Origin: Clostridia bacterium
GTDB taxonomy: Bacteria > Bacillota > Clostridia > Christensenellales > CAG-1252
Direction of reading: 5' to 3'
DNA length: 64,000 nt
Assembly (NCBI GenBank): GCA_017394805.1
Contig: JAFPXC010000011.1
Coordinates: 20,421 to 84,420, forward strand
Position 1 is the stretch's first letter. Each line of letters begins with the position of its first letter. The notes beneath the pieces are model-generated. The model was not told the DNA's origin. It made no database searches and worked only from the letters and a program-made list of their open reading frames with translations. Below are positions 1 through 64,000 of this stretch, one piece after another. Position numbers and translations under genes: made by a program.

Positions 1-423
1 CAGAGCGGCGAAACTGTTTAGGATATAAAACTCGATCAAATGATAAAATTGTATTTGCTCGAAGTTTCTTTAACAAAGCAACATCAAAACCTATACAAAC
101 CCCAAACCCGTTGTCACCATACATTCTCCACTGTGACAATGAATCCGAAACTTCAGAAAAACAACAAGCATAAGATAGCGTTTGTCCGATAGTAGGATTA
201 GTTAGTTCTTCAAGTCTAATATTTAGTTTTGATATATCCTCTTGGTTCAAACTACAACGCTGCGACAAATAATCTATTACCATCTGCCCATAATATCTCT
301 TTTCACTCCAATCATTTGTTTTATATAGATTAGATAAACGAATATTATGGTTGTTGATAATCGAAACAAAAGCATCCAAACTACAATAGTGGTATATAAT
401 AGACGGAGTTTGATGGCTACTCA
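1..423 (-). CDS. DUF2971-like protein, C-terminus cut by the window edge
   Basis: Not in the ORF track because it runs off the window. Manual translation from the ATG at 423-421 gives MSSHQTPSIIYHYCSLDAFVSIINNHNIRLSNLYKTNDWSE...SLSQWRMYGDNGFGVCIGF and stays open to position 1. The YHYxSLxAF...RxSxxxxxND and WxxYGD segments match my memory of DUF2971. The start abuts the methyltransferase stop at 424. Confidence 0.55.
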
Positions 424-2364
424 TTATAACACTCTCCTGTCGGTGTTGGGGCTGTAGGTCGCAAAGATTTGGTCGAAATTGGCAAGCACATCGTCGTGTC
501 CCATCGAACTGTCGCGGAAGACGGCATAGAGGGGGTGCATATCGGCGATAGCACGCACTACATCATCGGTGATGTTTGGCTCAAAGCAACACACCAAGTC
601 ATTGCCATCTACACAATAATAGGTAAACGTACGAGGTTGTGCATAGCCACCACCAGCATTATAGATTTTGCTATCATACACGGCGCGGTGTTGAATAGTA
701 CACTCCTTGCGCTCAATCTTGGCGGAGAGGGGTTTGCCGAGGGACAACATCACTTGGAACAACAAGTCCTCATCGGTGCGATCTTCCTTAATGTTGCTTT
801 CCAAGGAGTCCAGCAAAGATTGTTGCGTTTCCACAGGTTTATAATATACATCCTTCATATTGCTGCTATCCACACGCAACACACGGAATCCGATGTCAAG
901 ATTGGATGTAGTCAATGGAGAATCATCTACTATACGTTTACCTGCTCTCCGTATCCTTTCTTCACCTACATCACAAATAGTATGATAACCTACCTTATAT
1001 GCCTCACTTGATTCATCAAATTTTTCGGGAAGTTGAACCATAATAAACTTCCTTTTCCCTCCATCTTCTGCATTCAGTTGCATTACGGCGTGAGCAGTTG
1101 TTGCAGAGCCCGAAAAGAAGTCAAGTATTATATCATCCTGTTTGGTTCCTAAGATACAAAGCATTTTAAGTAACTTAACTGGCTTAGGCGTATCAAAAGG
1201 AGGTTGCTCCAACTCTTGAAAAATCCTGATAATGTCTTTTTTTGCCATATCAGTATGACCATAATCTTCAAAAAGTAGCAAACTTGAAGCTCGACGCCCT
1301 GTTACATCTGATAAAAACTGTTTCACTGCAGGGAAGGCATTACCATCTTTTCCAAAATATATCCTGTTTTCAGCAATTAACTGCTTCATTGTATCAGGCG
1401 CATATACCCAGTGTTTCCCTTTGGGAACATTAAAAACTTTACCTGTAATTGGACTTACAACATCATAATAACCATTTTTGCGCTCACCATTACCAACACA
1501 ATCTCCCGGTTTCCAATTACCTCGAGGATCATTGTCGGGATTCTTATATCTTGCGTTCATTTCAGGTGTACGAGGAAGCATTCCCAATGAGAATACATTT
1601 ATATTTTTGCAATAGCAGAGCACAAATTCATAATCGTTAGAGAAAAACCGAGCTTGATTCTTTGGCGAATAAACCTTTTGCCATCCAAGTTGTGAAATGA
1701 AATTAAACTCTCCAAATATTTCATTGCAAATTTTCTTCAAGTTTTCAATCTCATTTTCATCCATAGAGATAAATATTACCCCATCATCCGCTAACAAATC
1801 TTTGGCAATTCTCAAGCGCGGATAAAGCATGTTAAGCCAATCCGTATGAAAGCGACCATTAGACTCGGTGTTTAGTACCAAACGATTGCCCGCTTCATCA
1901 TATTGTCCACTACGCGAAATATATCCTGCCGTATCCTCTGCAAAGTCATCGGCATACACAAAGTCGTTGCCCGTGTTGTAGGGTGGATCGATGTATATCA
2001 TCTTGATTTTGCCGAGATAGGTTTCTTGTAAGAGTTTCAATACCTCAAGGTTGTCGCCTTCGATATAAAGATTCTCGGTAGTGTCAAAGTTGACGCTACG
2101 CTCCCGCACAGGGCGTAGAGTTGCCGTAGTGGGCGTATTGGCAAGTAGGATAGACTTGCGCTTGTCTGGCCAAGTGAATTGATACCGTTCCTCTTTGTCG
2201 TCTATGAGCATATCACTCATTTCTTGGCGAAGAACATCCCAATCCACCGCCAACACGGGCTTGCCATCACGCAATACCTCGGTCACGGCGTTGGGGAACA
2301 AAGCGCGTATCTTGGCGATATTCGCCTGCACATTATCCATCGAAATCATGTCAATTTTATCCAT
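424..2364 (-). CDS. Beta-class N6-adenine/N4-cytosine DNA methyltransferase (Type III Mod-like)
   Basis: 646 aa. Motif IV IYIDPPYNTG (about aa 124-133) precedes motif I DFFSGSATTAHAV (about aa 416-428), which is the beta-class order. ATG at 2364 with AGGAG upstream. Confidence 0.9.
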   Translation of the reverse strand: MDKIDMISMDNVQANIAKIRALFPNAVTEVLRDGKPVLAVDWDVLRQEMSDMLIDDKEERYQFTWPDKRKSILLANTPTTATLRPVRERSVNFDTTENLYIEGDNLEVLKLLQETYLGKIKMIYIDPPYNTGNDFVYADDFAEDTAGYISRSGQYDEAGNRLVLNTESNGRFHTDWLNMLYPRLRIAKDLLADDGVIFISMDENEIENLKKICNEIFGEFNFISQLGWQKVYSPKNQARFFSNDYEFVLCYCKNINVFSLGMLPRTPEMNARYKNPDNDPRGNWKPGDCVGNGERKNGYYDVVSPITGKVFNVPKGKHWVYAPDTMKQLIAENRIYFGKDGNAFPAVKQFLSDVTGRRASSLLLFEDYGHTDMAKKDIIRIFQELEQPPFDTPKPVKLLKMLCILGTKQDDIILDFFSGSATTAHAVMQLNAEDGGKRKFIMVQLPEKFDESSEAYKVGYHTICDVGEERIRRAGKRIVDDSPLTTSNLDIGFRVLRVDSSNMKDVYYKPVETQQSLLDSLESNIKEDRTDEDLLFQVMLSLGKPLSAKIERKECTIQHRAVYDSKIYNAGGGYAQPRTFTYYCVDGNDLVCCFEPNITDDVVRAIADMHPLYAVFRDSSMGHDDVLANFDQIFATYSPNTDRRVL

Positions 2365-2379
2365 AATAATCTCCTATGG

Positions 2380-3021
2380 TTAGTCGCTGGCATCTGCCAA
2401 AGCAACTTGAAGTTCTTTTAGTTTTGCGTTCAGTTCAAAACGCTTCTTAGCTTGTTTTTCTGCGTCAACAAGGGCTTGCATTTTGGCAATCTCCTTGTGT
2501 AAACGCAGTATAGATTCGTACCTATCGACGAAGTCCTTTGTCGGTTCACCCTCACGGGCGGTGATAGGAATCAACTCGTCAATGATAGCGGTATAAATAT
2601 CGTCAATAGACGCCACCCACGACGGGATAAACACCGATGGAGACTCCGTTTGCCATGAGGTACTATAATACTTGCTACATCTCACGCCCTTTTCAGTACG
2701 CTCTTTGTATGCGCCATAGAGCATAGATTGTCCGGCAATTTGCAACACAAAGACGGTATGCAAATTGATGGCTTTGTCCAATGCCGCTATGAAGGTAGCG
2801 GGGATAGTCTTATCGGCGAGGTCGAGAGCAAATACATAGATTTCTTTGACCTCGCCGACTGTGCGGAAGTTGAGCGTAGCAGGCGACAGTACATTGGTGA
2901 GTGTAACCGACAATACTTGCTTGCCATCGGCTCGCACGCTTTTGTCGGCGTCCATCACCTTATACAGTTCGCTTTGCTTGAACCGTCTATTCACTTCGGT
3001 TTTGCTACTAAACCCCAACAT
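2380..3021 (-). CDS. Hypothetical 213-aa protein between the helicase and the methylase (the position typical of DUF4391)
   Basis: Clean ATG ORF, 1 nt after the helicase stop and 15 nt before the MTase start. I can name no catalytic motif. The DUF4391 label comes from remembered gene context, not from a sequence match. Confidence 0.6.
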   Translation of the reverse strand: MLGFSSKTEVNRRFKQSELYKVMDADKSVRADGKQVLSVTLTNVLSPATLNFRTVGEVKEIYVFALDLADKTIPATFIAALDKAINLHTVFVLQIAGQSMLYGAYKERTEKGVRCSKYYSTSWQTESPSVFIPSWVASIDDIYTAIIDELIPITAREGEPTKDFVDRYESILRLHKEIAKMQALVDAEKQAKKRFELNAKLKELQVALADASD

Positions 3022-3022
3022 A

Positions 3023-6000
3023 CTACTTGATCACCACAAACGAAATCAACTCGAAGTCGTCTAATGCAAACATATTTTGCTGGAATAACACCTTGCTGCC
3101 AACCTTGAATAGCGACTGCAAATCGTTTTCCTCTTTCGCCGCAATGATGCTGGCAATGGCACCATCCAACAACTCGTTGTATTTCTCCATTCTTGCACCA
3201 TCTTTTGTCTCCCGATTGAATCGACGACACAAATCTGCAAGAGGCTCTGCATTGCCTTTGCAAGTAGCGCGTAGCACATCCAACACATACTTGACCTCAA
3301 GATGGTTATAAAGTATGGTGCCATCATCACGGATATACACCAGATAGAAGGGATGCAAGCGGTTTAGCTTGTTGATGTTGATACCATCATTGCGGTTGCA
3401 CAACACAAAAATGGTGCCCGGCTCAATGCCTTTGGACTCGTCGGCAGCGACTACTGCGTGTAGCCCTTTGGTGACACCTTTAGGATCACCAACCTCTTTG
3501 TGATATGCCACCAAGTCCATTACAAAGTCATTCAAACCCAAGTCCGTGATAGAGATATTGCCGTCAACGTCCTCGAGGTCTTGCAGGGTACCCTCTTGCA
3601 ACTTCTTAAGCTGCTCTTTGCGGTAATCCATTTCCTCCGCTTCTTCGGATATGATGTTGTCGTCGGCAGTAGCGGTAGCATTGACGATGGTCATACGAGC
3701 CGACACACGCTTGTTGAGGTTGATGTATTCGTCGAGCGTGATGTCCGGCCAGAAGTTGACCAACTGAATGCTCGTATTGACGCTTCCGATACGGTCAATA
3801 CGACCGAAACGTTGCACAATGCGCACGGGGTTCCAATGGATATCGTAGTTGATACAAATATCGCAGTCTTGCAGGTTTTGACCTTCGGAGATACAATCGG
3901 TACCTATGAGCACATCAATCTCATGTTTTTCGTCGGGATAGATGACCGCTTTTTGCTTGGATATTGGCGAGAAAAGCGTCAACAATCTATCCGTGTTTGG
4001 ACTACCGCCTATGTTGGTGCGGTTGTCGCCACCACCCGATACACGCGCCGTATATATGCCATACTTCGACAGCATATACTCGCTGATGTTTTGATAGAGA
4101 TAATCCGCAGTATCGGCGAAGGCAGAGAAAATCAACACTTTACGGTTGCCTTCATTGAACGGATGCGCCATCTTTTCTTCAATGAGTTGCTTCAATTCGC
4201 AGAGTTTATTATCATCTGCGGGCGTAACACGCAACATTTCGTGATATAGACGATATAGTATATCGGCGTCGTTTTGAATCTCACGGCGCCAAGTGGTAAC
4301 GTCAATGTCCGCCAACTTGATCTCGATAGTCTTGCCGGCAGCTATCTTCTCCAAAGAAAAGTCGTTGTCTTCGTCCGGATCAACGATGGCATATTCGGCA
4401 ACCTCTTTCTTGATGGATGCCGTTGTGTCGCCCGCCAAGAACCTATCAATGGTAGCCAACATCTCTTTATTGATGTCAAGCAATTTTTTGAGCGTGATGC
4501 GGAAGGCGTGAACACTGCTCTCCAAACGTTTCAAGAGCCCAATAGTCATCAACTTCTTCAATCCGCTTTCACGGTGCTTTTGACGCGTCAAGCCTTGTCC
4601 AAGAGCGTTGGCGTTGGGATTCTCTTTAGAAAGATCCACCTCGTACAACTCTTCGTACTCGTCTATACGCGAGGGGAACAGCATCGCCAACGGAGCATAA
4701 ACGCTCATGTTCATCTCCAGCAACAAGTCATAGATTTGTTTATAGGAGAGGATGGCTGGGTTATTCGTCAGCTTGGGGTACTTGGAAACGACAGGCAAAC
4801 GTGTGGGGAATTGCCCAATGTCGGCAGTGCTGTAATACTTCTGAATGTGTTTACGGCTACGTGCGATGGTTACGCTATCCAAGATGATTGAGAAGTCGAT
4901 GTCCAACTTATCAATAAGGTCTTTGGCATGGCGTTCCTCGATAGGCAACTTACTCCAAGCATTGAATACCTTTTGCGCTTGCTGGAAAACAACCTGCACG
5001 TCTTTGTCGGTACCAATCGTTTCGCTCATTTCTTCATAGTTGCCGCAGTATGCCAACAACAACTGATTCTTCAAATCGTTGTAACGGTTGTTGACAGGTG
5101 TGGCAGACAGCATCAAAACCTTTGTCTTAACGCCATCTTGCATGATGCGTTTCATCAAAAAGTCATAGCGCGTGTCCCTATCCTTGCGGGAGGCGTTATT
5201 GTTACGGAAATTGTGACTCTCGTCTATCACCACCAAGTCATAGTTGCCCCAGTTCACGGTAGCAAGGTCTATGCCGCCACTCTTGCCCGAAGTGCGTCCC
5301 AAATCAGTGTGGAATAGCACGTCAAAACGAATACGGTCTTTGTAGAAGATATTAACCTTGGTGTTGCCTTGATACTGCGTCCAGTTCTGCTCCAAGCGCT
5401 TAGGACAAAGCACCAAAATAGACTTGTTGCGCAAGGAATAGTATTGCATGACGGCAAGGGCGGTGAAGGTTTTGCCCAAGCCCACGCTGTCGGCAAGAAT
5501 GCAGCCGTTGTATTTCTCTAGCTTGTTGATGATGCCGACGGCACCATCCTTTTGGAAATTGTACAACTTGTTCCAAATAAGACTGTTCTTGAACCCCGTA
5601 GCCTCGTTGGGCATATAGTCGGAGTCGAGATCTTGCAAAAACTCACGGAAGATGTTGTACAGAATGATGTAGTAAATGAACTCCGGCGAGTTTTCTTTGT
5701 AGCAAGATGAAATGTAATCCACGATGGCAGCAGTGATGTCTTCCACATCATCGTCATTTTGCCAAAGTCGATCGAACTCCGTCAAAAAACTACGGCTATA
5801 ACTAGCGTCGTCGGTCTTAATGATTTGTACCAAGTGGCTACCGTTACTCTCATATCCCAACTCGGCGGTAGTAAAGCCTCCAATAGGCGTATATGTGGTG
5901 CTATGCTCGTGGTTGGTGATATTGACGGAGGTCTGCGTATAGCCCTCGCTCTTGATAGACTTGATTTGCACCTTGTTACGGATCCACTCGGCACATTCAC

Positions 6001-6325
6001 GCGCAATGGCTCTCTGCGTCATTTGGTTGCGCAACCGTATCTCGAAGTCCGTGCCACACAAGGAAGATTCGCTGAACTTAGGGATAAAGAATTCACGCTT
6101 TTCTTTTTTGATATTGTCGGTAATATGAGCATCTACGAAGGTCGGCGTAGTAAAAAGGAAACGCAATTCTTCAATGCCTTCCAACTCTTCACGCAAAGCC
6201 GCGTATGCGTATATGGAAAAACACGATGCCGCTATGCGTACCCTGTCTGCTCCCAGCAACTCCTTTTTGAGGTCGTCGCCCAACAATTTGCTCGTATTAT
6301 TGATGATATCAATCATTGCTTTCAT
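3023..6325 (-). CDS. SNF2-family (SF2) helicase-related protein, 1100 aa
   Basis: Motif I LADSVGLGKTFTALAV, motif II DLVVIDESHNFRN, motif III LMLSATPVNN, motifs V-VI LIGTDCISEGQNLQD...HWNPVRIVQRFGRIDRIGS. The N-terminal ~230 aa and C-terminal ~200 aa are unassigned. The start could be ATG 6325 or ATG 6316. Confidence 0.9.
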   Translation of the reverse strand: MKAMIDIINNTSKLLGDDLKKELLGADRVRIAASCFSIYAYAALREELEGIEELRFLFTTPTFVDAHITDNIKKEKREFFIPKFSESSLCGTDFEIRLRNQMTQRAIARECAEWIRNKVQIKSIKSEGYTQTSVNITNHEHSTTYTPIGGFTTAELGYESNGSHLVQIIKTDDASYSRSFLTEFDRLWQNDDDVEDITAAIVDYISSCYKENSPEFIYYIILYNIFREFLQDLDSDYMPNEATGFKNSLIWNKLYNFQKDGAVGIINKLEKYNGCILADSVGLGKTFTALAVMQYYSLRNKSILVLCPKRLEQNWTQYQGNTKVNIFYKDRIRFDVLFHTDLGRTSGKSGGIDLATVNWGNYDLVVIDESHNFRNNNASRKDRDTRYDFLMKRIMQDGVKTKVLMLSATPVNNRYNDLKNQLLLAYCGNYEEMSETIGTDKDVQVVFQQAQKVFNAWSKLPIEERHAKDLIDKLDIDFSIILDSVTIARSRKHIQKYYSTADIGQFPTRLPVVSKYPKLTNNPAILSYKQIYDLLLEMNMSVYAPLAMLFPSRIDEYEELYEVDLSKENPNANALGQGLTRQKHRESGLKKLMTIGLLKRLESSVHAFRITLKKLLDINKEMLATIDRFLAGDTTASIKKEVAEYAIVDPDEDNDFSLEKIAAGKTIEIKLADIDVTTWRREIQNDADILYRLYHEMLRVTPADDNKLCELKQLIEEKMAHPFNEGNRKVLIFSAFADTADYLYQNISEYMLSKYGIYTARVSGGGDNRTNIGGSPNTDRLLTLFSPISKQKAVIYPDEKHEIDVLIGTDCISEGQNLQDCDICINYDIHWNPVRIVQRFGRIDRIGSVNTSIQLVNFWPDITLDEYINLNKRVSARMTIVNATATADDNIISEEAEEMDYRKEQLKKLQEGTLQDLEDVDGNISITDLGLNDFVMDLVAYHKEVGDPKGVTKGLHAVVAADESKGIEPGTIFVLCNRNDGININKLNRLHPFYLVYIRDDGTILYNHLEVKYVLDVLRATCKGNAEPLADLCRRFNRETKDGARMEKYNELLDGAIASIIAAKEENDLQSLFKVGSKVLFQQNMFALDDFELISFVVIK

Positions 6326-6345
6326 CCTCGTGCGTATGTATTACG

Positions 6346-6374
6346 ATTATATCAAAAATCTTTGATATAGTCAA
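6346..6374 (-). promoter_or_regulatory. Sigma-70-type promoter of the helicase operon with an embedded palindrome
   Basis: The minus strand reads TTGACT (6374-6369), a 17-nt spacer, then TATAAT (6351-6346). The spacer and -10 contain ATATCAAA-N4-TTTGATAT (6349-6368), a perfect 8-bp dyad. Confidence 0.6.
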
Positions 6375-6439
6375 GAGCGCTTGGCAAGCATATATATCAC
6401 CATCAATATCAAAATGAGCGTAATCATAATGCTATCCTC

Positions 6440-6766
6440 TCAACATTGCACTGGCGGGAACATCGCAAAACTACGACCATCGGCAACATTCAACAGCGAC
6501 ACCCAACCTACCACGGGAGTTTGCTCACGCGTCTTGCCATTGATCAATATCGCATGGTTTTCTTCCGTGAAGTACACTGACACGTCTTCGAAGCATTGAC
6601 TCATAGCCAAAGCAAAAACTACCTTCATCTCCGTAAAAGGTTTATCGTCATACGGAGCCTCTGCGACTGTCGCGCACTGCAACCCTTTAGAAATCAAACG
6701 AATCTTTGCGGGCATTTTGTCATCGTCATACCATAAAATATCCATAATAACCTCCTCAATCATCAT
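6440..6766 (-). CDS. Hypothetical protein (108 aa)
   Basis: ORF only. It overlaps the upstream membrane ORF by 11 nt. No recognisable motif. Confidence 0.45.
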   Translation of the reverse strand: MMIEEVIMDILWYDDDKMPAKIRLISKGLQCATVAEAPYDDKPFTEMKVVFALAMSQCFEDVSVYFTEENHAILINGKTREQTPVVGWVSLLNVADGRSFAMFPPVQC

Positions 6767-7109
6767 CTATCATGTCCCAAAAGATAATTTCATCCATTGT
6801 AATTCCATCATCCTTTTGGCTTTGGTCATTAACTCTCTTTTTCTCTTCGGTTTTGCTGTTCTGCGAATGTTGAACTGCGAATGAAAGCATCCATATAAAT
6901 GCAAGGCAATGAGGAATGGCAACGAAGAGCACAGTCCAATGCTTTATAAAGAACATCGCGATCAAAGTTCCGAGCCACAAAACGCTACTAAAAAGCGTTA
7001 CAACAATTTCTGCGGGAGATGCTTTTTTCATTTCTTTGTCCTCCTTCACTATCATTTTAGCCAACACTGATAAGGAGGTCAATGTTGAGATGTCCCAAAA
7101 ATCGCCCAC
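6756..7109 (-). CDS. Hypothetical membrane protein (two hydrophobic helices)
   Basis: ORF with the hydrophobic segments IVVTLFSSVLWLGTLIAMFFI and VLFVAIPHCLAFIWMLSFAV. The start is uncertain because there are several in-frame Met codons. Confidence 0.45.
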   Translation of the reverse strand: MGDFWDISTLTSLSVLAKMIVKEDKEMKKASPAEIVVTLFSSVLWLGTLIAMFFIKHWTVLFVAIPHCLAFIWMLSFAVQHSQNSKTEEKKRVNDQSQKDDGITMDEIIFWDMIDDD

Positions 7110-7151
7110 CTTGCAAAGTTTTTCAAATCTTGTCTAACACTGTCTCACAGC

Positions 7152-7219
7152 GTTAGGCGTGCCTTGTCTTTGAAACAAGCACGCGCGCGACGCGCGCGTG
7201 AAGACAAGGCACGCCTAAC
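7152..7219. repeat. Nested perfect hairpin, candidate double-strand origin or recombination site
   Basis: The outer 19-bp stem is GTTAGGCGTGCCTTGTCTT (7152-7170) with AAGACAAGGCACGCCTAAC (7201-7219). The inner 10-bp GC stem is CACGCGCGCG (7180-7189) with CGCGCGCGTG (7191-7200). No T-run follows on either strand. It lies 140 nt from the Rep stop. Confidence 0.7.
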
Positions 7220-7360
7220 AACGAATCAACCAACGCCCAACCGAACCAATTACGCGCTTTCGACTGTCCGATGTGAGCGGCCGCAGGGGGCTCGCTAAAC
7301 CGCTACGCCACACCTGCTTGAACCGTCTCACACATTTCGGGCATTTCCCGAAAGGCGTCG

Positions 7361-8374
7361 TTAGTTGGATTTACGGAGTTGGGCGCGTGTTTCTTCGCTG
7401 TTTACGCCGACGTACACGCCTTCATCCCAACAGTCAAAATCCTCGAATAGTAGCAGTTTCTTGTCTTCCATTCCTGTCCGCATAATCACGTCTTTGTCCT
7501 CGATGTCGCTCATTACATACATGGGGAGTCCGCGACTGTACACAATCTTCTCTCCCGTCTTTTCGATGTACTTCAAGATATAGTCGATGGTTGAGCCCAG
7601 ATACATCGGGCCCTTCGTCGCCAACATATCAAACTCGTTGCGTCCGTACTTTTCATCGAAGAAGGTATTGTGGGTGTATTCCACCATGCGTCCACTCTTT
7701 TTGTTGTACTCCCGCGTGTCTTGTAGCATCCCTACCATTTGTCCTTCGGGCACATTCAATAGACAGTGAAAGTGCAGTCGTTCGGTCTCGCTTCCGCGTT
7801 CCCATACTCCCATATAAGTCCAGCCTCTCGCCGTATGGAAGTTTTGCAGCGTTCTCATAAGCCGCCACTTGAAAGTTACTTCATCCATCTTGGCGCTGTC
7901 GTATGTGAAGGTCGCAAAGTAATTGAAGTTGTTGAGGTGCGCCTTCCTCATAAACCGCTGTCGCTTGGCATTGAGCGCCTTGTTCTTTTCTTCCAACTTC
8001 TCCGACACATACTCCCACATCTTATTGTAGTGGGGAAACAGTTTCTTCATCTCGCTCAATATGTACTTGCGCCGGCGTTTCGGCGTCAAATCAAAACTCT
8101 CTCGATACAGCCTTTCAAACTCGGCTTTCTTCGTCGTATGGCGCTTGGTAGATTGAGATTCCGTAGAGGTTGTGTCCTCCACCGGCGTCTCCGTCTCGCA
8201 AGCATCGGTCGTTTCACTTTCAGCTTGCGTTGGTGCCGCCGTATGGTCGTCAACCTCTACTATCTCTTCTACCTCGGGGCGCCTATGCTTTGCGCTAGGG
8301 TTAGGTTCGTAAGGGATAGCGATATAATGGACGCCATCACAATACACCTTTGCATTGGGATACCATTTGCTCAT
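7361..8374 (-). CDS. Rolling-circle replication initiator (HUH endonuclease, two-tyrosine type)
   Basis: Motif 1 FATFTYD, motif 2 RLHFHCLLNV (HUH), motif 3 DYILKYIEK (YxxxY, as in phiX174-type Reps). I moved the start to ATG 8374, which has GGAGG 6 nt upstream. The 20 upstream codons in the track ORF have no RBS. Confidence 0.8.
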   Translation of the reverse strand: MSKWYPNAKVYCDGVHYIAIPYEPNPSAKHRRPEVEEIVEVDDHTAAPTQAESETTDACETETPVEDTTSTESQSTKRHTTKKAEFERLYRESFDLTPKRRRKYILSEMKKLFPHYNKMWEYVSEKLEEKNKALNAKRQRFMRKAHLNNFNYFATFTYDSAKMDEVTFKWRLMRTLQNFHTARGWTYMGVWERGSETERLHFHCLLNVPEGQMVGMLQDTREYNKKSGRMVEYTHNTFFDEKYGRNEFDMLATKGPMYLGSTIDYILKYIEKTGEKIVYSRGLPMYVMSDIEDKDVIMRTGMEDKKLLLFEDFDCWDEGVYVGVNSEETRAQLRKSN

Positions 8375-8420
8375 GTTCCACCTCCAAGATAGTTTATCCC
8401 GAGCGCGGATAGAGGCAGGG

Positions 8421-10547
8421 CTAGTCCTCGTCACTCGGATCGGAGTAAATGCCCTCTATGAAATAACTGTGTTGCTGATGCAACTCGTCAATGGTTGCCT
8501 TTGTCCCGGCGTATGACGGATAATCGTTCAATCCAACGTTTGTTTTCTTCGCCATTTCTGCAAAGAAGTCTCCAAATGCGTCGGTTGCAAAACGCTCTGC
8601 GTATATCTTTTGGTGCAACAAATAATACTTTTTTCTCTCGGGCTTGGAGTCCATTGTGCCGCGCTCTTTTTCGATGCTCAACGTGCTATACCCAAATCGG
8701 TTTTCTATGCGTTTTTTGTACTTGTACAGCCACGAAACGACGCTCTTCAAGAGGTAGACCAACAACGTGTTGTCGCCTCGTCTAAACCGCATTTTTTCGT
8801 ACAGTCGCCCGAAGCCGTTGTAAGACCAATCGCACAGCATATCTTCTAGCACGAAGAACGGTAGAGCCAACCCATTCGGGGATGTGTCCGTGATAGTGAT
8901 GACGTCGCAGAGGTCGCGTGCGTCGGCGCCCCAAGAGGCTGCGCGTTGCTCGTCGGCAAATACTTTGATGAAGGGGTAATTGTCTACGGTGGCACTATGG
9001 CGGCACATTTTCAACCAAAGGTTGAAGTCGTCGTTTTTCTGATTCGCCTTGTCGTCACCTTTCTTGATTTCTTTGAGTTCCAACATATTTCCGCGCTCCT
9101 TGCCAACTTCGCTGATCACGACGGTGCCAAACTCAAATGAACCAATATTCGGGTTGTCCTCTATCATCTTTTTCCCCAGGCGCAAGGTATCGAAATCGAG
9201 TATGTGAGCATACCGCGATTTGCGTAACCGACGCTTGGGGAAGAAGTTGTTGTACCACAACGGGAAGTTTCCCCCGTCTTGCAAAACAGAGTCCTCTCGT
9301 ATGGCGTAGTTGGATACAAGCAAAGAGGACTGTACCACATAGATGAAATACAGTTGTGCGTAGATCTCCAGCGCGTCGAATAAGGACAGCGTTTTGAGGT
9401 TGTTGTCGTAGCTCATGCCGTATCGCGCCGTGTCGTACCCATACAGTTGCTCAACGTTGTCTTGTCGCCTTCGGTATCGCTGCTCTTTCTTTCGCACCCA
9501 CTCCCTCGCCGTAGCCAAGTTGTAGACTGTATGGTACTCCATACACCGGCGCAACGCCATCTCAAAAGATATCCACGGGAAGAAGGGGAACATCATATCT
9601 ATCGCCACCAACCTTTGGTACGCTTCTTGCCGAAACATAACCGCTTGCGATAACGCCATGTCGGTGATCGCCGTTGTTTTGCGTTTTCCCATACTACCGC
9701 AGGTGAGCGTCACGATAGGCAATTCCTTGATAAAACCGCAATTCTTGGCTTCCATGTGTCGCAAACGTGCATCGGCGATACGCTCTCTCCAACGACAAAA
9801 CACCTTCCAGATATAAGGCAAAAAAAGGTACCATGGGAACCGTAGGAACAGCACTTGCAAGTCCATGATCAATTTGACCGCCTGCATATACAAGCCGCCC
9901 AACTGATACGAGGACGCGAAGTAGAAGTAGTACCCCAAAGCAGATAGCAATATCGCACCGAAGTTGAGGTTGAACGCCCAAATGATGATGTACAAATATA
10001 CCAGATTGGGGTGGTACGTTAGGTACTCTTTGTAGCCGATGGCAAACTGTTTGAACGGCTGATATACCGTGTTAGATAGTTTCTTGAACCGTTTGAGCGG
10101 GCGCGTGTCCTTGTTGTGCTTGGTGTTCGGCTTGCGGTACAGCATTATGATTGCCATTATGACGCCGGCGATAAGCGGGAAGCACATTATCAAGATTTTG
10201 GACGCTCTCTCCATCTTGGAGAGTTCGGCGAGTAGCCAACCCGTTGCATTCGTTTCATCTACCAAAAGCGTGCCGTACTGTTCGGTCTTCGTCTTGAATA
10301 GCGCCCAAGTTTCGGGCCAATTTATTAGCCATTCCATCACTTGGGACTTGTTACCGATGGTGACGTCTAAGTCTATAGGGCGGTGTAGAACGAAATATAG
10401 GTAGTGCTTCAAGCAACTCCAAAAGTCCACGGCAGATTCGGCGAGGCGCAGATAGGATTTGTAATAGACGCTTGCACCCAGCATGATCGCCACAGCAAAG
10501 AAGATAAAGGTTACTGCAATGTTCAATCGTCGCTGTCTTTTATCCAT
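8421..10547 (-). CDS. Membrane-anchored P-loop NTPase (708 aa)
   Basis: The N-terminal ~270 aa have four to five hydrophobic helices. Walker A is CGSMGKRKTT (aa 283-292) and a Walker B-like segment is TVVISEVGKE. I cannot assign a family by eye; Zot/pI-like or FtsK/TcpA-like are both possible. Confidence 0.75.
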   Translation of the reverse strand: MDKRQRRLNIAVTFIFFAVAIMLGASVYYKSYLRLAESAVDFWSCLKHYLYFVLHRPIDLDVTIGNKSQVMEWLINWPETWALFKTKTEQYGTLLVDETNATGWLLAELSKMERASKILIMCFPLIAGVIMAIIMLYRKPNTKHNKDTRPLKRFKKLSNTVYQPFKQFAIGYKEYLTYHPNLVYLYIIIWAFNLNFGAILLSALGYYFYFASSYQLGGLYMQAVKLIMDLQVLFLRFPWYLFLPYIWKVFCRWRERIADARLRHMEAKNCGFIKELPIVTLTCGSMGKRKTTAITDMALSQAVMFRQEAYQRLVAIDMMFPFFPWISFEMALRRCMEYHTVYNLATAREWVRKKEQRYRRRQDNVEQLYGYDTARYGMSYDNNLKTLSLFDALEIYAQLYFIYVVQSSLLVSNYAIREDSVLQDGGNFPLWYNNFFPKRRLRKSRYAHILDFDTLRLGKKMIEDNPNIGSFEFGTVVISEVGKERGNMLELKEIKKGDDKANQKNDDFNLWLKMCRHSATVDNYPFIKVFADEQRAASWGADARDLCDVITITDTSPNGLALPFFVLEDMLCDWSYNGFGRLYEKMRFRRGDNTLLVYLLKSVVSWLYKYKKRIENRFGYSTLSIEKERGTMDSKPERKKYYLLHQKIYAERFATDAFGDFFAEMAKKTNVGLNDYPSYAGTKATIDELHQQHSYFIEGIYSDPSDED

Positions 10548-10689
10548 AATACCCTCCCATAATTGCTCTTGCTATTTCGGTGGTATCGGTAATGGATGCT
10601 GCCTTCTTACCCGTATAAATGAGATAAGAAAGCAGTAGAGCCATTATCAATACGCCCAAAACAGCCAATGCTCGTTTCAGGCTTTTCAT
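10540..10689 (-). CDS. Small membrane protein (49 aa), absent from the ORF track
   Basis: Manual translation: MKSLKRALAVLGVLIMALLLSYLIYTGKKAASITDTTEIARAIMGGYYG. GGAGG lies 7 nt upstream of ATG 10689. Its end overlaps the NTPase ATG, which suggests translational coupling. Confidence 0.5.
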   Translation of the reverse strand: MKSLKRALAVLGVLIMALLLSYLIYTGKKAASITDTTEIARAIMGGYYG

Positions 10690-10700
10690 CGTGCTACCTC

Positions 10701-12392
10701 CTACAAGTCGCTGTCTCCGTCATCGAAGTAGCCCATTGCCGCCCAAGCGTCTGCCTCGGCTTGTTTCCATTCGGGATCGTGATTAAGGGCATATTCCTCG
10801 GCTTTCGTCAAGCGCACCGATTCTCGTTTGCCAGACCAAATGTCATTCTTCAGCTTCTCGACGTTGACACGCTTTGCTTGCCGTTCTATGCGCCGTCGCT
10901 CTCTTGCTTGCTGCCGCTCGATTTTTGCCAAACCTTTCTCGTTTGGACTTTTCGGCTCTCGCTTTTTGCAAGCTTTCACCGCGCCGCCCACAGCCTTGAA
11001 CGGCAAACTAACAAGCCACAAAACGAACTTGGCAATATAGGGTACAGCCGGCCACAGCACTATGAGCAATACCACCAAAAGCAAGATGGCAATGAGTGCC
11101 TTCCACCAACCACTCTCGGTGTTAATCTCGATGTCGAAGGTCGTCTCCGTAACAGGTTTATCCGAGCCCGTCTGCATATTATCGACGACGCCAAGATTGT
11201 ACACCGTACCGTTATGCCTAAACATAAGCCGCAAAATCGTGACGTTGCAAATGTTAGTACGCTCATAACTGACGGTAGTAGAGCCAACCATACTTGCGTT
11301 TTGGTACGGCGTCTCCACGAATTGCAAAACCCATTGTTTATCGGCTATGGCATTACGCCCTTCATCCGTTAGGCGTGTTTCCGTCGATACAGACCAAAAC
11401 CCTGCTTCATAGATGGATGATTGCTCGATGTTTGCCAAGAAGTCCGCCGTTGACGTGATTCGTTTCCACTCATAGTGTTGGCGCCCCGTGAACATACCTT
11501 TGGCATCGAAGGTACCATACTGGTCGTCGGTAAGCGTAACCACCGTAGGTGGTTGAGATTCGGGATCCGTCGGACGATACACGGTAGTGTACCCACCCAA
11601 GATGTAGTCAAAGAACCAATGCTCTTTTTCAAGCGTTACCTTTTGGGTAAAGTACTCAACGTCCGCTTCCAGCAAGTCGTCGATTTCGTGGTCGCAGGAA
11701 AACGCGACAAAGTGACTATCGCAGGCTGTCCCTATCATAAAGAACGGATCGTCTATGTACCGCACGAATCCTACAAACTTTTCGGTGATAAGCACTGTTT
11801 CGATGTCAATACAAGATACCGTATTGACGCCGTTCTCGGTACTAAACCGATACTGTTTGCTCACGCCGAAAGGTACTGCGTTGATTGTGTTGTCGTAGTC
11901 GGCTTGGGTGTCAACCTCCGACATAAACGGTCGCAAGAGTTGAATCACGGCATAGTAGCGCACCGGCTCTTTGGTTATGGTATAATCCTCGACCTTGTAC
12001 TTGTAGAAAACGCTCGAATGATTGATATACGTCAGGCGATAGTCTCTCGGCGCTATATCTTTGTCAATGGTTTCGGACAGCCGAATGTAATTCGCATAAT
12101 ACGTGCGTGCATATCCATAGGGTTGGTAAACATAAACAAACAGTTCGTCGTTTTTGCCTTCCGCTATGGTAATGAGTTGTAGCGAATAATCATTCTCGCG
12201 CTTCTCCCATTGGCTGATATTGAATGAGGCGTCAGTCTTGAGGTCGGTGAGCACATCGCTGTACTTGGTATCGGCTTTTGCCGTTGTGATGGGTACCAGA
12301 GTACCGAATGCTATGGCGCAAATGATAACCAAAACGGCTATAATTGCAACAAGTCGTTGGTACTGATACCCGATTGCAATATACTTTTTCAT
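10701..12392 (-). CDS. Secreted, C-terminally membrane-anchored protein (563 aa)
   Basis: An N-terminal hydrophobic segment is followed by AKA. Two C-terminal hydrophobic helices (WWKALIAILLLVVLLIVLW and IAKFVLWLVSLPF) are followed by a Lys/Arg/Glu-rich tail. AGGAGG RBS. Confidence 0.7.
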   Translation of the reverse strand: MKKYIAIGYQYQRLVAIIAVLVIICAIAFGTLVPITTAKADTKYSDVLTDLKTDASFNISQWEKRENDYSLQLITIAEGKNDELFVYVYQPYGYARTYYANYIRLSETIDKDIAPRDYRLTYINHSSVFYKYKVEDYTITKEPVRYYAVIQLLRPFMSEVDTQADYDNTINAVPFGVSKQYRFSTENGVNTVSCIDIETVLITEKFVGFVRYIDDPFFMIGTACDSHFVAFSCDHEIDDLLEADVEYFTQKVTLEKEHWFFDYILGGYTTVYRPTDPESQPPTVVTLTDDQYGTFDAKGMFTGRQHYEWKRITSTADFLANIEQSSIYEAGFWSVSTETRLTDEGRNAIADKQWVLQFVETPYQNASMVGSTTVSYERTNICNVTILRLMFRHNGTVYNLGVVDNMQTGSDKPVTETTFDIEINTESGWWKALIAILLLVVLLIVLWPAVPYIAKFVLWLVSLPFKAVGGAVKACKKREPKSPNEKGLAKIERQQARERRRIERQAKRVNVEKLKNDIWSGKRESVRLTKAEEYALNHDPEWKQAEADAWAAMGYFDDGDSDL

Positions 12393-12453
12393 AGCATACC
12401 TCCTAAAAGAAATTGGGGGCTACGGTCTCCCATAGCCCCCGTAGTTGGGTTGG

Positions 12454-13035
12454 TTAGAATACTACCGGATCGGGTTCGATGCGGAAGTTACCCCCCACAT
12501 CTATCCCGTGGAACGACACCTTGACTGCCGCCTTGTTGTTGTACGAGTACACCACCATCGTGAAGTAGTCGCGCATCTCTGCAAGGGTATTGACGATCTC
12601 CACGGTAGCGCCCTCATGGTAACGCTGCAAGACATTCAAGACTTGGGCGTTGCCGGCGATTGCGAAAGAATCGTTGCTGTACTGAATATCGAAACAAGAG
12701 GTTAGGTCGTTCAGCTCGCTAAAACGATGCTCTTCACCGTCTACCAAGTAAGTGAAATCATTGTCCTTGATGCACGGCACTACCTTAACGGAGTAACCCG
12801 TCTTCTCTTTGGCTACAGCACCAAAGGTGTATTTCACCTCAAATAGGTACACAGAATCGTCTACGAAGACCATGTCACTTGTGCTTTCAAGGATGTTTTC
12901 ACCCTCGTAGCGCAAATAGAACGTTTGGAAATCACTGGTGAAACCTGAGGTGAAATATGCTACCGCTCCGATACCGCCAACTACCGCTAGAACGAGCACC
13001 ACATAGATGATGACAGTCATAACATTGGTAGTCAT
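12454..13035 (-). CDS. Membrane-anchored hypothetical protein (193 aa)
   Basis: N-terminal helix VMTVIIYVVLVLAVVGGIGAVAYF. ATG 13035 has a GGGGG/GA-rich RBS. Confidence 0.6.
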   Translation of the reverse strand: MTTNVMTVIIYVVLVLAVVGGIGAVAYFTSGFTSDFQTFYLRYEGENILESTSDMVFVDDSVYLFEVKYTFGAVAKEKTGYSVKVVPCIKDNDFTYLVDGEEHRFSELNDLTSCFDIQYSNDSFAIAGNAQVLNVLQRYHEGATVEIVNTLAEMRDYFTMVVYSYNNKAAVKVSFHGIDVGGNFRIEPDPVVF

Positions 13036-13052
13036 ACGACATCACCCCCTTG

Positions 13053-14084
13053 TTAGAAGGTAATCGTGTTGCTACCGCTGATGGCTACGCTGGCGACTTG
13101 CTCTTCCAAGAAGCACTTGAAGGTTGCCGAGAAGTTGTAGTTGGTTTGCTTAACCGTGATGATGACGTAAGGCTTGTTACCATCTGCGTCGGTGTTGACC
13201 GAATAAACCTTGTTCGTCCAAGTAGTCGTTTCACCGAGACCCTCGGGATGCGAAGTATTGGACGATTCAAAATAGCCATAAATAGACTTGTTTACGGTAA
13301 TTTTGAGTGTTGCCCCCGTGGTGGTACAAGAAACCATTTGATTGGCGATAGAACTCAACTCCACAGTGTTGTCGTGGGTACTCCAACCGGCACCACGACC
13401 AGACTTCGTATAATTGCCCAACGTGACAGTGCCGACGCCCGTAACCGTAATGGTGAAGTTGTTGTAGTCACTACCCACATCATTGAAGATATTGGTCATG
13501 TTGATGGGAACGGAATAGGTTTGCCCAACATACAACGAGGGAACGGACATGGAACCCAAATTGTAGGTGGCGGCACCCGACGCACTACCCAAAGTCATAT
13601 CAGAGGGCACACCGTTATAGGTGATGGTAGCAGTGCAGGTCTTGTTGTTTTGACGAGTCGTACAGGTCAAAATAATGTTGCTGCCACGGAACGCCTTAAA
13701 GCACTTCAAAGTACAAGTGGTAGAGCCATCTTGAACGATTTGGATGTAGTCGGATACGTTCTTGGACGACAACGCGGCACCCGAAGCCCAAGCGACAGAC
13801 CAAGTCACATACTTGTCTTGCACGGAATCGGGCGTGATGACTGCGATAACCGATTGCTGGGTATAGCCACTGCCCGAATCGCCACCCGACAAATAGATAG
13901 GTGCGGTCACTTCCAGCGATACGGCTTCCAGCTCGGTGAGTTGCGTGATAGTAAGCATGTCGCCCGGCGCCACGGACTCATTCATTTGCTTGGTGGACTC
14001 ACAGCCCACGAAACACAACGAAACCGAGCAGGCGACAATGACGAGAATCGTCACGATACTGATGATACTGATTGTTCTTTTCAT
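13053..14084 (-). CDS. Predicted lipoprotein, Thr/Ser/Asn-rich beta-type ectodomain (343 aa)
   Basis: Signal peptide plus lipobox-like SLCFVGC. The rest is rich in T, S, N and V with repeated beta-strand-like segments. AGGAGG RBS. Confidence 0.65.
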   Translation of the reverse strand: MKRTISIISIVTILVIVACSVSLCFVGCESTKQMNESVAPGDMLTITQLTELEAVSLEVTAPIYLSGGDSGSGYTQQSVIAVITPDSVQDKYVTWSVAWASGAALSSKNVSDYIQIVQDGSTTCTLKCFKAFRGSNIILTCTTRQNNKTCTATITYNGVPSDMTLGSASGAATYNLGSMSVPSLYVGQTYSVPINMTNIFNDVGSDYNNFTITVTGVGTVTLGNYTKSGRGAGWSTHDNTVELSSIANQMVSCTTTGATLKITVNKSIYGYFESSNTSHPEGLGETTTWTNKVYSVNTDADGNKPYVIITVKQTNYNFSATFKCFLEEQVASVAISGSNTITF

Positions 14085-14101
14085 TATTTACCTCCTTTTT
14101 A

Positions 14102-14986
14102 TTACCATTCGCCGTCTTCCTCGACCATGGACTCACCCGAGCCGGTGGGACCTTCCTCGGTGCCCTCTACGACATACGAGAATTCACAAGTGAACTCGCC
14201 GTAATAGGCAACACCCATATAGTCACCGGGGGTTGATGTATCGACATCAATAGAATCGGGGATAGCGAAGTCATACGAGTCATCCGAGTACACAAGCATA
14301 ATGCTGTTGCTTTCAGGGATGGCTTCGTCGCCCACCTGATAAGTGGGAACGTTTTGTTGATGAATACTGACGATGTACTTCTCTTGCGGTTCGGGCTCAG
14401 GCTCGGGCTCGGGTTGCACTTCGAGTTGCACACCACAAGAGTCGCAGTGGCCGTCGCCATTGACGTCACGGTGCTCAATATGCTTGTGGCAATACTTGCA
14501 ATCGCCGTAGGCGTCTAGGTCATGCCCGTTGAGGCAAGCCGAATTGGTGTTGATGACAAGCATACCGCACTTGCGACATTGGAAGGTGTCAGGATCTACA
14601 TCGTGGTCGGTGTAACCGCATTTGGTACATACGCAACCATCGAATTCGTGCTCGCATTCGGCACGGATTTCGTCAAGTGATTTGCCACAACCTTGACAAA
14701 CGCCGTTGAATCCGTACTTGTGCGTACACTGACCGCAGTCTTGACACATACCGTTCTCGTCAATGTTTGCGTGTTCGCAAGGCGTAGCGTCCTCGGGTTG
14801 CTTGTCTTTCCTGAACGCATCTCCAACTTTGTCCGTCAAGCCTTGCACACTCTCTTTGAGAGAGTTCAGTTGCTGCTTGACACCTTCCTTGTCAAAGTTG
14901 GTGAAGCCGTCCGAGAAGAACCCGATGGCACCCACTATGCCGAATGCGACCATGCAAACGACAATGATAATGACTAAGATTTTCAT
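14102..14986 (-). CDS. Membrane-anchored Cys-rich protein with a PE-repeat linker (294 aa)
   Basis: It has an N-terminal transmembrane helix. At least six CxxC pairs are present: CQDCGQC, CQGCG, CTKCG, CRKCG, CKYCH and CDSCG. A PEPEPEPEP linker follows, then a C-terminal domain. AGGAGG RBS. Confidence 0.65.
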   Translation of the reverse strand: MKILVIIIVVCMVAFGIVGAIGFFSDGFTNFDKEGVKQQLNSLKESVQGLTDKVGDAFRKDKQPEDATPCEHANIDENGMCQDCGQCTHKYGFNGVCQGCGKSLDEIRAECEHEFDGCVCTKCGYTDHDVDPDTFQCRKCGMLVINTNSACLNGHDLDAYGDCKYCHKHIEHRDVNGDGHCDSCGVQLEVQPEPEPEPEPQEKYIVSIHQQNVPTYQVGDEAIPESNSIMLVYSDDSYDFAIPDSIDVDTSTPGDYMGVAYYGEFTCEFSYVVEGTEEGPTGSGESMVEEDGEW

Positions 14987-15049
14987 AGAGCCTCCTTTTG
15001 GGAATCGCAGCCCAGGTTAGTGGGCTGCTTCCCGTTAGATTTTGCGATG

Positions 15050-15403
15050 CTATTTCAACAGCATCTTCAAGAGGTCTTTGTCGCAGTCCTTGTAGGGCTT
15101 GACCTTGACCTCGTACACTTCGCCGTCCTCGTCGATCGTGCGGATGGCGTAGGAGTTACCGGAGATGGTGTTGCCATTCTCACCCTGCACTTCGAAGGGG
15201 GTGATCACCAACTCGGCGCTCTGGGCGTCGCCGAACACGATGTCCAACACTTCGAAAGCCTTTTTGGATTTCTCCTTCGGCGCTAACTGAATCTTGATAT
15301 CGCGGCCGCGCAAGGTGGCACGCACGAAGTATTGGTAGTAGTTGTTTCCTTTGAAGTCGAACATTTCGCGCTCGACGATGTTACTCACACTGTTTTTTGC
15401 CAT
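15050..15403 (-). CDS. Hypothetical 117-aa protein (possible OB-fold or ssDNA-binding role; weak)
   Basis: ORF with an AAGGAGGG RBS. It is soluble, beta-rich and small, and it is the second gene of the module. The functional guess rests on position and size only. Confidence 0.55.
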   Translation of the reverse strand: MAKNSVSNIVEREMFDFKGNNYYQYFVRATLRGRDIKIQLAPKEKSKKAFEVLDIVFGDAQSAELVITPFEVQGENGNTISGNSYAIRTIDEDGEVYEVKVKPYKDCDKDLLKMLLK

Positions 15404-15429
15404 GATTTTTCAACCCTCCTTGATATTGA

Positions 15430-15750
15430 TTATTTGTTGTCGGCATTCTTGCCTTTACCCTTGACGGGTTTGCCGGCGGCTTCGGCAGCTGCGGCTGCTT
15501 TCTCGGCTTGGGCGGCAGCCTCTTGTGCTTCCTGCTCGCGCTTTTGCTTCAGCCATTGGAAAAAGTGGTACATGCCCACGTGATCGTGATTGGCCTCGAG
15601 ATAACCGGCGCGAACGCCTTTTTCGTACTCGGTGAGGTCTTGACCTGCCTTGTCGCCTTCGAGATGCTTGCCTTTCTTCTTCTCGGCGTACATCTGTTCC
15701 CCAGCCTTGTGGGGATTCTTCCAACGGTTCCTGTAATTGTATCTACCCAT
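15430..15750 (-). CDS. Basic, Ala/Lys-tailed 106-aa protein
   Basis: I moved the start to ATG 15750 (MGRYNYRNRW...), which has AAGGAG 8 nt upstream. The track ORF extends 87 codons further across repeat c1 (see findings). Confidence 0.6.
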   Translation of the reverse strand: MGRYNYRNRWKNPHKAGEQMYAEKKKGKHLEGDKAGQDLTEYEKGVRAGYLEANHDHVGMYHFFQWLKQKREQEAQEAAAQAEKAAAAAEAAGKPVKGKGKNADNK

Positions 15751-15929
15751 AGTAGTCTCCTTTGCCCGTAACCAGATAGCACAGTGATTTGAGTTGATGC
15801 CCGTAAGTGCCGTTAGCAAAGCGTGATGGTATGATATTAAGTTGTAGAGTTGTGCCGTCTGAAACTGATACGACGTTCCGTCATGGGCGATTGGGGAGTG
15901 GCCACTCTTACCTTGCAAGCCGCAATCGA

Positions 15930-16080
15930 GAAAGGGGCGTTTCGTCAAGCACATCTTCAGTTTAGACCTTGGAAGTGTAAAAACGCCATAGACTGAATGG
16001 GTGGGAATCATACCCGATTAACACAGTTTTTGAATGGCGAAAAACCAAATTGAACGTAGTGGAATGCACTAGCACTTCAC
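15930..16080 (-). repeat. Repeat copy c1 (the family is c1, c2, c3)
   Basis: It shares an 18-mer TGTAAAAACGCCATAGAC (15976-15993) and a 12-mer AATCATACCCGA (16006-16017) with c2. It shares a 20-mer GCCATAGACTGAATGGGTGG (15985-16004) with the reverse complement of c3. The distal box CACTAGCACTTCA (16067-16079) matches c2 at 18662-18674. Confidence 0.8.
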
Positions 16081-16216
16081 TACACGATTGTCTCAAAACG
16101 AGCCTGAATTGAATGGCGGTTATGCAGCACGAAAACCGCACCGAAAATCCATGATTTTGTATCGAATGAAAGAAAAATCACGATTGAACTAAGGATAAAA
16201 TTAAATCAACTATTTG

Positions 16217-16244
16217 TTGACTTGCACATAAAAAGTGGTATAAT
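16217..16244 (+). promoter_or_regulatory. Consensus extended -10 promoter of the antiporter gene
   Basis: TTGACT (16217-16222), a 16-nt spacer ending in TGg, then TATAAT (16239-16244). Confidence 0.7.
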
Positions 16245-16250
16245 GGTGAT

Positions 16251-16355
16251 AAGGAAATGATGCACTTCCTTCCTCGATAGAGGAGAACCGCCCACTGCGG
16301 GGCTGATGGCGTCTACACGATTGGCGATTGCCAAAAGTGTTGGCGTCGTTTTTTT
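16251..16355 (+). promoter_or_regulatory. 5' leader with alternative pairings and an intrinsic terminator (attenuator or candidate riboswitch)
   Basis: Hairpins AAGGAA/TTCCTT (16251-16271) and CCTC-GATA-GAGG (16272-16283). GCCAA (16330-16334) can pair either with the upstream TTGGC (16321-16325) or with the downstream TTGGC (16340-16344). The downstream pairing extends to about 9 bp and is followed by TTTTTTT (16349-16355). Confidence 0.5.
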
Positions 16356-16368
16356 ATGGAGGTGTGTT

Positions 16369-17568
16369 ATGATGTTGTTATCGTTCGGCTTGATACTATT
16401 GGTCGGGTTTGTCGTGGGGTGGCTGCTCAACAAGATACGTGTACCGGGCTTGGTGGGCATGATCGTGGTCGGACTGGTTTTTGGACCCTATTGCCTCAAT
16501 ATCATTGATTCTTCTATCTTGGATATTTCGTCGGAGTTGCGCCAAATTGCTTTGGTGATTATTCTCACGCGTTCGGGGTTAAATCTCGACCTTAAAAAAT
16601 TGCTGTCCGTAGGCACCCCCGCCTTGCTGATGAGCTTTATTCCCGCCACCTTTGAGATGGTGGGCACCATGCTCGGCGCACACTATTTGCTAAACCTTAC
16701 GTGGGTTGAAAGCCTGTTGCTCGGTGCCGTGTTGGGTGCCGTGTCACCCGCTGTCGTTTCCCCGCGCATGATCAAACTCATTGAGGAAAAACGCGGTGCC
16801 GAGCACGCCGTTCCCTCTATCGTATTGGCGGGGGCATCGGTCGATGACATATATACAATCACGTTGTTTTACGCCTTCCTCGGTATCGTTCAAAACCACA
16901 AAGCCGACGCGTTGTCCATTGCCCTTGTGCCCGTTTCTATCTTACTTGGCATAGCATTGGGTATTGTGGTAGGTGTGTGCCTCTTGTTTCTCTTCCGCAA
17001 AACGCATCTGCCACTCGCCGCCAAAATGCTTATTCTTTTATCCGTTTCCCTATTGATGGTAGGGCTGGAAACCCTAGTCAAACCGTGGATAGATATATCC
17101 TCTCTACTGGGCGTGATGGTAGTGGGTATGATCCTCGCTTTCAAACATAAAGATACGGCGGAGGAGTTATCCAACGGATATAAGTCGCTGTGGACGTTTT
17201 TCGAGGTGTTATTGTTTGTGTTGATGGGTGCAGCCGTGGATTTTCGGCTTATCACATCGGTTGGTTGGCAAGCGGTGGTCGTCTTACTCATTGGTTTGTC
17301 TTTCCGCACCGTCGGCGTAATCGTGTGTATGCTGTTTGCCAAAGCCACTTGGCGAGAGCGTTTTTTTGCCGTATTCGCCTATTTGCCCAAGGCAACAGTG
17401 CAAGCCTCAATAGGGGGTATTGCGCTGTCTCTCGGATTAGACTGTGGCAGTGTGATATTACTTGTCTCGGTATTGGCTATCGTAGTCACGGCACCTATCG
17501 GCGCTTTTTTAATCGACTTCTTTGGAAAGCGGTGGCTTGTGCCTATACAAGAAACACCAGATAAATAA
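16369..17568 (+). CDS. Cation:proton antiporter (Na+/H+ exchanger family)
   Basis: 399 aa, polytopic, with about 11-12 hydrophobic helices. The N-terminus LLVGFVVGWLLNKIRVPGLVGMIVVGLVFGP is typical of CPA-type exchangers. I moved the start to ATG 16369 (GGAGG 6 nt upstream) because the track start at 16306 lies inside the leader terminator. Confidence 0.8.
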   Translation: MMLLSFGLILLVGFVVGWLLNKIRVPGLVGMIVVGLVFGPYCLNIIDSSILDISSELRQIALVIILTRSGLNLDLKKLLSVGTPALLMSFIPATFEMVGTMLGAHYLLNLTWVESLLLGAVLGAVSPAVVSPRMIKLIEEKRGAEHAVPSIVLAGASVDDIYTITLFYAFLGIVQNHKADALSIALVPVSILLGIALGIVVGVCLLFLFRKTHLPLAAKMLILLSVSLLMVGLETLVKPWIDISSLLGVMVVGMILAFKHKDTAEELSNGYKSLWTFFEVLLFVLMGAAVDFRLITSVGWQAVVVLLIGLSFRTVGVIVCMLFAKATWRERFFAVFAYLPKATVQASIGGIALSLGLDCGSVILLVSVLAIVVTAPIGAFLIDFFGKRWLVPIQETPDK

Positions 17569-17631
17569 AAATGGGATAACTAGCGGAATCACTAATTATC
17601 CCATTGGCGGGGACGCATTACCCCGAAGAAT

Positions 17632-17892
17632 TTACGCTACATATTCACGCGTTTGCATTACGGTGTGAACCCGTCGGCCGTCTTTACGTCGGCGATCTGC
17701 AAACATGGAATTGTAGAACTTGTCGCGTTTCGTGGTACGTGCGAAGAACACATCTCGGCTAACCACCATCGGCGTTGTGTCGTCGTCATACATAATCTCA
17801 ATGTACTGACAGACGATAAAATGCTTGGTGCGATATATGTTATTCGGTGCGTCTTTGTCGTAGTCCAACTCGCTCAAATCTACGCTTACCAT
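17632..17892 (-). CDS. Hypothetical protein (86 aa)
   Basis: ORF 12 nt downstream of the regulator-like gene. No motif. Confidence 0.5.
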   Translation of the reverse strand: MVSVDLSELDYDKDAPNNIYRTKHFIVCQYIEIMYDDDTTPMVVSRDVFFARTTKRDKFYNSMFADRRRKDGRRVHTVMQTREYVA

Positions 17893-17904
17893 AGGCTACC
17901 TCCT

Positions 17905-18213
17905 TTATACATTGTTGTCTTCACTGTGATCGGACAAGTATTGGCATAACTGTTGACAAAACTTGGAAATGCAACTTGTCGAAACACAAAACCGGTCAGC
18001 GAGTACCTCTTGGCTCTGGTCGGTCAAATAGTACTCATAGTAGATATGCAACAATCTCAACGGCGCGTTTTTCATCAACGCATCATAATACGCTTTCAAT
18101 AACTTCAATCTCTCACTGCGCACATCATCATTATGCGCATCAAAAACATCTCGATAGGAATGGTAATACTTGATTTCCATCAACTCATCTCTAACTTGCT
18201 TTTTACTCTTCAT
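17905..18213 (-). CDS. Sigma region-4-like / DUF1492-like phage transcriptional regulator (102 aa)
   Basis: The C-terminal segment SQEVLADRFCVSTSCISKFCQQL resembles a sigma-70 region 4.2 helix-turn-helix. The Tyr-rich N-terminal helix region resembles small phage late regulators. This is from memory only. Confidence 0.5.
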   Translation of the reverse strand: MKSKKQVRDELMEIKYYHSYRDVFDAHNDDVRSERLKLLKAYYDALMKNAPLRLLHIYYEYYLTDQSQEVLADRFCVSTSCISKFCQQLCQYLSDHSEDNNV

Positions 18214-18333
18214 TTCCGTGTCCGCCTCCTTATAAAAATCACCGTACCCCCTTTGGTTGTATAATGCAGGATGGTCTACATCGGTGGGGCGAACACCAAC
18301 AACTACGCGGAGTATTTTTCTCGTGTGTATATG

Positions 18334-18361
18334 ATTATACCATATTTACATTGAATGTCAA
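18334..18361 (-). promoter_or_regulatory. Consensus extended -10 promoter for the regulator-like gene
   Basis: The minus strand reads TTGACA (18361-18356), a 16-nt spacer ending in TGg, then TATAAT (18339-18334). Confidence 0.65.
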
Positions 18362-18398
18362 GTATAAATTACAACTTATCGTTGTATTTTTCGTACAC

Positions 18399-18521
18399 TT
18401 ATTGACCTAACAGCCGTTTGATGTACGCCTTGTAACATGCCAGCGCTATAATCATTTTCTCTTGGTCGGACAATTCCTTCCACTCGGGACTATGTAACGA
18501 TATAATAACGAATTCATCCAT
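18399..18521 (-). CDS. Small 40-aa ORF (MDEFVIISLHSPEWKELSDQEKMIIALACYKAYIKRLLGQ)
   Basis: AAAGGAGGTG lies 6 nt upstream of ATG 18521. The track ORF extends 28 codons upstream across repeat c2. Confidence 0.45.
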   Translation of the reverse strand: MDEFVIISLHSPEWKELSDQEKMIIALACYKAYIKRLLGQ

Positions 18522-18675
18522 CGCGTTCACCTCCTTTGCCTTTGATACTTCCATTGTAGAACTTGGGACTGTAAAAACGCCATAGACGGAATGCACGCAA
18601 ATCATACCCGACTGTACTACTTTCGGACGGCACTGTCACTTGACTTGAATTGACTAGTAAACACTAGCACATCAA
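18522..18675 (-). repeat. Repeat copy c2
   Basis: Core at 18563-18611. It is direct with c1 and inverted relative to c3: TTGGGACTGTA at 18563-18573 matches TACAGTCCCAA at 19004-19014, and GCCATAGAC at 18579-18587 matches GTCTATGGC at 18990-18998. Confidence 0.8.
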
Positions 18676-18860
18676 AACACAAGAGAGATTATTCGCCTTG
18701 CGTCTTGGCAGTCTACCACAGTCCGCCCCGCTTCGCAATGGGTGGGTAGATTTTTTCTCTAAAGCGAAATAATCTACTGTTCCCCCTGTATCCTTGCTCG
18801 CGGTTCGGCCGGTGGTGCCTCGCCTGTGCCGCTTGGCAAATTTATATATAAGGAGTCCAA

Positions 18861-19034
18861 ATGATGATTCGAGATAAACCAAATAGAACAGTAAATCGAA
18901 AACAAACAGATACTCAACTGACAGTTCATTCCAATGGATTCATCTTCATTCCAAAACAGGTGCAATCCGATGGGTTTTCCACCCATTCAGTCTATGGCAA
19001 AAGTACAGTCCCAAAGGGTACCATAGAAGTATAA
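18861..19034 (+). CDS. Small 57-aa ORF, possibly SpoVT/AbrB-like, absent from the ORF track
   Basis: Manual translation: MMIRDKPNRTVNRKQTDTQLTVHSNGFIFIPKQVQSDGFSTHSVYGKSTVPKGTIEV. AAGGAG lies 5 nt upstream. The GFIFIPKQV segment resembles the GxxxIPKxx strand of AbrB-type folds (weak). Its 3' end contains repeat c3. Confidence 0.45.
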   Translation: MMIRDKPNRTVNRKQTDTQLTVHSNGFIFIPKQVQSDGFSTHSVYGKSTVPKGTIEV

Positions 19035-19059
19035 ACACAAACCACAAGGAGGTAACAAT
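18968..19059 (+). repeat. Repeat copy c3
   Basis: CCACCCATTCAGTCTATGGC (18979-18998) is the exact reverse complement of c1 at 15985-16004. The similarity to c2 continues downstream (TACCATAGAAGTATAAAC versus TACAATGGAAGTATCAAA). Confidence 0.8.
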
Positions 19060-19464
19060 ATGAAAAAAGCCGTCATTTATGCAAGGTATCGTGGAGATGC
19101 CAGCATACCCGCACAACCGTATATCGAGGAACAAATTGAAAAGTGCATGTGCTATGCGCAAGAACACGATATACAAGTCAAAAGAGTCTATACCGAGATA
19201 GAAGTATGGGGAGTACCCGCACAACCGAGAGTAATCCGCGAACAAATGATATTGGACAGCGCAAGTCACGAATGGGATACCGTACTCGTTACCGATATGG
19301 ACAAGCTCGCAAGAAAACGCACTGACGCTTGGGAGTGCAAACACCGTTTAGAAAAGAACGGAGTCACCATCGAGCCCATCACTCAAAAGAACATTGCCGA
19401 GGAAATCATCATCGAACAAATCTTGATTGGCATGGAAAAGTATGAAGCAAGGAGGAAGAAATAA
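19060..19464 (+). CDS. Resolvase-domain-only serine-recombinase paralog lacking the canonical nucleophile context
   Basis: 134 aa. AVIYARYRGDAS stands where the neighbouring recombinase has AVIYARYSSESQ. DMDKLARK stands where the neighbour has KLDRFSRN. The stop overlaps the next ATG (TAATG). Confidence 0.7.
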   Translation: MKKAVIYARYRGDASIPAQPYIEEQIEKCMCYAQEHDIQVKRVYTEIEVWGVPAQPRVIREQMILDSASHEWDTVLVTDMDKLARKRTDAWECKHRLEKNGVTIEPITQKNIAEEIIIEQILIGMEKYEARRKK

Positions 19465-21011
19465 TGCAAACAGCGGTAATCTATGCTCGCTACAGCAGCG
19501 AATCGCAAAACGAACAGTCCATAGAAGGACAGTTGCGCGTGTGTAACGCGTACGCGGAGGCGCATCATCTATTGGTTCTCAATCAATATATCGACCGCGC
19601 TATGACAGGCAGAAATGACGCCAGACCGGAATTCCAAAAGATGCTCGCGGACAGCAAAGACCACAAATTCGAGGTGGTGCTGGTCTACAAGTTGGATAGG
19701 TTCTCCCGTAACAAATACGAATCGGTCATGCACAAGAAAACGTTGAAAGACAACGGAGTGATCGTCGTATCGGCGACAGAGAACATACCCGACACACCCG
19801 AGGGCGTTATCTTGGAATCGCTTTTGGAAGGCATGAACCAATACTACTCGATGGAGTTGTCCCAAAAAGTACACCGTGGCTTGACCGAGAGTTATCTCAA
19901 AGGCAACTTTACCGGCGGGCGCATTCGCTACGGCTATAGAGTCGAAGGCAAAAAGGTGTACATCGTCGAAGAAGAGGCAGCCATTATCCGTGAGGTGTAT
20001 TTCAAATACGCACAGGGATATACCGTGCCCGACATTCTTCTTTCCCTCAATAATCGCAACCTACGAAACCGAGAGGGCAACTCCTTCCACGTGAAATACC
20101 TATACGATATGCTTCACTATCCCAAATATCGGGGGTTGGTAGAACACGATGGGGTTGTCTACGACAACATATTCCCGCGTATCATAAGCGACGAGATATG
20201 GGAAAAAGTCTCACAACGACACCAAGAAGACGCGTTGGGCGTCGGCGTCAAAACAAGCAGCAACTATCTATTGTCCGGCAAGATGTACTGCGCTCATTGC
20301 TTTCATCCGCTAATCGGCATCTCTGCGCATGGTCGGCACTGCAAATACTACTATTATGCCTGTAATCGGGGCCGTCGCGTACCGAATGACTGCGAAGCGA
20401 GACCGCTCGACAGAGATACGATACACGACATAGTATTCAACACGACCTGCGCTCTCGTTGCCGACAATAATATGATCGCCGAGCTTGCTCATCTCATTAT
20501 GCAAGAGCACAACCGAGCCGTGAAAGACGACTACACGTTGCAATCGCTGGAGAGCAGGTTGCAAACAGTAAAGCGTGCGATGGAGAATTTGTTGCGTGCC
20601 ATTGAGTCGGGCATCATCACCGAGCAAACGAAAGCGCGTATGGAAGAACTGCAAGAACAAGCACAACGCTTGCAGCTGGAAATCAACGTGGAGAAGATAC
20701 GGGTACGCCCCGACCTCGAAACCATTGATGTCGTGGACTTCCTGCGATCGCAATTCTTTGGCGAAACGCAAGACGACGAGATACGAAAAGCGTTGCTGAA
20801 AACTTTTATCTACACGATAATACGCGATGACAACAAGATAACGATAGTGTACAACTTCCGCAATGATTACAACCCGACGAAAATCAAGCGAGAGGAATTG
20901 GAAACGCTACTACATATAGCAGAACAAAAAGGGGTGGTCTTCAAAAAGGCCACCTACTTTTTTACTCCAGACCGCTTCGGAGTACAAATATCCTACAATC
21001 CGTCGGCGTAA
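19464..21011 (+). CDS. Large serine recombinase (515 aa)
   Basis: N-terminal resolvase domain with YARYSSESQ and VYKLDRFSRN. It also has a recombinase domain, a Cys-rich zinc-ribbon region (CAHC...C...C) and a C-terminal coiled coil. Confidence 0.9.
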   Translation: MQTAVIYARYSSESQNEQSIEGQLRVCNAYAEAHHLLVLNQYIDRAMTGRNDARPEFQKMLADSKDHKFEVVLVYKLDRFSRNKYESVMHKKTLKDNGVIVVSATENIPDTPEGVILESLLEGMNQYYSMELSQKVHRGLTESYLKGNFTGGRIRYGYRVEGKKVYIVEEEAAIIREVYFKYAQGYTVPDILLSLNNRNLRNREGNSFHVKYLYDMLHYPKYRGLVEHDGVVYDNIFPRIISDEIWEKVSQRHQEDALGVGVKTSSNYLLSGKMYCAHCFHPLIGISAHGRHCKYYYYACNRGRRVPNDCEARPLDRDTIHDIVFNTTCALVADNNMIAELAHLIMQEHNRAVKDDYTLQSLESRLQTVKRAMENLLRAIESGIITEQTKARMEELQEQAQRLQLEINVEKIRVRPDLETIDVVDFLRSQFFGETQDDEIRKALLKTFIYTIIRDDNKITIVYNFRNDYNPTKIKREELETLLHIAEQKGVVFKKATYFFTPDRFGVQISYNPSA

Positions 21012-21059
21012 GCCGATGCCATAGCTCGTGTCATGTCTGCTTGATGCTATATCCTCCTT

Positions 21060-21085
21060 CCCCCTACGGGGGTTTTCTTTTTTGT
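21060..21085 (+). terminator. Intrinsic terminator after the recombinase genes
   Basis: CCCCC-TAC-GGGGG (21060-21072) followed by TTTTCTTTTTT. Confidence 0.65.
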
Positions 21086-21215
21086 ACAGTCTAGCACATT
21101 GAGCCACCACTGCCAAAGGGCAATTCTTGTCCCCTTGGGAGTTCCCCCTTTGTTGTGGCGTCTCAACGCGCTCGGGGGCGCCTGTACCGAAAACCATTCG
21201 GAAGGAGGATTAGAT

Positions 21216-21539
21216 ATGTATATCAGTTATTCAGCAGACACCTACGACACTTTGAGTTATGGCATCATCTCGTTCCGCCCGTGGGAACGTGAATGCGCGC
21301 TCGCGGTTGCAGAGCAAATCAAAAACGTCTTTTGTCTACCCAACAATATCGACGAAGACGACGGTGAAGTGTATTTCGAGATTGACGATAGGCACCTGTT
21401 TTACGGTGAAATCAAGCCGTATTTCTTCAAAGCCGTGTCGGCGTTCTACGACAGAAAACGCGAAGAAAAACGATTGGCAGAATTGGCAGCCAAAGAGGTA
21501 GCAAAGAACACCAAGCAGGACGAAACGCCCGTGGATTAA
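21216..21539 (+). CDS. Hypothetical protein (107 aa)
   Basis: I moved the start to ATG 21216 (MYISYSADTY...), which has GGAAGGAGG 7 nt upstream. No motif. Confidence 0.5.
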   Translation: MYISYSADTYDTLSYGIISFRPWERECALAVAEQIKNVFCLPNNIDEDDGEVYFEIDDRHLFYGEIKPYFFKAVSAFYDRKREEKRLAELAAKEVAKNTKQDETPVD

Positions 21540-21609
21540 AGTGCTTGCGTTTACTAGCAAATGCTAGCAAATCATAGTACAACCATATCGCTACACGAAC
21601 CGCTTGAAA

Positions 21610-21650
21610 CCCGATGTTGAGGAATTGTCCCCCGGCATCGGGCTTTTTTA
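21610..21650 (+). terminator. Candidate intrinsic terminator
   Basis: The CCCGATG/CATCGGG stem (21610-21616 and 21636-21642) has a large loop and is followed by CTTTTTTAT. Confidence 0.45.
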
Positions 21651-21796
21651 TGGTGCGTGCAACAACCTATGCCTATAGAATAAAGTGATAGTGAAGTGCT
21701 GATAAAGTGCGACCGAAATGCTACAGTTTTCCGATGACGTATTGCCCATTTCAAGTACACTGACAGCGCGTTCCGCCAAAAAGCCTAAAGCATAAT

Positions 21797-22153
21797 CACC
21801 CTTGGGGCACCACCAAGCAACCTTTGCAACCGAAGGTTGCTTTTTTTATGCCCCGCGACGGTCTGCGCTCTGCGCAAGACGGTGCGAGGGCATAAAAAAG
21901 CGAGTGCCTTTAGGCACGGAAGGTTGCTTGGTGGTGACGGAACCCTTGGGGCAAGGCAGGACAGTCTTGAGCGTAGCGAAAGGCTTGTACTGCTATCACG
22001 GTTATCCTTGTACGAATGCAATGAGCGTAAAATACGATGGTGCAGGCCCCCACTGGGGAGGGACAGGACGGTTACGAGCGTAGCGAGGAACTCGCCCTGC
22101 TATCACGGATATCCTTTCGCAAGACGGTGCGAAAGCATAAAAAAAGGACTCGC
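21797..22153. repeat. Degenerate direct repeats and dense dyad symmetry in the non-coding junction
   Basis: Two 53-nt units at 21957-22009 and 22064-22116 are about 75% identical. GCAAGACGGTGCGA(G/A)(G/A)GCATAAAAAA occurs at 21874 and 22119. ACCCTTGGGGCA occurs at 21797 and 21941. A 17-bp inverted repeat joins 21809-21825 and 21920-21936. A terminator-like hairpin at 21816-21841 is followed by a T-run. Confidence 0.7.
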
Positions 22154-22253
22154 GCAAGTTAATCCCCAACTGCATGACCGGTTGGCAACTATTAACGCAA
22201 ATCCCTCTTAACCCAAGTGTAGTCCGCGTTTTGGAAAATGTCAACAAAAAAGT

Positions 22254-22655
22254 TTACGCACGATTGCCAGATAGCGCTTCCACCTCGCGTTGGACGTCTT
22301 CGGGGTTTTTGACGTTGACGAAATAGATATTTTCGCCGCCCTTGCCCGCAAAGGTCAGGGTGCCGAAGCCAAACGCATTCTTCTTGACGAGAATCTTTTC
22401 GACGGTGGCGAGGTCTTTCTCTTTGAACGCGTCTTTGGGCCACAGGCATTTAACGACGAGGCGGCGGTCGGTCACTACGTACTCGGTGGCCGCGAACTGC
22501 TTGGTGTCCCGAATAGCCTTGATGAGCGGAATGAAGAAAAACCAACAAAACAGCACGCCGACCACCCAAGACCAAAACAAGGGCGTTTTGCTTCTTTCGG
22601 GCGTCAATACCACCCGCTCGCCCGCCTGCAACTTCTCGTTTTCGATAATACCCAT
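22254..22655 (-). CDS. Bacterial PH-domain (YdbS/DUF304-like) membrane protein
   Basis: Two hydrophobic helices are followed by EYVVTDRRLVVK...TLTFAGKGGENIYFVNVKNPEDV, which is typical of bPH_2 proteins. I moved the start to ATG 22655 (AAGGAG 5 nt upstream). Confidence 0.65.
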   Translation of the reverse strand: MGIIENEKLQAGERVVLTPERSKTPLFWSWVVGVLFCWFFFIPLIKAIRDTKQFAATEYVVTDRRLVVKCLWPKDAFKEKDLATVEKILVKKNAFGFGTLTFAGKGGENIYFVNVKNPEDVQREVEALSGNRA

Positions 22656-22797
22656 AGTCACTCCTTGTCAAATTCATCCGACGCTCACGCACATCGTTCG
22701 CTCTTCTTAGATTATACAACTATTTTTCGCCGAAATCAACACCGTATGCTTGCGTTTTTTGCGCGTTTCGCCTATAACTGTATCAAAGGAGATAGTT

Positions 22798-23577
22798 ATG
22801 AGATTCTACGTAGTCGCCGACGTACACGGATTTTATACCCCTATGATAGAAGCCCTCGCCCAAGCGGGTTATTTTGACTATGCTGGAGAGAAAAAACTCC
22901 TGATGTTGGGCGACCTATTGGACAGAGGCAAAGAGACGGTAAAAATGCAGGACTTCGTCTACGACCTCCTTATGAAAAACGAAGTCATTTTGGTGCGCGG
23001 CAACCACGAAGACCTTTTGGAGGACTTGGTGGACGATCTCGCCGCCTATGCCGAATTGGGATTGCATTATACCCACCACTATCGCAATCGCACGGTGCAG
23101 ACGGTCGCCGACCTCTGCCGCTGTTCGGTAGGCACTATGATCGAAGAGCCCTATCAAATACGCTCGCGTATGCGTCAAACCCCGTTCATGCGGATCGTGA
23201 TGCCCGAAATGCACGACTACTACGAGACCGAACACTATGTGTTCGTCCACGGTTGGATACCCATGATCGACCTCTCCTCCATAGGACAGCACGGACAATT
23301 CCTCTACGACCCCGCCTGGCGCGACGCCACCCTCGACAGGTGGAACAAGGCGCGTTGGTACAACGGCATTGACGCAGCGCGGGCGGGCATACTCGTACCC
23401 GACAAGACCGTGATATGCGGGCATTGGCATTGCTCGTACGGGCACTTCCTCGACGGCGCGCCCGAAGAGTTCGGAGCGGGAGCGGATTTCTCCCCCTATC
23501 GGGCTGACGGCGTCATCGCCATCGACGCGTGCACGGCACTATCGGGCAAGGTAAACGTGCTGGTCGTGGACGACTGA
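22798..23577 (+). CDS. Metallophosphoesterase (Ser/Thr phosphatase-like)
   Basis: Motifs ADVHG, LGDLLDRG and VRGNHE. ATG 22798 follows AAAGGAG. Confidence 0.85.
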   Translation: MRFYVVADVHGFYTPMIEALAQAGYFDYAGEKKLLMLGDLLDRGKETVKMQDFVYDLLMKNEVILVRGNHEDLLEDLVDDLAAYAELGLHYTHHYRNRTVQTVADLCRCSVGTMIEEPYQIRSRMRQTPFMRIVMPEMHDYYETEHYVFVHGWIPMIDLSSIGQHGQFLYDPAWRDATLDRWNKARWYNGIDAARAGILVPDKTVICGHWHCSYGHFLDGAPEEFGAGADFSPYRADGVIAIDACTALSGKVNVLVVDD

Positions 23578-23738
23578 CAATATTTTCATTTCGCACGCCG
23601 TTTTTTCATTTTTTGGTGAGTAAAACGGCGTTTTATTTCGTTATATAGTCGAATACCCGTCGCCATCTCGACTTGATTTGACGATAAGACTGTGGTACAA
23701 TCTATTCGTAGCCGTACCGTACGGCAAAGGAGATAGAA

Positions 23739-25043
23739 ATGAAACGCTTTTTCCGCATACTCTTGTCCCTCGCGCTCATTGGCAGCCTATTGTGCGCCGC
23801 CGTGGCCTGCACCACGCCCGCAGAGGCCGGCGTCGTGCGGCTGTCCGCGTCCACCACGGCCCTGAACAAAGTCAACTACGCCGCCTCGGGCGACGCGACC
23901 GCTTCGACCGACGAAGCGTTCCGTACTAAACTCTCCGACTTCTCGGCCAAACTCTACGCCTTGTGCGCCGAGGGTGCGGAGGACGACTACGTCTTCTCTC
24001 CCCTCTCGGTCTATATGGCGACGGCCATTCTGTACAATTTGGGCGACGAAGCCATCAAAGCGGATATTCGCGCGCTCTTCGGTATGAGCGATGCGGAGAT
24101 CGCCAAAACGGGCGACCTCTTTATGGGCCTCATCAACGAGCGATACGAGGGCGTAGGCAAGGGCACGTTGGTCACCAAGGTGGACGTCAACAACTCCATT
24201 TGGCTGGACAACGCGCTGACGACCAACCAAACAGCGTTGGATCGCATCGCCGAGGCGCTCTATTGCCGCGCCTACCGCACCCCCTTCGCGGACGACAACA
24301 AGCAGGCCAACAAGGATATCCGCGCCTTCATCAAGCAAATGACGAGGGGGCTTATCGACCAAGACTTCGGCCTCACGGCGGACACCCTGCTCGCCATCGT
24401 CAACACCCTTTATTTCAAAGACCTGTGGAACTTCGACAGCCGCGATTTGGCGACGGAAACGCGCACCTTCCACGCGCCCGCCGAGGACAAAGAAACCGAA
24501 TTCCTCATCGGCAAATATACGAGCGGCACGGTGCAAGAGACGGACTCTGCCACCTATTTCTATACCACCACCGACGCGGGCTACCGCTTCAAATTGATAC
24601 TGCCCAAAGAGGGGCGCACCCTTGCCGAAGCGATGAGCGCGCAGTCGCTCGCCCAAATCAACGCCACCACCGACTACGGCGCCCGCAAAGGCGACGTCAA
24701 CTACGAAACCCGTTGCATCTTCCCCTCTTTCCGCGTGGAGAGCGATACGCCCCTGAAAGATATTTTGGAACACAATCACTATTTGCCCACGGCGTTCAAC
24801 GGCTTTGGCTCCGACCTCACCGACCAACCCCTCGCCGTGTCGGACATCAAGCACAAGGTTGTGCTTAACGTAGACAAAAAAGGCGTGGAAGGCGCGGCCG
24901 TCACCATTATTGCGATGAAGAACGCTTCGGCGGGAATGTTCGATACCGTACGCGCCGACTTCGTGTTGGATCGCCCATTCGGCTTCCTCGTCACCGATCG
25001 TGAGGGCGTGGTACTCTTCTCGGGTCAAATCGTCACCCCATGA
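23739..25043 (+). CDS. Serpin-family protease inhibitor, predicted lipoprotein
   Basis: Signal peptide with the lipobox AAVAC. Serpin-like segments are FSPLSVYMATAILYNLG, the hinge-like KKGVEGAAVT and the C-terminal FVLDRPFGFLV. Confidence 0.8.
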   Translation: MKRFFRILLSLALIGSLLCAAVACTTPAEAGVVRLSASTTALNKVNYAASGDATASTDEAFRTKLSDFSAKLYALCAEGAEDDYVFSPLSVYMATAILYNLGDEAIKADIRALFGMSDAEIAKTGDLFMGLINERYEGVGKGTLVTKVDVNNSIWLDNALTTNQTALDRIAEALYCRAYRTPFADDNKQANKDIRAFIKQMTRGLIDQDFGLTADTLLAIVNTLYFKDLWNFDSRDLATETRTFHAPAEDKETEFLIGKYTSGTVQETDSATYFYTTTDAGYRFKLILPKEGRTLAEAMSAQSLAQINATTDYGARKGDVNYETRCIFPSFRVESDTPLKDILEHNHYLPTAFNGFGSDLTDQPLAVSDIKHKVVLNVDKKGVEGAAVTIIAMKNASAGMFDTVRADFVLDRPFGFLVTDREGVVLFSGQIVTP

Positions 25044-25095
25044 GCCTCACGAACCATGCGCACGTAGTTACGCCGCCACGTTCGACGCCAACGAA

Positions 25096-25135
25096 AAAGG
25101 GTTCTTTCTCTCATAGAAAGAACCCTTTCTATTCT
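25096..25135. terminator. Bidirectional-type terminator hairpin
   Basis: The 14-bp stem AAAGGGTTCTTTCT / AGAAAGAACCCTTT (25096-25128) has an A-run on its 5' side and a T-rich tract on its 3' side. Confidence 0.6.
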
Positions 25136-25334
25136 CACCGCAACGCACGCCGAAGCGTGCAATTCACGATACCCAAAGGGTATCAATTCACGACCGCAGG
25201 CCAATTCACGCCGCAATTAGCGGCAATTCACTCTACCACCGTAACTCGCCATAGGCGCACTTCACTCAAGGCTATGCCTTGAACTTCACCGCGAAGCAAC
25301 TTCGCTTTGCCAAAGGCAAAACTTCACTCGCTCG
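25132..25334 (+). repeat. Mosaic hairpin array A (7-nt spacer alternating with short hairpins)
   Basis: AATTCAC occurs at 25161, 25185, 25203 and 25225. ACTTCAC occurs at 25259, 25283 and 25321. The intervening hairpins are GCACGC-CGAA-GCGTGC, GATACCC-AAA-GGGTATC, GCCGC-AATTA-GCGGC, CGCC-ATA-GGCG, TCAAGGC-TAT-GCCTTGA, GCGAAG-CAA-CTTCGC and TTTGCC-AAA-GGCAAA. Confidence 0.85.
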
Positions 25335-26546
25335 CTACATCGCGCGGATAATTTCGTCGATGCGACGAGCGCACTTGCGGCATTCCTCTTCTTTCCATCC
25401 TTTGGTGGTCATGGCCGCCAAACCCACGCGCACGCCCGACGCCTCGCGGGGCGAACGCTTCTCGTTGGGAATGCAATTCTTGTTGAGGGTGATGCCGTGC
25501 TTGTCCAATTCATCCTGCACCATGCGCCCCGAAATCGAGGGGAACTTCTTGGACAAGTCGATGAGGAACAGGTGATTGTCCGTGCCGCCCGTCACCACGT
25601 CGTAGCCCATCTTGAGAAACTCGTCGCACATGGCCGCCGTGTTTTTGACGACCTGGTGAATGTAGTTGCGATATTCCTCTGTGCACGCTTCGCACGCCGT
25701 CACGGCCTTGGCAGCCACCACGTGTTGCAAACCGCCCCCCTGCATACCGGGGAAGACTGCGGAGTCCACTTTGCGCGCCAATTCGGGACGGCAGAACACC
25801 AAGCCGCCACGCGTGCCGCGCAAGGTCTTGTGAGTAGTCGTGGTCACTATGTCGGCCAAGCCGAAGGGGCTGGGATGGTCGCCCGCGACCACCAAACCCG
25901 CGATATGCGCCATATCCACCATGAAGTAGGCGCCCACCTCTTTGGCCACCTCGGCGAAGCGGGCGAAGTCGATGATGCGGCTGTAAGCCGACGCACCCGC
26001 CAAGATGAGGTTGGGCTTGCACGCCAACGCTTTGGCGCGCATATCCTCGTAGTCGATGACGCCCTCGTCGGTGACGCCGTAGAACACCATCTTGTAGGTC
26101 TTGCCGCTGAAGTTGACCGCGCTGCCGTGCGTGAGGTGACCGCCGTTGTCCAGACTCATAGAGAGAATGGTGTCGCCGGGATTGAGCACGGCCATATACG
26201 CGGCCATATTGGCCTGCGAACCGCTATGCGGTTGCACATTGACGTGATAATCGGTGCGGAACGCCTTTTGGAACATATACCGAGCGTACAACTCGATATA
26301 GTCGATATTTTCACAGCCGCCGTAGTACCTGCCGGTGCTACCCGTATGCACGTAATCGGGAAACTCCTTTTGGAACGCCTCGACGGACGTCCGCTCGGGA
26401 TAGCCCTCCGCGTACTTGTTGGTGAGAACCGAACCCGCCGCCCGCAAGACGTCCTGCGACACGAAGTTCTCGCTTGCGATCAATTCGACGAAGTTCTTTT
26501 GTCTGTTTTCCTCTCTCTCGATGGCTTGAAAAATCTTCTCTTTCAA
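25335..26546 (-). CDS. glyA: Serine hydroxymethyltransferase
   Basis: SHMT-typical segments are ELIASENF, LTNKYAEGYP, GGHLTHG and TTTHKTLRG (PLP lysine). The likely start is TTG 26546, with GGGAGG 6 nt upstream. The track start GTG 26561 abuts that RBS. Confidence 0.93.
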   Translation of the reverse strand: MKEKIFQAIEREENRQKNFVELIASENFVSQDVLRAAGSVLTNKYAEGYPERTSVEAFQKEFPDYVHTGSTGRYYGGCENIDYIELYARYMFQKAFRTDYHVNVQPHSGSQANMAAYMAVLNPGDTILSMSLDNGGHLTHGSAVNFSGKTYKMVFYGVTDEGVIDYEDMRAKALACKPNLILAGASAYSRIIDFARFAEVAKEVGAYFMVDMAHIAGLVVAGDHPSPFGLADIVTTTTHKTLRGTRGGLVFCRPELARKVDSAVFPGMQGGGLQHVVAAKAVTACEACTEEYRNYIHQVVKNTAAMCDEFLKMGYDVVTGGTDNHLFLIDLSKKFPSISGRMVQDELDKHGITLNKNCIPNEKRSPREASGVRVGLAAMTTKGWKEEECRKCARRIDEIIRAM

Positions 26547-26595
26547 AGTATTCCTCCCCACGCGTTGGCGCGCTTGTTTTCCGTAAGTAATTATT

Positions 26596-26625
26596 ATTAT
26601 ACCCGATTGAAAAGGGCCGTGTCAA
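26596..26625 (-). promoter_or_regulatory. Candidate glyA promoter
   Basis: The minus strand reads TTGACA (26625-26620), an 18-nt spacer, then TATAAT (26601-26596). Confidence 0.55.
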
Positions 26626-26661
26626 CACGAATAGCCCCGTATCGCCCTATTTCTCTCGCTT

Positions 26662-27198
26662 TTATCCGCCCAATATGCGCCGATAGCGTTTCTCGAGCAA
26701 AGTCACCTTCCGCACGTACTCCCTCGTCTCGCGGTAGGGAATATCCTCTATGCTTATCCCTTCCGCAAGCCACGCGCGCACCGCGTTTTCGCCCGCGTTG
26801 TAGGCGGCGAATACCCATTCGCCCTCGAACTTGCCGCCGAGATACGCGAGGTATTTGGCGGCGACGGTCAAATTGTACTCCGCATCGTACAGCAGGGCCT
26901 CGTCGTATGCTAACCCCGCCCTTTTCGCCACCCATTCGGCCGTGGCGGGCATCAACTGCGCGATGCCTTTCGCCCCCGCTTTGGATCGGGCCTCGGGATC
27001 GAATCCGCTCTCGGCGTTGGCCACCGCCAACAGCGTAGAGGCGTTCACCCCTTCCGCTTGGGCGACTTCGCGAAAGAGCGGCTCGTATCGCCGAACGCTA
27101 CGCATATACAAAGGCGGCACGCAACAAACACAAACGGCGACCGCCACCGCGCACACCGCCACGCAAGCCACCGCGATCACCCAAAACCGTACTGTCAT
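26662..27198 (-). CDS. Membrane-anchored lytic transglycosylase (SLT domain)
   Basis: An N-terminal transmembrane helix, then AESGFDPEARSKAGAKGIAQLMP and AAYNAG. I took the start at ATG 27198. The upstream 209 codons of the track ORF overlap coaE in another frame and are Arg/Gly-rich high-GC noise. Confidence 0.85.
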   Translation of the reverse strand: MTVRFWVIAVACVAVCAVAVAVCVCCVPPLYMRSVRRYEPLFREVAQAEGVNASTLLAVANAESGFDPEARSKAGAKGIAQLMPATAEWVAKRAGLAYDEALLYDAEYNLTVAAKYLAYLGGKFEGEWVFAAYNAGENAVRAWLAEGISIEDIPYRETREYVRKVTLLEKRYRRILGG

Positions 27199-27287
27199 GC
27201 TAATAGTATGATGGTAGCCGCCCCCAATATTAACGAAAAGCGCCCTCGACCACAGCCGAAGACGCTTATTCTCTCGCTTAACGGGCT

Positions 27288-27860
27288 TTACGCGCCGTAC
27301 TCTCGGCGCAATGCGGCATAACGCTCGTCCACTTGACGCAATAGGTCTGCCGTCGTGCCGTCGTTCGCCACGATCACGGCGTCCGCGGGGGCAAGCCCCC
27401 CTTGGGTTTGCGCCGCCATCATTCGCTTGGCCTCCTCTTCCGTCCAGCCTCCGCGCGCCAAAACGCGCTTCAACTGCTCGTCGGGGGCGCACACTACGTG
27501 CCAACTCTCGTCCATTCGGACGAAATCGGGCACGTACACGGATATTTCGACGAACCATAGACCACTTTCCGCACGCCGTTCTATGATTTGGGCTATCCTC
27601 GGGTGCGCGATGGCGTTCAACGCAAGGCGATTCTCGTCGCTTGCAAGCACCCACCGCCGCAGAGCGGCTTTGTCCAACCGCCCCTCTCGAACGGCCTCGG
27701 GACACACCGCCGCCACCGCCTCGAGATAAGCGGCGTCTTGGGGCAACTGCGCGTTGATCTTGTCCGCGTCCAACACGTTGGCGCCCGCTTCGGCGAGGTG
27801 CCGCAGCACGGTGGACTTGCCGCACCCCATACCGCCGTATATACCCACTCTATATCTCAT
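27288..27860 (-). CDS. coaE: Dephospho-CoA kinase
   Basis: P-loop GIYGGMGCGKST with a DADK motif. ATG 27860 overlaps the polA stop (ATGA). Confidence 0.88.
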   Translation of the reverse strand: MRYRVGIYGGMGCGKSTVLRHLAEAGANVLDADKINAQLPQDAAYLEAVAAVCPEAVREGRLDKAALRRWVLASDENRLALNAIAHPRIAQIIERRAESGLWFVEISVYVPDFVRMDESWHVVCAPDEQLKRVLARGGWTEEEAKRMMAAQTQGGLAPADAVIVANDGTTADLLRQVDERYAALRREYGA

Positions 27861-30382
27861 TTCGCTTCCACCCAATTATCGCCCACGCCGACCGACGCGA
27901 CCAAAGGCACCTTCAAGTCGTACACCGATTCCATCTCCTCTTTGAGAATGGCGCGCACGCGGTCTACCTCGGCCTCGGGCGTATCGATCACCAATTCGTC
28001 GTGCACCTGCAATATCATTTTGGCCCGCAACCCCTCGGCTTGCAACCGACGGAACACCTTGATCATGGCGATCTTGATGACGTCGCTGGCCGTACCCTGC
28101 AAGGGCGTGTTCATGGCCACTCTTTCGCCGAACGCACGCACGTTGTACACGGCGGAAGTCAACTCGGGAATGGAGCGCTTGCGCCCCGATAAGGTGGTGA
28201 CGTACCCCTGTTTTTTGGCCACTTCCACCACGTCGTGCATATATTTGGCCACGCCGGGGTACAACTCGAAATACTTTTCGATAAACTGCTTTGCTTCCTT
28301 GACGGACACGCCGATATTCTCGCTGAGGCCGTAGTCGCTGATGCCGTAGATGATGCCGAAATTGACGGCCTTGCACGAACTGCGCATCTCGGGCGTCACC
28401 TCGTCGATGGGCACGCCGTACACCTTGGCGGCGGTGGCCGCGTGGATATCCTGCCCCTCGCGGTAGGCCTCCAGCATATTGGCGTCCTCGGAGAAGTGCG
28501 CCATCAGGCGCAACTCTATCTGTGAGTAGTCGGCCACGACCAGTCGATTGCCATCCGACGCCACGAACGCCTTGCGGATCTGCTTGCCCTCGGGGGTGCG
28601 CACGGGGATATTCTGCAAATTCGGCTCGGTGGAAGACAGCCTGCCCGTCGCGGTCAACGCCTGCTTGAACACGGTGTGCAAGCGATGGTTGGCGTCCAAA
28701 AGGGGCAGCAGCCCCGACACGTAGGTGGACTGCAATTTGCTTATCTTCCTATATCTTAGGATATAGGGCACGATGGGGTGCAAGAGAGAAAGGTGCTCCA
28801 ACTTGTCCGCGCCCGTCGAACGCTTTTTGTCCGTGGGAAGCCCCAGCTTGTCAAATAGCACCACGGCCAACTGTTTGGGCGAGTTGAGGTTGAACTCCTC
28901 CCCCGCGAATTGGTAGATATCCTTGCTTATCTCGCTGATTTCGGCGCCGAATTTGTCGCCCAACGCCTTCAGTACGTCCACGTCCACCTTGAAGCCCGCG
29001 CACTCCATATCGTACAATATGGGCATCAAAGGCAATTCGATATCCCGATAGACGTGCACCACGGAAGCCTCGGCAAGTTTTTGCATAATGCCGTCGTAGA
29101 CGACGAGCAAAGCCGACGCCGCCCATTCGGCCGTGTATCCGTAGTATTCCAACAAATCCTCGCACTTGCCGAAGGCGCGGTTGGCGTCCAGCACGTACGA
29201 GGCCAGGCTGACGTCCTCGGTGGGGAACGCGCCGCAATACTCGCGGAATTGGTAGTAGGTTGCCTTGCCGTCGAACAGCACTTTGGTCACCTTGTCGTCC
29301 GCAAGGACTTCGGCCAACGTGCGCGCCACGGTTTCGGTATCCAATTCGGCGAACATATCGTCGCCTATTTTCACGACGTACTCTTTGCCGTCGCCCGTGG
29401 CGAAATGCCACGTGCCGTCCACTTGCACCAACGCGAAACGCGCGGCGTTTTTGGCCCGGGCCAACGCCCCTTCTAGGGCCGCTTTGTCCGCTATTTCCAC
29501 TCTGTCGAACGTGACGTCCGCCACGGCGGGCGCACCATCTTCAAAAGTAAATCTATCCGTCAATTTTTTGAATTCCAACGAGCGCATCAAGGTCTGCGCT
29601 TCGGCAGGAAATACGCCGTTCACTTTGCAGTCGGCCACCGTAATCGTCAAAGGTACCTCGCGGCAAATGGTCGCCAAATCGCGCGAGAAATAGGCGTCTT
29701 GCTTCCCTTCCGCCAATTTTTCTTGCAACTTGCCCTTTATTTCGTCGATATGCGCGTACACGCCGTCCAGACTGCCGTACGCTTCGATGAGGGACTTGGC
29801 TGTCTTTTCGCCTACGCCCGCCACGCCCTTGATATTGTCCGAACTGTCGCCCATCAACCCTTTGAGTTCGGGCACCTGCCAAGGCTCCAATCCGTCCTCT
29901 TTGAGCCGCTCGGGCGTGTAGGCGATCACGTCGGTGATGCCCTTCTTGGTGTGCAATACGGTCACTTTGTCGCTCACCAACTGCAAAACGTCCTTGTCGC
30001 CCGACACCACGACGACGGGCATATCGGCCTCTTTGGACAAAGTGCCCAGCACATCGTCCGCTTCGTACCCCGCCAACTCCACGATATGGAGGCGCATCGC
30101 CGTCAACAACTCTTTGAGGAGAGGTATCTGCGCGCGCAATTCGTCGGGCATAGGCCGCCTGCCCGCCTTGTACTCGGCGTACAATTTGTGGCGGAAGGTA
30201 GGAGCGTGCACGTCGAAGGCGCAGGCGATATGCGTGGGCTTCTCCTCGTCCAACAACTTGGCGAGCATAGCCATAAACCCGTACACGCCGCCCGTGGCCA
30301 CGCCGTCCGCCGTCCGCAAAGACGGCATGGCGTAGTACGCCCTATTGACCAAACTATTGCTATCCAACAGTAACAGTTTCAT
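27857..30382 (-). CDS. polA: DNA polymerase I
   Basis: 841 aa. The 5' nuclease N-terminus is LLLDSNSLVNRAYYA. Pol A motifs are DYSQIELR, RSSCKAVNFGIIYG and QVHDELV. Confidence 0.95.
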   Translation of the reverse strand: MKLLLLDSNSLVNRAYYAMPSLRTADGVATGGVYGFMAMLAKLLDEEKPTHIACAFDVHAPTFRHKLYAEYKAGRRPMPDELRAQIPLLKELLTAMRLHIVELAGYEADDVLGTLSKEADMPVVVVSGDKDVLQLVSDKVTVLHTKKGITDVIAYTPERLKEDGLEPWQVPELKGLMGDSSDNIKGVAGVGEKTAKSLIEAYGSLDGVYAHIDEIKGKLQEKLAEGKQDAYFSRDLATICREVPLTITVADCKVNGVFPAEAQTLMRSLEFKKLTDRFTFEDGAPAVADVTFDRVEIADKAALEGALARAKNAARFALVQVDGTWHFATGDGKEYVVKIGDDMFAELDTETVARTLAEVLADDKVTKVLFDGKATYYQFREYCGAFPTEDVSLASYVLDANRAFGKCEDLLEYYGYTAEWAASALLVVYDGIMQKLAEASVVHVYRDIELPLMPILYDMECAGFKVDVDVLKALGDKFGAEISEISKDIYQFAGEEFNLNSPKQLAVVLFDKLGLPTDKKRSTGADKLEHLSLLHPIVPYILRYRKISKLQSTYVSGLLPLLDANHRLHTVFKQALTATGRLSSTEPNLQNIPVRTPEGKQIRKAFVASDGNRLVVADYSQIELRLMAHFSEDANMLEAYREGQDIHAATAAKVYGVPIDEVTPEMRSSCKAVNFGIIYGISDYGLSENIGVSVKEAKQFIEKYFELYPGVAKYMHDVVEVAKKQGYVTTLSGRKRSIPELTSAVYNVRAFGERVAMNTPLQGTASDVIKIAMIKVFRRLQAEGLRAKMILQVHDELVIDTPEAEVDRVRAILKEEMESVYDLKVPLVASVGVGDNWVEAK

Positions 30383-30619
30383 AGTAGACCTCGCATCGTT
30401 TTCCTAATTATACCCTATTTGTTTATAAAATACAAGCCAACCCGCGCAAAGTTGTGGCGTAGGTTGGCTGTTTTCCCACGTTCTTATCGTTCGGTACGAC
30501 CGAAACGAACGTGGCGTGCGCGCAAAAAAATATCGGGATTTATGACGAGTGCATATTCGGTGCGCTTGCGCGCCCACGCACGCCCGAAGGCGATGCCGCC
30601 CGTGGCAAGTGCAAATTGC

Positions 30620-31189
30620 TTATTTCTTCACACGCTCCATATAGGCGCCGTCACGCGTGTCCACGCGAATGTAGTCGCCCTCGTTGACGAACATAGGCAC
30701 CTGGATCTTGTAGCCGGTCTCCAACGTGGCGGGCTTGGTGCCGTTGGTGGCGGTATCGCCGCGCACGGCGGGCTCGCAAACGGTGATTTGCAGCACGACG
30801 AAGGTCTCGGGCTCCACCAAGAACGCTTTGCCTTTGTAGAAAGACACGGTCACGTTGCTTTGGTCGACGATGAAATTCAACGCGTCTTGGCAAATGTCGT
30901 AGTTGAGGGGGATGAGGTCGAAGGTCTCCAGATCCATGAAGTAATAGAACTCCCCGTCGGTGTAGCTGTATTGCATGTCTTTGCGCTCGATAAGCGCGGT
31001 CTCGAATTTATCGGTGGGGTTGAAGGTGCGCTCCAACACGGCGCCGGTCATGACGTTCTTGATCTTGGTACGCACGAACGCCGCGCCCTTGCCGGGTTTG
31101 ACGTGTTGGAAGTCGACGATGGTCATCACGTTGCCGTCCAACTCGAAAGTAACGCCTTTTCTAAAATCACCTGCTAAAATAAATCCCAT
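30620..31189 (-). CDS. efp: Elongation factor P
   Basis: 189 aa, with [19 protein letters not shown] (the conserved loop Lys) and the usual length. GGAGG RBS. Confidence 0.95.
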
Positions 31190-31199
31190 AATATGCCTC

Positions 31200-32249
31200 C
31201 TATAATATTATCAAGTTTTTGTTGCAACGGCTGAGCAACTCGGGACTGTCGCCCATGTACAGCAGATCCTCTATGCGGACGCCGAACTTGCCGTTGATAT
31301 ATACGCCGGGCTCGATGGTGTAGGTCATGCCCTTGGCGATGATATCCTTTGTTTTCGTATTCAGGAAGGGCGTTTCGTGGATGTCGATACCCACGCCGTG
31401 CCCCAAACTATGCGTAAAATATTTGCCCAAGCCGACCGACTCGAGGTAGTCGCGGGCCACTTTGTCCAAGTATTGCGCGCTGACGCCCGCAAATCCCGCC
31501 TCGATGCCCATCTTGTTGGCGGTGAGGACGTGATGGAACACGGTCTTGTATTCCTCGCCGGGGTCGCCCAAACAGAAGTTGCGCGTGATATCAGAGCAAT
31601 AGCCGCCCACCTTGGTACCGAAGTCCAACGTGACCATATCGCCTTTTTGCAAACGGCGATGGCCTGGGTGGCCGTGCGGAAAAGCGGTGTGATCGCCGAA
31701 GACGCATATCGTGTCGAAGGCTATGCCTTCGCCGCCCGCTTTGATATACTCGTATTGCAGTAGGTAGGCCACTTCCAACTCGGTCATACCCTCTTTGACC
31801 TGCCCCAAGAGATTGTCGAATGCGACGTCGTTCGCCTTGGCGGCGCGGCGAATACAATCCATCTCCTTGTCCGTCTTGACCGTGCGGCAAGCGGCCAACG
31901 CCGCCGAACAGTTGACGAACGCGACCGCGGGCAAGCGATCCGCGACGGCTTGGAAGCCGCTCTCCACCAAGTAGTCCATCTCGACGCCCAACTTCTTGAC
32001 GCCGTGCGCCGCTATGTCTGCGGTGATGGTGTCGAAATCGGTGCAACGCACGTCTTTCAAATCGAAGTCAACGGGAATGACCGCTTTGGCCTCGGCGGTG
32101 TAGCGCGCGTCGGTGTAGTAGACGGCGGCGTCCTCGTACATCACCAAGACGCACTCGGGGTTGTTGTACCCCGCGAAGTAGAAGGTGTTGGTCGGCGAAT
32201 TGACGAGTATCGCGTCAACGCCCAAATCGCGTAAAACTTTTCCTAACAT
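31200..32249 (-). CDS. M24-family Xaa-Pro aminopeptidase/dipeptidase
   Basis: Pita-bread fold metal ligands are visible in DFG...[17 protein letters not shown] and IEPG. Confidence 0.88.
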
Positions 32250-32366
32250 AAGCCACCTCTTCGTTGCCGTTTTCCTACATTTCTAAGTATAAATTATAAT
32301 TGAATATTTTGCAAGATTTTTTTCACGTTCTCGCTCGATTTCGGCGATTTTTCTGCCTTTTCCGCG

Positions 32367-33233
32367 CTAATTCGCCCGCGTACCGAGGCATTTGAGGTAG
32401 ATATCCTTCATCAAGCGGGCGTCCGCGCCTTGCGTGCCCGCCGATTCGCTGACGATATACGGCGTCATACCGTACTCCACCATTACCTCGGCCAACGGCT
32501 CGAATTCGGGGCCGTACACGGTATCGGCCATCGTCAGGTGGCACTTCTCCCCTTTGTCGGTGTATTCGATCTTGGAGAAGTGGACGTGCATATTCTTCAC
32601 GCGGTCCCAATCGAGCGCTCGGCCGAACGCGTCCACCACGCGCTTGAAATCGTCCACGGTCTTGAGCGAACCGCCCTCGCGCGCATTGACGTGACCGAAG
32701 TCCACGCAGGGCACGAATATCCGGTCGATGCGGCAAAGGTCTGCCACTTCCTCGACCGAGCCGAGTTGATTTTGCTTGCCCATCGTCTCGGGACAGACCA
32801 AAAAGTCGTCCAATCCGCTCCGGTGCAATATCTCCGCCAATTCGGCCACGTTCTTCTGCATATCGGCCACCGCCTCGGCTCTGTCGCGCTTGAGGGGGGA
32901 GCCGGGGTGAAACACGCAACGCTTTGCCCCCATCAATCGGGCGGCTTCCAACGAGGCCGTCACGTAGCCGAAACTGTTTTCTATTTTCTCCCGCTCGGGG
33001 TTGGCGAAATTGATAAAATACGGCGCGTGCACGCTGATTTCGATATTCTTTTCGGCAAACGCCGCGCCTATGGCGCGGGCGGTATCTTCGCCTATACGCA
33101 CGCCCTTGCCGAAGGAGTACTCGAAGCAATCGAGCCCCAACGCCTCTACGTACTTGGGCATATCCACCGTGCCTTTATATGCGGGGTTTTGTGTAAAATC
33201 TTCGGGTGTACCGCTCGGGCCGAATTTAATCAT
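32367..33233 (-). CDS. TIM-barrel AP endonuclease family 2 (endonuclease IV-like) protein
   Basis: SVHAPYFINFANP and VFHPGS resemble Nfo motifs, but the N-terminus is atypical. Confidence 0.65.
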   Translation of the reverse strand: MIKFGPSGTPEDFTQNPAYKGTVDMPKYVEALGLDCFEYSFGKGVRIGEDTARAIGAAFAEKNIEISVHAPYFINFANPEREKIENSFGYVTASLEAARLMGAKRCVFHPGSPLKRDRAEAVADMQKNVAELAEILHRSGLDDFLVCPETMGKQNQLGSVEEVADLCRIDRIFVPCVDFGHVNAREGGSLKTVDDFKRVVDAFGRALDWDRVKNMHVHFSKIEYTDKGEKCHLTMADTVYGPEFEPLAEVMVEYGMTPYIVSESAGTQGADARLMKDIYLKCLGTRAN

Positions 33234-34134
33234 ATACGCCTCCCATCATTCGTTCCGCCTCTTGGCAATCTTTCTCTATCTGCGCCGCCAATTCTTCCTT
33301 GGTGGCAAACGTCCGTATATCCCTGAGTCTTGCGTGCAATCGCACCTTTATCTCCTGCCCGTACAAGTCCCCTTGATAGTGCAACAGATAGCACTCCACG
33401 TTGACGCTCATATCTCCCAAGGTCGGGTGCGTACCCACATTGCACACGGCGAGATACCATCGGTCGATGACATACACCCCCGCAAGGTACACGCCCATAG
33501 CGGGCGTTTGACAATAGGGGTTCAAAGGGAAGTTGGCCGTGGGAAATCCCAACTTGGCGCCGTCCGCTCTGCCGTGCGTCACCGTGCCGACGAGGGTATA
33601 GGTGCGGCCGAGGTATGCGGAAACTTTTTGCATATCCCCCGCCTCGAGCGCTTTGCGAATGCCGAACGTGCCGATTTTCAGCCCGCCGTGGTCTTTGAGC
33701 AAGGGAAAAGCGCGAAACGCCACGCCGTGCGCGGCGCAATAACTCTGCAACTCCTCGATGCCCGCCACCGCGTTTTTGCCGAAGCGGAAGTCCTCTCCGC
33801 ACACGATGAGCGCGGGATTCGCCCGCATCAGCAAGGCAAAGAAGGCCTTGGGCGACAGCCCGAGATGGGCGCGGTCCGCCCGCATACTCACCACGTATCG
33901 CACGCCGTATTTCTCGGCGTAGTGCATACGGCTTTCCCACGTATAAATGGGCAAAGTTTCCAGCCCCAACGCGCCGTATAAATCCCCTTCGAACGTAAAC
34001 ATGGCAGGCACGTAGCCGCTCGCCGAAACGGCGGACAGCAACATTTGATGCCCCAAGTGGAAGGTATCGAAATAGCCCAAGGCAAGCGCCGTCTTTTTGG
34101 CAATATCCGCGTGTTCGATATCTACAATCTGCAT
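33226..34134 (-). CDS. ribF: Bifunctional riboflavin kinase / FAD synthetase
   Basis: ALGYFDTFHLGHQ in the FMN adenylyltransferase part and GFPTAN...LEVHLL-type segments in the kinase part. It sits after truB, as is usual. Confidence 0.9.
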   Translation of the reverse strand: MQIVDIEHADIAKKTALALGYFDTFHLGHQMLLSAVSASGYVPAMFTFEGDLYGALGLETLPIYTWESRMHYAEKYGVRYVVSMRADRAHLGLSPKAFFALLMRANPALIVCGEDFRFGKNAVAGIEELQSYCAAHGVAFRAFPLLKDHGGLKIGTFGIRKALEAGDMQKVSAYLGRTYTLVGTVTHGRADGAKLGFPTANFPLNPYCQTPAMGVYLAGVYVIDRWYLAVCNVGTHPTLGDMSVNVECYLLHYQGDLYGQEIKVRLHARLRDIRTFATKEELAAQIEKDCQEAERMMGGVYD

Positions 34135-34979
34135 ATTACTTTCAAAACGTCATCTTGGGAGTGCCCGATGGCGTAAGGCACGCCGCCGAGGTCTATCCGC
34201 GCGTATGGCTGGTCGATATGGATGGGGTACGGTACCCCGTTTTCTACGTTTTTGCGATACGTTTCGGGCACGTCGTACACCGCGAGATCACGCGCGAACG
34301 CCGCAAGGGGCACGAACCCGTTGGCCAAATCTTTTTCTACATCCGACAGGGCGACGGCGCCCTCTATCCCGAACTCACCCGAACGGGTGCGCACCAACTT
34401 TTTCATATAGCCTACCGTGCCCATAGCCCTCGCCATATCGCGGCAAATCGAGCGAACGTAGCACCCCGCCGAACAAGTGATATCGAAGGTAAACTCGCTA
34501 GCGTTGTGCGCTACCGGGTCTATCGACCAAACGGTCACTTCGCTTTGGGGTAAGTCCACGTCTACGCCCTGCCGCGCCAAATCGTACGCGCGACGGCCGC
34601 CAACGGACTTTGCGCTGTAGGCGGGCGGCGTTTGGCGTATAACGCCCACCTGTGACCGTGCGGCCGCCAGCACGCGCTCTGCGTCCTCGACGCGTTCGCC
34701 CGTCGCCGTCACGCGCCCCGCTCTATCCAACGTATCGGTCTCCTCGCCCCACACGAACGTGGCGCGGTAGGTCTTGCGCTTGTCGAGCATATAATTGAAC
34801 AATTTGGTGGCATTGCCCACGGCGATGGGCAAAACGCCCTCCGCCACGGGGTCCAACGTGCCCAGATGCCCCACCTTAAAACGCACGCCCGTCTTGGTGC
34901 GCAAAATACCGCGCAACTTGACGACCACGTCCGACGAAGTCATATCAGGGGTTTTGTACACGTTGTAAAATCCGTTCAC
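34122..34979 (-). CDS. truB: tRNA pseudouridine(55) synthase
   Basis: GFYNVYKTPDMTSSDVV and GHLGTLDPVAEGVLPI (catalytic Asp). The likely start is GTG 34979, which follows GGAGGG. The track's TTG 34994 is also possible. Confidence 0.9.
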   Translation of the reverse strand: MNGFYNVYKTPDMTSSDVVVKLRGILRTKTGVRFKVGHLGTLDPVAEGVLPIAVGNATKLFNYMLDKRKTYRATFVWGEETDTLDRAGRVTATGERVEDAERVLAAARSQVGVIRQTPPAYSAKSVGGRRAYDLARQGVDVDLPQSEVTVWSIDPVAHNASEFTFDITCSAGCYVRSICRDMARAMGTVGYMKKLVRTRSGEFGIEGAVALSDVEKDLANGFVPLAAFARDLAVYDVPETYRKNVENGVPYPIHIDQPYARIDLGGVPYAIGHSQDDVLKVICRL

Positions 34980-34990
34980 CGTTCCCTCCG

Positions 34991-35944
34991 TCAATCGGGA
35001 AGTTCTTTGCCGATGGCCTCGAGCAGCATATCAATCACGATGCCCTCGGACCCGCTCAACTGACAGCCCGCCGCACAGAAGTGCCCGCCGCCGCCGAAGG
35101 TATTGCACACGTTAGCGGCAGACACGGGTTTTTTGCTGCGGACGCTTATCTTGTAGCGTTCCTTATCTATCTCCACCATGCTCACGGCCAACACGATTTC
35201 TTCCGCGCGCATTATCTCGACCAACGGCCCCACCAGGTCGGCCGTGGTCACCCCGTATTTCGCCATCAATTCGCGTGTAAACACGATGACGGCCACGCGA
35301 TTGCCGAAGGCATATAATGCCTTTGCGTACGCTTCCGAACGGGCGCGGATAAACTTCAAACTCTGTTTGCGCAACTGCTCGTAGCATATCCGCTCGTTGT
35401 CGATGCCGTAGGCCAGCAACTTGGACGCCACGTAATGCGTGTGTTCGTCCACGGACGAATAGCTGAAGCCGCCGCTATCGGTCACCAACCCCGTATACAG
35501 ACATTCCGCCACCTCTTTATCGATATACGACAGGTAATATTCGGCCAAAAAATCGTACATATTTTCGGTGTTGGCGGCGCGCTCCACCACGTAGTCGACT
35601 TCCGTCATCAAATCGTGATTGAGATGGTGATCGATGCACACCGTATGACGGGCGGCTTTTACCGTGCGGCTCGCCTGCCCCAGCATATTGGGGCTGGCCA
35701 CGTCCACGCAAAAGGCCAAGTCGTACACGCGATCCAAGTCGCCTTTCGCAAAAATGTCAGCGTTGGGCAACGCTGACAAATCTTCGGGCAATGCGTGTTC
35801 GCATACGCTGACCACGTCTTTCCCCACGCGGCGCAACACGGCAACGAGCGCCAACGCGCTCCCGACCGTATCTCCGTCGGGATTGACGTGCGACACAACG
35901 GCCACCGTTTTGGCTTTGTCTACCAATCGTTTAATTCTCTCCAT
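34991..35944 (-). CDS. nrnA: DHH-family phosphoesterase (NrnA-like)
   Basis: SHVNPDGDTVGSALAL, CIDHH and the DHHA1-type GGGH near the C-terminus. Confidence 0.82.
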   Translation of the reverse strand: MERIKRLVDKAKTVAVVSHVNPDGDTVGSALALVAVLRRVGKDVVSVCEHALPEDLSALPNADIFAKGDLDRVYDLAFCVDVASPNMLGQASRTVKAARHTVCIDHHLNHDLMTEVDYVVERAANTENMYDFLAEYYLSYIDKEVAECLYTGLVTDSGGFSYSSVDEHTHYVASKLLAYGIDNERICYEQLRKQSLKFIRARSEAYAKALYAFGNRVAVIVFTRELMAKYGVTTADLVGPLVEIMRAEEIVLAVSMVEIDKERYKISVRSKKPVSAANVCNTFGGGGHFCAAGCQLSGSEGIVIDMLLEAIGKELPD

Positions 35945-36305
35945 CGTCCTCTCCTTCGGTTTTGATGGTCGCCGTGGCCTCGTCGATGATTTTACTCATG
36001 TGTGCGGCGTAGGCGATGGACGTGTCGTGAATAAAGGTCAAGGCGGGCAAGGTGCGGATCTTCACCCTCGTCTTCAACAGTTGACGGATAAAGCCCGCGC
36101 AATGGTTGAGCCCCTCGAAGGTTTCCTCGGCTTTGGCGGGGTCGCCCATATAACTCACGTACACTTTGGCATATTTCAAATCCGCCGTCGTGCGCACTTC
36201 CATCACCGTGAGCAAACTGCCGTCCACACGGGGATCGTTCAATTCGTGCAGCACGATCAGACTGATTTGATGACACAATTCACTATTAACTCTATCTATA
36301 TTCAT
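35931..36305 (-). CDS. rbfA: Ribosome-binding factor A
   Basis: 124 aa, with LNDPRV...VTVMEVRTTADLKYAKVYVS, located directly after infB. Confidence 0.9.
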   Translation of the reverse strand: MNIDRVNSELCHQISLIVLHELNDPRVDGSLLTVMEVRTTADLKYAKVYVSYMGDPAKAEETFEGLNHCAGFIRQLLKTRVKIRTLPALTFIHDTSIAYAAHMSKIIDEATATIKTEGEDDGEN

Positions 36306-36312
36306 ATCCTTG

Positions 36313-38952
36313 TCAATTCTCTATTTGCTCCATCACGTAGCACTCGATCACGTCGCCCACTTTGATATCGTTGTAGCGCTCCAGACCGACGCCGCACTCG
36401 AAGCCCTGCATGACCTCTTTCACGTCGTCTTTCACGCGGCGCAGGCTCTGCAACTTGCCCTCGTAAATGACCACGTTGTCACGCAGCAAGCGCACGCCCG
36501 CGTTGCGCTCTATCTTGCCGTCCGTCACGTAGCAGCCGGCGATGGTGCCCACCGAACTGATGTGGAAAACGTTGCGCACTTCGGCGTGTCCCAAGAGGTT
36601 CTCGCGGAACTTGGGCGCGAGCATACCCTTGAGGGCCATGTTGATATCGTCGATGACGTCGTAGATGATGCGGTAGTTGCGGATCTCGACCTGCTCTCTC
36701 GTCGCCGCCAATTTGGCTTTGGCGTCGGGACGCACGTTGAAGCCTATGATGATGGCCGACGAAGTGGCGGCCAACACGACGTCCGACTCGTTGACGGCAC
36801 CCACGCCCGAGTGAATGATGCTCACCTTCACTTCTTCGTTGGTCAGCTTCTTCAACTCCTGCGACAGTGCTTCCACCGAACCTTGCACGTCGGCTTTGAT
36901 GATGAGGTTGAGTTCCTTCATCTTGCCCTCGGTCATCTCTTTGAAGATATTTTCAAGGTTGTTATTGGTGCGTTTCAAGCGCTCGGCGCGCTCCTTGATC
37001 TTGCGCTCCTCGGCGATGGAACGAGCGAATTTCTCCTCCACCACCACGCATTGATCGCCCGCGTTGGGCACCGAGTCGAAGCCCAGCACGGACACGGGGA
37101 TAGAGGGACCGGCTTGCTTGACGCTGTTGCCCTTGTCGTCGAGCATCATCTTGATCTTGCCGGTCACGGCGCCCGCCACCACGAAGTCGGACACGTGCAG
37201 CGTGCCGTTTTGCACCAGGATAGTGGCCACCGAGCCGATATTCTTGTCGAGACGCGCTTCCAAAATGGTACCCGTGGCGGGCACTTTGGGATTGGCCTTG
37301 AGGTCGTTGATTTCGGCCACGAGAATGATATTCTCCAACAGCGTGTTGACGCCTTCGCCCGTCTTGGCCGACACGGGGATACAAGGCACTTCGCCGCCCC
37401 ACTCTTCGGGCACGAGGTCGTATTTCATCAAGTCGGTCTTGACGCGGTCGACGTTGGCGCCCGGCTTATCGATCTTGTTGATGGCCACGATGATGGGCAC
37501 TTTGGCCGCCTTGGCGTGGTTGATACTCTCCACGGTCTGCGGCATGATGGAGTCGTCGGCCGCCACCACGATGACGGCTATGTCGGTCACCATAGCGCCG
37601 CGGGCACGCATGGTCGTAAAGGCTTCGTGGCCCGGGGTGTCGATGAAGGTGATCTTCTTGCCGTGCAGGCGAATGGTATAGGCGCCGATGTGCTGGGTGA
37701 TACCGCCCGCTTCGCCCGACGCCACGTTGGCTTGACGAATGTAGTCCAACAGGCTGGTTTTACCGTGGTCGACGTGACCCATAATGGTCACGACGGGCGC
37801 GCGGGTCACGAGTTGCGACTCGTCCGCCACCTGCGTTTGCTCGATATAGGCGTTGAGTTTGTCCTCCAAGGTCTCTTCCAATTTGAGTTCCAAGGTCACG
37901 CCGAAGTCGATGGCCAACAGTTCCGCTTGCTCGAAGTCGATGCTGTCGTTGATGGTCTTGAATTCGCCGAGCATCAACAGTTTCTTGACGATCTCGCTGG
38001 CGGGGCGACCGATCTTCTCGGCCAACGTCTTGATGGGCACGGGGTCCACCGACACCACGGCGTACTCGATCTTGGTCGTTTCGCGCGTTTCCACCGTCTT
38101 GTTGGTGCGCTTTTTGAAACGTCTTTGCAGTTCGGCCTCGGACACCTCTTCCACGCCCTCTCTGCGGGCTTTGCGGCGCTTGTCTTCGCCCTCTCTGTCC
38201 TGCATATTGTTGTTTTTGCGTTGGTTTTGCTGCCCGCGCGCTCTGGGATTGTTGCTCTGCGGGGGCACGTACGTCGTACCCGCGGCCGGTTGCGGTCTAT
38301 CCGATCTGCCGCTCTGCTGTGCGCCTTGTCCGCTCTTTTGCAGCGGTTTCTTTTGCGTCGTGGGCGGCACGAATTTGCGCGGCTCCACCACGTTTTGCGC
38401 ACGGTAACTGCTCAGCCTCTCCTTTTCCAACTGCTCTTTGGTCTTGATGGTCGAGTTGGCGGGGATGAAGATGGTCTGCTCGGGCGGTTGCGCCTCCGCT
38501 TTCTTTTCTTCCTTGGCCTTTTGGGGCTTGACTTCCTCCGCCGCTTCCTCGGGGATAACGGGGGCTTCCTCTGCCGTTTCCGTCTCTTTCGCGGATTCCT
38601 CGGCGACGGCGGGCACGACTTCCTCTGCCTTCTCCTCGGCGGCCTTTTCCTTTTCGGCTTCTTCGGTCGCGGCTTTCTCGGCCTCTTCTTCGGCCTTCCT
38701 CGCCGCTTCGGCTTCGGCTTGCTCACGCTCCAATTCCCGCGCAAGTTCTTCCTGCTTGCGCAATATCTCGGCCGCGTCGGCCAAACGCTTTTCGATAATA
38801 CTCTCTTTCTTGGCGCGTATTTGTTGGAGCAAAGCGTCGGCCGCCTTTTTGGCGTCCTTTACCTGCGCCAAGAGCCCTTTGAAACTCTTGTCGTCCAATT
38901 CAAACAATGCCGTCAAATTCTTTGTAAAATCGTTTTGGTTTTGGTTACTCAT
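36313..38952 (-). CDS. infB: Translation initiation factor IF-2
   Basis: 879 aa. The G domain has VVTIMGHVDHGKTSLLD, DTPGHEAF and NKIDK. The N-terminus is Glu/Ala/Lys-rich. Confidence 0.97.
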   Translation of the reverse strand: MSNQNQNDFTKNLTALFELDDKSFKGLLAQVKDAKKAADALLQQIRAKKESIIEKRLADAAEILRKQEELARELEREQAEAEAARKAEEEAEKAATEEAEKEKAAEEKAEEVVPAVAEESAKETETAEEAPVIPEEAAEEVKPQKAKEEKKAEAQPPEQTIFIPANSTIKTKEQLEKERLSSYRAQNVVEPRKFVPPTTQKKPLQKSGQGAQQSGRSDRPQPAAGTTYVPPQSNNPRARGQQNQRKNNNMQDREGEDKRRKARREGVEEVSEAELQRRFKKRTNKTVETRETTKIEYAVVSVDPVPIKTLAEKIGRPASEIVKKLLMLGEFKTINDSIDFEQAELLAIDFGVTLELKLEETLEDKLNAYIEQTQVADESQLVTRAPVVTIMGHVDHGKTSLLDYIRQANVASGEAGGITQHIGAYTIRLHGKKITFIDTPGHEAFTTMRARGAMVTDIAVIVVAADDSIMPQTVESINHAKAAKVPIIVAINKIDKPGANVDRVKTDLMKYDLVPEEWGGEVPCIPVSAKTGEGVNTLLENIILVAEINDLKANPKVPATGTILEARLDKNIGSVATILVQNGTLHVSDFVVAGAVTGKIKMMLDDKGNSVKQAGPSIPVSVLGFDSVPNAGDQCVVVEEKFARSIAEERKIKERAERLKRTNNNLENIFKEMTEGKMKELNLIIKADVQGSVEALSQELKKLTNEEVKVSIIHSGVGAVNESDVVLAATSSAIIIGFNVRPDAKAKLAATREQVEIRNYRIIYDVIDDINMALKGMLAPKFRENLLGHAEVRNVFHISSVGTIAGCYVTDGKIERNAGVRLLRDNVVIYEGKLQSLRRVKDDVKEVMQGFECGVGLERYNDIKVGDVIECYVMEQIEN

Positions 38953-38956
38953 TCGG

Positions 38957-39265
38957 TTACTCTCTCCTCATACGGGCTAATTCTTCGTGTGCGGCGCGCG
39001 CCAGGGACGCGTCCGTCAATCCGATACATTTGCAACCCACGCGATGCACGCAGGCCTGCATGATTTCCTCGTCACACCAATCGAGCGGGATTTTGCGCTC
39101 GGCGCAAAAGGCTTCCAGTTCGTTTTTGGCGGTGCGGTTGATATTATCTTGCGCCATCACCGCAAGGACGCGTTTGCTCGATACGACGTTGTCGTATCCG
39201 TAGACGATTTTGCGGGCTTTGATGCTGAAGCCTATGTATGCCGTCAATTTAGAACTTGCTTGCAT
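38957..39265 (-). CDS. L7Ae-family RNA-binding protein (YlxQ-like)
   Basis: 102 aa, between ylxR and infB as in Bacillota operons. Confidence 0.75.
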   Translation of the reverse strand: MQASSKLTAYIGFSIKARKIVYGYDNVVSSKRVLAVMAQDNINRTAKNELEAFCAERKIPLDWCDEEIMQACVHRVGCKCIGLTDASLARAAHEELARMRRE

Positions 39266-39497
39266 ATTGCAAAACCTCTCGATACACTTCCTCGGAGCAA
39301 GCGCACTTGAACGCGCGGTTGACGAAGCGGGTTTTCACCCCCTTTCGTATACACTCGGGAGATTTGCAGATATAGCATCCTCTCCCCTGCGCTCTGCCGC
39401 TCTCGTCCACTTTTATCTCGCCCTCGGGTGTACGCACGATGCGCAGTAGGTCTCCCCGCTCCCGCATCGTCTTACACACGTGGCACATTCTTTCCAT
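39249..39497 (-). CDS. ylxR: YlxR/DUF448 RNA-binding protein
   Basis: RMCHVCKTMRERGDLLRIV...GRGCYIC matches the remembered DUF448 pattern. It lies after nusA. Confidence 0.85.
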   Translation of the reverse strand: MERMCHVCKTMRERGDLLRIVRTPEGEIKVDESGRAQGRGCYICKSPECIRKGVKTRFVNRAFKCACSEEVYREVLQYASKF

Positions 39498-39498
39498 A

Positions 39499-40557
39499 CT
39501 ACTCCTCGAAGATGCCGCCCATCGAGCTATAGGGCTTGATGTCGATCTTCCAATCGGTCAGCTTGGCGGCCAATCTCGCGTTCTGTCCCTCGCGGCCGAT
39601 GGCCAAACTCAGCATATCCTCGTTGACGTACACCGACGCCGAATAGGCCTCGCTGTTGACCTGCACGAAGGCGGCTTTGGCGGGGCTGATGGCCGCCGCG
39701 ATGAACTCCAAGGGATTGCTGCTCCAAGGAATGACGTCGATACGCTCGCCGTTGAGTTCCTTGACGATGGCGCCGATACGCGTGCCTTTGGGACCGATGC
39801 AAGCGCCCACGGCGTCCACGTCGGGATCCTCCGAATACACGGCGATCTTGCAACGATTGCCCGCCTCGCGCACGACCTTCTTGATCTGCACGACGCCCGC
39901 CTTGATCTCGGGCACTTCGGTCTCGAACATACGGCGCACGAAACCGGGGGAGGAACGGGACACCAACACCTGCGTGCCGTAGCTGTTGACCTTGAGGCGC
40001 TTGACGTACACCTTGATGACGTCGCCCACCACGTACTTCTCGCCCGCCAGCTGATCCTGCTGACCCATGATGCCTTCCATTTGGGTGGACATAATCTCGA
40101 CATACACGGTATTGCCTTCCACGCGTCTGACGATGGCGGCCAATATCTCGCCCTCTTTGTCGTTCATCTCTTCCAAAATCTGCTCTTTCTTGGCGTCGGT
40201 CAGGCGTTGCACGACCACTTGCTTGGCCGTTTGCGCGGCGATACGCGTAAACATCTTGGGGCTGATCTCGGCCGAGAGAATCTCGCCGACCTTGGCGGTC
40301 TTTTTCACTTTCTTGGCGTCTTCGAGGCTGATCTCCTTGTCGGGATCGACCACTTCGTCCACGATGGTCTGATAGACGAACACCTGGATCTTGAACTTGT
40401 CGGGCGACAGCTTGATCATGACGGGGCGATTGTCGCCCGTCTCTTTCTTATAAGCCGAACTGATACCCGCTTCCAAGGAAGAAATGAATACGTCCTTACT
40501 GATGTGCATCTCGCGTTCCAACTCGTCGAGAGCCTGGAAAAATTCTTTGTTTACCAT
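39499..40557 (-). CDS. nusA: Transcription termination/antitermination factor NusA
   Basis: 352 aa, with S1 and KH domains and GACIGPKGTRI in the KH GXXG region. Confidence 0.95.
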   Translation of the reverse strand: MVNKEFFQALDELEREMHISKDVFISSLEAGISSAYKKETGDNRPVMIKLSPDKFKIQVFVYQTIVDEVVDPDKEISLEDAKKVKKTAKVGEILSAEISPKMFTRIAAQTAKQVVVQRLTDAKKEQILEEMNDKEGEILAAIVRRVEGNTVYVEIMSTQMEGIMGQQDQLAGEKYVVGDVIKVYVKRLKVNSYGTQVLVSRSSPGFVRRMFETEVPEIKAGVVQIKKVVREAGNRCKIAVYSEDPDVDAVGACIGPKGTRIGAIVKELNGERIDVIPWSSNPLEFIAAAISPAKAAFVQVNSEAYSASVYVNEDMLSLAIGREGQNARLAAKLTDWKIDIKPYSSMGGIFEE

Positions 40558-40565
40558 ACGTCCTC

Positions 40566-41027
40566 CTAAAATACGATCACGGGCTTGATGACCGCGACGT
40601 CCTTTTTGTTGATTTTTATCTCTTTACCTTTGACGGTAATCGTAACGGTATCGTCGTCCCAGGCAGTCAGGATACCCACTATCTTCTTGCTGCCGTTTTG
40701 GGGCGCGTACAATCCAACCTCGACCTCGGTGCCCTGCTTCTTGCGGAAGTCGCGCTCGGTCTTGACGGGCCTGTCCAGCCCCGGCGAGGACACGTTGAGG
40801 TGATAGGCTTGCCCCTTGGTGGGGTCCGCCTCGTCCAATATGGGATCCACGGCGCGGCTCACTTTCTCGCAGTCGTCCAGCCCAACGCCCCCCTCTTTGT
40901 CGCAGTCGATGAACAAAGTCAAGGTCATGTTGCCGTACGATTTTTGATAGGTCACCTCGATAAGTTCGTAGCCCAAATCGGCCACGGTGCCTTCGAGCAA
41001 TGCGAACACGTCGTCTTTAACAGCCAT
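40566..41027 (-). CDS. rimP: Ribosome maturation factor RimP
   Basis: 153 aa, first gene of the nusA operon, with LNVSSPGLDRPL-type SSPGLDRPV. Confidence 0.9.
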   Translation of the reverse strand: MAVKDDVFALLEGTVADLGYELIEVTYQKSYGNMTLTLFIDCDKEGGVGLDDCEKVSRAVDPILDEADPTKGQAYHLNVSSPGLDRPVKTERDFRKKQGTEVEVGLYAPQNGSKKIVGILTAWDDDTVTITVKGKEIKINKKDVAVIKPVIVF

Positions 41028-41194
41028 AGTCCCTCCTTAAAATAAAGAGTGAGCCGAGGCCCACTCTCCCAAAAGTATTGGAATAGTACACACATAATAT
41101 AATATATATCCAACGAAAAATCAACTCTTTTACACCACTTTTTCGCCGAAAATCACGATTATTTGCCGAAAAATCTATGATTTTCAAAAAAAAG

Positions 41195-41223
41195 TTGCAT
41201 TCGGGCGGCAAAATGTGTATACT
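41195..41223 (+). promoter_or_regulatory. Promoter of the SRP RNA gene
   Basis: TTGCAT (41195-41200), a 17-nt spacer, then TATACT (41218-41223). Confidence 0.6.
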
Positions 41224-41228
41224 ATATA

Positions 41229-41500
41229 TGCTGCGCTATGTGGGGAGCTAGCGGTGCCCTGTAACTTGCAATCCGCTACAGCAAGACAGAACGCTTATCG
41301 AGGCATTTAGTATGGGAGGCTGACTTCGGCAAGGAGTGTTGATACTTGGGTCTTGTGCAACGACGCACTGCGAACCATGTCAGGGCTTGACGGCAGCAGC
41401 ATTAAACAGACCGTGTTGTGTGCCACGAGGTAGCTCAAGAGGAGCCACCTACCGCGGGATCGCTCCGGTGCTACTTGTCGGAATAAGTGCGCAGTATTCA
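41229..41500 (+). ncRNA. ffs: Signal recognition particle RNA, long (Alu-domain-containing) form
   Basis: The Alu-domain string GCGGTGCCCTGTAACTTGCAATCCGC matches the remembered Bacillus scRNA. The S-domain segments GTCAGGGC..GGCAGCAGC and GTGTGCCACGAGGTAGCT align with E. coli 4.5S GUCAGGUCCGGAAGGAAGCAGC and GUGUGCCGGGAUGUAGCU. The 5' CTGCGC (41231-41236) pairs with the 3' GCGCAG (41489-41494). The ends are approximate. Confidence 0.8.
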
Positions 41501-41508
41501 GCAAATAA

Positions 41509-41542
41509 CGGGTTGACCGATGGTCAACCCGCTTTTCGTTTT
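41509..41542 (+). terminator. Intrinsic terminator after the SRP RNA
   Basis: CGGGTTGACC-GAT-GGTCAACCCG followed by CTTTTCGTTTT. Confidence 0.75.
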
Positions 41543-41658
41543 GTAGGCAATATATCATTGCGCTTGCGCCCACGTCCCGACGAACGTCACATTTTGCCCG
41601 CTCGCGGTAAACGCGGATTTTTCCCGCACTTATGGTGCGGATTTCGCCGTATTTCGCG

Positions 41659-42483
41659 TTACTTCAGCGCGATATACACCGCCGGCACTACGCCCACGTA
41701 GTCGTCCGTGGTCATAATGCCCTCGACGTAACCGTCCTCGTCCACGTAGTTGGCGTAATAGTAGGTAAAGTCGCGCTTCTTGTCGTAGAAGGGAGAGCGT
41801 AGCCACCAGCCGCCCACGTCGTAGTGGTATTCGCCGCCCAAGTCGGACATCCGCAACCCCATCGCCAAGGCGTAATCGGTGGGCGCTTTCAATCTCGCCG
41901 AGTCGCCCTTCTTCTCCTCTTGCGAGAAGCCGTAGAGGGGGTTGGTCACGTCCTGCACGCTCAAAAGAAACACCTTGTCCTTGGTGTTGCGGCAGGCGCA
42001 GCGATTGACCATCATACCCGTAGAGGCGGCGCCGTTCGCCACCTTGACCTTTTGCACCATGGCCTGCTCTTCCTCGTCGAACGCCGCCGCGTAAAACACG
42101 TCGTACAGCCATTTGCGCACGGCGCTCCGCTTGTAGTTGTTGTGTTTGGGATTTTTCGGCTCCCATCCCTCGTAGCAATGCGCGGCGAGAATGCGCTCGC
42201 TCACGAGGAGCAACGCGCCCTTTTCCTCGCGCAGTACGCGCCACTTGATGGGCTCCACCTTGAAATAGTAGGTGCTCCCCGACGTCAGCGCCGCCCCCGT
42301 CGAAAACACGTATTCGTGCTCGAAGGGCTTGGCCGATTTTATTTCGGCGTAGTAGGCGCCGTCAGAGCCCAAGATATACCCTCTCGCGTCCTTTTGGTCG
42401 GTCAGTTGCACGTCCTCCCGCTTGACCGTCTGCGGGAACGCACCGAAGTAGACGTAACCGTCTTCTCTCTTTATCTTATCCAT
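41659..42483 (-). CDS. Hypothetical protein (DUF6273-like)
   Basis: 274 aa. The YFGAFPQ...EPIKWRVL...WWLRSP pattern matches my memory of DUF6273 proteins from Bacillota. Confidence 0.55.
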   Translation of the reverse strand: MDKIKREDGYVYFGAFPQTVKREDVQLTDQKDARGYILGSDGAYYAEIKSAKPFEHEYVFSTGAALTSGSTYYFKVEPIKWRVLREEKGALLLVSERILAAHCYEGWEPKNPKHNNYKRSAVRKWLYDVFYAAAFDEEEQAMVQKVKVANGAASTGMMVNRCACRNTKDKVFLLSVQDVTNPLYGFSQEEKKGDSARLKAPTDYALAMGLRMSDLGGEYHYDVGGWWLRSPFYDKKRDFTYYYANYVDEDGYVEGIMTTDDYVGVVPAVYIALK

Positions 42484-42496
42484 ATACGATATCCTC

Positions 42497-42796
42497 TTAT
42501 TCGTCGTCCGTCACCTTGGACAATGCCGCCAACGCGGCCCTCAACTCGGCGACCGCTTCTTCCAGCTCGCCGATACGGCGGTTGAGGTGCTTGACGGCTC
42601 TATGCCAATCGTCGCGCTCCTCCATCTCGCCCACTTGTATCTCCTCGTCTTTCTCGTTGCGCACCTCTTCGAGCACTTCCGCCGAGGCGAAGTCCGCGCC
42701 GACCACCGCGCCGCCCAATACGATTTCTTCCTCGTCGTTATCGGCGGGCGTAGGTGCCAATTCTTCTACGTTCATATCGTTCCAATCGTCTTTCAT
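42497..42796 (-). CDS. Acidic hypothetical protein (99 aa), predicted leaderless mRNA
   Basis: I took the start at ATG 42796 (MKDDWNDMNVEEL...), which lies 7 nt after the -10 of a TTGAAA-17-TGgTATAAT promoter. No RBS is present. Confidence 0.5.
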   Translation of the reverse strand: MKDDWNDMNVEELAPTPADNDEEEIVLGGAVVGADFASAEVLEEVRNEKDEEIQVGEMEERDDWHRAVKHLNRRIGELEEAVAELRAALAALSKVTDDE

Positions 42797-43082
42797 ATCG
42801 TTTATTATACCATAAAGCCGCTTTACTTTCAATAGTTTTTGCTCTATTCCCCAAATCCTACGCAAAACCCTCGCCTTCCGCTATCCCGCCCACAATTAAT
42901 ACGGCGCATTGCATAGCAATATCTCGCGTTCGTAGCAGTCGAATATGGTTTCTCGCGCTTTGCGCGTCCGCAACGCAACGACCGTCTCAATTCACGCACG
43001 CATAGCGTGCGATTCGCTCTATCCGTCGCCGAGCGATACACGTTGGCGAATATCTCGCGCATTCGCGCTCATATAGATAGGT

Positions 43083-43943
43083 ATGGAAAAAGACTATACC
43101 ACCTACGCCGATTTCAAGGCGGGACTTGCCGAGCAACGTTCCGCCGAACACGTCGTCGAAGATATGCGTTCGCGCCCCGAATCCCCCAAGAAAGAATCAC
43201 GAACGCCCGCCGCGCGCCCCCAACGCAAACCCCATCGCCGCCGCGGTGCCTTGCGCAGCGCCGTATTCCTCGTGCTGGTGATTGTACTGCTCTTTTCGCT
43301 CGCCTTGCTTTGTGCGGATTTTCTCCTGCCCACGGGCGTCACGGGGTACGTCACCGAGACCTTTGCCCCCGCGCCCGCCGCCGTATACGCCGTATCGGCG
43401 GGTGCTTTCGACGCCCTTGGCGAAGCGCGCGCTTTGTCCGACAACGTGCGCCGAAAAGGCGGCGCGGGCTTCATCGCCTACGACGGACGATACCACGTAC
43501 TCTTGTCCGCCTACCACGACCGCGACCAAGCGCAAGCGGTCGCCGACAAACACGGCTATACGGTCTACCCCATTCTCACCGAGGGAATGTCGACCGCCGA
43601 CTTCCCCCTCGCCTACCGCGCCAAGGTCAAGCCCCTCGTCGGCTATCACGTAGACCTCTACCGCACGCTCTATGACCTCTCGGACGGCCTCGCCCAAAAG
43701 GGCACCACCGTAGCCTACTGCCGCGAACGCGTCCGCGCCGCGCTAACGGCCCTGCAAGAGAAAGCCGAGCCTTTCCTCTCGTCTGCCGAAAAGGCCACGG
43801 ACGCCGCCACCTTGAATTACCGTTCGGGCGTTTTGGCCGCCCAAGCCGCGCTGAACAATCTCATCGACCAATCGACCGACGCGGATTTCCTCACTGACCT
43901 CAGATGGACGTATATCATGGTCTTGCGCATCAACCGCATATAA
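43083..43943 (+). CDS. Membrane-anchored SPOR-domain protein
   Basis: A basic N-terminus and one transmembrane helix, followed by YAVSAGAFDALGEARALSDNVRRKGGAGFIAYDGRYHVLLSAYHDRDQAQAVA, which follows the SPOR fold pattern. Confidence 0.65.
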   Translation: MEKDYTTYADFKAGLAEQRSAEHVVEDMRSRPESPKKESRTPAARPQRKPHRRRGALRSAVFLVLVIVLLFSLALLCADFLLPTGVTGYVTETFAPAPAAVYAVSAGAFDALGEARALSDNVRRKGGAGFIAYDGRYHVLLSAYHDRDQAQAVADKHGYTVYPILTEGMSTADFPLAYRAKVKPLVGYHVDLYRTLYDLSDGLAQKGTTVAYCRERVRAALTALQEKAEPFLSSAEKATDAATLNYRSGVLAAQAALNNLIDQSTDADFLTDLRWTYIMVLRINRI

Positions 43944-44001
43944 ATCGTAAAAAAAGCCGTATTCAAATGAATACGGCCAATTTCGTTTCGCTCTCGCTCG
44001 G

Positions 44002-44700
44002 TTATTCCGCCTTGTAGATAATGCGGTGGCAACTCGGGCAGAGCACGTAGCCCTGCGTTTCGATTTTCTCGCGGGTGGTGCCGTCCAAATCCATAAAGCA
44101 ACCGCCGCAGTTGCTGCCGTTCAAGGTGACCATCGGGTGCTTGACCTTCCGCTTGCGCAGGTCTTGGTAGACGGCCAAACCTTCGCCTATGCCCTCGCCC
44201 GCCTTCGCGAGGCGCGTCTTGATATCGTTGATACGAGGGGCGTACTCCTTCTTGGCGTTGTTGTAGGCGTCCAACACGGCTTTGGTGCGCACGGTGGCGT
44301 CCGAAGCGTCCGTCGAAGCCTTGGCGGCCTGCTTGCGAATGTCGGCGACGGTCTTGCTGAGCGCGGCGATATCCGTGCCGAGCGAAGACAGGTTGGACAA
44401 CAGTTTCTCCACGTTCTTGCTATAGAAATCGGCCTCGTTCTCGTCCTCGATTTCGCCCGCCGTGGTCTGGTACTCTTTGAGTTGCGCCAAGCACTCTTGA
44501 TAGCGCTCGTTCATGGCGTTGATTTGCTTGATGATATCCTCGGCGTCCGCATTCAACTTGACGATGAGTTCCTGCGCGTCCGTATAGCGCTTCTTCTGCG
44601 CGTTATACTCTTTTACGGCGGGTTCCTCGTTGAAAGCCGCGTACAACTTGGTCATTTCTCCGTCGATTTTGGCGTACTCCAATAATCCTTTGATATCCAT
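44002..44700 (-). CDS. COG1579-type coiled-coil protein with a C-terminal zinc ribbon
   Basis: CGGCFMDL...CPSCHRII at the C-terminus, downstream of nif3 as in many bacteria. I took the start at ATG 44700 (GAAGGAG upstream). Confidence 0.78.
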   Translation of the reverse strand: MDIKGLLEYAKIDGEMTKLYAAFNEEPAVKEYNAQKKRYTDAQELIVKLNADAEDIIKQINAMNERYQECLAQLKEYQTTAGEIEDENEADFYSKNVEKLLSNLSSLGTDIAALSKTVADIRKQAAKASTDASDATVRTKAVLDAYNNAKKEYAPRINDIKTRLAKAGEGIGEGLAVYQDLRKRKVKHPMVTLNGSNCGGCFMDLDGTTREKIETQGYVLCPSCHRIIYKAE

Positions 44701-44710
44701 ATATACTCCT

Positions 44711-45466
44711 TCACCCGATGACACACGGGTTCTTTTGGCAAGAGGCGTAGGCATTGACGCCCGCCTTTTGCAAGATTTCGATAATAATTGTAACAAATAT
44801 TTGCTCGCTCGTAAAGTGTCCGAAGCAAATTAAGTGTCCGTTATTTTGTTCCGCGTACCTCAACTGATGGTGTTTGCACTCCCCCGTCAGGTACACGAGC
44901 CCGCGCTGTACGCACGAAGCGACGGTCTCGTCGCTTGCACCCGCACCCGTGCACAACGCGCCCTCGGTGGTGAGGTCGTCGCGCCCTACGGCGTAGGCGG
45001 TAACGTCGTCTAAGCGCTCGCGCACGAGCGACCGCAAGGCCGACAAGCGGATGGGCGGCATACGGAAAGTCACCGCGTATTCGTCCTCGTCCAGCCGTCC
45101 CGTCACCTCGCCGCCCAACGATTGGACGAGGCGTTCGCTATTGCCGCCCGCGCACTTGTCCACGTTGGTATGCGCGGCAATATAGTTGAGGTCGTCGCGG
45201 ATAAGAGAGGCAATCAATCTGCCCGTGTAATCCGACTGCACTACCGCCGCCAAAGGCGACCATATCGCGGGGTGATGGGTGACGATGAGGTTGGCCCCCA
45301 ACGCCTTGCACTCGGCAATGACCGCGGGCGTAAGATCCACCGCGACCACCACGCCCGTCACCGGAGCGTCGAAGTCGCCCGCCTGCAACCCGCTGTGGTC
45401 GAAGTCGGCTTGGCTGTCAAACGGCGCGAATGCGTCTATTAGGTCGTATACGTCTTTTACTGTCAT
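44711..45466 (-). CDS. Nif3-like dinuclear metal-centre protein
   Basis: VTHHP, AAHTN and the conserved position after trmK (the yqfO position). Confidence 0.82.
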   Translation of the reverse strand: MTVKDVYDLIDAFAPFDSQADFDHSGLQAGDFDAPVTGVVVAVDLTPAVIAECKALGANLIVTHHPAIWSPLAAVVQSDYTGRLIASLIRDDLNYIAAHTNVDKCAGGNSERLVQSLGGEVTGRLDEDEYAVTFRMPPIRLSALRSLVRERLDDVTAYAVGRDDLTTEGALCTGAGASDETVASCVQRGLVYLTGECKHHQLRYAEQNNGHLICFGHFTSEQIFVTIIIEILQKAGVNAYASCQKNPCVIG

Positions 45467-46137
45467 ATCCTATTCAAATACTCTATTTCGGCGGCCACTC
45501 TTTCGTCGCGGTTGCCCGCTCGGACGATGCGCGTCAACTTGTCCGATCGCTCGGCTTTGTAGGCCGCGTATTCGGGATTATCCGCGTTTTGCGCACCTAC
45601 GTACCAATTCTCCCATGGGGACAGCGCGTCTATCTCGGTCTGCCAATCCGCACCGACGGGACGCGCCGCCGCGCCCTCCGCCGCCAACGCACGATACCAA
45701 TGCCCTTCGTCCAATAGGACGAAATCCGCCTTGACCGTATAGCCCGCAAGGGACAAATAGCGCGTCACGGCGTCCGTGTTTTTGTGCGGCACCAGCACCA
45801 ATCGCGGGGGCGCGAAGGGGGCCGTCGCCAGAATGCGGGCGATTTCCATACCGCCCATACCCGCTATGACCGCCGTTTCGACTTCGTCCGTACCAAGGGG
45901 TTTCAGTCCGTCGCCCACGCGCGTTTGGAGCGGCAAATCGTATTCGGCCGCCAATCGCTCGGCCTTGGCCAACGAGGGCGCCGATATATCCACTCCCACG
46001 GCCTTGTCCGCCGCGCCCGTAGCAAGGCAATACACGCACAACTTGCCGTGGTCGCAGCCGATATCGGCCAAAGCCTCGGTATGCCCCACGAGGGTCACCG
46101 CCGCTTGCAGTCGTTTGGACAGTTTGGGCGGTTTCAT
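45463..46137 (-). CDS. trmK: tRNA (adenine22-N1)-methyltransferase
   Basis: LADIGCDHGKL and IAGMGG motifs, and the sigA-trmK-nif3 synteny. The ATG overlaps the sigA stop. Confidence 0.82.
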   Translation of the reverse strand: MKPPKLSKRLQAAVTLVGHTEALADIGCDHGKLCVYCLATGAADKAVGVDISAPSLAKAERLAAEYDLPLQTRVGDGLKPLGTDEVETAVIAGMGGMEIARILATAPFAPPRLVLVPHKNTDAVTRYLSLAGYTVKADFVLLDEGHWYRALAAEGAAARPVGADWQTEIDALSPWENWYVGAQNADNPEYAAYKAERSDKLTRIVRAGNRDERVAAEIEYLNRI

Positions 46138-47207
46138 CAATTACCCAAAAAACCTTTGAGTTTGTCTTTGCGTTTGGGGTGGCGCAATTTGCGCAAAGCC
46201 TTCGCCTCTATCTGACGGATACGCTCACGCGTCACGCCGAACTCCTGCCCCACCTCTTCCAAGGTGCGCGCGCGGTTGTCGTCCAAGCCGTAGCGCATAC
46301 GGATCACTTTCTCCTCGCGCGGCGTCAGGGTGGACAACACGGCCATCAACTGCTCTTTGATCATGGATTGCTCGGCGTGCTCGGAAGGTTGCGAGGCCGA
46401 AGTGTCCTCGATGAAGTCGCCCAAGTGGCTGTCCTCTTCCTCGCCGATAGGCGTCTCGAGGGACACGGGATCCTGCGCGGTGCGCTGTATCTCGATGATC
46501 TTCTCGGGCGTGGTGCCCATCTCGGCGGCGATCTCCTCGGGCGTGGGATCTCTGCCCAACTGTTGCGTGAGGTAGCGCGACACGCGGGCGGTCTTGTTGA
46601 TGGTTTCCACCATATGTACGGGCAGGCGAATGGTACGCGCTTGGTCGGCCAAGGCGCGCGTGATGGCCTGCTTGATCCACCAGGTCGCGTAGGTGGAGAA
46701 CTTGAAGCCCTTGGTGTAGTCGAACTTATCCACGGCCTTCATCAAACCCAGGTTACCCTCTTGAATGAGGTCGAGGAAAGCCATACCTCTGCCCACGTAC
46801 TTCTTGGCGATGGACACCACCAACCGTAGGTTGGCCTCGGACAAGCGGCGCTTGGCGTCCTCGTCCCCCTCGCTCATAGCCTTGGCGAGGGCACGCTCTT
46901 CTTCCTGCGTCAGCAAGGCGTAACTGCCGATATCCCTTAGGTACAGTTTCACGGCGTCGTCGATATTGACGTCGGTCACCAGCCGTTCGATATTCTCGGG
47001 CTTGTCCGCTTCTTCTTCGGGTTGATTGCTCACCTTGATCTTTTTCTCTTCCAACGCGTTGAACACGTATTCGGCGTCCTCAGAGGTATATTCGATTTTG
47101 GCCATCTTCGCCAAAATGTCCTCTTCGGTCACGAAACCTTTGGTTTCGGCCACTTGCGCCAATCGTTCCACTACCGCGTCTAAGAGTTCTTTCTTTTCTT
47201 GTTCCAT
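46137..47207 (-). CDS. sigA: Primary RNA polymerase sigma factor
   Basis: Region 2 is [37 protein letters not shown]-type and region 4.2 is [20 protein letters not shown]. It lies after dnaG. Confidence 0.95.
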
Positions 47208-47221
47208 AGATTTCCTCCGCT

Positions 47222-49000
47222 CTATCGCTTGGATAGATTATTTATCTGTTTTTGCACAGCGTTGATTTGCTGTAACAATTCCTTTCGCTCGTCTTCATCT
47301 TCTGCGGCGCCGTACGCGGCCAAAAGGTCTTTCTTTTGCACGTCGTAGTACTCGCGCATCACGCGCCGTTTGCTGTCCGCAAAGGCCTTAGGCAATTCGT
47401 CGTCGGGCGGCATAGCCATGGTCAACACGGCGTTGCACTCCTCTTCGTCCACCCCGATTTGGTAGATATTGCTGGGCATGATGGGCGCTTTGTTCACCAT
47501 GCAGTCCAACACGTACTCCGCGATGGCTTTGTGCGCCGCCGCTTCGTAATAGGCGGGCGCCACCCACTCTTCCGTATAGTCGGGACGAAGGAGCATCAGC
47601 AACAGCAAAAAGCGACAAGCTTTATAATATCCCGCTTTTTCGGGGGATAATTCCACCTTTTTGTCTTTTTTCGTCGGCGTTTCGACCGTTGGCTTGGGCT
47701 TGGCGGTCGAGGTGACCGACTTCTTCAAAGCGTCCTTCGACACCGCGGTCTTCTCGCTTATCAAATCGAGATAAGCGTCCTGCTCCACCGCGTCGAGGTC
47801 GGAAATGATGCGCAGACACTCTTTGGCGTACGCGCCCCTGCCATCCGCCGAGGTCAGGTCGAACCGAAGCCCCGCGCGGGCGATTTTGTGCTCGTACAAG
47901 GGCAAGGCCTCGTCCAGACACTTTTGGTAGGCGGCCTTGCCGCGTTGGCGTATGAGTTCGTCGGGGTCCAACCCGTCGGGCAGATTGACCACCCGCACTT
48001 CGAGCCCCGCGCGTTTCAAAATGTCAAGACCGCGCATGGTATTGTTTTGCCCCGCCGCGTCGCCGTCGTAGGAGATATACACCTTGCCGACCATGCGGCG
48101 CATCAAGTTGGCTTGCTGTTCGGTAAGCGCCGTCCCCATGGAGGCCACGGCGTTCTCGAAGCCCGCCTCGACCAACGCGATGACGTCCATGTACCCCTCT
48201 ACGATGATGAGGCTGTCCACCGCCTTTTTGAGACGGAGTTTCTTGACGAAATTGAGCCCGTACAAAGTACTGCCCTTGTGGAAGAGCACGGTCTCCTGTG
48301 AGTTTTTGTATTTGGCGACGCCCTCTTTCTTCTCCAACACGCGCCCGCCAAAGGCGATGACTCTGCCTTGCGCGTCGAAAATGGGCACGATGATGCGGTT
48401 GGCCAAAAAGTCGTAATGGTCGCCCCGCTCCATATTGGTGCCGATGAGCGAACACTCGCTCATCTCCTTGAGGGTATAGTCGGCGGCACGCAACTCGTTG
48501 ATGAGGGCTTGTCCGCCCACCGAATAGCCGATGCCGAACTTGCGCAAGGTCTCGGGGCGCAACCCTCTCGACTGCATATATTCCTGCGCTTTGGGGTTTT
48601 TGGTGAAATTGTTGTAGTAATGCCGTGCGGCCAAACGCATCATCTCGTAGAGCCGTTCGTTCTTCTCGGCCTTTTCTCGGTCGAACTTGGTCTCGGGCAC
48701 TTTCATTCCCACCGAAGCGGCCAGGGCTTTGACGGCGTCGATATAACTCAAATCGTCCGTCTTCATCACCCAACTGATGACGTCGCCCCCCTCGTGACAG
48801 CCGAAGCAATAGAAAAAGCCGCGCGCTTCGTCCACGCAAAAAGAAGGCGTCACTTCGTGATGAAAGGGACAGCAGGCCCACCATTTATTGCCTTTTCTCG
48901 TCAGGGCTACGGAAGAAGAAATCAAGTTGACTATATTGACCTTGAACTTTAATTCTTCCAAAAACGCGGGCGTCAAACCCGACTCGCCGTCGTATGCCAT
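47222..49000 (-). CDS. dnaG: DNA primase
   Basis: Zinc finger [11 protein letters not shown]...CFGC, and TOPRIM segments IVEGYMDV and YDGDAAG. Confidence 0.95.
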
Positions 49001-49192
49001 TCGGTACCTCTATTTTTTGATACTACGCTATTAATAGTCCGTTTTTCTCAAAAATACTCTTTTACACCAAATTCTTAACGAAATCTTAATAATAATACGC
49101 GTATTACGGGTATCCTGCCGCATTCTGCGCCCGCTTTCGGCGGAATCCGCGCCGAAGTACATAATCCGCCCGATTCCGCGCATACCAACGGT

Positions 49193-50086
49193 ATGCTTAT
49201 CGTTTTCGTGCGTTCCATCATCATCTATATCTTGCTTTTGATTATCATGCGCCTGATGGGCAAGCGGCAACTCAGCGAATTGCAGCCTTTCGAGTTCGCC
49301 ATCACCCTCATCATCGCCGAATTGGCGTGCATTCCCATGGCCGAGGTGCAGATTCCCTTGGTGTACGGCGTCATACCCATCTTCACCTTGTTCGTCGTCC
49401 ACCTTATCATCACCAAGATCGGCAGTAAAAACCTGAAGTTCAACAAGTTTATGAACGGCAAACCCATCGTCATTATGACGCCCAAAGGTATCGATATGCG
49501 CCTTCTCAAAGAGTTGGATATGAACGTGACCGACCTACTGCACGCATTGCGGGCGGCGGGTTACTTCTTCCCCAGCCAAGTGGCCTACGCCATACTCGAA
49601 ACGGACGGCAAATTGAGCGTCTTACCCAAAGGGTACGCCTCCCCCTTGACGGCGCAGACGGCCGGGATAGCGTGCGAAGAGGTGGCGATGGCGTACCCCG
49701 TGATATGCGAGGGGGTATTGCAACAGAGTTATATGCAGTTGGCCGAGGTCACCGAGGGGCAAATCGACGCCTTACTCGCCCAAAACGACCTCAAAACCGA
49801 GGACGTGATGCTCCTATCGGTGACGGGCGGCGAAGAAGCTTTCCTGCAACCCAAGCAAGGGGACGTCATCATCACCCGAATGCCCGAAAAGACGGACGAA
49901 ACGGACGGCAAGGACACGGCGGAAGAAAACGATGGCGAGGCGGACAAAACCGACGGCACAACGGGCGAAAACCATGGCGAGATGGGAAATAGCCGACGCA
50001 CCTGCGCGGCGCAAACGCGCTCGGACGACGCGCCCGCACCCGAGCCAAAGGATAGAAAGAAAAACAAACGGGGGTGCGACCGATGA
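49193..50086 (+). CDS. DUF421 (YetF-like) membrane protein with an acidic/basic tail
   Basis: SIIIYILLLIIMRLMGKRQLSELQPFEF matches the remembered DUF421 N-terminus. A DUF4363-like gene is adjacent, a common pairing in Clostridia. Confidence 0.7.
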   Translation: MLIVFVRSIIIYILLLIIMRLMGKRQLSELQPFEFAITLIIAELACIPMAEVQIPLVYGVIPIFTLFVVHLIITKIGSKNLKFNKFMNGKPIVIMTPKGIDMRLLKELDMNVTDLLHALRAAGYFFPSQVAYAILETDGKLSVLPKGYASPLTAQTAGIACEEVAMAYPVICEGVLQQSYMQLAEVTEGQIDALLAQNDLKTEDVMLLSVTGGEEAFLQPKQGDVIITRMPEKTDETDGKDTAEENDGEADKTDGTTGENHGEMGNSRRTCAAQTRSDDAPAPEPKDRKKNKRGCDR

Positions 50087-50463
50087 AGCGCACCGTATTC
50101 GCCGTCGTTATCATCGTCGTCATGCTGTCGGCGGGCGTGGCCGAGCAAATCTATCTGCACCGCCTGTTCGCCGACCTACACGACCAAGCCGAAGAAATAT
50201 CCCTGTTGGTCGCCGCGGACGACCTGCCCCAAGCCCTCGAGCGGACGGCAGAATTGCAGAATTGGTGGGAGTGCCGCAAGCATTTCCTCGAGGCGGTGGT
50301 ATCGCACAACGAGACTAAAGAGGTCACCCTGCGCATCGCCGAACTGCGCGGCTATATCGCCATAGACGACCGCAAGAGCGCCTACGCCACCGTGGCCATT
50401 CTAATCGAAACGTCCACCAATCTCCCCCACCTATTGGGTTTCTCGTGGGACACGATCTGTTAG
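50074..50463 (+). CDS. DUF4363-like small membrane-anchored protein
   Basis: 129 aa with an N-terminal transmembrane helix. It overlaps the DUF421 gene by 13 nt. The name comes from context memory. Confidence 0.6.
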   Translation: MRPMKRTVFAVVIIVVMLSAGVAEQIYLHRLFADLHDQAEEISLLVAADDLPQALERTAELQNWWECRKHFLEAVVSHNETKEVTLRIAELRGYIAIDDRKSAYATVAILIETSTNLPHLLGFSWDTIC

Positions 50464-50531
50464 CGTTTCCGCCCGAACCCTATCGCTCCTTGCACGAAAA
50501 AGGGCTGTCGAGAAGCAATCCCGACAGCCCT

Positions 50532-50655
50532 CTATTCTGCCTCGTTCGCTACGCGCCCGAGGCAACGTAGCCGCGATTCACTTTATAGCGGCACACCGCA
50601 TTCGCCGTAGGCGAAAACCGCGTAGCCTACGCCCGCACTTCGTGCCGACGCGTCG
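50532..50655 (+). repeat. Mosaic hairpin array D
   Basis: It follows the terminator hairpin at 50501-50531. It contains TGCCTCG...CGAGGCA (50538-50564), GATTCAC (50575), TTCGCC-GTA-GGCGAA (50601-50615), GCGTA-GCC-TACGC (50620-50632), GCAC-TTC-GTGC (50635-50645) and CGACGCGTCG (50646-50655). Confidence 0.7.
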
Positions 50656-52473
50656 TTATATCGAAAACTCGACCACGGCTTCGGCGGCCGTCTCCCGCGC
50701 CAATCGCAGGCCCTCCAAGCACGCCGACTGCGACTCGTACATCACGCTCGAGAACACGCGGCCGCCTTGGACGCGCACGGTGTAGAAATACTCGTCGTCC
50801 ACGGTGTTGACCACGGCCTCGCCCGTTTGAATGGTGGTGCGGAACACGCCCGCCGACTTGAACGCCGCGTCCTTACTGCTGCAGCCCTCGCCTACCGCCA
50901 ACAACTTGCCGTTGGGCGCGTAGTACATAAAGTGCCAAATGTTGCCCTCCGACTCGATGACGAACTTGCCCGTCTCGGACGCGTAGGGACGATCCGCGCT
51001 GGCCACGCGCTCCTTTTTGGCGCCGGCCATCTTCTCGAAATCTTCCTCGGTCAAGTTGCCCACTTGGTCCTTCTTTATGGGCGTCACGTCAAGGGCGGGA
51101 CGCAGTCTGATCTCGGCCTCTTTGGCCTCCAACGCCGCCGCGGTATCCACCACTTGCACGTAGCGGGGATTGAGTTTGATGAGTTTGATGATTTGCAAGG
51201 CGCGGTCGCTGCGATATTCCAACCCGCTCTGATAATTCACGGGCGCATAGCCGGCTTTCTTGCGCATTTCGCCCGCCGCCGCCACGTGCATGATGAGGCG
51301 CAAGGTACGCCTGAGGGACAGGTCGGACTTCACGCGCATCAGCATAGGCGTAGACGCGTACTTGCGCACGTTGCTCACGTCGCGGAAGCGCAATTTGCCG
51401 TACACGTCGGCGTAGGCCTTGGGGTCCAACGCCAAGAACACGCACAATGTTTTGCCCGCCACGCCCATACGCGCGAAAGTGCGCCGACCTTGCATATAGG
51501 TCTCGCCGCTCCAACTCTCGTTGCAACGCGTCTTTTCGTAACTCAACAACTCGTTCTTGATGATGGAATAGTATTTCTTGTTCTCCGCCGAGCCTTGAAT
51601 GAGTTTGCTGCGGAAACTGCGCCTGTATTTGGAGCCGACGATAGCACCCGCCACCACGGCCGCGCCGTCGGTAGCCTCCGCGTCGTACTCCTCGTCGTCG
51701 ATATCCAATTCGGCGAGAATGTTGACTTCTTCCTCGTCCTCTGGCTCGTCGGGTTCCTCCTCCCATTCGTCGAAGTCGCCGCCGAAATCGAAGTCGCCGT
51801 AGTCCTTATTTTGATCCGTCATGCTCGACAGCAGGCTCTCCTCTTTGTCCGCTTCCTCGGCGGTATCCACGGCGGCCAACGCGATCTCGTCCTCTTCCTC
51901 GGTGGTATCGGGGGTAGACTCCGCCACGGCGGGCGCTTCCTCGGCCTGCCGCACGGGCGGAATGAGATCGGGCACGTCTTCCTCGTCCTCGGTATATGCG
52001 ATGGGCTCCTCGTCTTTCTTCACGAGGGGTTCTTCCTCGACCGCTTCCTCGGGGACGGCCTCATCCTCGTACTCGATGGTGGCCACGGGGGCGTCGGTCT
52101 CTACGACGTCCGCTTCTTCCTCCGCCGCGATTTGCTCGCTTTCGGGTTCGGCCGCTTCTTCGACGGGTTCGGCCGCTTCGCCAACGGGTTCGGGTTGCGC
52201 CGTCTCCTCTTCCTCGACCAAGTCGAGCGTATCCTCTTCTTGGGGCGAGGCTTCTTCTTGGGGTTTCACGCCCTCTTTTTCCATCTCGGCCAAGACCATT
52301 TGCTCAAACTCCGAGGGCTTATCGTCCCCCTTCTTTTTGGCTTTCGATACCAACGCGAACACCACGCTGCCGATGATGGCCGCACCCACCAAAACCGCGC
52401 CGAGCACCAAAATGGCGACGGGGATGGGCAACCCACCGATATTTACCGTTGTCGCAGACAATATACTTTTCAA
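50656..52473 (-). CDS. Membrane-anchored protein with an acidic low-complexity region and two C-terminal YegP/DUF1508-like repeats
   Basis: TTG start at 52473 with GGAGGA 7 nt upstream. It has an N-terminal transmembrane helix and about 250 aa rich in Glu, Asp, Ala and Pro. The C-terminal segments KFVIESEGNIWHFMYYAPNGKLLAVGEGCSSKDAAFKSAG and YFYTVRVQGGRVFSSVMYESQSACLEGL resemble DUF1508 repeats. Confidence 0.65.
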   Translation of the reverse strand: MKSILSATTVNIGGLPIPVAILVLGAVLVGAAIIGSVVFALVSKAKKKGDDKPSEFEQMVLAEMEKEGVKPQEEASPQEEDTLDLVEEEETAQPEPVGEAAEPVEEAAEPESEQIAAEEEADVVETDAPVATIEYEDEAVPEEAVEEEPLVKKDEEPIAYTEDEEDVPDLIPPVRQAEEAPAVAESTPDTTEEEDEIALAAVDTAEEADKEESLLSSMTDQNKDYGDFDFGGDFDEWEEEPDEPEDEEEVNILAELDIDDEEYDAEATDGAAVVAGAIVGSKYRRSFRSKLIQGSAENKKYYSIIKNELLSYEKTRCNESWSGETYMQGRRTFARMGVAGKTLCVFLALDPKAYADVYGKLRFRDVSNVRKYASTPMLMRVKSDLSLRRTLRLIMHVAAAGEMRKKAGYAPVNYQSGLEYRSDRALQIIKLIKLNPRYVQVVDTAAALEAKEAEIRLRPALDVTPIKKDQVGNLTEEDFEKMAGAKKERVASADRPYASETGKFVIESEGNIWHFMYYAPNGKLLAVGEGCSSKDAAFKSAGVFRTTIQTGEAVVNTVDDEYFYTVRVQGGRVFSSVMYESQSACLEGLRLARETAAEAVVEFSI

Positions 52474-52661
52474 AGTCGTATCCTCCGAACGTTAATTATA
52501 CTTATACTTATATCATACTATCACAAAATGAATGATTATGCAATACCTTTTTGGAAAATACACCCCGTACTTTGCCCAAAAACGGACGAAATTCGTTCAA
52601 AACGTCGGGAATCTATCCAAAAACACTTAACAAACGCCCCGTTTCTTGGTATAATTCGACC

Positions 52662-53633
52662 ATGGAAACCATCGTAGGAGACAAGCGATATCTTGCGGAA
52701 GCGGCACGGCTCATTCGGGAGGGCGAGTTGGTCGCCTTTCCCACCGAAACGGTTTACGGCCTCGGCGCGGACGCCTTCAATCAACGGGCGGTCGAGCGCA
52801 TTTTCGTATGCAAAGGCAGACCGCAGGACAATCCCCTCATCGTGCACCTATCCGATTTCGCAGCGCTCCCCTCGGTCGTCAAAACCGTGCCCCCGTTGGC
52901 ACGCGTTCTCTACGACCGATTTTGTCCGGGGCCTTTGACGATGATCATGCCCAAGGGCGACGCCTTACCCTCGGTCGTCACGGCGGGGCTCGGCACCGTG
53001 GGCATACGCTTTCCGTCGCACCCCATCGCGCGCGAACTCATCGCCTTGTCGCGCCCCATCGCCGCCCCGTCGGCCAACGTCAGCAAGCACGTCAGTCCCA
53101 CTACGGCCATGCACGTCTACGACGATTTGGCGGGCAAGATACCCCTCATTCTGGACGGCGGCACCTGCGCGGTGGGCATAGAGAGCACAATCGTAGACCT
53201 AACCCAAGAGGTTCCCACCATTCTCAGACCGGGCGCGGTCACCAAAGAAATGCTCGCCGAGGTCACCTTGGTCGCCACCCATTCGGGCGAAGTCAAAGTG
53301 GCGCTTGCGCCGGGTATGAAGTATATGCACTACTCTCCCCGCTGCGACTGCACCATGTGCGCTCCGTCCGCCATCGCCGAGGTCTATCGCGACGCGCTCC
53401 AAAAGGGCGTCCGCGCCGTCGTGCTGGCACAGCAAAGCACCCTCGACAACCTACCTTTTCCCGTGCAATCCCGCTCTTTGGGCGACAGTCCCACGATGAT
53501 CATGCACGAGTTGTACGCCGCTTTGCGCGAGGCCGAAACGCAATATCAACTGATTATTCTCGAGCAATTCGAGGAGACGGGCGTGCTCTACTCGGTGATG
53601 AATCGCGCCAAAAAATCCGTCAACGTCCGCTGA
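52662..53633 (+). CDS. tsaC: L-threonylcarbamoyladenylate synthase (Sua5/YwlC long form)
   Basis: LVAFPTETVYGLGADA, KGRPQDNPLIVH and SANVS. The 323-aa length implies a C-terminal Sua5 domain. ATG 52662 lies 6 nt after a -10 element, so the mRNA is predicted to be leaderless. Confidence 0.9.
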   Translation: METIVGDKRYLAEAARLIREGELVAFPTETVYGLGADAFNQRAVERIFVCKGRPQDNPLIVHLSDFAALPSVVKTVPPLARVLYDRFCPGPLTMIMPKGDALPSVVTAGLGTVGIRFPSHPIARELIALSRPIAAPSANVSKHVSPTTAMHVYDDLAGKIPLILDGGTCAVGIESTIVDLTQEVPTILRPGAVTKEMLAEVTLVATHSGEVKVALAPGMKYMHYSPRCDCTMCAPSAIAEVYRDALQKGVRAVVLAQQSTLDNLPFPVQSRSLGDSPTMIMHELYAALREAETQYQLIILEQFEETGVLYSVMNRAKKSVNVR

Positions 53634-53674
53634 CTTCTTTCTGTCCGCAACGCATAATCCGTTATTGTTCCATC

Positions 53675-54030
53675 GTCCGCAGGCGGACATCACGCGAAGC
53701 GTGTATATCGTCACAGCCATAGGCTGTGCATATTTTTTATTCGGCGGTGCGAAAAAAAAGCCTCGGCGCCATAGGCACCGAAACTCCCCTTATCAGCACT
53801 TCCCTTGCGGGGAAGATTTTTCAAATACTTTACACGCCGCAAGGCGTACCTCGCATCGGCTTTGCCGACACATCGCCTTTGTCCTCGGCAACTATTTCGC
53901 ATTCGCCGCAGGCGAACCACATCCCGACGAATGCCGGATTTCTCCTGCTCGCGGTTCGAGCAGATTTTCCCCATTCGTCAGAATGGATTTCTCCCAAGGC
54001 GATGCCTTGGATTTCACTTACGCCAAGGCG
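53675..54030 (+). repeat. Mosaic hairpin array C
   Basis: At least 12 short hairpins are present. Examples are GTCCG-CAGG-CGGAC (53675-53688), CACGC-GAA-GCGTG (53691-53703), CACAGCC-ATA-GGCTGTG (53712-53728), ACGCC-GCAA-GGCGT (53834-53847) and TTCGCC-GCA-GGCGAA (53902-53916). The last four units are ATTTCTC (53938), ATTTTCC (53964), ATTTCTC (53987) and ATTTCAC (54011). Each is followed by a hairpin, including CCAAGGC-GAT-GCCTTGG. Confidence 0.8.
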
Positions 54031-54034
54031 CGCC

Positions 54035-54922
54035 CTACGCGACTTCCAACCCCAACGCTTTACGCAATTTGCCGCGAATTTCGACCAAAATGGCGGATAC
54101 GCGTTGACGGCTGACGCCCACTTGATAGGCGATCTCGGTGATGGTCATGCGGTCGGCGTCGCCCAAACCGACGTAATGCTCGAGAATGTAGCGTTCGCGG
54201 TCGGACAACAGGTCGCTCTCGATGGCCTCGTAGATGAGGCGCAGGGTCTCTTCGTCCGCGACGATATCCTCGGGATTGGCGTCTTCGTCGGACACCGAGT
54301 CGCCGAAGGTCTCCCCGTCAGGCTCTTCGGCGTTGACGGGCTTGTCCAAAGACGCGGACACGTTGCCGAGCGCCAAGAGGTTGCGCACCTTGTCTTGCGC
54401 TTTTTCCTTTTTGTAGGGGGGCATAGAGGGGTAGTCGCGCTTGCTGAACTTTTGATAGAAGCGTTTGGTCGTTTCCTCGAGCGCTTCCCACTCGCTCATG
54501 CCGTCGGCGATCAACGAACGATAGGCCAAACGAACGAAGGTGGATTGACGACGCACGTTGATTTTGACGGCCATACCGTCCTTCATACCGTCCAATTTTT
54601 TGGTCAGGTGGCGCAGAACGATGACGCGCGCATAGGTGCGGAAAGAAGCGTGACTGAGATTGTCCACGTCGTACTTCTCCAAGATTTTGGTCAAGTAGAA
54701 GGCACCCTCCTGCACCAAGTCCAAGATCATGGGACACAGGCCGAACACCGAACGCACCGTGGACGCCAACCAACACAGTTGTGCGGACAAGAATGCGTCG
54801 CGAGCCGCCATGTCGCCGCTTCGTTTGTATTCGCGAAGCAACGCGTTCTGTTCTTCCGCCGACCGCATATAGCGGTAGCAAGATTTGTAATAACTCTTAT
54901 AGTCATCCCAATCGTTTTTCAT
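54035..54922 (-). CDS. Sigma-70-family RNA polymerase sigma factor (295 aa)
   Basis: Region 2-like DLVQEGAFYL...FRTYARVIVLRHL and region 4.2 ITEIAYQVGVSRQRVSAILVEIRGKL. Confidence 0.82.
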   Translation of the reverse strand: MKNDWDDYKSYYKSCYRYMRSAEEQNALLREYKRSGDMAARDAFLSAQLCWLASTVRSVFGLCPMILDLVQEGAFYLTKILEKYDVDNLSHASFRTYARVIVLRHLTKKLDGMKDGMAVKINVRRQSTFVRLAYRSLIADGMSEWEALEETTKRFYQKFSKRDYPSMPPYKKEKAQDKVRNLLALGNVSASLDKPVNAEEPDGETFGDSVSDEDANPEDIVADEETLRLIYEAIESDLLSDRERYILEHYVGLGDADRMTITEIAYQVGVSRQRVSAILVEIRGKLRKALGLEVA

Positions 54923-55244
54923 AGCATAGTTCCCCTTTATCTGATTTTTTAATTATAAACGATTATAAACGAGTGATTAATCTGCCTATAATCCCCCTTA
55001 TACATATAATAAGATAAATCCGCACCGTTGTCAAGAACTTTTTAGTTAAAAAGCAAATTTTTCTGCAATCCTGCGCAATTATTGTTGTTTTTACCATTCA
55101 AAATGTAAACACACAACAGCCGATTTGTCAACGGTGCGTACTTGATAGAGTGCCGAAGAAGGAATCGACGAGACGCCCCCTTTCGTCCCGCCTACAAAAA
55201 TGCCCTCGCCTGCGGGGGCGAGGGCAATCGAATTTTCGATTGGC

Positions 55245-56129
55245 CTATCCCCTGCCGAGCATATACGCCCGCACTTTTTCGAGGGCGTTATTCAAGATGG
55301 TATTGACGCGCTGTCTGGACACGCCCAGCACCTCGCCGATCTCCACCGCGCTCAATTTGGTATTGCCGAACAAGCCGTGGTAGCGAATCAGCGCAAAGCG
55401 CATCCTCTCGGGCAAAGCGTACACCGCTTCGCGCAGCAAATCCATCGTCTCCTGCTCGACGGCTTCCTGCTCGGGCCCGGGGCGCGTATCCGACACCTGG
55501 TCCATCAAGGTAAAGTCGTCCTCGCCGTCGCCCAAGGGCGCGTCCAACGAAAGGTCGCTTCTCGATAGCGACAGCAAGCCGACCACGCAGTCCATGGCCG
55601 CGGCTTTGGACGTCTCGTCCAACCTGTCGTAGTCCGCCTCGCGCTCCTCGCGCACGAAATACTTGGTCGTCTCCTCGAGGGCCTGCCGATGGCTCATACC
55701 GTCCGCCTCGCACGCGCACATCATCTTGTTGAGCCGCCGACTGACTTTCAGCGAGTTGGGCGCCACTCTCAGGCTGTGCACGTACCCCATGCGGTTGGTG
55801 TCCGCCTGTTTGAGGATATACGGCTCGGCATACGAGCGGAATTTGGCTTTGGCGGGATCGTAGGTCTCCACCAAAGACAACAGCTGCATATTGGCGTCCT
55901 GGATCAATTCCATCAAATAGCCACTGCTACGGTAATGATTGAAAAGGGTTTGCGCCACCCACAAAAGTTGCGCCTCGATAAACGCGTCGCGCGCGTCCAT
56001 ATCGCCCTCTTCGCGGTATGCGAAGAGAAGCGTCATCTGCTCCTCGTGCGAGCGACGGTACTGCGCGCACTTTTGCGTATAGGCATTGTAATCGGTGTAT
56101 CCTTCGAACATAACTTTCTCCTTTTGCAT
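55245..56129 (-). CDS. Sigma-70-family RNA polymerase sigma factor (294 aa), paralog of the 54035-54922 gene
   Basis: ELIQDANMQL...FRSYAEPYILKQ and region 4.2 AVEIGEVLGVSRQRVNTILNNALEKV. It shares the N-terminal pattern Y..C..YRRS.EEQ..LL..Y...GDM.ARDAF..AQL.W with its neighbour. Confidence 0.82.
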   Translation of the reverse strand: MQKEKVMFEGYTDYNAYTQKCAQYRRSHEEQMTLLFAYREEGDMDARDAFIEAQLLWVAQTLFNHYRSSGYLMELIQDANMQLLSLVETYDPAKAKFRSYAEPYILKQADTNRMGYVHSLRVAPNSLKVSRRLNKMMCACEADGMSHRQALEETTKYFVREEREADYDRLDETSKAAAMDCVVGLLSLSRSDLSLDAPLGDGEDDFTLMDQVSDTRPGPEQEAVEQETMDLLREAVYALPERMRFALIRYHGLFGNTKLSAVEIGEVLGVSRQRVNTILNNALEKVRAYMLGRG

Positions 56130-56539
56130 CTTAGCACGGCGCGTCCTTTTTTGTCAACGGTTGCTTTGCCGAAACAAAAAGAAGCCCATCCCAATGGTTG
56201 AACCGTGAATTGTCGTTGCGTGCTGCCCGAAAGAACGGGCAATATGTGTGGATCTCCTATGTCCGAGCTAACTTGCCGTCCCCCATACCATACCTAAAAC
56301 AAGACAACAAAGAAGCGTCGTGAACTTTTACCGCCGCGCCCCGAGACGTCAAGCGCCCTTGGAATACGACACGTCGCGCGGTCGATTATGACGTGCTCTA
56401 TTATCTTATACCACTTTTTGCGAAAAAGCAATAGGGAATTAAAAAATTTTTTATCTTTTTTTCGACTTTTTTCGCCCGCACGAAAAACGGCTCTTTCTTT
56501 TGCCGAAAGAGCCGTCTATCTCTATTGGACCGCGAGAGA

Positions 56540-58219
56540 TTACAGCACCTCGAACGCCACCGCCTCGTAGGGCTTCAGCACGCAGTCTTCCAATTTGATA
56601 TCGTCCTTGTAGTTGTGGAACAGCACCTTGGTCTCTTTGCCCCGCAATTCTTGGGGCACCTTGAACTTGGCCGCTTTGTCCGTGTAGCTGGCCACCACCA
56701 CGTACTTCTTGCCGTCGTAGGCGCGCTCGTAGCACCACACGTTCTTATCCTTGGGCAAGTAGCACTTGTAGTCGCCCTCGCGAATGACCTCGTTGCCCTT
56801 GCGGAAGTTGTTGATGGCTTGGTAGAAATACCATATACTGTCCTTATCCGCCAAGGCCTCTTCCACGTTGATCTCGGTATAGTTGGGGTTGACCATCTGC
56901 CAAGGCGTGCCCGTGGTGAAGCCCGCGTTGGCCTCGGCCGACCATTGCATGGGCGCACGCGCGTGATCGCGCGCTTTCTTGTTCATCGCCCAACGCACGA
57001 TGGGTTTGAGGGGCGGAAATTTCTTGGCGATATCGTAGATTTGAATGCTCACCACGTCGCGGTAGTCCTCGGGCTTCAAGTCCGCGTAGTTGGTCATACC
57101 GATCTCCTGCCCTTGGTAGATATAGGGCGTGCCGCGCATAAAGTTCATGCTGATGGCCAGCATCTTGGCGACCTCTTTGCGATACTCCAACTTGCCGTAT
57201 CGCGGCAGCGAACGCGAATAGTCGTGATTTTCGATATACAGCGAGTTCCAGCAGGTCTTGGGCAACCCTTGCCACGACGAGAATATCTCCTTCCACTTGA
57301 CGAGGTTGAACTTTTTGGGCACCGTAGTCAGGAAACTGTCCACCTGCGTCTGGTGCTCGAAGGTGAACACGCAGTCCAACTCTTCCTTGCTCTCGTCCAC
57401 CGCGTCGAAGGCGTTGTCCACCGTGATACCCTGCGCCTCGCCCACGATCATCGTGTCGTAGCGGGACCAAGCGCGTTGATTGAGCTCGTGGATATAGCGG
57501 TGATAGTTGGGGCCGATGACGAAATACTCGTCGCCGCACACGGCGGGATTCCACTTGCCGTTGGGGAAGCGGGGATCCTTGCTGATATAGGTGATGACGT
57601 CACAGCGGAAGCCGTCCACGCCCTTCTCGAACCAATAGTTGCATATATCCGCGACCTCTTGGCGCACCTTGGGGTTGTCCCAATTCAGGTCGGGTTGCTT
57701 CTTGTGGAAGAGGTGCAAATAGAATTCGCCCGTCTTCTCGTCGTACTCCCACGCAGAGCCGGTGAAGCGCGAAGTCCAGTTGTTGGGGGGCTTTTTGCCG
57801 TCCTTGCCGCGCCCTTTCTTCCATATATAATAGTCGCGATAGGGATTGTCCTTGCTGCTGCGGCTCTCCTTGAACCAGGGATGCTCGTCGCTCGTATGAT
57901 TGACCACGAGGTCCATCACCAGACGAATGCCCCTTTGGTGCATACCCTCTATCATCTCCTCCCAGTCGGCCAGAGTGCCGAATTCGTCCATAATGTCGCG
58001 ATAGTTGGAAATGTCGTACCCGTTGTCGGCGTTGGGGGACTTGTAGCAGGGGGACAGCCACACGGCCGTCACGCCCAAGTCCTTGAGGTAGTCCAGCTTG
58101 GAGATAATGCCGCGGATATCGCCCACGCCGTCCCCGTTGCTGTCGCAAAAACTACGCGGATAGATCTGATACATCACCGCGTCTTTGTACCAACGTGTTT
58201 TGGGAGAATTGTTTGCCAT
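56540..58219 (-). CDS. GH13 alpha-glucosidase / oligo-1,6-glucosidase
   Basis: WYKDAVMYQIYPRSF, GDGVGDIRGI, DLVVNHTS, GFRCDV, VGEA and ENHD are the GH13 conserved regions I-IV. Confidence 0.92.
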   Translation of the reverse strand: MANNSPKTRWYKDAVMYQIYPRSFCDSNGDGVGDIRGIISKLDYLKDLGVTAVWLSPCYKSPNADNGYDISNYRDIMDEFGTLADWEEMIEGMHQRGIRLVMDLVVNHTSDEHPWFKESRSSKDNPYRDYYIWKKGRGKDGKKPPNNWTSRFTGSAWEYDEKTGEFYLHLFHKKQPDLNWDNPKVRQEVADICNYWFEKGVDGFRCDVITYISKDPRFPNGKWNPAVCGDEYFVIGPNYHRYIHELNQRAWSRYDTMIVGEAQGITVDNAFDAVDESKEELDCVFTFEHQTQVDSFLTTVPKKFNLVKWKEIFSSWQGLPKTCWNSLYIENHDYSRSLPRYGKLEYRKEVAKMLAISMNFMRGTPYIYQGQEIGMTNYADLKPEDYRDVVSIQIYDIAKKFPPLKPIVRWAMNKKARDHARAPMQWSAEANAGFTTGTPWQMVNPNYTEINVEEALADKDSIWYFYQAINNFRKGNEVIREGDYKCYLPKDKNVWCYERAYDGKKYVVVASYTDKAAKFKVPQELRGKETKVLFHNYKDDIKLEDCVLKPYEAVAFEVL

Positions 58220-58402
58220 ATTACCCTCCTTAGTAAGCGTATATACTTAATTTTATACTAACGCGCGCCCATTTGCAATACCCTTACGGATTTTTCTTTT
58301 TGGAAAATGCAAGAAAAAAGCGCCGCCGCACGGCGCGCCTTTCGGCTATACGACTTTTCTCCGTCCGTCGTTCACACGGACGAAACCTTGCGATGCCGCT
58401 TC

Positions 58403-58822
58403 TCAAAAGGTTATGCGGTTGATGCCCAAAGCGACGTCGCGCTTTCTGTCGACCGCGCCCTCGACGACCTCGACGAATATCTCGGCGGTCAGGCTGACCG
58501 TCCCCTCGAATAGGTGACCGCCCACCACCATACCGCTCGCGCCCGTCGCCGTGATATGCAGATGCAGGTAGGGCTTGCCGTCCTTTTGGGTGAGATTGCC
58601 TACGAGGGCGTTGATCTCGTGATTACCCCTGTAGCGGTAGCGGTCGTAATCGCCCGCCGTGAGGTCAAAGACGCCCACCTCGAAGTCGTCCGTCGCGCCG
58701 ATACCCGACACCGCGGCCAACGCCACGTTCTCCTCTTCGGCCAACGCCAGCAAACTCTCCGCTATTTTGTCACCCTTATCCAACCGAACGACGATTTCCT
58801 TCCCATATCGCTTATACTCCAT
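58403..58822 (-). CDS. PPC-domain (DUF296) protein
   Basis: 139 aa. The ...GIGATDDFEVGVFD...HLHITA...GGHL pattern matches the remembered DUF296. Confidence 0.7.
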   Translation of the reverse strand: MEYKRYGKEIVVRLDKGDKIAESLLALAEEENVALAAVSGIGATDDFEVGVFDLTAGDYDRYRYRGNHEINALVGNLTQKDGKPYLHLHITATGASGMVVGGHLFEGTVSLTAEIFVEVVEGAVDRKRDVALGINRITF

Positions 58823-58860
58823 ACTCCTCTCCTTGTTTTTATAGGTTTCACATCTATAAA

Positions 58861-58963
58861 TTCCACAACTCGCCGTAGGCGAACTTCACTCAAGGCCTTG
58901 CCTTGAACTTCACTGCGAATGCTACTTCACTTTCGCATAGCGAAAACTTCACCGCACTTGTGC
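58861..58963 (+). repeat. Mosaic hairpin array B
   Basis: ACTTCAC occurs at 58883, 58907, 58924 and 58946. The hairpins are TCGCC-GTA-GGCGA (58870-58882), TCAAGGC-CTT-GCCTTGA (58890-58906, the same stem as array A at 25266-25282) and TTTCGC-ATA-GCGAAA (58931-58945). Confidence 0.85.
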
Positions 58964-59673
58964 TATTTCCCGAACGCCAGCAAAAACGCCACCGCCTTGA
59001 CGACGCGTGCCTCGGGCTCGTGGAAATGATTGCCCTCGTTCCGCTCGAACGCCACCCGTTGCCCCCGCGTGGAAAGGCGCACGTATATGCGCCCCGTGTA
59101 CGGCTCGACGGTGTTCAGCACGTCGTCCTTAACTTGCCCTTCCTTGTCGCCCAAGGACATATAGATACATTGCGGCCTATTGACGGCGGTATGCTCGGAC
59201 ACGTAGTCCACGAAGCCCCAATACCACAGCGAGCCGGACACGGACGCGATGCGGTCGAAGACGTCGGTGCGATAGAGGGTATACAGCGCGAATAACCCCG
59301 CCATGGAGTAGCCGACCAACCCCCGCCACAGGGGCTTGAAATCGAGCATTCTCTCGACTTTGGCCATAATGCGCTCCAATACGGGCAAATACGCGTCCGC
59401 ACCGCCCGCAAAAGGCTCTCCGCGTTTGGTCAACGACGGCCCCGCCCACGGCGACATATCCCCGTGCCAATCGGGCACGGCTATCTCCGCCAGCACGAAA
59501 GGCGGCAGTCCTTTCTCGCGGCAGGATTCCCATATCGCGCGCCCCTCGTCGGCGATGGTGTGCATATACACCACGGGCAAGGGAGTTTTGGCGTTGAGGT
59601 TGCCGTACACCCGTACCTCGTGCCCCTCGAGGGCGAAATTGATGCACCATTTGTTCGCGAAATAGTCTTCCAT
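58963..59673 (-). CDS. Alpha/beta hydrolase (putative esterase family)
   Basis: 236 aa with GYSMAGLFAL (GxSxG nucleophile elbow). Confidence 0.72.
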   Translation of the reverse strand: MEDYFANKWCINFALEGHEVRVYGNLNAKTPLPVVYMHTIADEGRAIWESCREKGLPPFVLAEIAVPDWHGDMSPWAGPSLTKRGEPFAGGADAYLPVLERIMAKVERMLDFKPLWRGLVGYSMAGLFALYTLYRTDVFDRIASVSGSLWYWGFVDYVSEHTAVNRPQCIYMSLGDKEGQVKDDVLNTVEPYTGRIYVRLSTRGQRVAFERNEGNHFHEPEARVVKAVAFLLAFGK

Positions 59674-59677
59674 AGCG

Positions 59678-61657
59678 CTATTCCAGATAGAACGTGCATG
59701 TCGCCACCTTCTTGCGCGTGAGCCGCAGGCGCTTGCCCCCGTCCATCACGTAGACGTACCCTTCGGCGTATCGACAATGTGCGCAGTCGCCGCCTACGAG
59801 GCATTTCATCGGACAATGGCGCAAGGTCATATAGGGCATTTCGCCCGCCGCAAGAGGCAACCCCAAGGCGTTGGCCGCGTGCGCGTTGTACGCGTTGAGC
59901 CCCGCGCCGACCAACATATCCCGCCCCGCGCCCAAGGTGAGGGCGTAGTAGTTATTCGCCAAAACGCCCACGCCACCGGCCGCGATCATCTCTTTCAAGA
60001 GGTCGACGTCCTCTTTGGTGGCGAAGTTGGGCAACGCCAGATAGGGCACTGCCCCTTTCTCGCGGCACGCTTGAGCGAAAGCCTTCACATCCTCTTTGCG
60101 GTAGTCGGCCGGATCGTAGACCACCCTATCCCCTTCGGGGATATACTCGGGGCTTGCGGTCACCGCATACGGCGCGTACGACGGGAACGCCATGGGCTCG
60201 ACCGTCCAATGCGCCAAGCGGCGCTTGTAGGGTGCTAATCGTATCGCTTTTATCTCGGCGAACACCCCACGGCGAAACTCGTTAAGTTGCTTCTTGGGCA
60301 AAAACACGGCTTCCAAGGCGTCGAACGACACCTTCGCCTCGAACAAATCGCTCTTTGCGAAATTGTCCGCGAAGTCGCGCTCCGCGAGGGGTTGATTTAC
60401 AGCCGCTTGCGCCACGGGCCCCTCGAACGCGTAGTCTTTGCCGTCCACCGCGAATTTGGCATGGAGCGGCTCCCCAGCACGCACGCACAAGGCGATATCC
60501 ACCACGTCGCGCCGCCTGCCGTTCAGCACGGCTTTTTCGGCTTCCGCGTCCGTAATGAGGCGCACCGTCGCGCCCACGGACACCTTGGCGGTGGTAGTCA
60601 GGCGATAGACGCCCCCCTCTTGTTTGAGGTCGAAGGCGGACACCGTGCATTCCTCTTGCCCGTCCACGAAAAACTTGAGAGCCGAGCGCGGCGTGATGGG
60701 CCTGTCCGCGCGGAAATACACCTCGTCGAACCGCTTGCCGTGGTTGACCTCGACGACCTCGCCCACCGCTACGCCGATATGGCTCTGATAGGGCGAAATA
60801 ATCTCCCCGTTGCCATCGAAATAGCCCGCCGTATACAGGCGATTGAAGGCCAAGGCCAGCCGTTCGCGGTCGGGCGTTTGCCCGTCCAACGCCTTGCGGT
60901 ATTCGGCCGTGGTCATACCCACGTAGGACGGCCGCCTGGCGCGCCCCTCTATTTTGAGTACGTCCACGCCGGCCGCCGCGAGGTCCAACAGGCGATCTAT
61001 CATACAAAAATCCTTGGCGGACAACAGATACCCACGTTTCAGCACCTTGCCGTCCTTTTCCAAAGCGTAGGGCAAGCGGCACAACTGCTTGCACCGTCCG
61101 CGGTTGCCCGAAGCGTCGCATACGCGCTCGGAGAGGTAGCAGTTGCCCGAGAAACACACGCACAACGCGCCCTGCGCGAAATATTCTATTTCGACCGAGG
61201 CGTTGTCCTTGATACGGCGTATCTCGGATAGGGGTGTTTCGCGCGCCAGCACCACCCGACGGAAGCCGAAGGGCAACACCGCCTCCACTCCCTCGAGATT
61301 GTGAATGCCCATCTGCGTGGAAGCGTGCAACACCACTTCGGGCGCGCGCTTATGCACCTCGGCCGCCAAGCCGAGATCCTGCACGATAAAGGCGTCCACG
61401 CCCATATCGTAGGCGTCCACCAACAGGTCGACCGCCTCTTGCAACTCCTCGTCACGCAGCAAAATATTGAGGGTCAGGCACACCTTTACCCCGAACGTGT
61501 GGGCGTAATCGACGGCCTCCTCCAAGGTCTCCAACGTAAAGCCCTCTATATTGTTGCGCGCGTTGAAGCCGCCCACGCCGAGATACACCTCGTCCGCGCC
61601 GAAGGCGACCGCCGCGTACAAACTATCCATATTTCCCACGGGTGACAACAGTTTCAT
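59678..61657 (-). CDS. U32-family peptidase
   Basis: The N-terminus MKLLSPVGNMDSLYAAVAFGADEVYLG and the ExxR...C-rich core are typical of U32. I moved the start to ATG 61657. The 45 upstream codons of the track ORF have no support. Confidence 0.85.
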   Translation of the reverse strand: MKLLSPVGNMDSLYAAVAFGADEVYLGVGGFNARNNIEGFTLETLEEAVDYAHTFGVKVCLTLNILLRDEELQEAVDLLVDAYDMGVDAFIVQDLGLAAEVHKRAPEVVLHASTQMGIHNLEGVEAVLPFGFRRVVLARETPLSEIRRIKDNASVEIEYFAQGALCVCFSGNCYLSERVCDASGNRGRCKQLCRLPYALEKDGKVLKRGYLLSAKDFCMIDRLLDLAAAGVDVLKIEGRARRPSYVGMTTAEYRKALDGQTPDRERLALAFNRLYTAGYFDGNGEIISPYQSHIGVAVGEVVEVNHGKRFDEVYFRADRPITPRSALKFFVDGQEECTVSAFDLKQEGGVYRLTTTAKVSVGATVRLITDAEAEKAVLNGRRRDVVDIALCVRAGEPLHAKFAVDGKDYAFEGPVAQAAVNQPLAERDFADNFAKSDLFEAKVSFDALEAVFLPKKQLNEFRRGVFAEIKAIRLAPYKRRLAHWTVEPMAFPSYAPYAVTASPEYIPEGDRVVYDPADYRKEDVKAFAQACREKGAVPYLALPNFATKEDVDLLKEMIAAGGVGVLANNYYALTLGAGRDMLVGAGLNAYNAHAANALGLPLAAGEMPYMTLRHCPMKCLVGGDCAHCRYAEGYVYVMDGGKRLRLTRKKVATCTFYLE

Positions 61658-61839
61658 ACCCCGATTATACCACGTTCCGCCCGATAATTCAATGCGCAAA
61701 GTAGTATTTGATAGAGAGATATATCGTAAAAAACTATATTGAAATATAATCGGCCTTTCGCCAAGATGCCACGACATGGTTTTATCAAACATTGTACCGT
61801 TCTATTGCAAAAAACGCGCCCATGTGGTATACTGTGAAT

Positions 61840-62214
61840 ATGGCAAACGCAAAGCAAAAGAAAAACGCGCATATATGCGCTCAATGCGGGCGCAAAGTCA
61901 CGGGCAACACCGACGTGTGTCCGTGGTGTCACGCACCCATGCCCGACGCGGACAAAGCCCGCTGGACGGACGACAGCCCTTACGGCGTTTTGGCGCTCGT
62001 CTTCTCGGTGGTGCCCATCGTGGGCTACATCTTCGGCGCTTTGGCGCTCTCGCGCAACGCGGGACGACAGCGCACCATGGGCAAGATAGGGCTTACCATC
62101 ACCTCTATCGTGCATTTCGGTTTGATTCTATTCGGCGTTTTGGCGCTCAATCTCTATATCGAGGCCGTCAAGACCGCCAAACTATCCGGCCTCATCGCCC
62201 AACTGATCACATAA
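61840..62214 (+). CDS. Zinc-ribbon plus DUF4190-like membrane protein, predicted leaderless mRNA
   Basis: CAQCG...CPWCH is followed by two hydrophobic helices. ATG 61840 lies 6 nt after the -10 of a TTGCAA-17-TGgTATACT promoter. No RBS is present. Confidence 0.6.
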   Translation: MANAKQKKNAHICAQCGRKVTGNTDVCPWCHAPMPDADKARWTDDSPYGVLALVFSVVPIVGYIFGALALSRNAGRQRTMGKIGLTITSIVHFGLILFGVLALNLYIEAVKTAKLSGLIAQLIT

Positions 62215-62259
62215 AAAGTGTCGGCAAATCCCGCCGCTTTTATTTTTCTATCGCAAAGC

Positions 62260-62697
62260 CTAATATTGTATCACTTCGCCATCGGCCAAGTGCAACCGAA
62301 ACGCCGCCGAATAGGGTTGAAATTCCGCGTCAAACGCTTTGTCCCATTGCTCCTTCGTCCCCGCAAAATAAACGTCCTCGAGATTATAGCAGTGGTCCAC
62401 TATCTCGGGCATCAAGGTGACCAAGGGGTTGTCTATCCTGAGCACCTTCAATTCGGAGCAATCGAAGGCACGGCTCCCCACCCAAAAGACATTGCGGGGC
62501 AACGTGATCTCCTCCAACGCACTGCAATAGAAGGCCTTGTCTTCTATCTTCTTGACGCTAAGGGGCAAGCGCACCTTCCTTACCGCGCTGTTGGCGAAGG
62601 CATACGCGCCGATGACCGTCACGCCCTCGGGCACCACGACCTCCTCTTCACAGCACTCCACGACCAACAACACACCATTCTCTATCTTACACCTCAT
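62260..62697 (-). CDS. BspA-type leucine-rich-repeat protein (small)
   Basis: IGAYAFANSAVRKVRLPLSVKKIEDKAFYCSALEEITLPRNVFWVGSRAFDCSELK is the LRR_5-type repeat. The likely start is ATG 62697. The track's TTG 62748 is unsupported. Confidence 0.68.
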   Translation of the reverse strand: MRCKIENGVLLVVECCEEEVVVPEGVTVIGAYAFANSAVRKVRLPLSVKKIEDKAFYCSALEEITLPRNVFWVGSRAFDCSELKVLRIDNPLVTLMPEIVDHCYNLEDVYFAGTKEQWDKAFDAEFQPYSAAFRLHLADGEVIQY

Positions 62698-62748
62698 ACG
62701 CACCTCACTCCCTATGATACTCCACTTTCGCTCCTCGGTCAAGGGCAA

Positions 62749-62860
62749 AGTTCACCTAAGGTAAACGAGATACTCGCTACGCAATGAATTGATTGCTCCG
62801 CAATCATGAATTGGCTACCGCCATGATTTCTTGCCTCCGCTCCATGAATTGGCTCCGCCA
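62749..62860 (-). repeat. Mosaic array E (degenerate, opposite orientation)
   Basis: AGTTCAC occurs at 62749. ATGAATTG (the reverse complement of CAATTCAT) then occurs at 62784, 62806 and 62844, with the variant ATGATTTC at 62823. These are separated by ATTGC-TCC-GCAAT and weak GGC..GCC dyads. Confidence 0.55.
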
Positions 62861-63006
62861 TTGTGTATATTCCCAAACAAAAAGCCAAAGCATTTACCGC
62901 CTCGGCTTAATAATAACGTCACATCATTGCCCGCAAACCATTTATATCGTTTGTAAGTATAAATAGGCGCAGCAATGCATCCTCGGATATCGCACAATAC
63001 GTTCCA

Positions 63007-63627
63007 TTAAATTGCCAATCTGTCGAACAGTTCTCCAACGCGCGGCGACACGGCGCGATAGGCTTTCTGCTCGTCCCCCCGCCCGACAAGATAGTACATG
63101 CTGTTATCCTCTTGTTCGATATACAAATATAGTGTGACGCCGCCCTCGATATACCCCAACGTATGCTCACGCAAAAACCGTTGCGTTTCGTCATCTTCTT
63201 CGGCGGTCACGTTCACGCCCTCACCCTTTTCCGCATAAATGCCGATCATTCCGTGCGTTGTATCGGATACCGAGTTATAATCGACCGTGAACTCGCTCTC
63301 ATAAAAATCGAACGTCTCGTCGCCCTTGAAAAGTTTGTCTATATATCCCATGGCCGCGTCGTGCGTCGCATATTCGTGCCTGGTATTGGACGACAACGCA
63401 TGATACAAGCCCATATGGTGCGCTTCGATAGAAGCGACGTCATCCAAATTGATGCGTATTGCCACTTGTCCGTACCCATTTTCCAACAAGATGGCGTCCT
63501 CCGTCAAGGATAGACGATAATCGAAGTCATGCACTTTCTCAAGTGCCTGAGGTCGCTCTGTACAACCGAGCGAACAACACGTCGCCGTACACACAACGAT
63601 AAAAAGTAAAACAATAATTCTTTTCAT
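63007..63627 (-). CDS. Predicted lipoprotein, hypothetical
   Basis: Signal peptide with the lipobox-like CCSLGC. I took the start at ATG 63627 (AGGAG 6 nt upstream). Confidence 0.55.
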   Translation of the reverse strand: MKRIIVLLFIVVCTATCCSLGCTERPQALEKVHDFDYRLSLTEDAILLENGYGQVAIRINLDDVASIEAHHMGLYHALSSNTRHEYATHDAAMGYIDKLFKGDETFDFYESEFTVDYNSVSDTTHGMIGIYAEKGEGVNVTAEEDDETQRFLREHTLGYIEGGVTLYLYIEQEDNSMYYLVGRGDEQKAYRAVSPRVGELFDRLAI

Positions 63628-63640
63628 AATCATCTCCTAT

Positions 63641-63997
63641 TTAATTCTCTTGCGGATCTATTCCATAGGGTTGCGGAATATTCCCATTGATTTTATACCT
63701 TCCGCCGCATTCTTGACATACGCGCCAGCCACCTACCGTGCGAAAATCGTGCGCTGCATGTTTCACATAACCACATTCGGAACAAGTTATTATATGATAA
63801 TACTGATTGAAATCTACGGGCGCGGAAAAAGAATGATTGTTAGCCCCAATATAATCCCCGCATACACAAACATATGCGTGTTGCGTTCCGCTAATCACAG
63901 CCAGTTCACTATAATCATGGTTTTGAAGAATATAATCTCCACACTCGCAAATAACCATATGTTGGGTATTGTTATATGGTTCATAGTCCGTGTACAT
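63641..63997 (-). CDS. Cys/His-rich repeat protein (the N-terminus may lie beyond the window)
   Basis: Three copies of H-x(2,3)-(I/V)-C-x-C-G-(D)-Y-(I/V) are present: HMVICECGDYI, HAYVCVCGDYI and HIITCSECGYV. A C-terminal CQECG follows. The ATG at 63997 is 3 nt from the window end. Confidence 0.45.
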   Translation of the reverse strand: MYTDYEPYNNTQHMVICECGDYILQNHDYSELAVISGTQHAYVCVCGDYIGANNHSFSAPVDFNQYYHIITCSECGYVKHAAHDFRTVGGWRVCQECGGRYKINGNIPQPYGIDPQEN

Positions 63998-64000
63998 ATG

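Follow-up and report, generated by a model that had tools for sequence, protein, structure and literature searches.

The tract of short linkers and hairpins behind glyA in this Clostridia genome belongs to the Gut-1 architecture (Rfam RF01706) of uncultured gut Clostridia, as a variant that scores below threshold, and is not a new kind of system. It is composed of two copies, arranged in tandem, of a small element that occurs many times—as opposed to the single, undescribed array of the preliminary description. The kind of element is already known, and what the evidence changes is how the Gut-1 family should be viewed. Gut-1 has been an orphan “sRNA” with a one-sentence description in Rfam since 2010. 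Seen in the window, meaning the whole 64-kb stretch of DNA that was analyzed, and in its relatives, the motif looks different: Gut-1 herein acts like a modular repeat present in many copies, with discrete ends, subfamilies, compensatory stems, site polymorphism, a patchy distribution among lineages, and carriage by phages.

The repeat signal behind glyA

Between the serpin gene and glyA, A[AC]TTCAC occurs in seven exact copies, all of them on the plus strand (Table 1) and with start-to-start distances of 24, 18, 22, 34, 24, and 38 nt, which bears out the seven copies at 18–38 nt spacing noticed originally. The outstanding part of the signal is the clustering, with a maximum of seven linkers per 170 nt in the window compared with two in 300 dinucleotide-preserving shuffles; the 7-mer count of the whole window (25 against 14.4 expected) is in only modest excess. 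Most intervals between linkers are hairpins. When the tract and the array at 58.9 kb are pooled, five of nine inter-linker intervals are single perfect hairpins with stems of 5 to 7 bp that sit flush with the linkers, whereas shuffled intervals average 0.2 such hairpins and never exceed two. The others depart from this scheme: the interval 25290–25320 contains two hairpins, 25192–25202 a 4-bp hairpin that requires one G·U pair on the minus strand, 25232–25258 is an element junction, and 58914–58923 forms a weak hairpin that partly uses the adjoining linker.

A strict unit consists of a linker (one mismatch allowed), a hairpin flush with it, and a second linker; such units occur eight times in the window as opposed to 0.07 times per shuffle, which confirms the supposed enrichment over shuffled sequence. 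About 1.3 Mb of other Clostridia loci contains 10 such units, including two from a real array in L034 (L numbers designate sequences from outside the window). Folding of 25090–25340 compared with shuffles gives z = −6.4 for the minus strand and −8.0 for the plus strand. The linker–hairpin tract is real and far from chance.

Direct repeats also bring double-stranded DNA iterons to mind, bound by a protein such as a heptad-binding ribbon-helix-helix protein or a replication initiator. The 7-bp direct repeats contain TCAC, and doublets elsewhere are inverted around an AT-rich center, as such a reading would have it. However, the spacing of 17 to 38 bp shows no helical phasing, the palindromic constraint on the intervening sequence is unexplained by duplex binding, and the arrays sit in the chromosome downstream of stop codons, all of which makes iterons highly improbable. 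The original suggestion of TTCAC repeats at about two helical turns fails likewise on the 18–38 nt spacing without phasing. Omega-repressor heptads (WATCACW), integron attC sites, and DnaA, Spo0A, and CodY boxes were considered and rejected on sequence or spacing.

Architecture of the elements

Each element is built from three to five short, almost perfectly Watson–Crick hairpins of differing sequence and starts a few bases after a stop codon. The hairpins are joined by linkers of the type GUGAAnU. Pairing between linker ends (AU, GU, or UU on the 5′ side, and GU on the 3′ side) can close the adjacent stems, with approximately GAA left unpaired. The terminus of the element reads GUUGYGG...UAG. 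The initial picture of a short conserved spacer between variable palindromes hence stands as far as the constant linker and the varying stems are concerned, but the spacer is not free, as both of its ends pair and thereby lengthen the adjacent stems.

Element 1 adjoins glyA, whose TAG stop (25335–25337) lies 7 nt ahead of the first linker. On the minus strand, it starts with CGAGCGA, followed by GUGAAGU, the hairpin UUUGCC/GGCAAA, and GCGAAGU, a linker that is itself part of the hairpin GCGAAG/CUUCGC. GUGAAGU, the hairpin UCAAGGC/GCCUUGA, a further GUGAAGU, and the hairpin CGCC/GGCG come next, and the element ends with the terminal GUUACGG UGGUAG. It is homologous unit for unit to the array at 58860–58962, including four linkers, four hairpins, and the terminal GUU(A/G)(C/U)GG. 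Element 2 has four GUGAAUU linkers and the hairpins GCCGC/GCGGC, GGCC-UGC-GGUC (with one G·U pair), GAUACCC/GGGUAUC, and GCACGC-UUCG-GCGUGC. It ends with GUUGCGG and then UGAGAAUAG, directly ahead of the 14-bp hairpin that is common to the convergent serpin and glyA genes and is presumed to act as a terminator; a simple terminator scan did not call this hairpin, after which the minus strand reads UUUUUCGUU. The switch from AATTCAC to ACTTCAC within the tract results from the junction between the two tandem elements. Copies of the terminal motif are found on the plus strand as CCGCAAC (25138–25144), CCGTAAC (25239–25245), CCACAAC (58863–58869), and CCACATC (53917–53923), and a CCRCAAC-type motif also closes the arrays at 53645–53651 and 42968–42974.

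Table 1 Features of the tract behind glyA and of further arrays in the window
Feature	Position	Strand	Basis
Serpin gene, convergent with glyA	23739–25043	+	PF00079
14-bp terminator-like hairpin	25096–25128		Function inferred
Element 2	25129–25231	−	Sequence reading; Rfam Gut-1 match 25157–25233
AATTCAC linkers (element 2)	Starts 25161, 25185, 25203, 25225	+	Exact matches
Element 1 (plus-strand linkers 25321–25327, 25283–25289, 25259–25265)	25232–25334	−	Full-length alignment with the 58860–58962 array
ACTTCAC linkers	Starts 25259, 25283, 25321	+	Exact matches
glyA (serine hydroxymethyltransferase)	25335–26561	−	PF00464
Single unit, AATTCAC, CGCACGC-ATA-GCGTGCG, GATTCGC, with CCGCAAC at 42968–42974	42968–43018	−	Sequence reading
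Possible decayed array, AATCCGC/ATTCCGC/ATTCTGC linkers	49100–49192	−	Weak evidence
Array, short or degenerate, with a GAUUCAC-type linker and a UUCGCC/GGCGAA hairpin	50575–50655	−	Sequence reading
Hairpin-rich continuation, decayed linkers, distal CCGCAAC (53645–53651)	53640–53884	−	Sequence reading
Array, GUGAAAU/GAGAAAU/GGAAAAU linkers, terminal GAUGUGG	53885–54034	−	Rfam Gut-1 match 53889–53972
Paralogous four-unit element, GUGAAGU linkers, terminal GUUGUGG...UAUAG	58860–58962	−	Alignment with element 1
Short-stemmed array in opposite orientation, AUGAAUU linkers, loops UCC/UACC	62760–62870	+	Sequence reading

Relationship to the Gut-1 motif

An Rfam scan of the whole window at gathering threshold returned only an SRP RNA and a fluoride riboswitch, and nothing in the tract. 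Gut-1 matches in the tract were obtained from an E-value threshold scan of a small region and stay below the gathering threshold of 50 bits, with 28.0 bits for 25278–25356 and 17.6 bits for 25157–25233 (both minus strand); the same applies to a match of 23.9 bits at 53889–53972 (minus strand). An array from L221 with the same ACTTCAC linker as the window reaches 53.3 bits, which is above the threshold. Canonical GTGAAAT composites score 77.5 (L460), 71.1 (L510), and 61.7 bits (L516), and the L034 array behind glyA, which is cut by the contig end, scores 34.8 bits.

The consensus of the Gut-1 model is CAaUGAAAU-hairpin-GUGAAAU-hairpin-GUGAAA-hairpin-UGAAAU. Herein, the final AU of a linker pairs with the initial GU of the following linker through A–U and U·G pairs, which close the stem and leave only GAA unpaired. 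The tract has the same layout as the seed alignment: at least three hairpins of covarying sequence, GUGAAAU-type linkers, A–U and U·G pairs that close the stems, and an unpaired stretch of about 3 nt (GAA). A GUUGCGG-type end follows the last hairpin, as in the solo arrays of the seed (BAAY01013587 and BAAZ01023714). U-first, pyrimidine-rich loops, uncultured gut Clostridia-type hosts, and matches with the same strand relation to the linker complete the likeness. The linkers differ, since those of the tract are GUGAAUU and GUGAAGU on the minus strand (GUGAAAU, GAGAAAU, and GGAAAAU at 53.9 kb), whereas Gut-1 has GUGAAAU and GUGAUAU. The U·G closing pair is kept in both GUGAAGU and GUGAAUU, and the second closing pair is G·U in GUGAAGU and lost in GUGAAUU. 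In addition, the tract is longer than Gut-1 by consisting of two tandem elements with eight hairpins, and one of its intervals holds two hairpins. Gut-1 comes from human gut, whereas the source of the window looks like ruminant gut according to sample labels and the nearest MAGs; the best GTDB matches of glyA are rumen and gut MAGs with at most 68% identity. The window belongs to an uncultured Clostridia bacterium, and its contig is also deposited in ENA as XIEF21-1_SAMN15829939 scaffold_904.

The Gut-1 motif was listed as RNA (Y), as not cis-regulatory (n), and as occurring only in human gut, with 43 representatives and the rating “certainly RNA” (Weinberg et al. 2010, Genome Biol 11:R31, PMC2864571); the supplement adds only that it occurs in no sequenced organism. 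A literature search on Gut-1 retrieved nothing beyond this paper, in which repeat-like behavior—multi-copy dispersal, strain turnover, phage carriage—is not described. Rfam has catalogued Gut-1 as “Gene; sRNA” since 2010, and independent trans-acting small RNA genes would agree with this typing, with the assignment as a not cis-regulatory RNA, and with the terminator that lies about 100 nt downstream in some seed sequences. For the arrays described here such genes are decidedly unlikely. The window arrays begin 7 to 17 nt behind stop codons, too close for a promoter to fit in between, and the only promoter-like match in 24900–25500 is weak and on the plus strand. Moreover, many copies with different hairpins exist per genome, and their presence or absence varies between strains.

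Further arrays in the window

Arrays are found in at least five further loci of the 64 kb (at least six with the glyA tract), and the recurrence of hairpins at other positions that had been listed before is real. The paralogous four-unit element immediately follows an esterase-like gene that stops with TAG, and it lies upstream of a gene with a PCC domain. The array at 53.9 kb directly follows the TAG stop of a sigma-factor gene (54035–54922, minus strand), and its hairpin-rich continuation also contains terminator-like hairpins that belong to the sigma-factor gene and to the Sua5 gene convergent with it. The short or degenerate array at 50.6 kb is flanked by the stop codon of a gene for a 605-aa protein and by a terminator-like hairpin. 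The single unit sits in a divergent intergenic region, the possible decayed array lies between divergent dnaG and yetF-like genes, and the short-stemmed array is antisense to flanking minus-strand ORFs, which were judged by translation alone. The order of stop codon, array, and terminator-like hairpin is seen at three window loci, a position that fits the multi-hairpin 3′ UTR offered earlier as an alternative.

A TAG stop precedes the three clean window arrays and that of L533, compared with six of 26 other genes, which is a small sample; the arrays of L220 and L034 show no such pattern. The clean elements of the window species and of L533 are flanked by TAG...TAG, meaning that they follow a TAG and end in one, and these flanks are absent in L220, L034, and L089. 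They are suggestive of a target-site duplication, and an unambiguous target-site duplication was not found.

Copies, strains, relatives, and phages

Comparison of element 1 with the 58.9-kb array reveals a compensatory swap of two base pairs (TTTGCC/GGCAAA versus TTTCGC/GCGAAA), a change between C–G and U·G (GCGAAG-uug-CUUCGC versus GUGAA-guagca-UUCGC), and a TCAAGGC/GCCTTGA hairpin that differs in the loop alone. Further compensatory stem pairs between copies are CTGCTCG/CGAGCAG versus CCGCTCG/CGAGCGG and TCAAGGC/GCCTTGA versus CCAAGGC/GCCTTGG. These comparisons show that the copies are related by descent, with stems kept complementary; the elements were likewise shown to exist as sequence subfamilies and to be dispersed in many intergenic regions of the window genome. 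The modular extragenic repeat system postulated at the outset—a conserved linker with hairpins that vary in sequence and are conserved in structure—is upheld.

The strongest result comes from the esterase–PCC site of contig L533. The PCC protein is identical, and the site holds a different element with GTGAAAT/GAGAAAT linkers and other hairpins. The last two units of this element are homologous to the 53.9-kb array of the window, with a compensatory change from C–G to T–A. The elements therefore form subfamilies, are copied from locus to locus, and turn over between strains. At the dnaG, 605-aa, and sigma-factor loci, the strain sequences compared are identical.

In relatives with 91%, 86%, and 85% glyA identity, only a terminator is found behind glyA and no arrays nearby, and two at 77% and 74% show no arrays in about 40 kb. 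Taken together, relatives with 74 to 91% glyA identity are free of arrays in about 67 kb, including directly behind glyA. The orthologous intergenic regions at 85 to 91% identity are too divergent to reveal an insertion site. The comparison of relatives and strains for gain and loss of units, as once proposed, thus yields sister lineages devoid of arrays and one site with a different array. The only relatives in the GTDB glyA scan that carry arrays are L003 and L034. L034 (57% glyA identity) has GTGAAGT units directly behind glyA in sense orientation. L003 (68% glyA identity) has, between divergent spoU and spoIIE genes, a convergent doublet whose linker is a different one and reads AGCTAAATT in one half and AATTTAGCT in the other half. 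In L220, an array is located between the stop of a methyltransferase gene and the start of yjbR, sense behind the methyltransferase gene.

Arrays also occur on phage contigs, as in L089 between the TerL (terminase) and portal genes, in L403 together with a GP20-b RNA, and in L516 and L460, where they adjoin tRNA clusters. Viral scans returned mostly tandem repeats and about 12 real arrays; in a metagenome scan for three ACTTCAC copies, two of 120 matches were real and the rest were simple tandem (satellite-like) repeats. Collectively, it was shown that one site carries different elements in different strains, that sister lineages are without elements, and that phage contigs possess them. Three independent assemblies (L002, L088, and L535) end inside arrays, which is expected of a multi-copy sequence. 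Gut-1-type arrays hence break metagenome assemblies and are possible strain markers.

Another reading has hairpin units acquired singly next to a conserved linker by a dedicated machinery, in a cassette-like manner that would be the inverse of CRISPR and in which arrays would grow and be exchanged by single units. Adjacent linkers resemble each other more than remote ones do (four AATTCAC, then three ACTTCAC), linker decay at 53.6–54.0 kb grows with the distance from one end, homologous elements contain shuffled units (A3 versus L533), and every element carries the conserved terminal motif. The change from AATTCAC to ACTTCAC is, however, explained by two tandem elements, and whole multi-unit modules recur between loci, which corresponds to copying of elements and not of single units. 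As no associated genes were found either, acquisition by single units is unlikely.

Comparison with other repeat systems

REP and BIME sequences with their RAYT transposases, as well as REPINs (Nunvar et al. 2010, PMC2817692), served as the reference for extragenic repeats. The elements resemble REP/BIME by being short extragenic hairpin repeats with many copies per genome that cluster in 3′ regions and between convergent genes, vary in copy number between strains, show compensatory stem evolution, and have presumed effects on mRNA 3′ ends. REPs, however, have one conserved palindrome—imperfect and 20 to 40 nt in length—with a GTAG or CGTC tag, whereas the stems in the tract vary from unit to unit and the linker alone is conserved; no such tag was evident beside the stems when the parsed sequences were read. 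In BIMEs, the REP orientation alternates, whereas all units of the tract are co-oriented, with seven linkers on one strand. The likeness to BIME/REP that had been proposed thus applies to the lifestyle and neither to the palindrome sequence nor to the orientation. A RAYT or IS200/IS605-like Y1 transposase was not seen among the gene-called or scanned proteins, which cover part of the ORFs of the 64-kb window. A rolling-circle Rep-like ORF (7361–8434, PF23343) is present in an unrelated low-GC island.

With MITEs, the elements share being small, non-autonomous, and multi-copy, as well as having discrete ends, intergenic insertion, and subfamilies. Terminal inverted repeats were not visible when element ends were read in the sequences and in the alignment, and the tract is therefore probably not a MITE by the usual criteria. 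CRISPR arrays also alternate constant and variable segments and turn over between strains. The constant part of the tract comprises 7 nt as opposed to 23 to 50 nt, and its variable parts are palindromes of 10 to 19 nt as opposed to spacers of foreign origin. This excludes a CRISPR array; the sole match to a CRISPR repeat is a chance one (16.6 bits to one hairpin), and cas genes were not seen among the window proteins scanned.

RNA level or DNA level

In the variable stems, G·U pairs amount to 5 of 318 in one orientation and 6 of 331 in the other, which is less than 2% and without asymmetry. Structured RNAs usually contain several-fold more G·U pairs than this. On the ACTTCAC strand, most loops of the 58 unique units have G or A as their first base and A as their last (GCA, GAA, GTA, AAA, GCAA, GTAA); they are GNA/GNRA-like, and 31 of the 58 are triloops. 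Such loops follow the pattern of very stable single-stranded-DNA mini-hairpins. Folding energies do not tell the two strands apart, as both strands give strongly negative z values and the differences per unit are at most 0.7 kcal/mol and vary with the inclusion of linker flanks. The constant U·G closing pair, on the other hand, is a C·A mismatch on the opposite strand. This pair and the change from U·G to C–G between paralogues are RNA-like and specific to the Gut-1 strand, which argues against a DNA-level reading. Among the nine arrays whose context is clear, seven run sense to the gene upstream of them (binomial p ~0.09), a hint of constraint at the level of the transcript.

The alternative that these RNA-like features bring forward is a cis-acting RNA module that is kept by selection in 3′ UTRs and in spacers within operons and whose dispersal would be secondary. 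It might stabilize the upstream mRNA, provide processing sites at the single-stranded GAA, or bind or sponge an RNA-binding protein. The minus-strand Rfam matches with their conserved U·G/A–U closing pairs speak for it, as do the C(UUCG)G loop at 25145–25160 in the minus-strand reading, stems that require G·U pairs on the Gut-1 strand (25192–25202 and 53924–53937), the U·G to C–G change, the stop–array–terminator order at three loci, and the sense placement in L034 and L220. Against it, there are antisense arrays (62760–62870 and phage L089), arrays in divergent promoter regions (42.9 kb, 49.1 kb, and L003), convergent doublets, and variable stems without G·U enrichment. A gene-specific requirement is not visible either, given that glyA of close relatives lacks an array and one site carries a different array in another strain. 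A purely RNA-level constraint is opposed by the low G·U content together with the stable ssDNA-type loops and the antisense, divergent, and doublet placements, and equally by copy number, patchiness, and turnover, which are repeat-like rather than gene-like. A cis-acting RNA module is therefore considered a tentative possibility.

The best explanation, and one to which we attach an even degree of belief, is a dispersed extragenic repeat with fast turnover, Gut-1 architecture, and a REP/BIME-like lifestyle that is incidentally transcribed as the glyA 3′ UTR. The “certainly RNA” rating of Gut-1, the sub-threshold scores of the window, the missing terminal inverted repeats and unambiguous target-site duplication, and the lack of a transposase or other propagating enzyme among the window proteins scanned count against it. 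Such a repeat would propagate as DNA or single-stranded nucleic acid in a REP/BIME- or REPIN-like manner, with a putative trans-acting factor that reads the linker and the shape of the hairpin rather than the stem sequence. Palindromy may be kept in part by hairpin-templated (quasipalindrome) correction. Because the element lies between the glyA stop and the terminator-like hairpin, it would be co-transcribed as the glyA 3′ UTR, where the string of hairpins most likely would act only as a passive barrier to 3′-exonucleases or as an insulator between the convergent genes. If this applies genome-wide, Gut-1 should no longer be classed with the small RNA genes but with the REP-like repeats, as a family found in Oscillospirales-type Clostridia. 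An agent that spreads an element of a 7-nt linker plus any hairpin would be a worthwhile search target.

A more far-reaching possibility, which we regard as unlikely, is a self-renewing cassette system in which a putative single-strand-specific enzyme recognizes the linker beside any hairpin and adds, copies, or swaps modules. The chromosomes of gut Clostridia and their phages would then carry arrays that are peculiar to each strain and are replaced at the pace of CRISPR loci, and the system would represent a new class of structure-guided mobile DNA.

The inverted doublets in other genomes (L003, L221, and L516) consist of two whole arrays. On the far-reaching reading above, the linkers to the left and right in convergent doublets, being complementary, could also pair up into a ladder-like series of four-way junctions.

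Boundaries of the array elements

In the species of the window, every clean hairpin array is immediately preceded by a TAG stop codon, as seen behind glyA (25335), the esterase-like gene (58963), and the sigma-factor gene (54035), as well as at the different array that another strain carries at the esterase-PCC site (L533, 665–667). Each of these elements also ends in TAG. Of the 26 stop codons at other places on the contig, 6 are TAG, and the glyA stop is TAA in relatives that lack the array. The flanking TAGs may represent a target site or the mark of a duplication; the pattern is absent at the arrays of L220 and L034 (two other array-bearing loci) and of the phage contig L089.

Behind two arrays lie terminator-like hairpins (25096–25128 and 50497–50530) that have their flanks in common, with AGAAUAGA before and CCCUUUUUCGU after the hairpin on the minus strand. 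Because of these common flanks, the terminator-like hairpin may itself be part of the array element.

Convergent doublets and arrays in phages

In other loci, arrays occur as convergent doublets (Table), in which a terminator-like hairpin is followed by the left array, an AT-rich center, and the right array. The linker of the right array is the reverse complement of that of the left array, and linker numbers are approximately equal on both sides. In addition, the beginning of the left array, taken with its first half-stem, is reverse-complementary to the center plus the first right linker (e.g., GTGAAATAAATCC and GGATTTATTTCAC), and this complementarity covaries between families. Formation of a long-range helix or of a four-way-junction ladder is possible.

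Gut-1-type arrays with the ACTTCAC linker of the window are also found in real phage contigs. The array of L089 is flanked by the TerL and portal genes, and L403 additionally contains a GP20-b RNA.

Table. Features of the window and of the compared loci
Feature	Location	Remark
N6/N4 DNA methylase	window 424–2364	low-GC island
DUF4391 protein		low-GC island
SNF2/ResIII helicase	window 3023–6325	low-GC island
Rolling-circle Rep ORF2/G2P-like protein	window 7361–8434	low-GC island
Serine recombinases (two)	window 19060–21011	low-GC island
Fluoride riboswitch	window 16244–16322	40.7 bits, above Rfam threshold
Bacterial large SRP RNA	window 41231–41494	173 bits, above Rfam threshold
Convergent doublet	L003 17300–17520	array-bearing locus
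Convergent doublet	L221 1–145	array-bearing locus
Convergent doublet	L516 13091–13259	phage contig
Convergent doublet	L510 3619–3795	canonical array
Gut-1-type array	L089 7150–7270	phage contig, ACTTCAC linker
Gut-1-type arrays	L403 3990–4057, 7846–8044	phage contig, ACTTCAC linker

Other features of the window and of a relative

The first 22,000 nucleotides of the window (1–22000) form an island of lower GC content (40–49%), which is probably an integrated mobile element and contains no hairpin arrays. In a relative with 86% glyA identity (L084), the efp–polA spacer (5280–6260) holds approximately four repeat copies of ~200 to 300 nucleotides each, in a region broken by an assembly gap. The reversed short-stemmed array (62760–62870) is adjoined by a minus-strand ORF of 162 residues (62260–62748), which, by eye, looks like a leucine-rich repeat protein of the BspA type.
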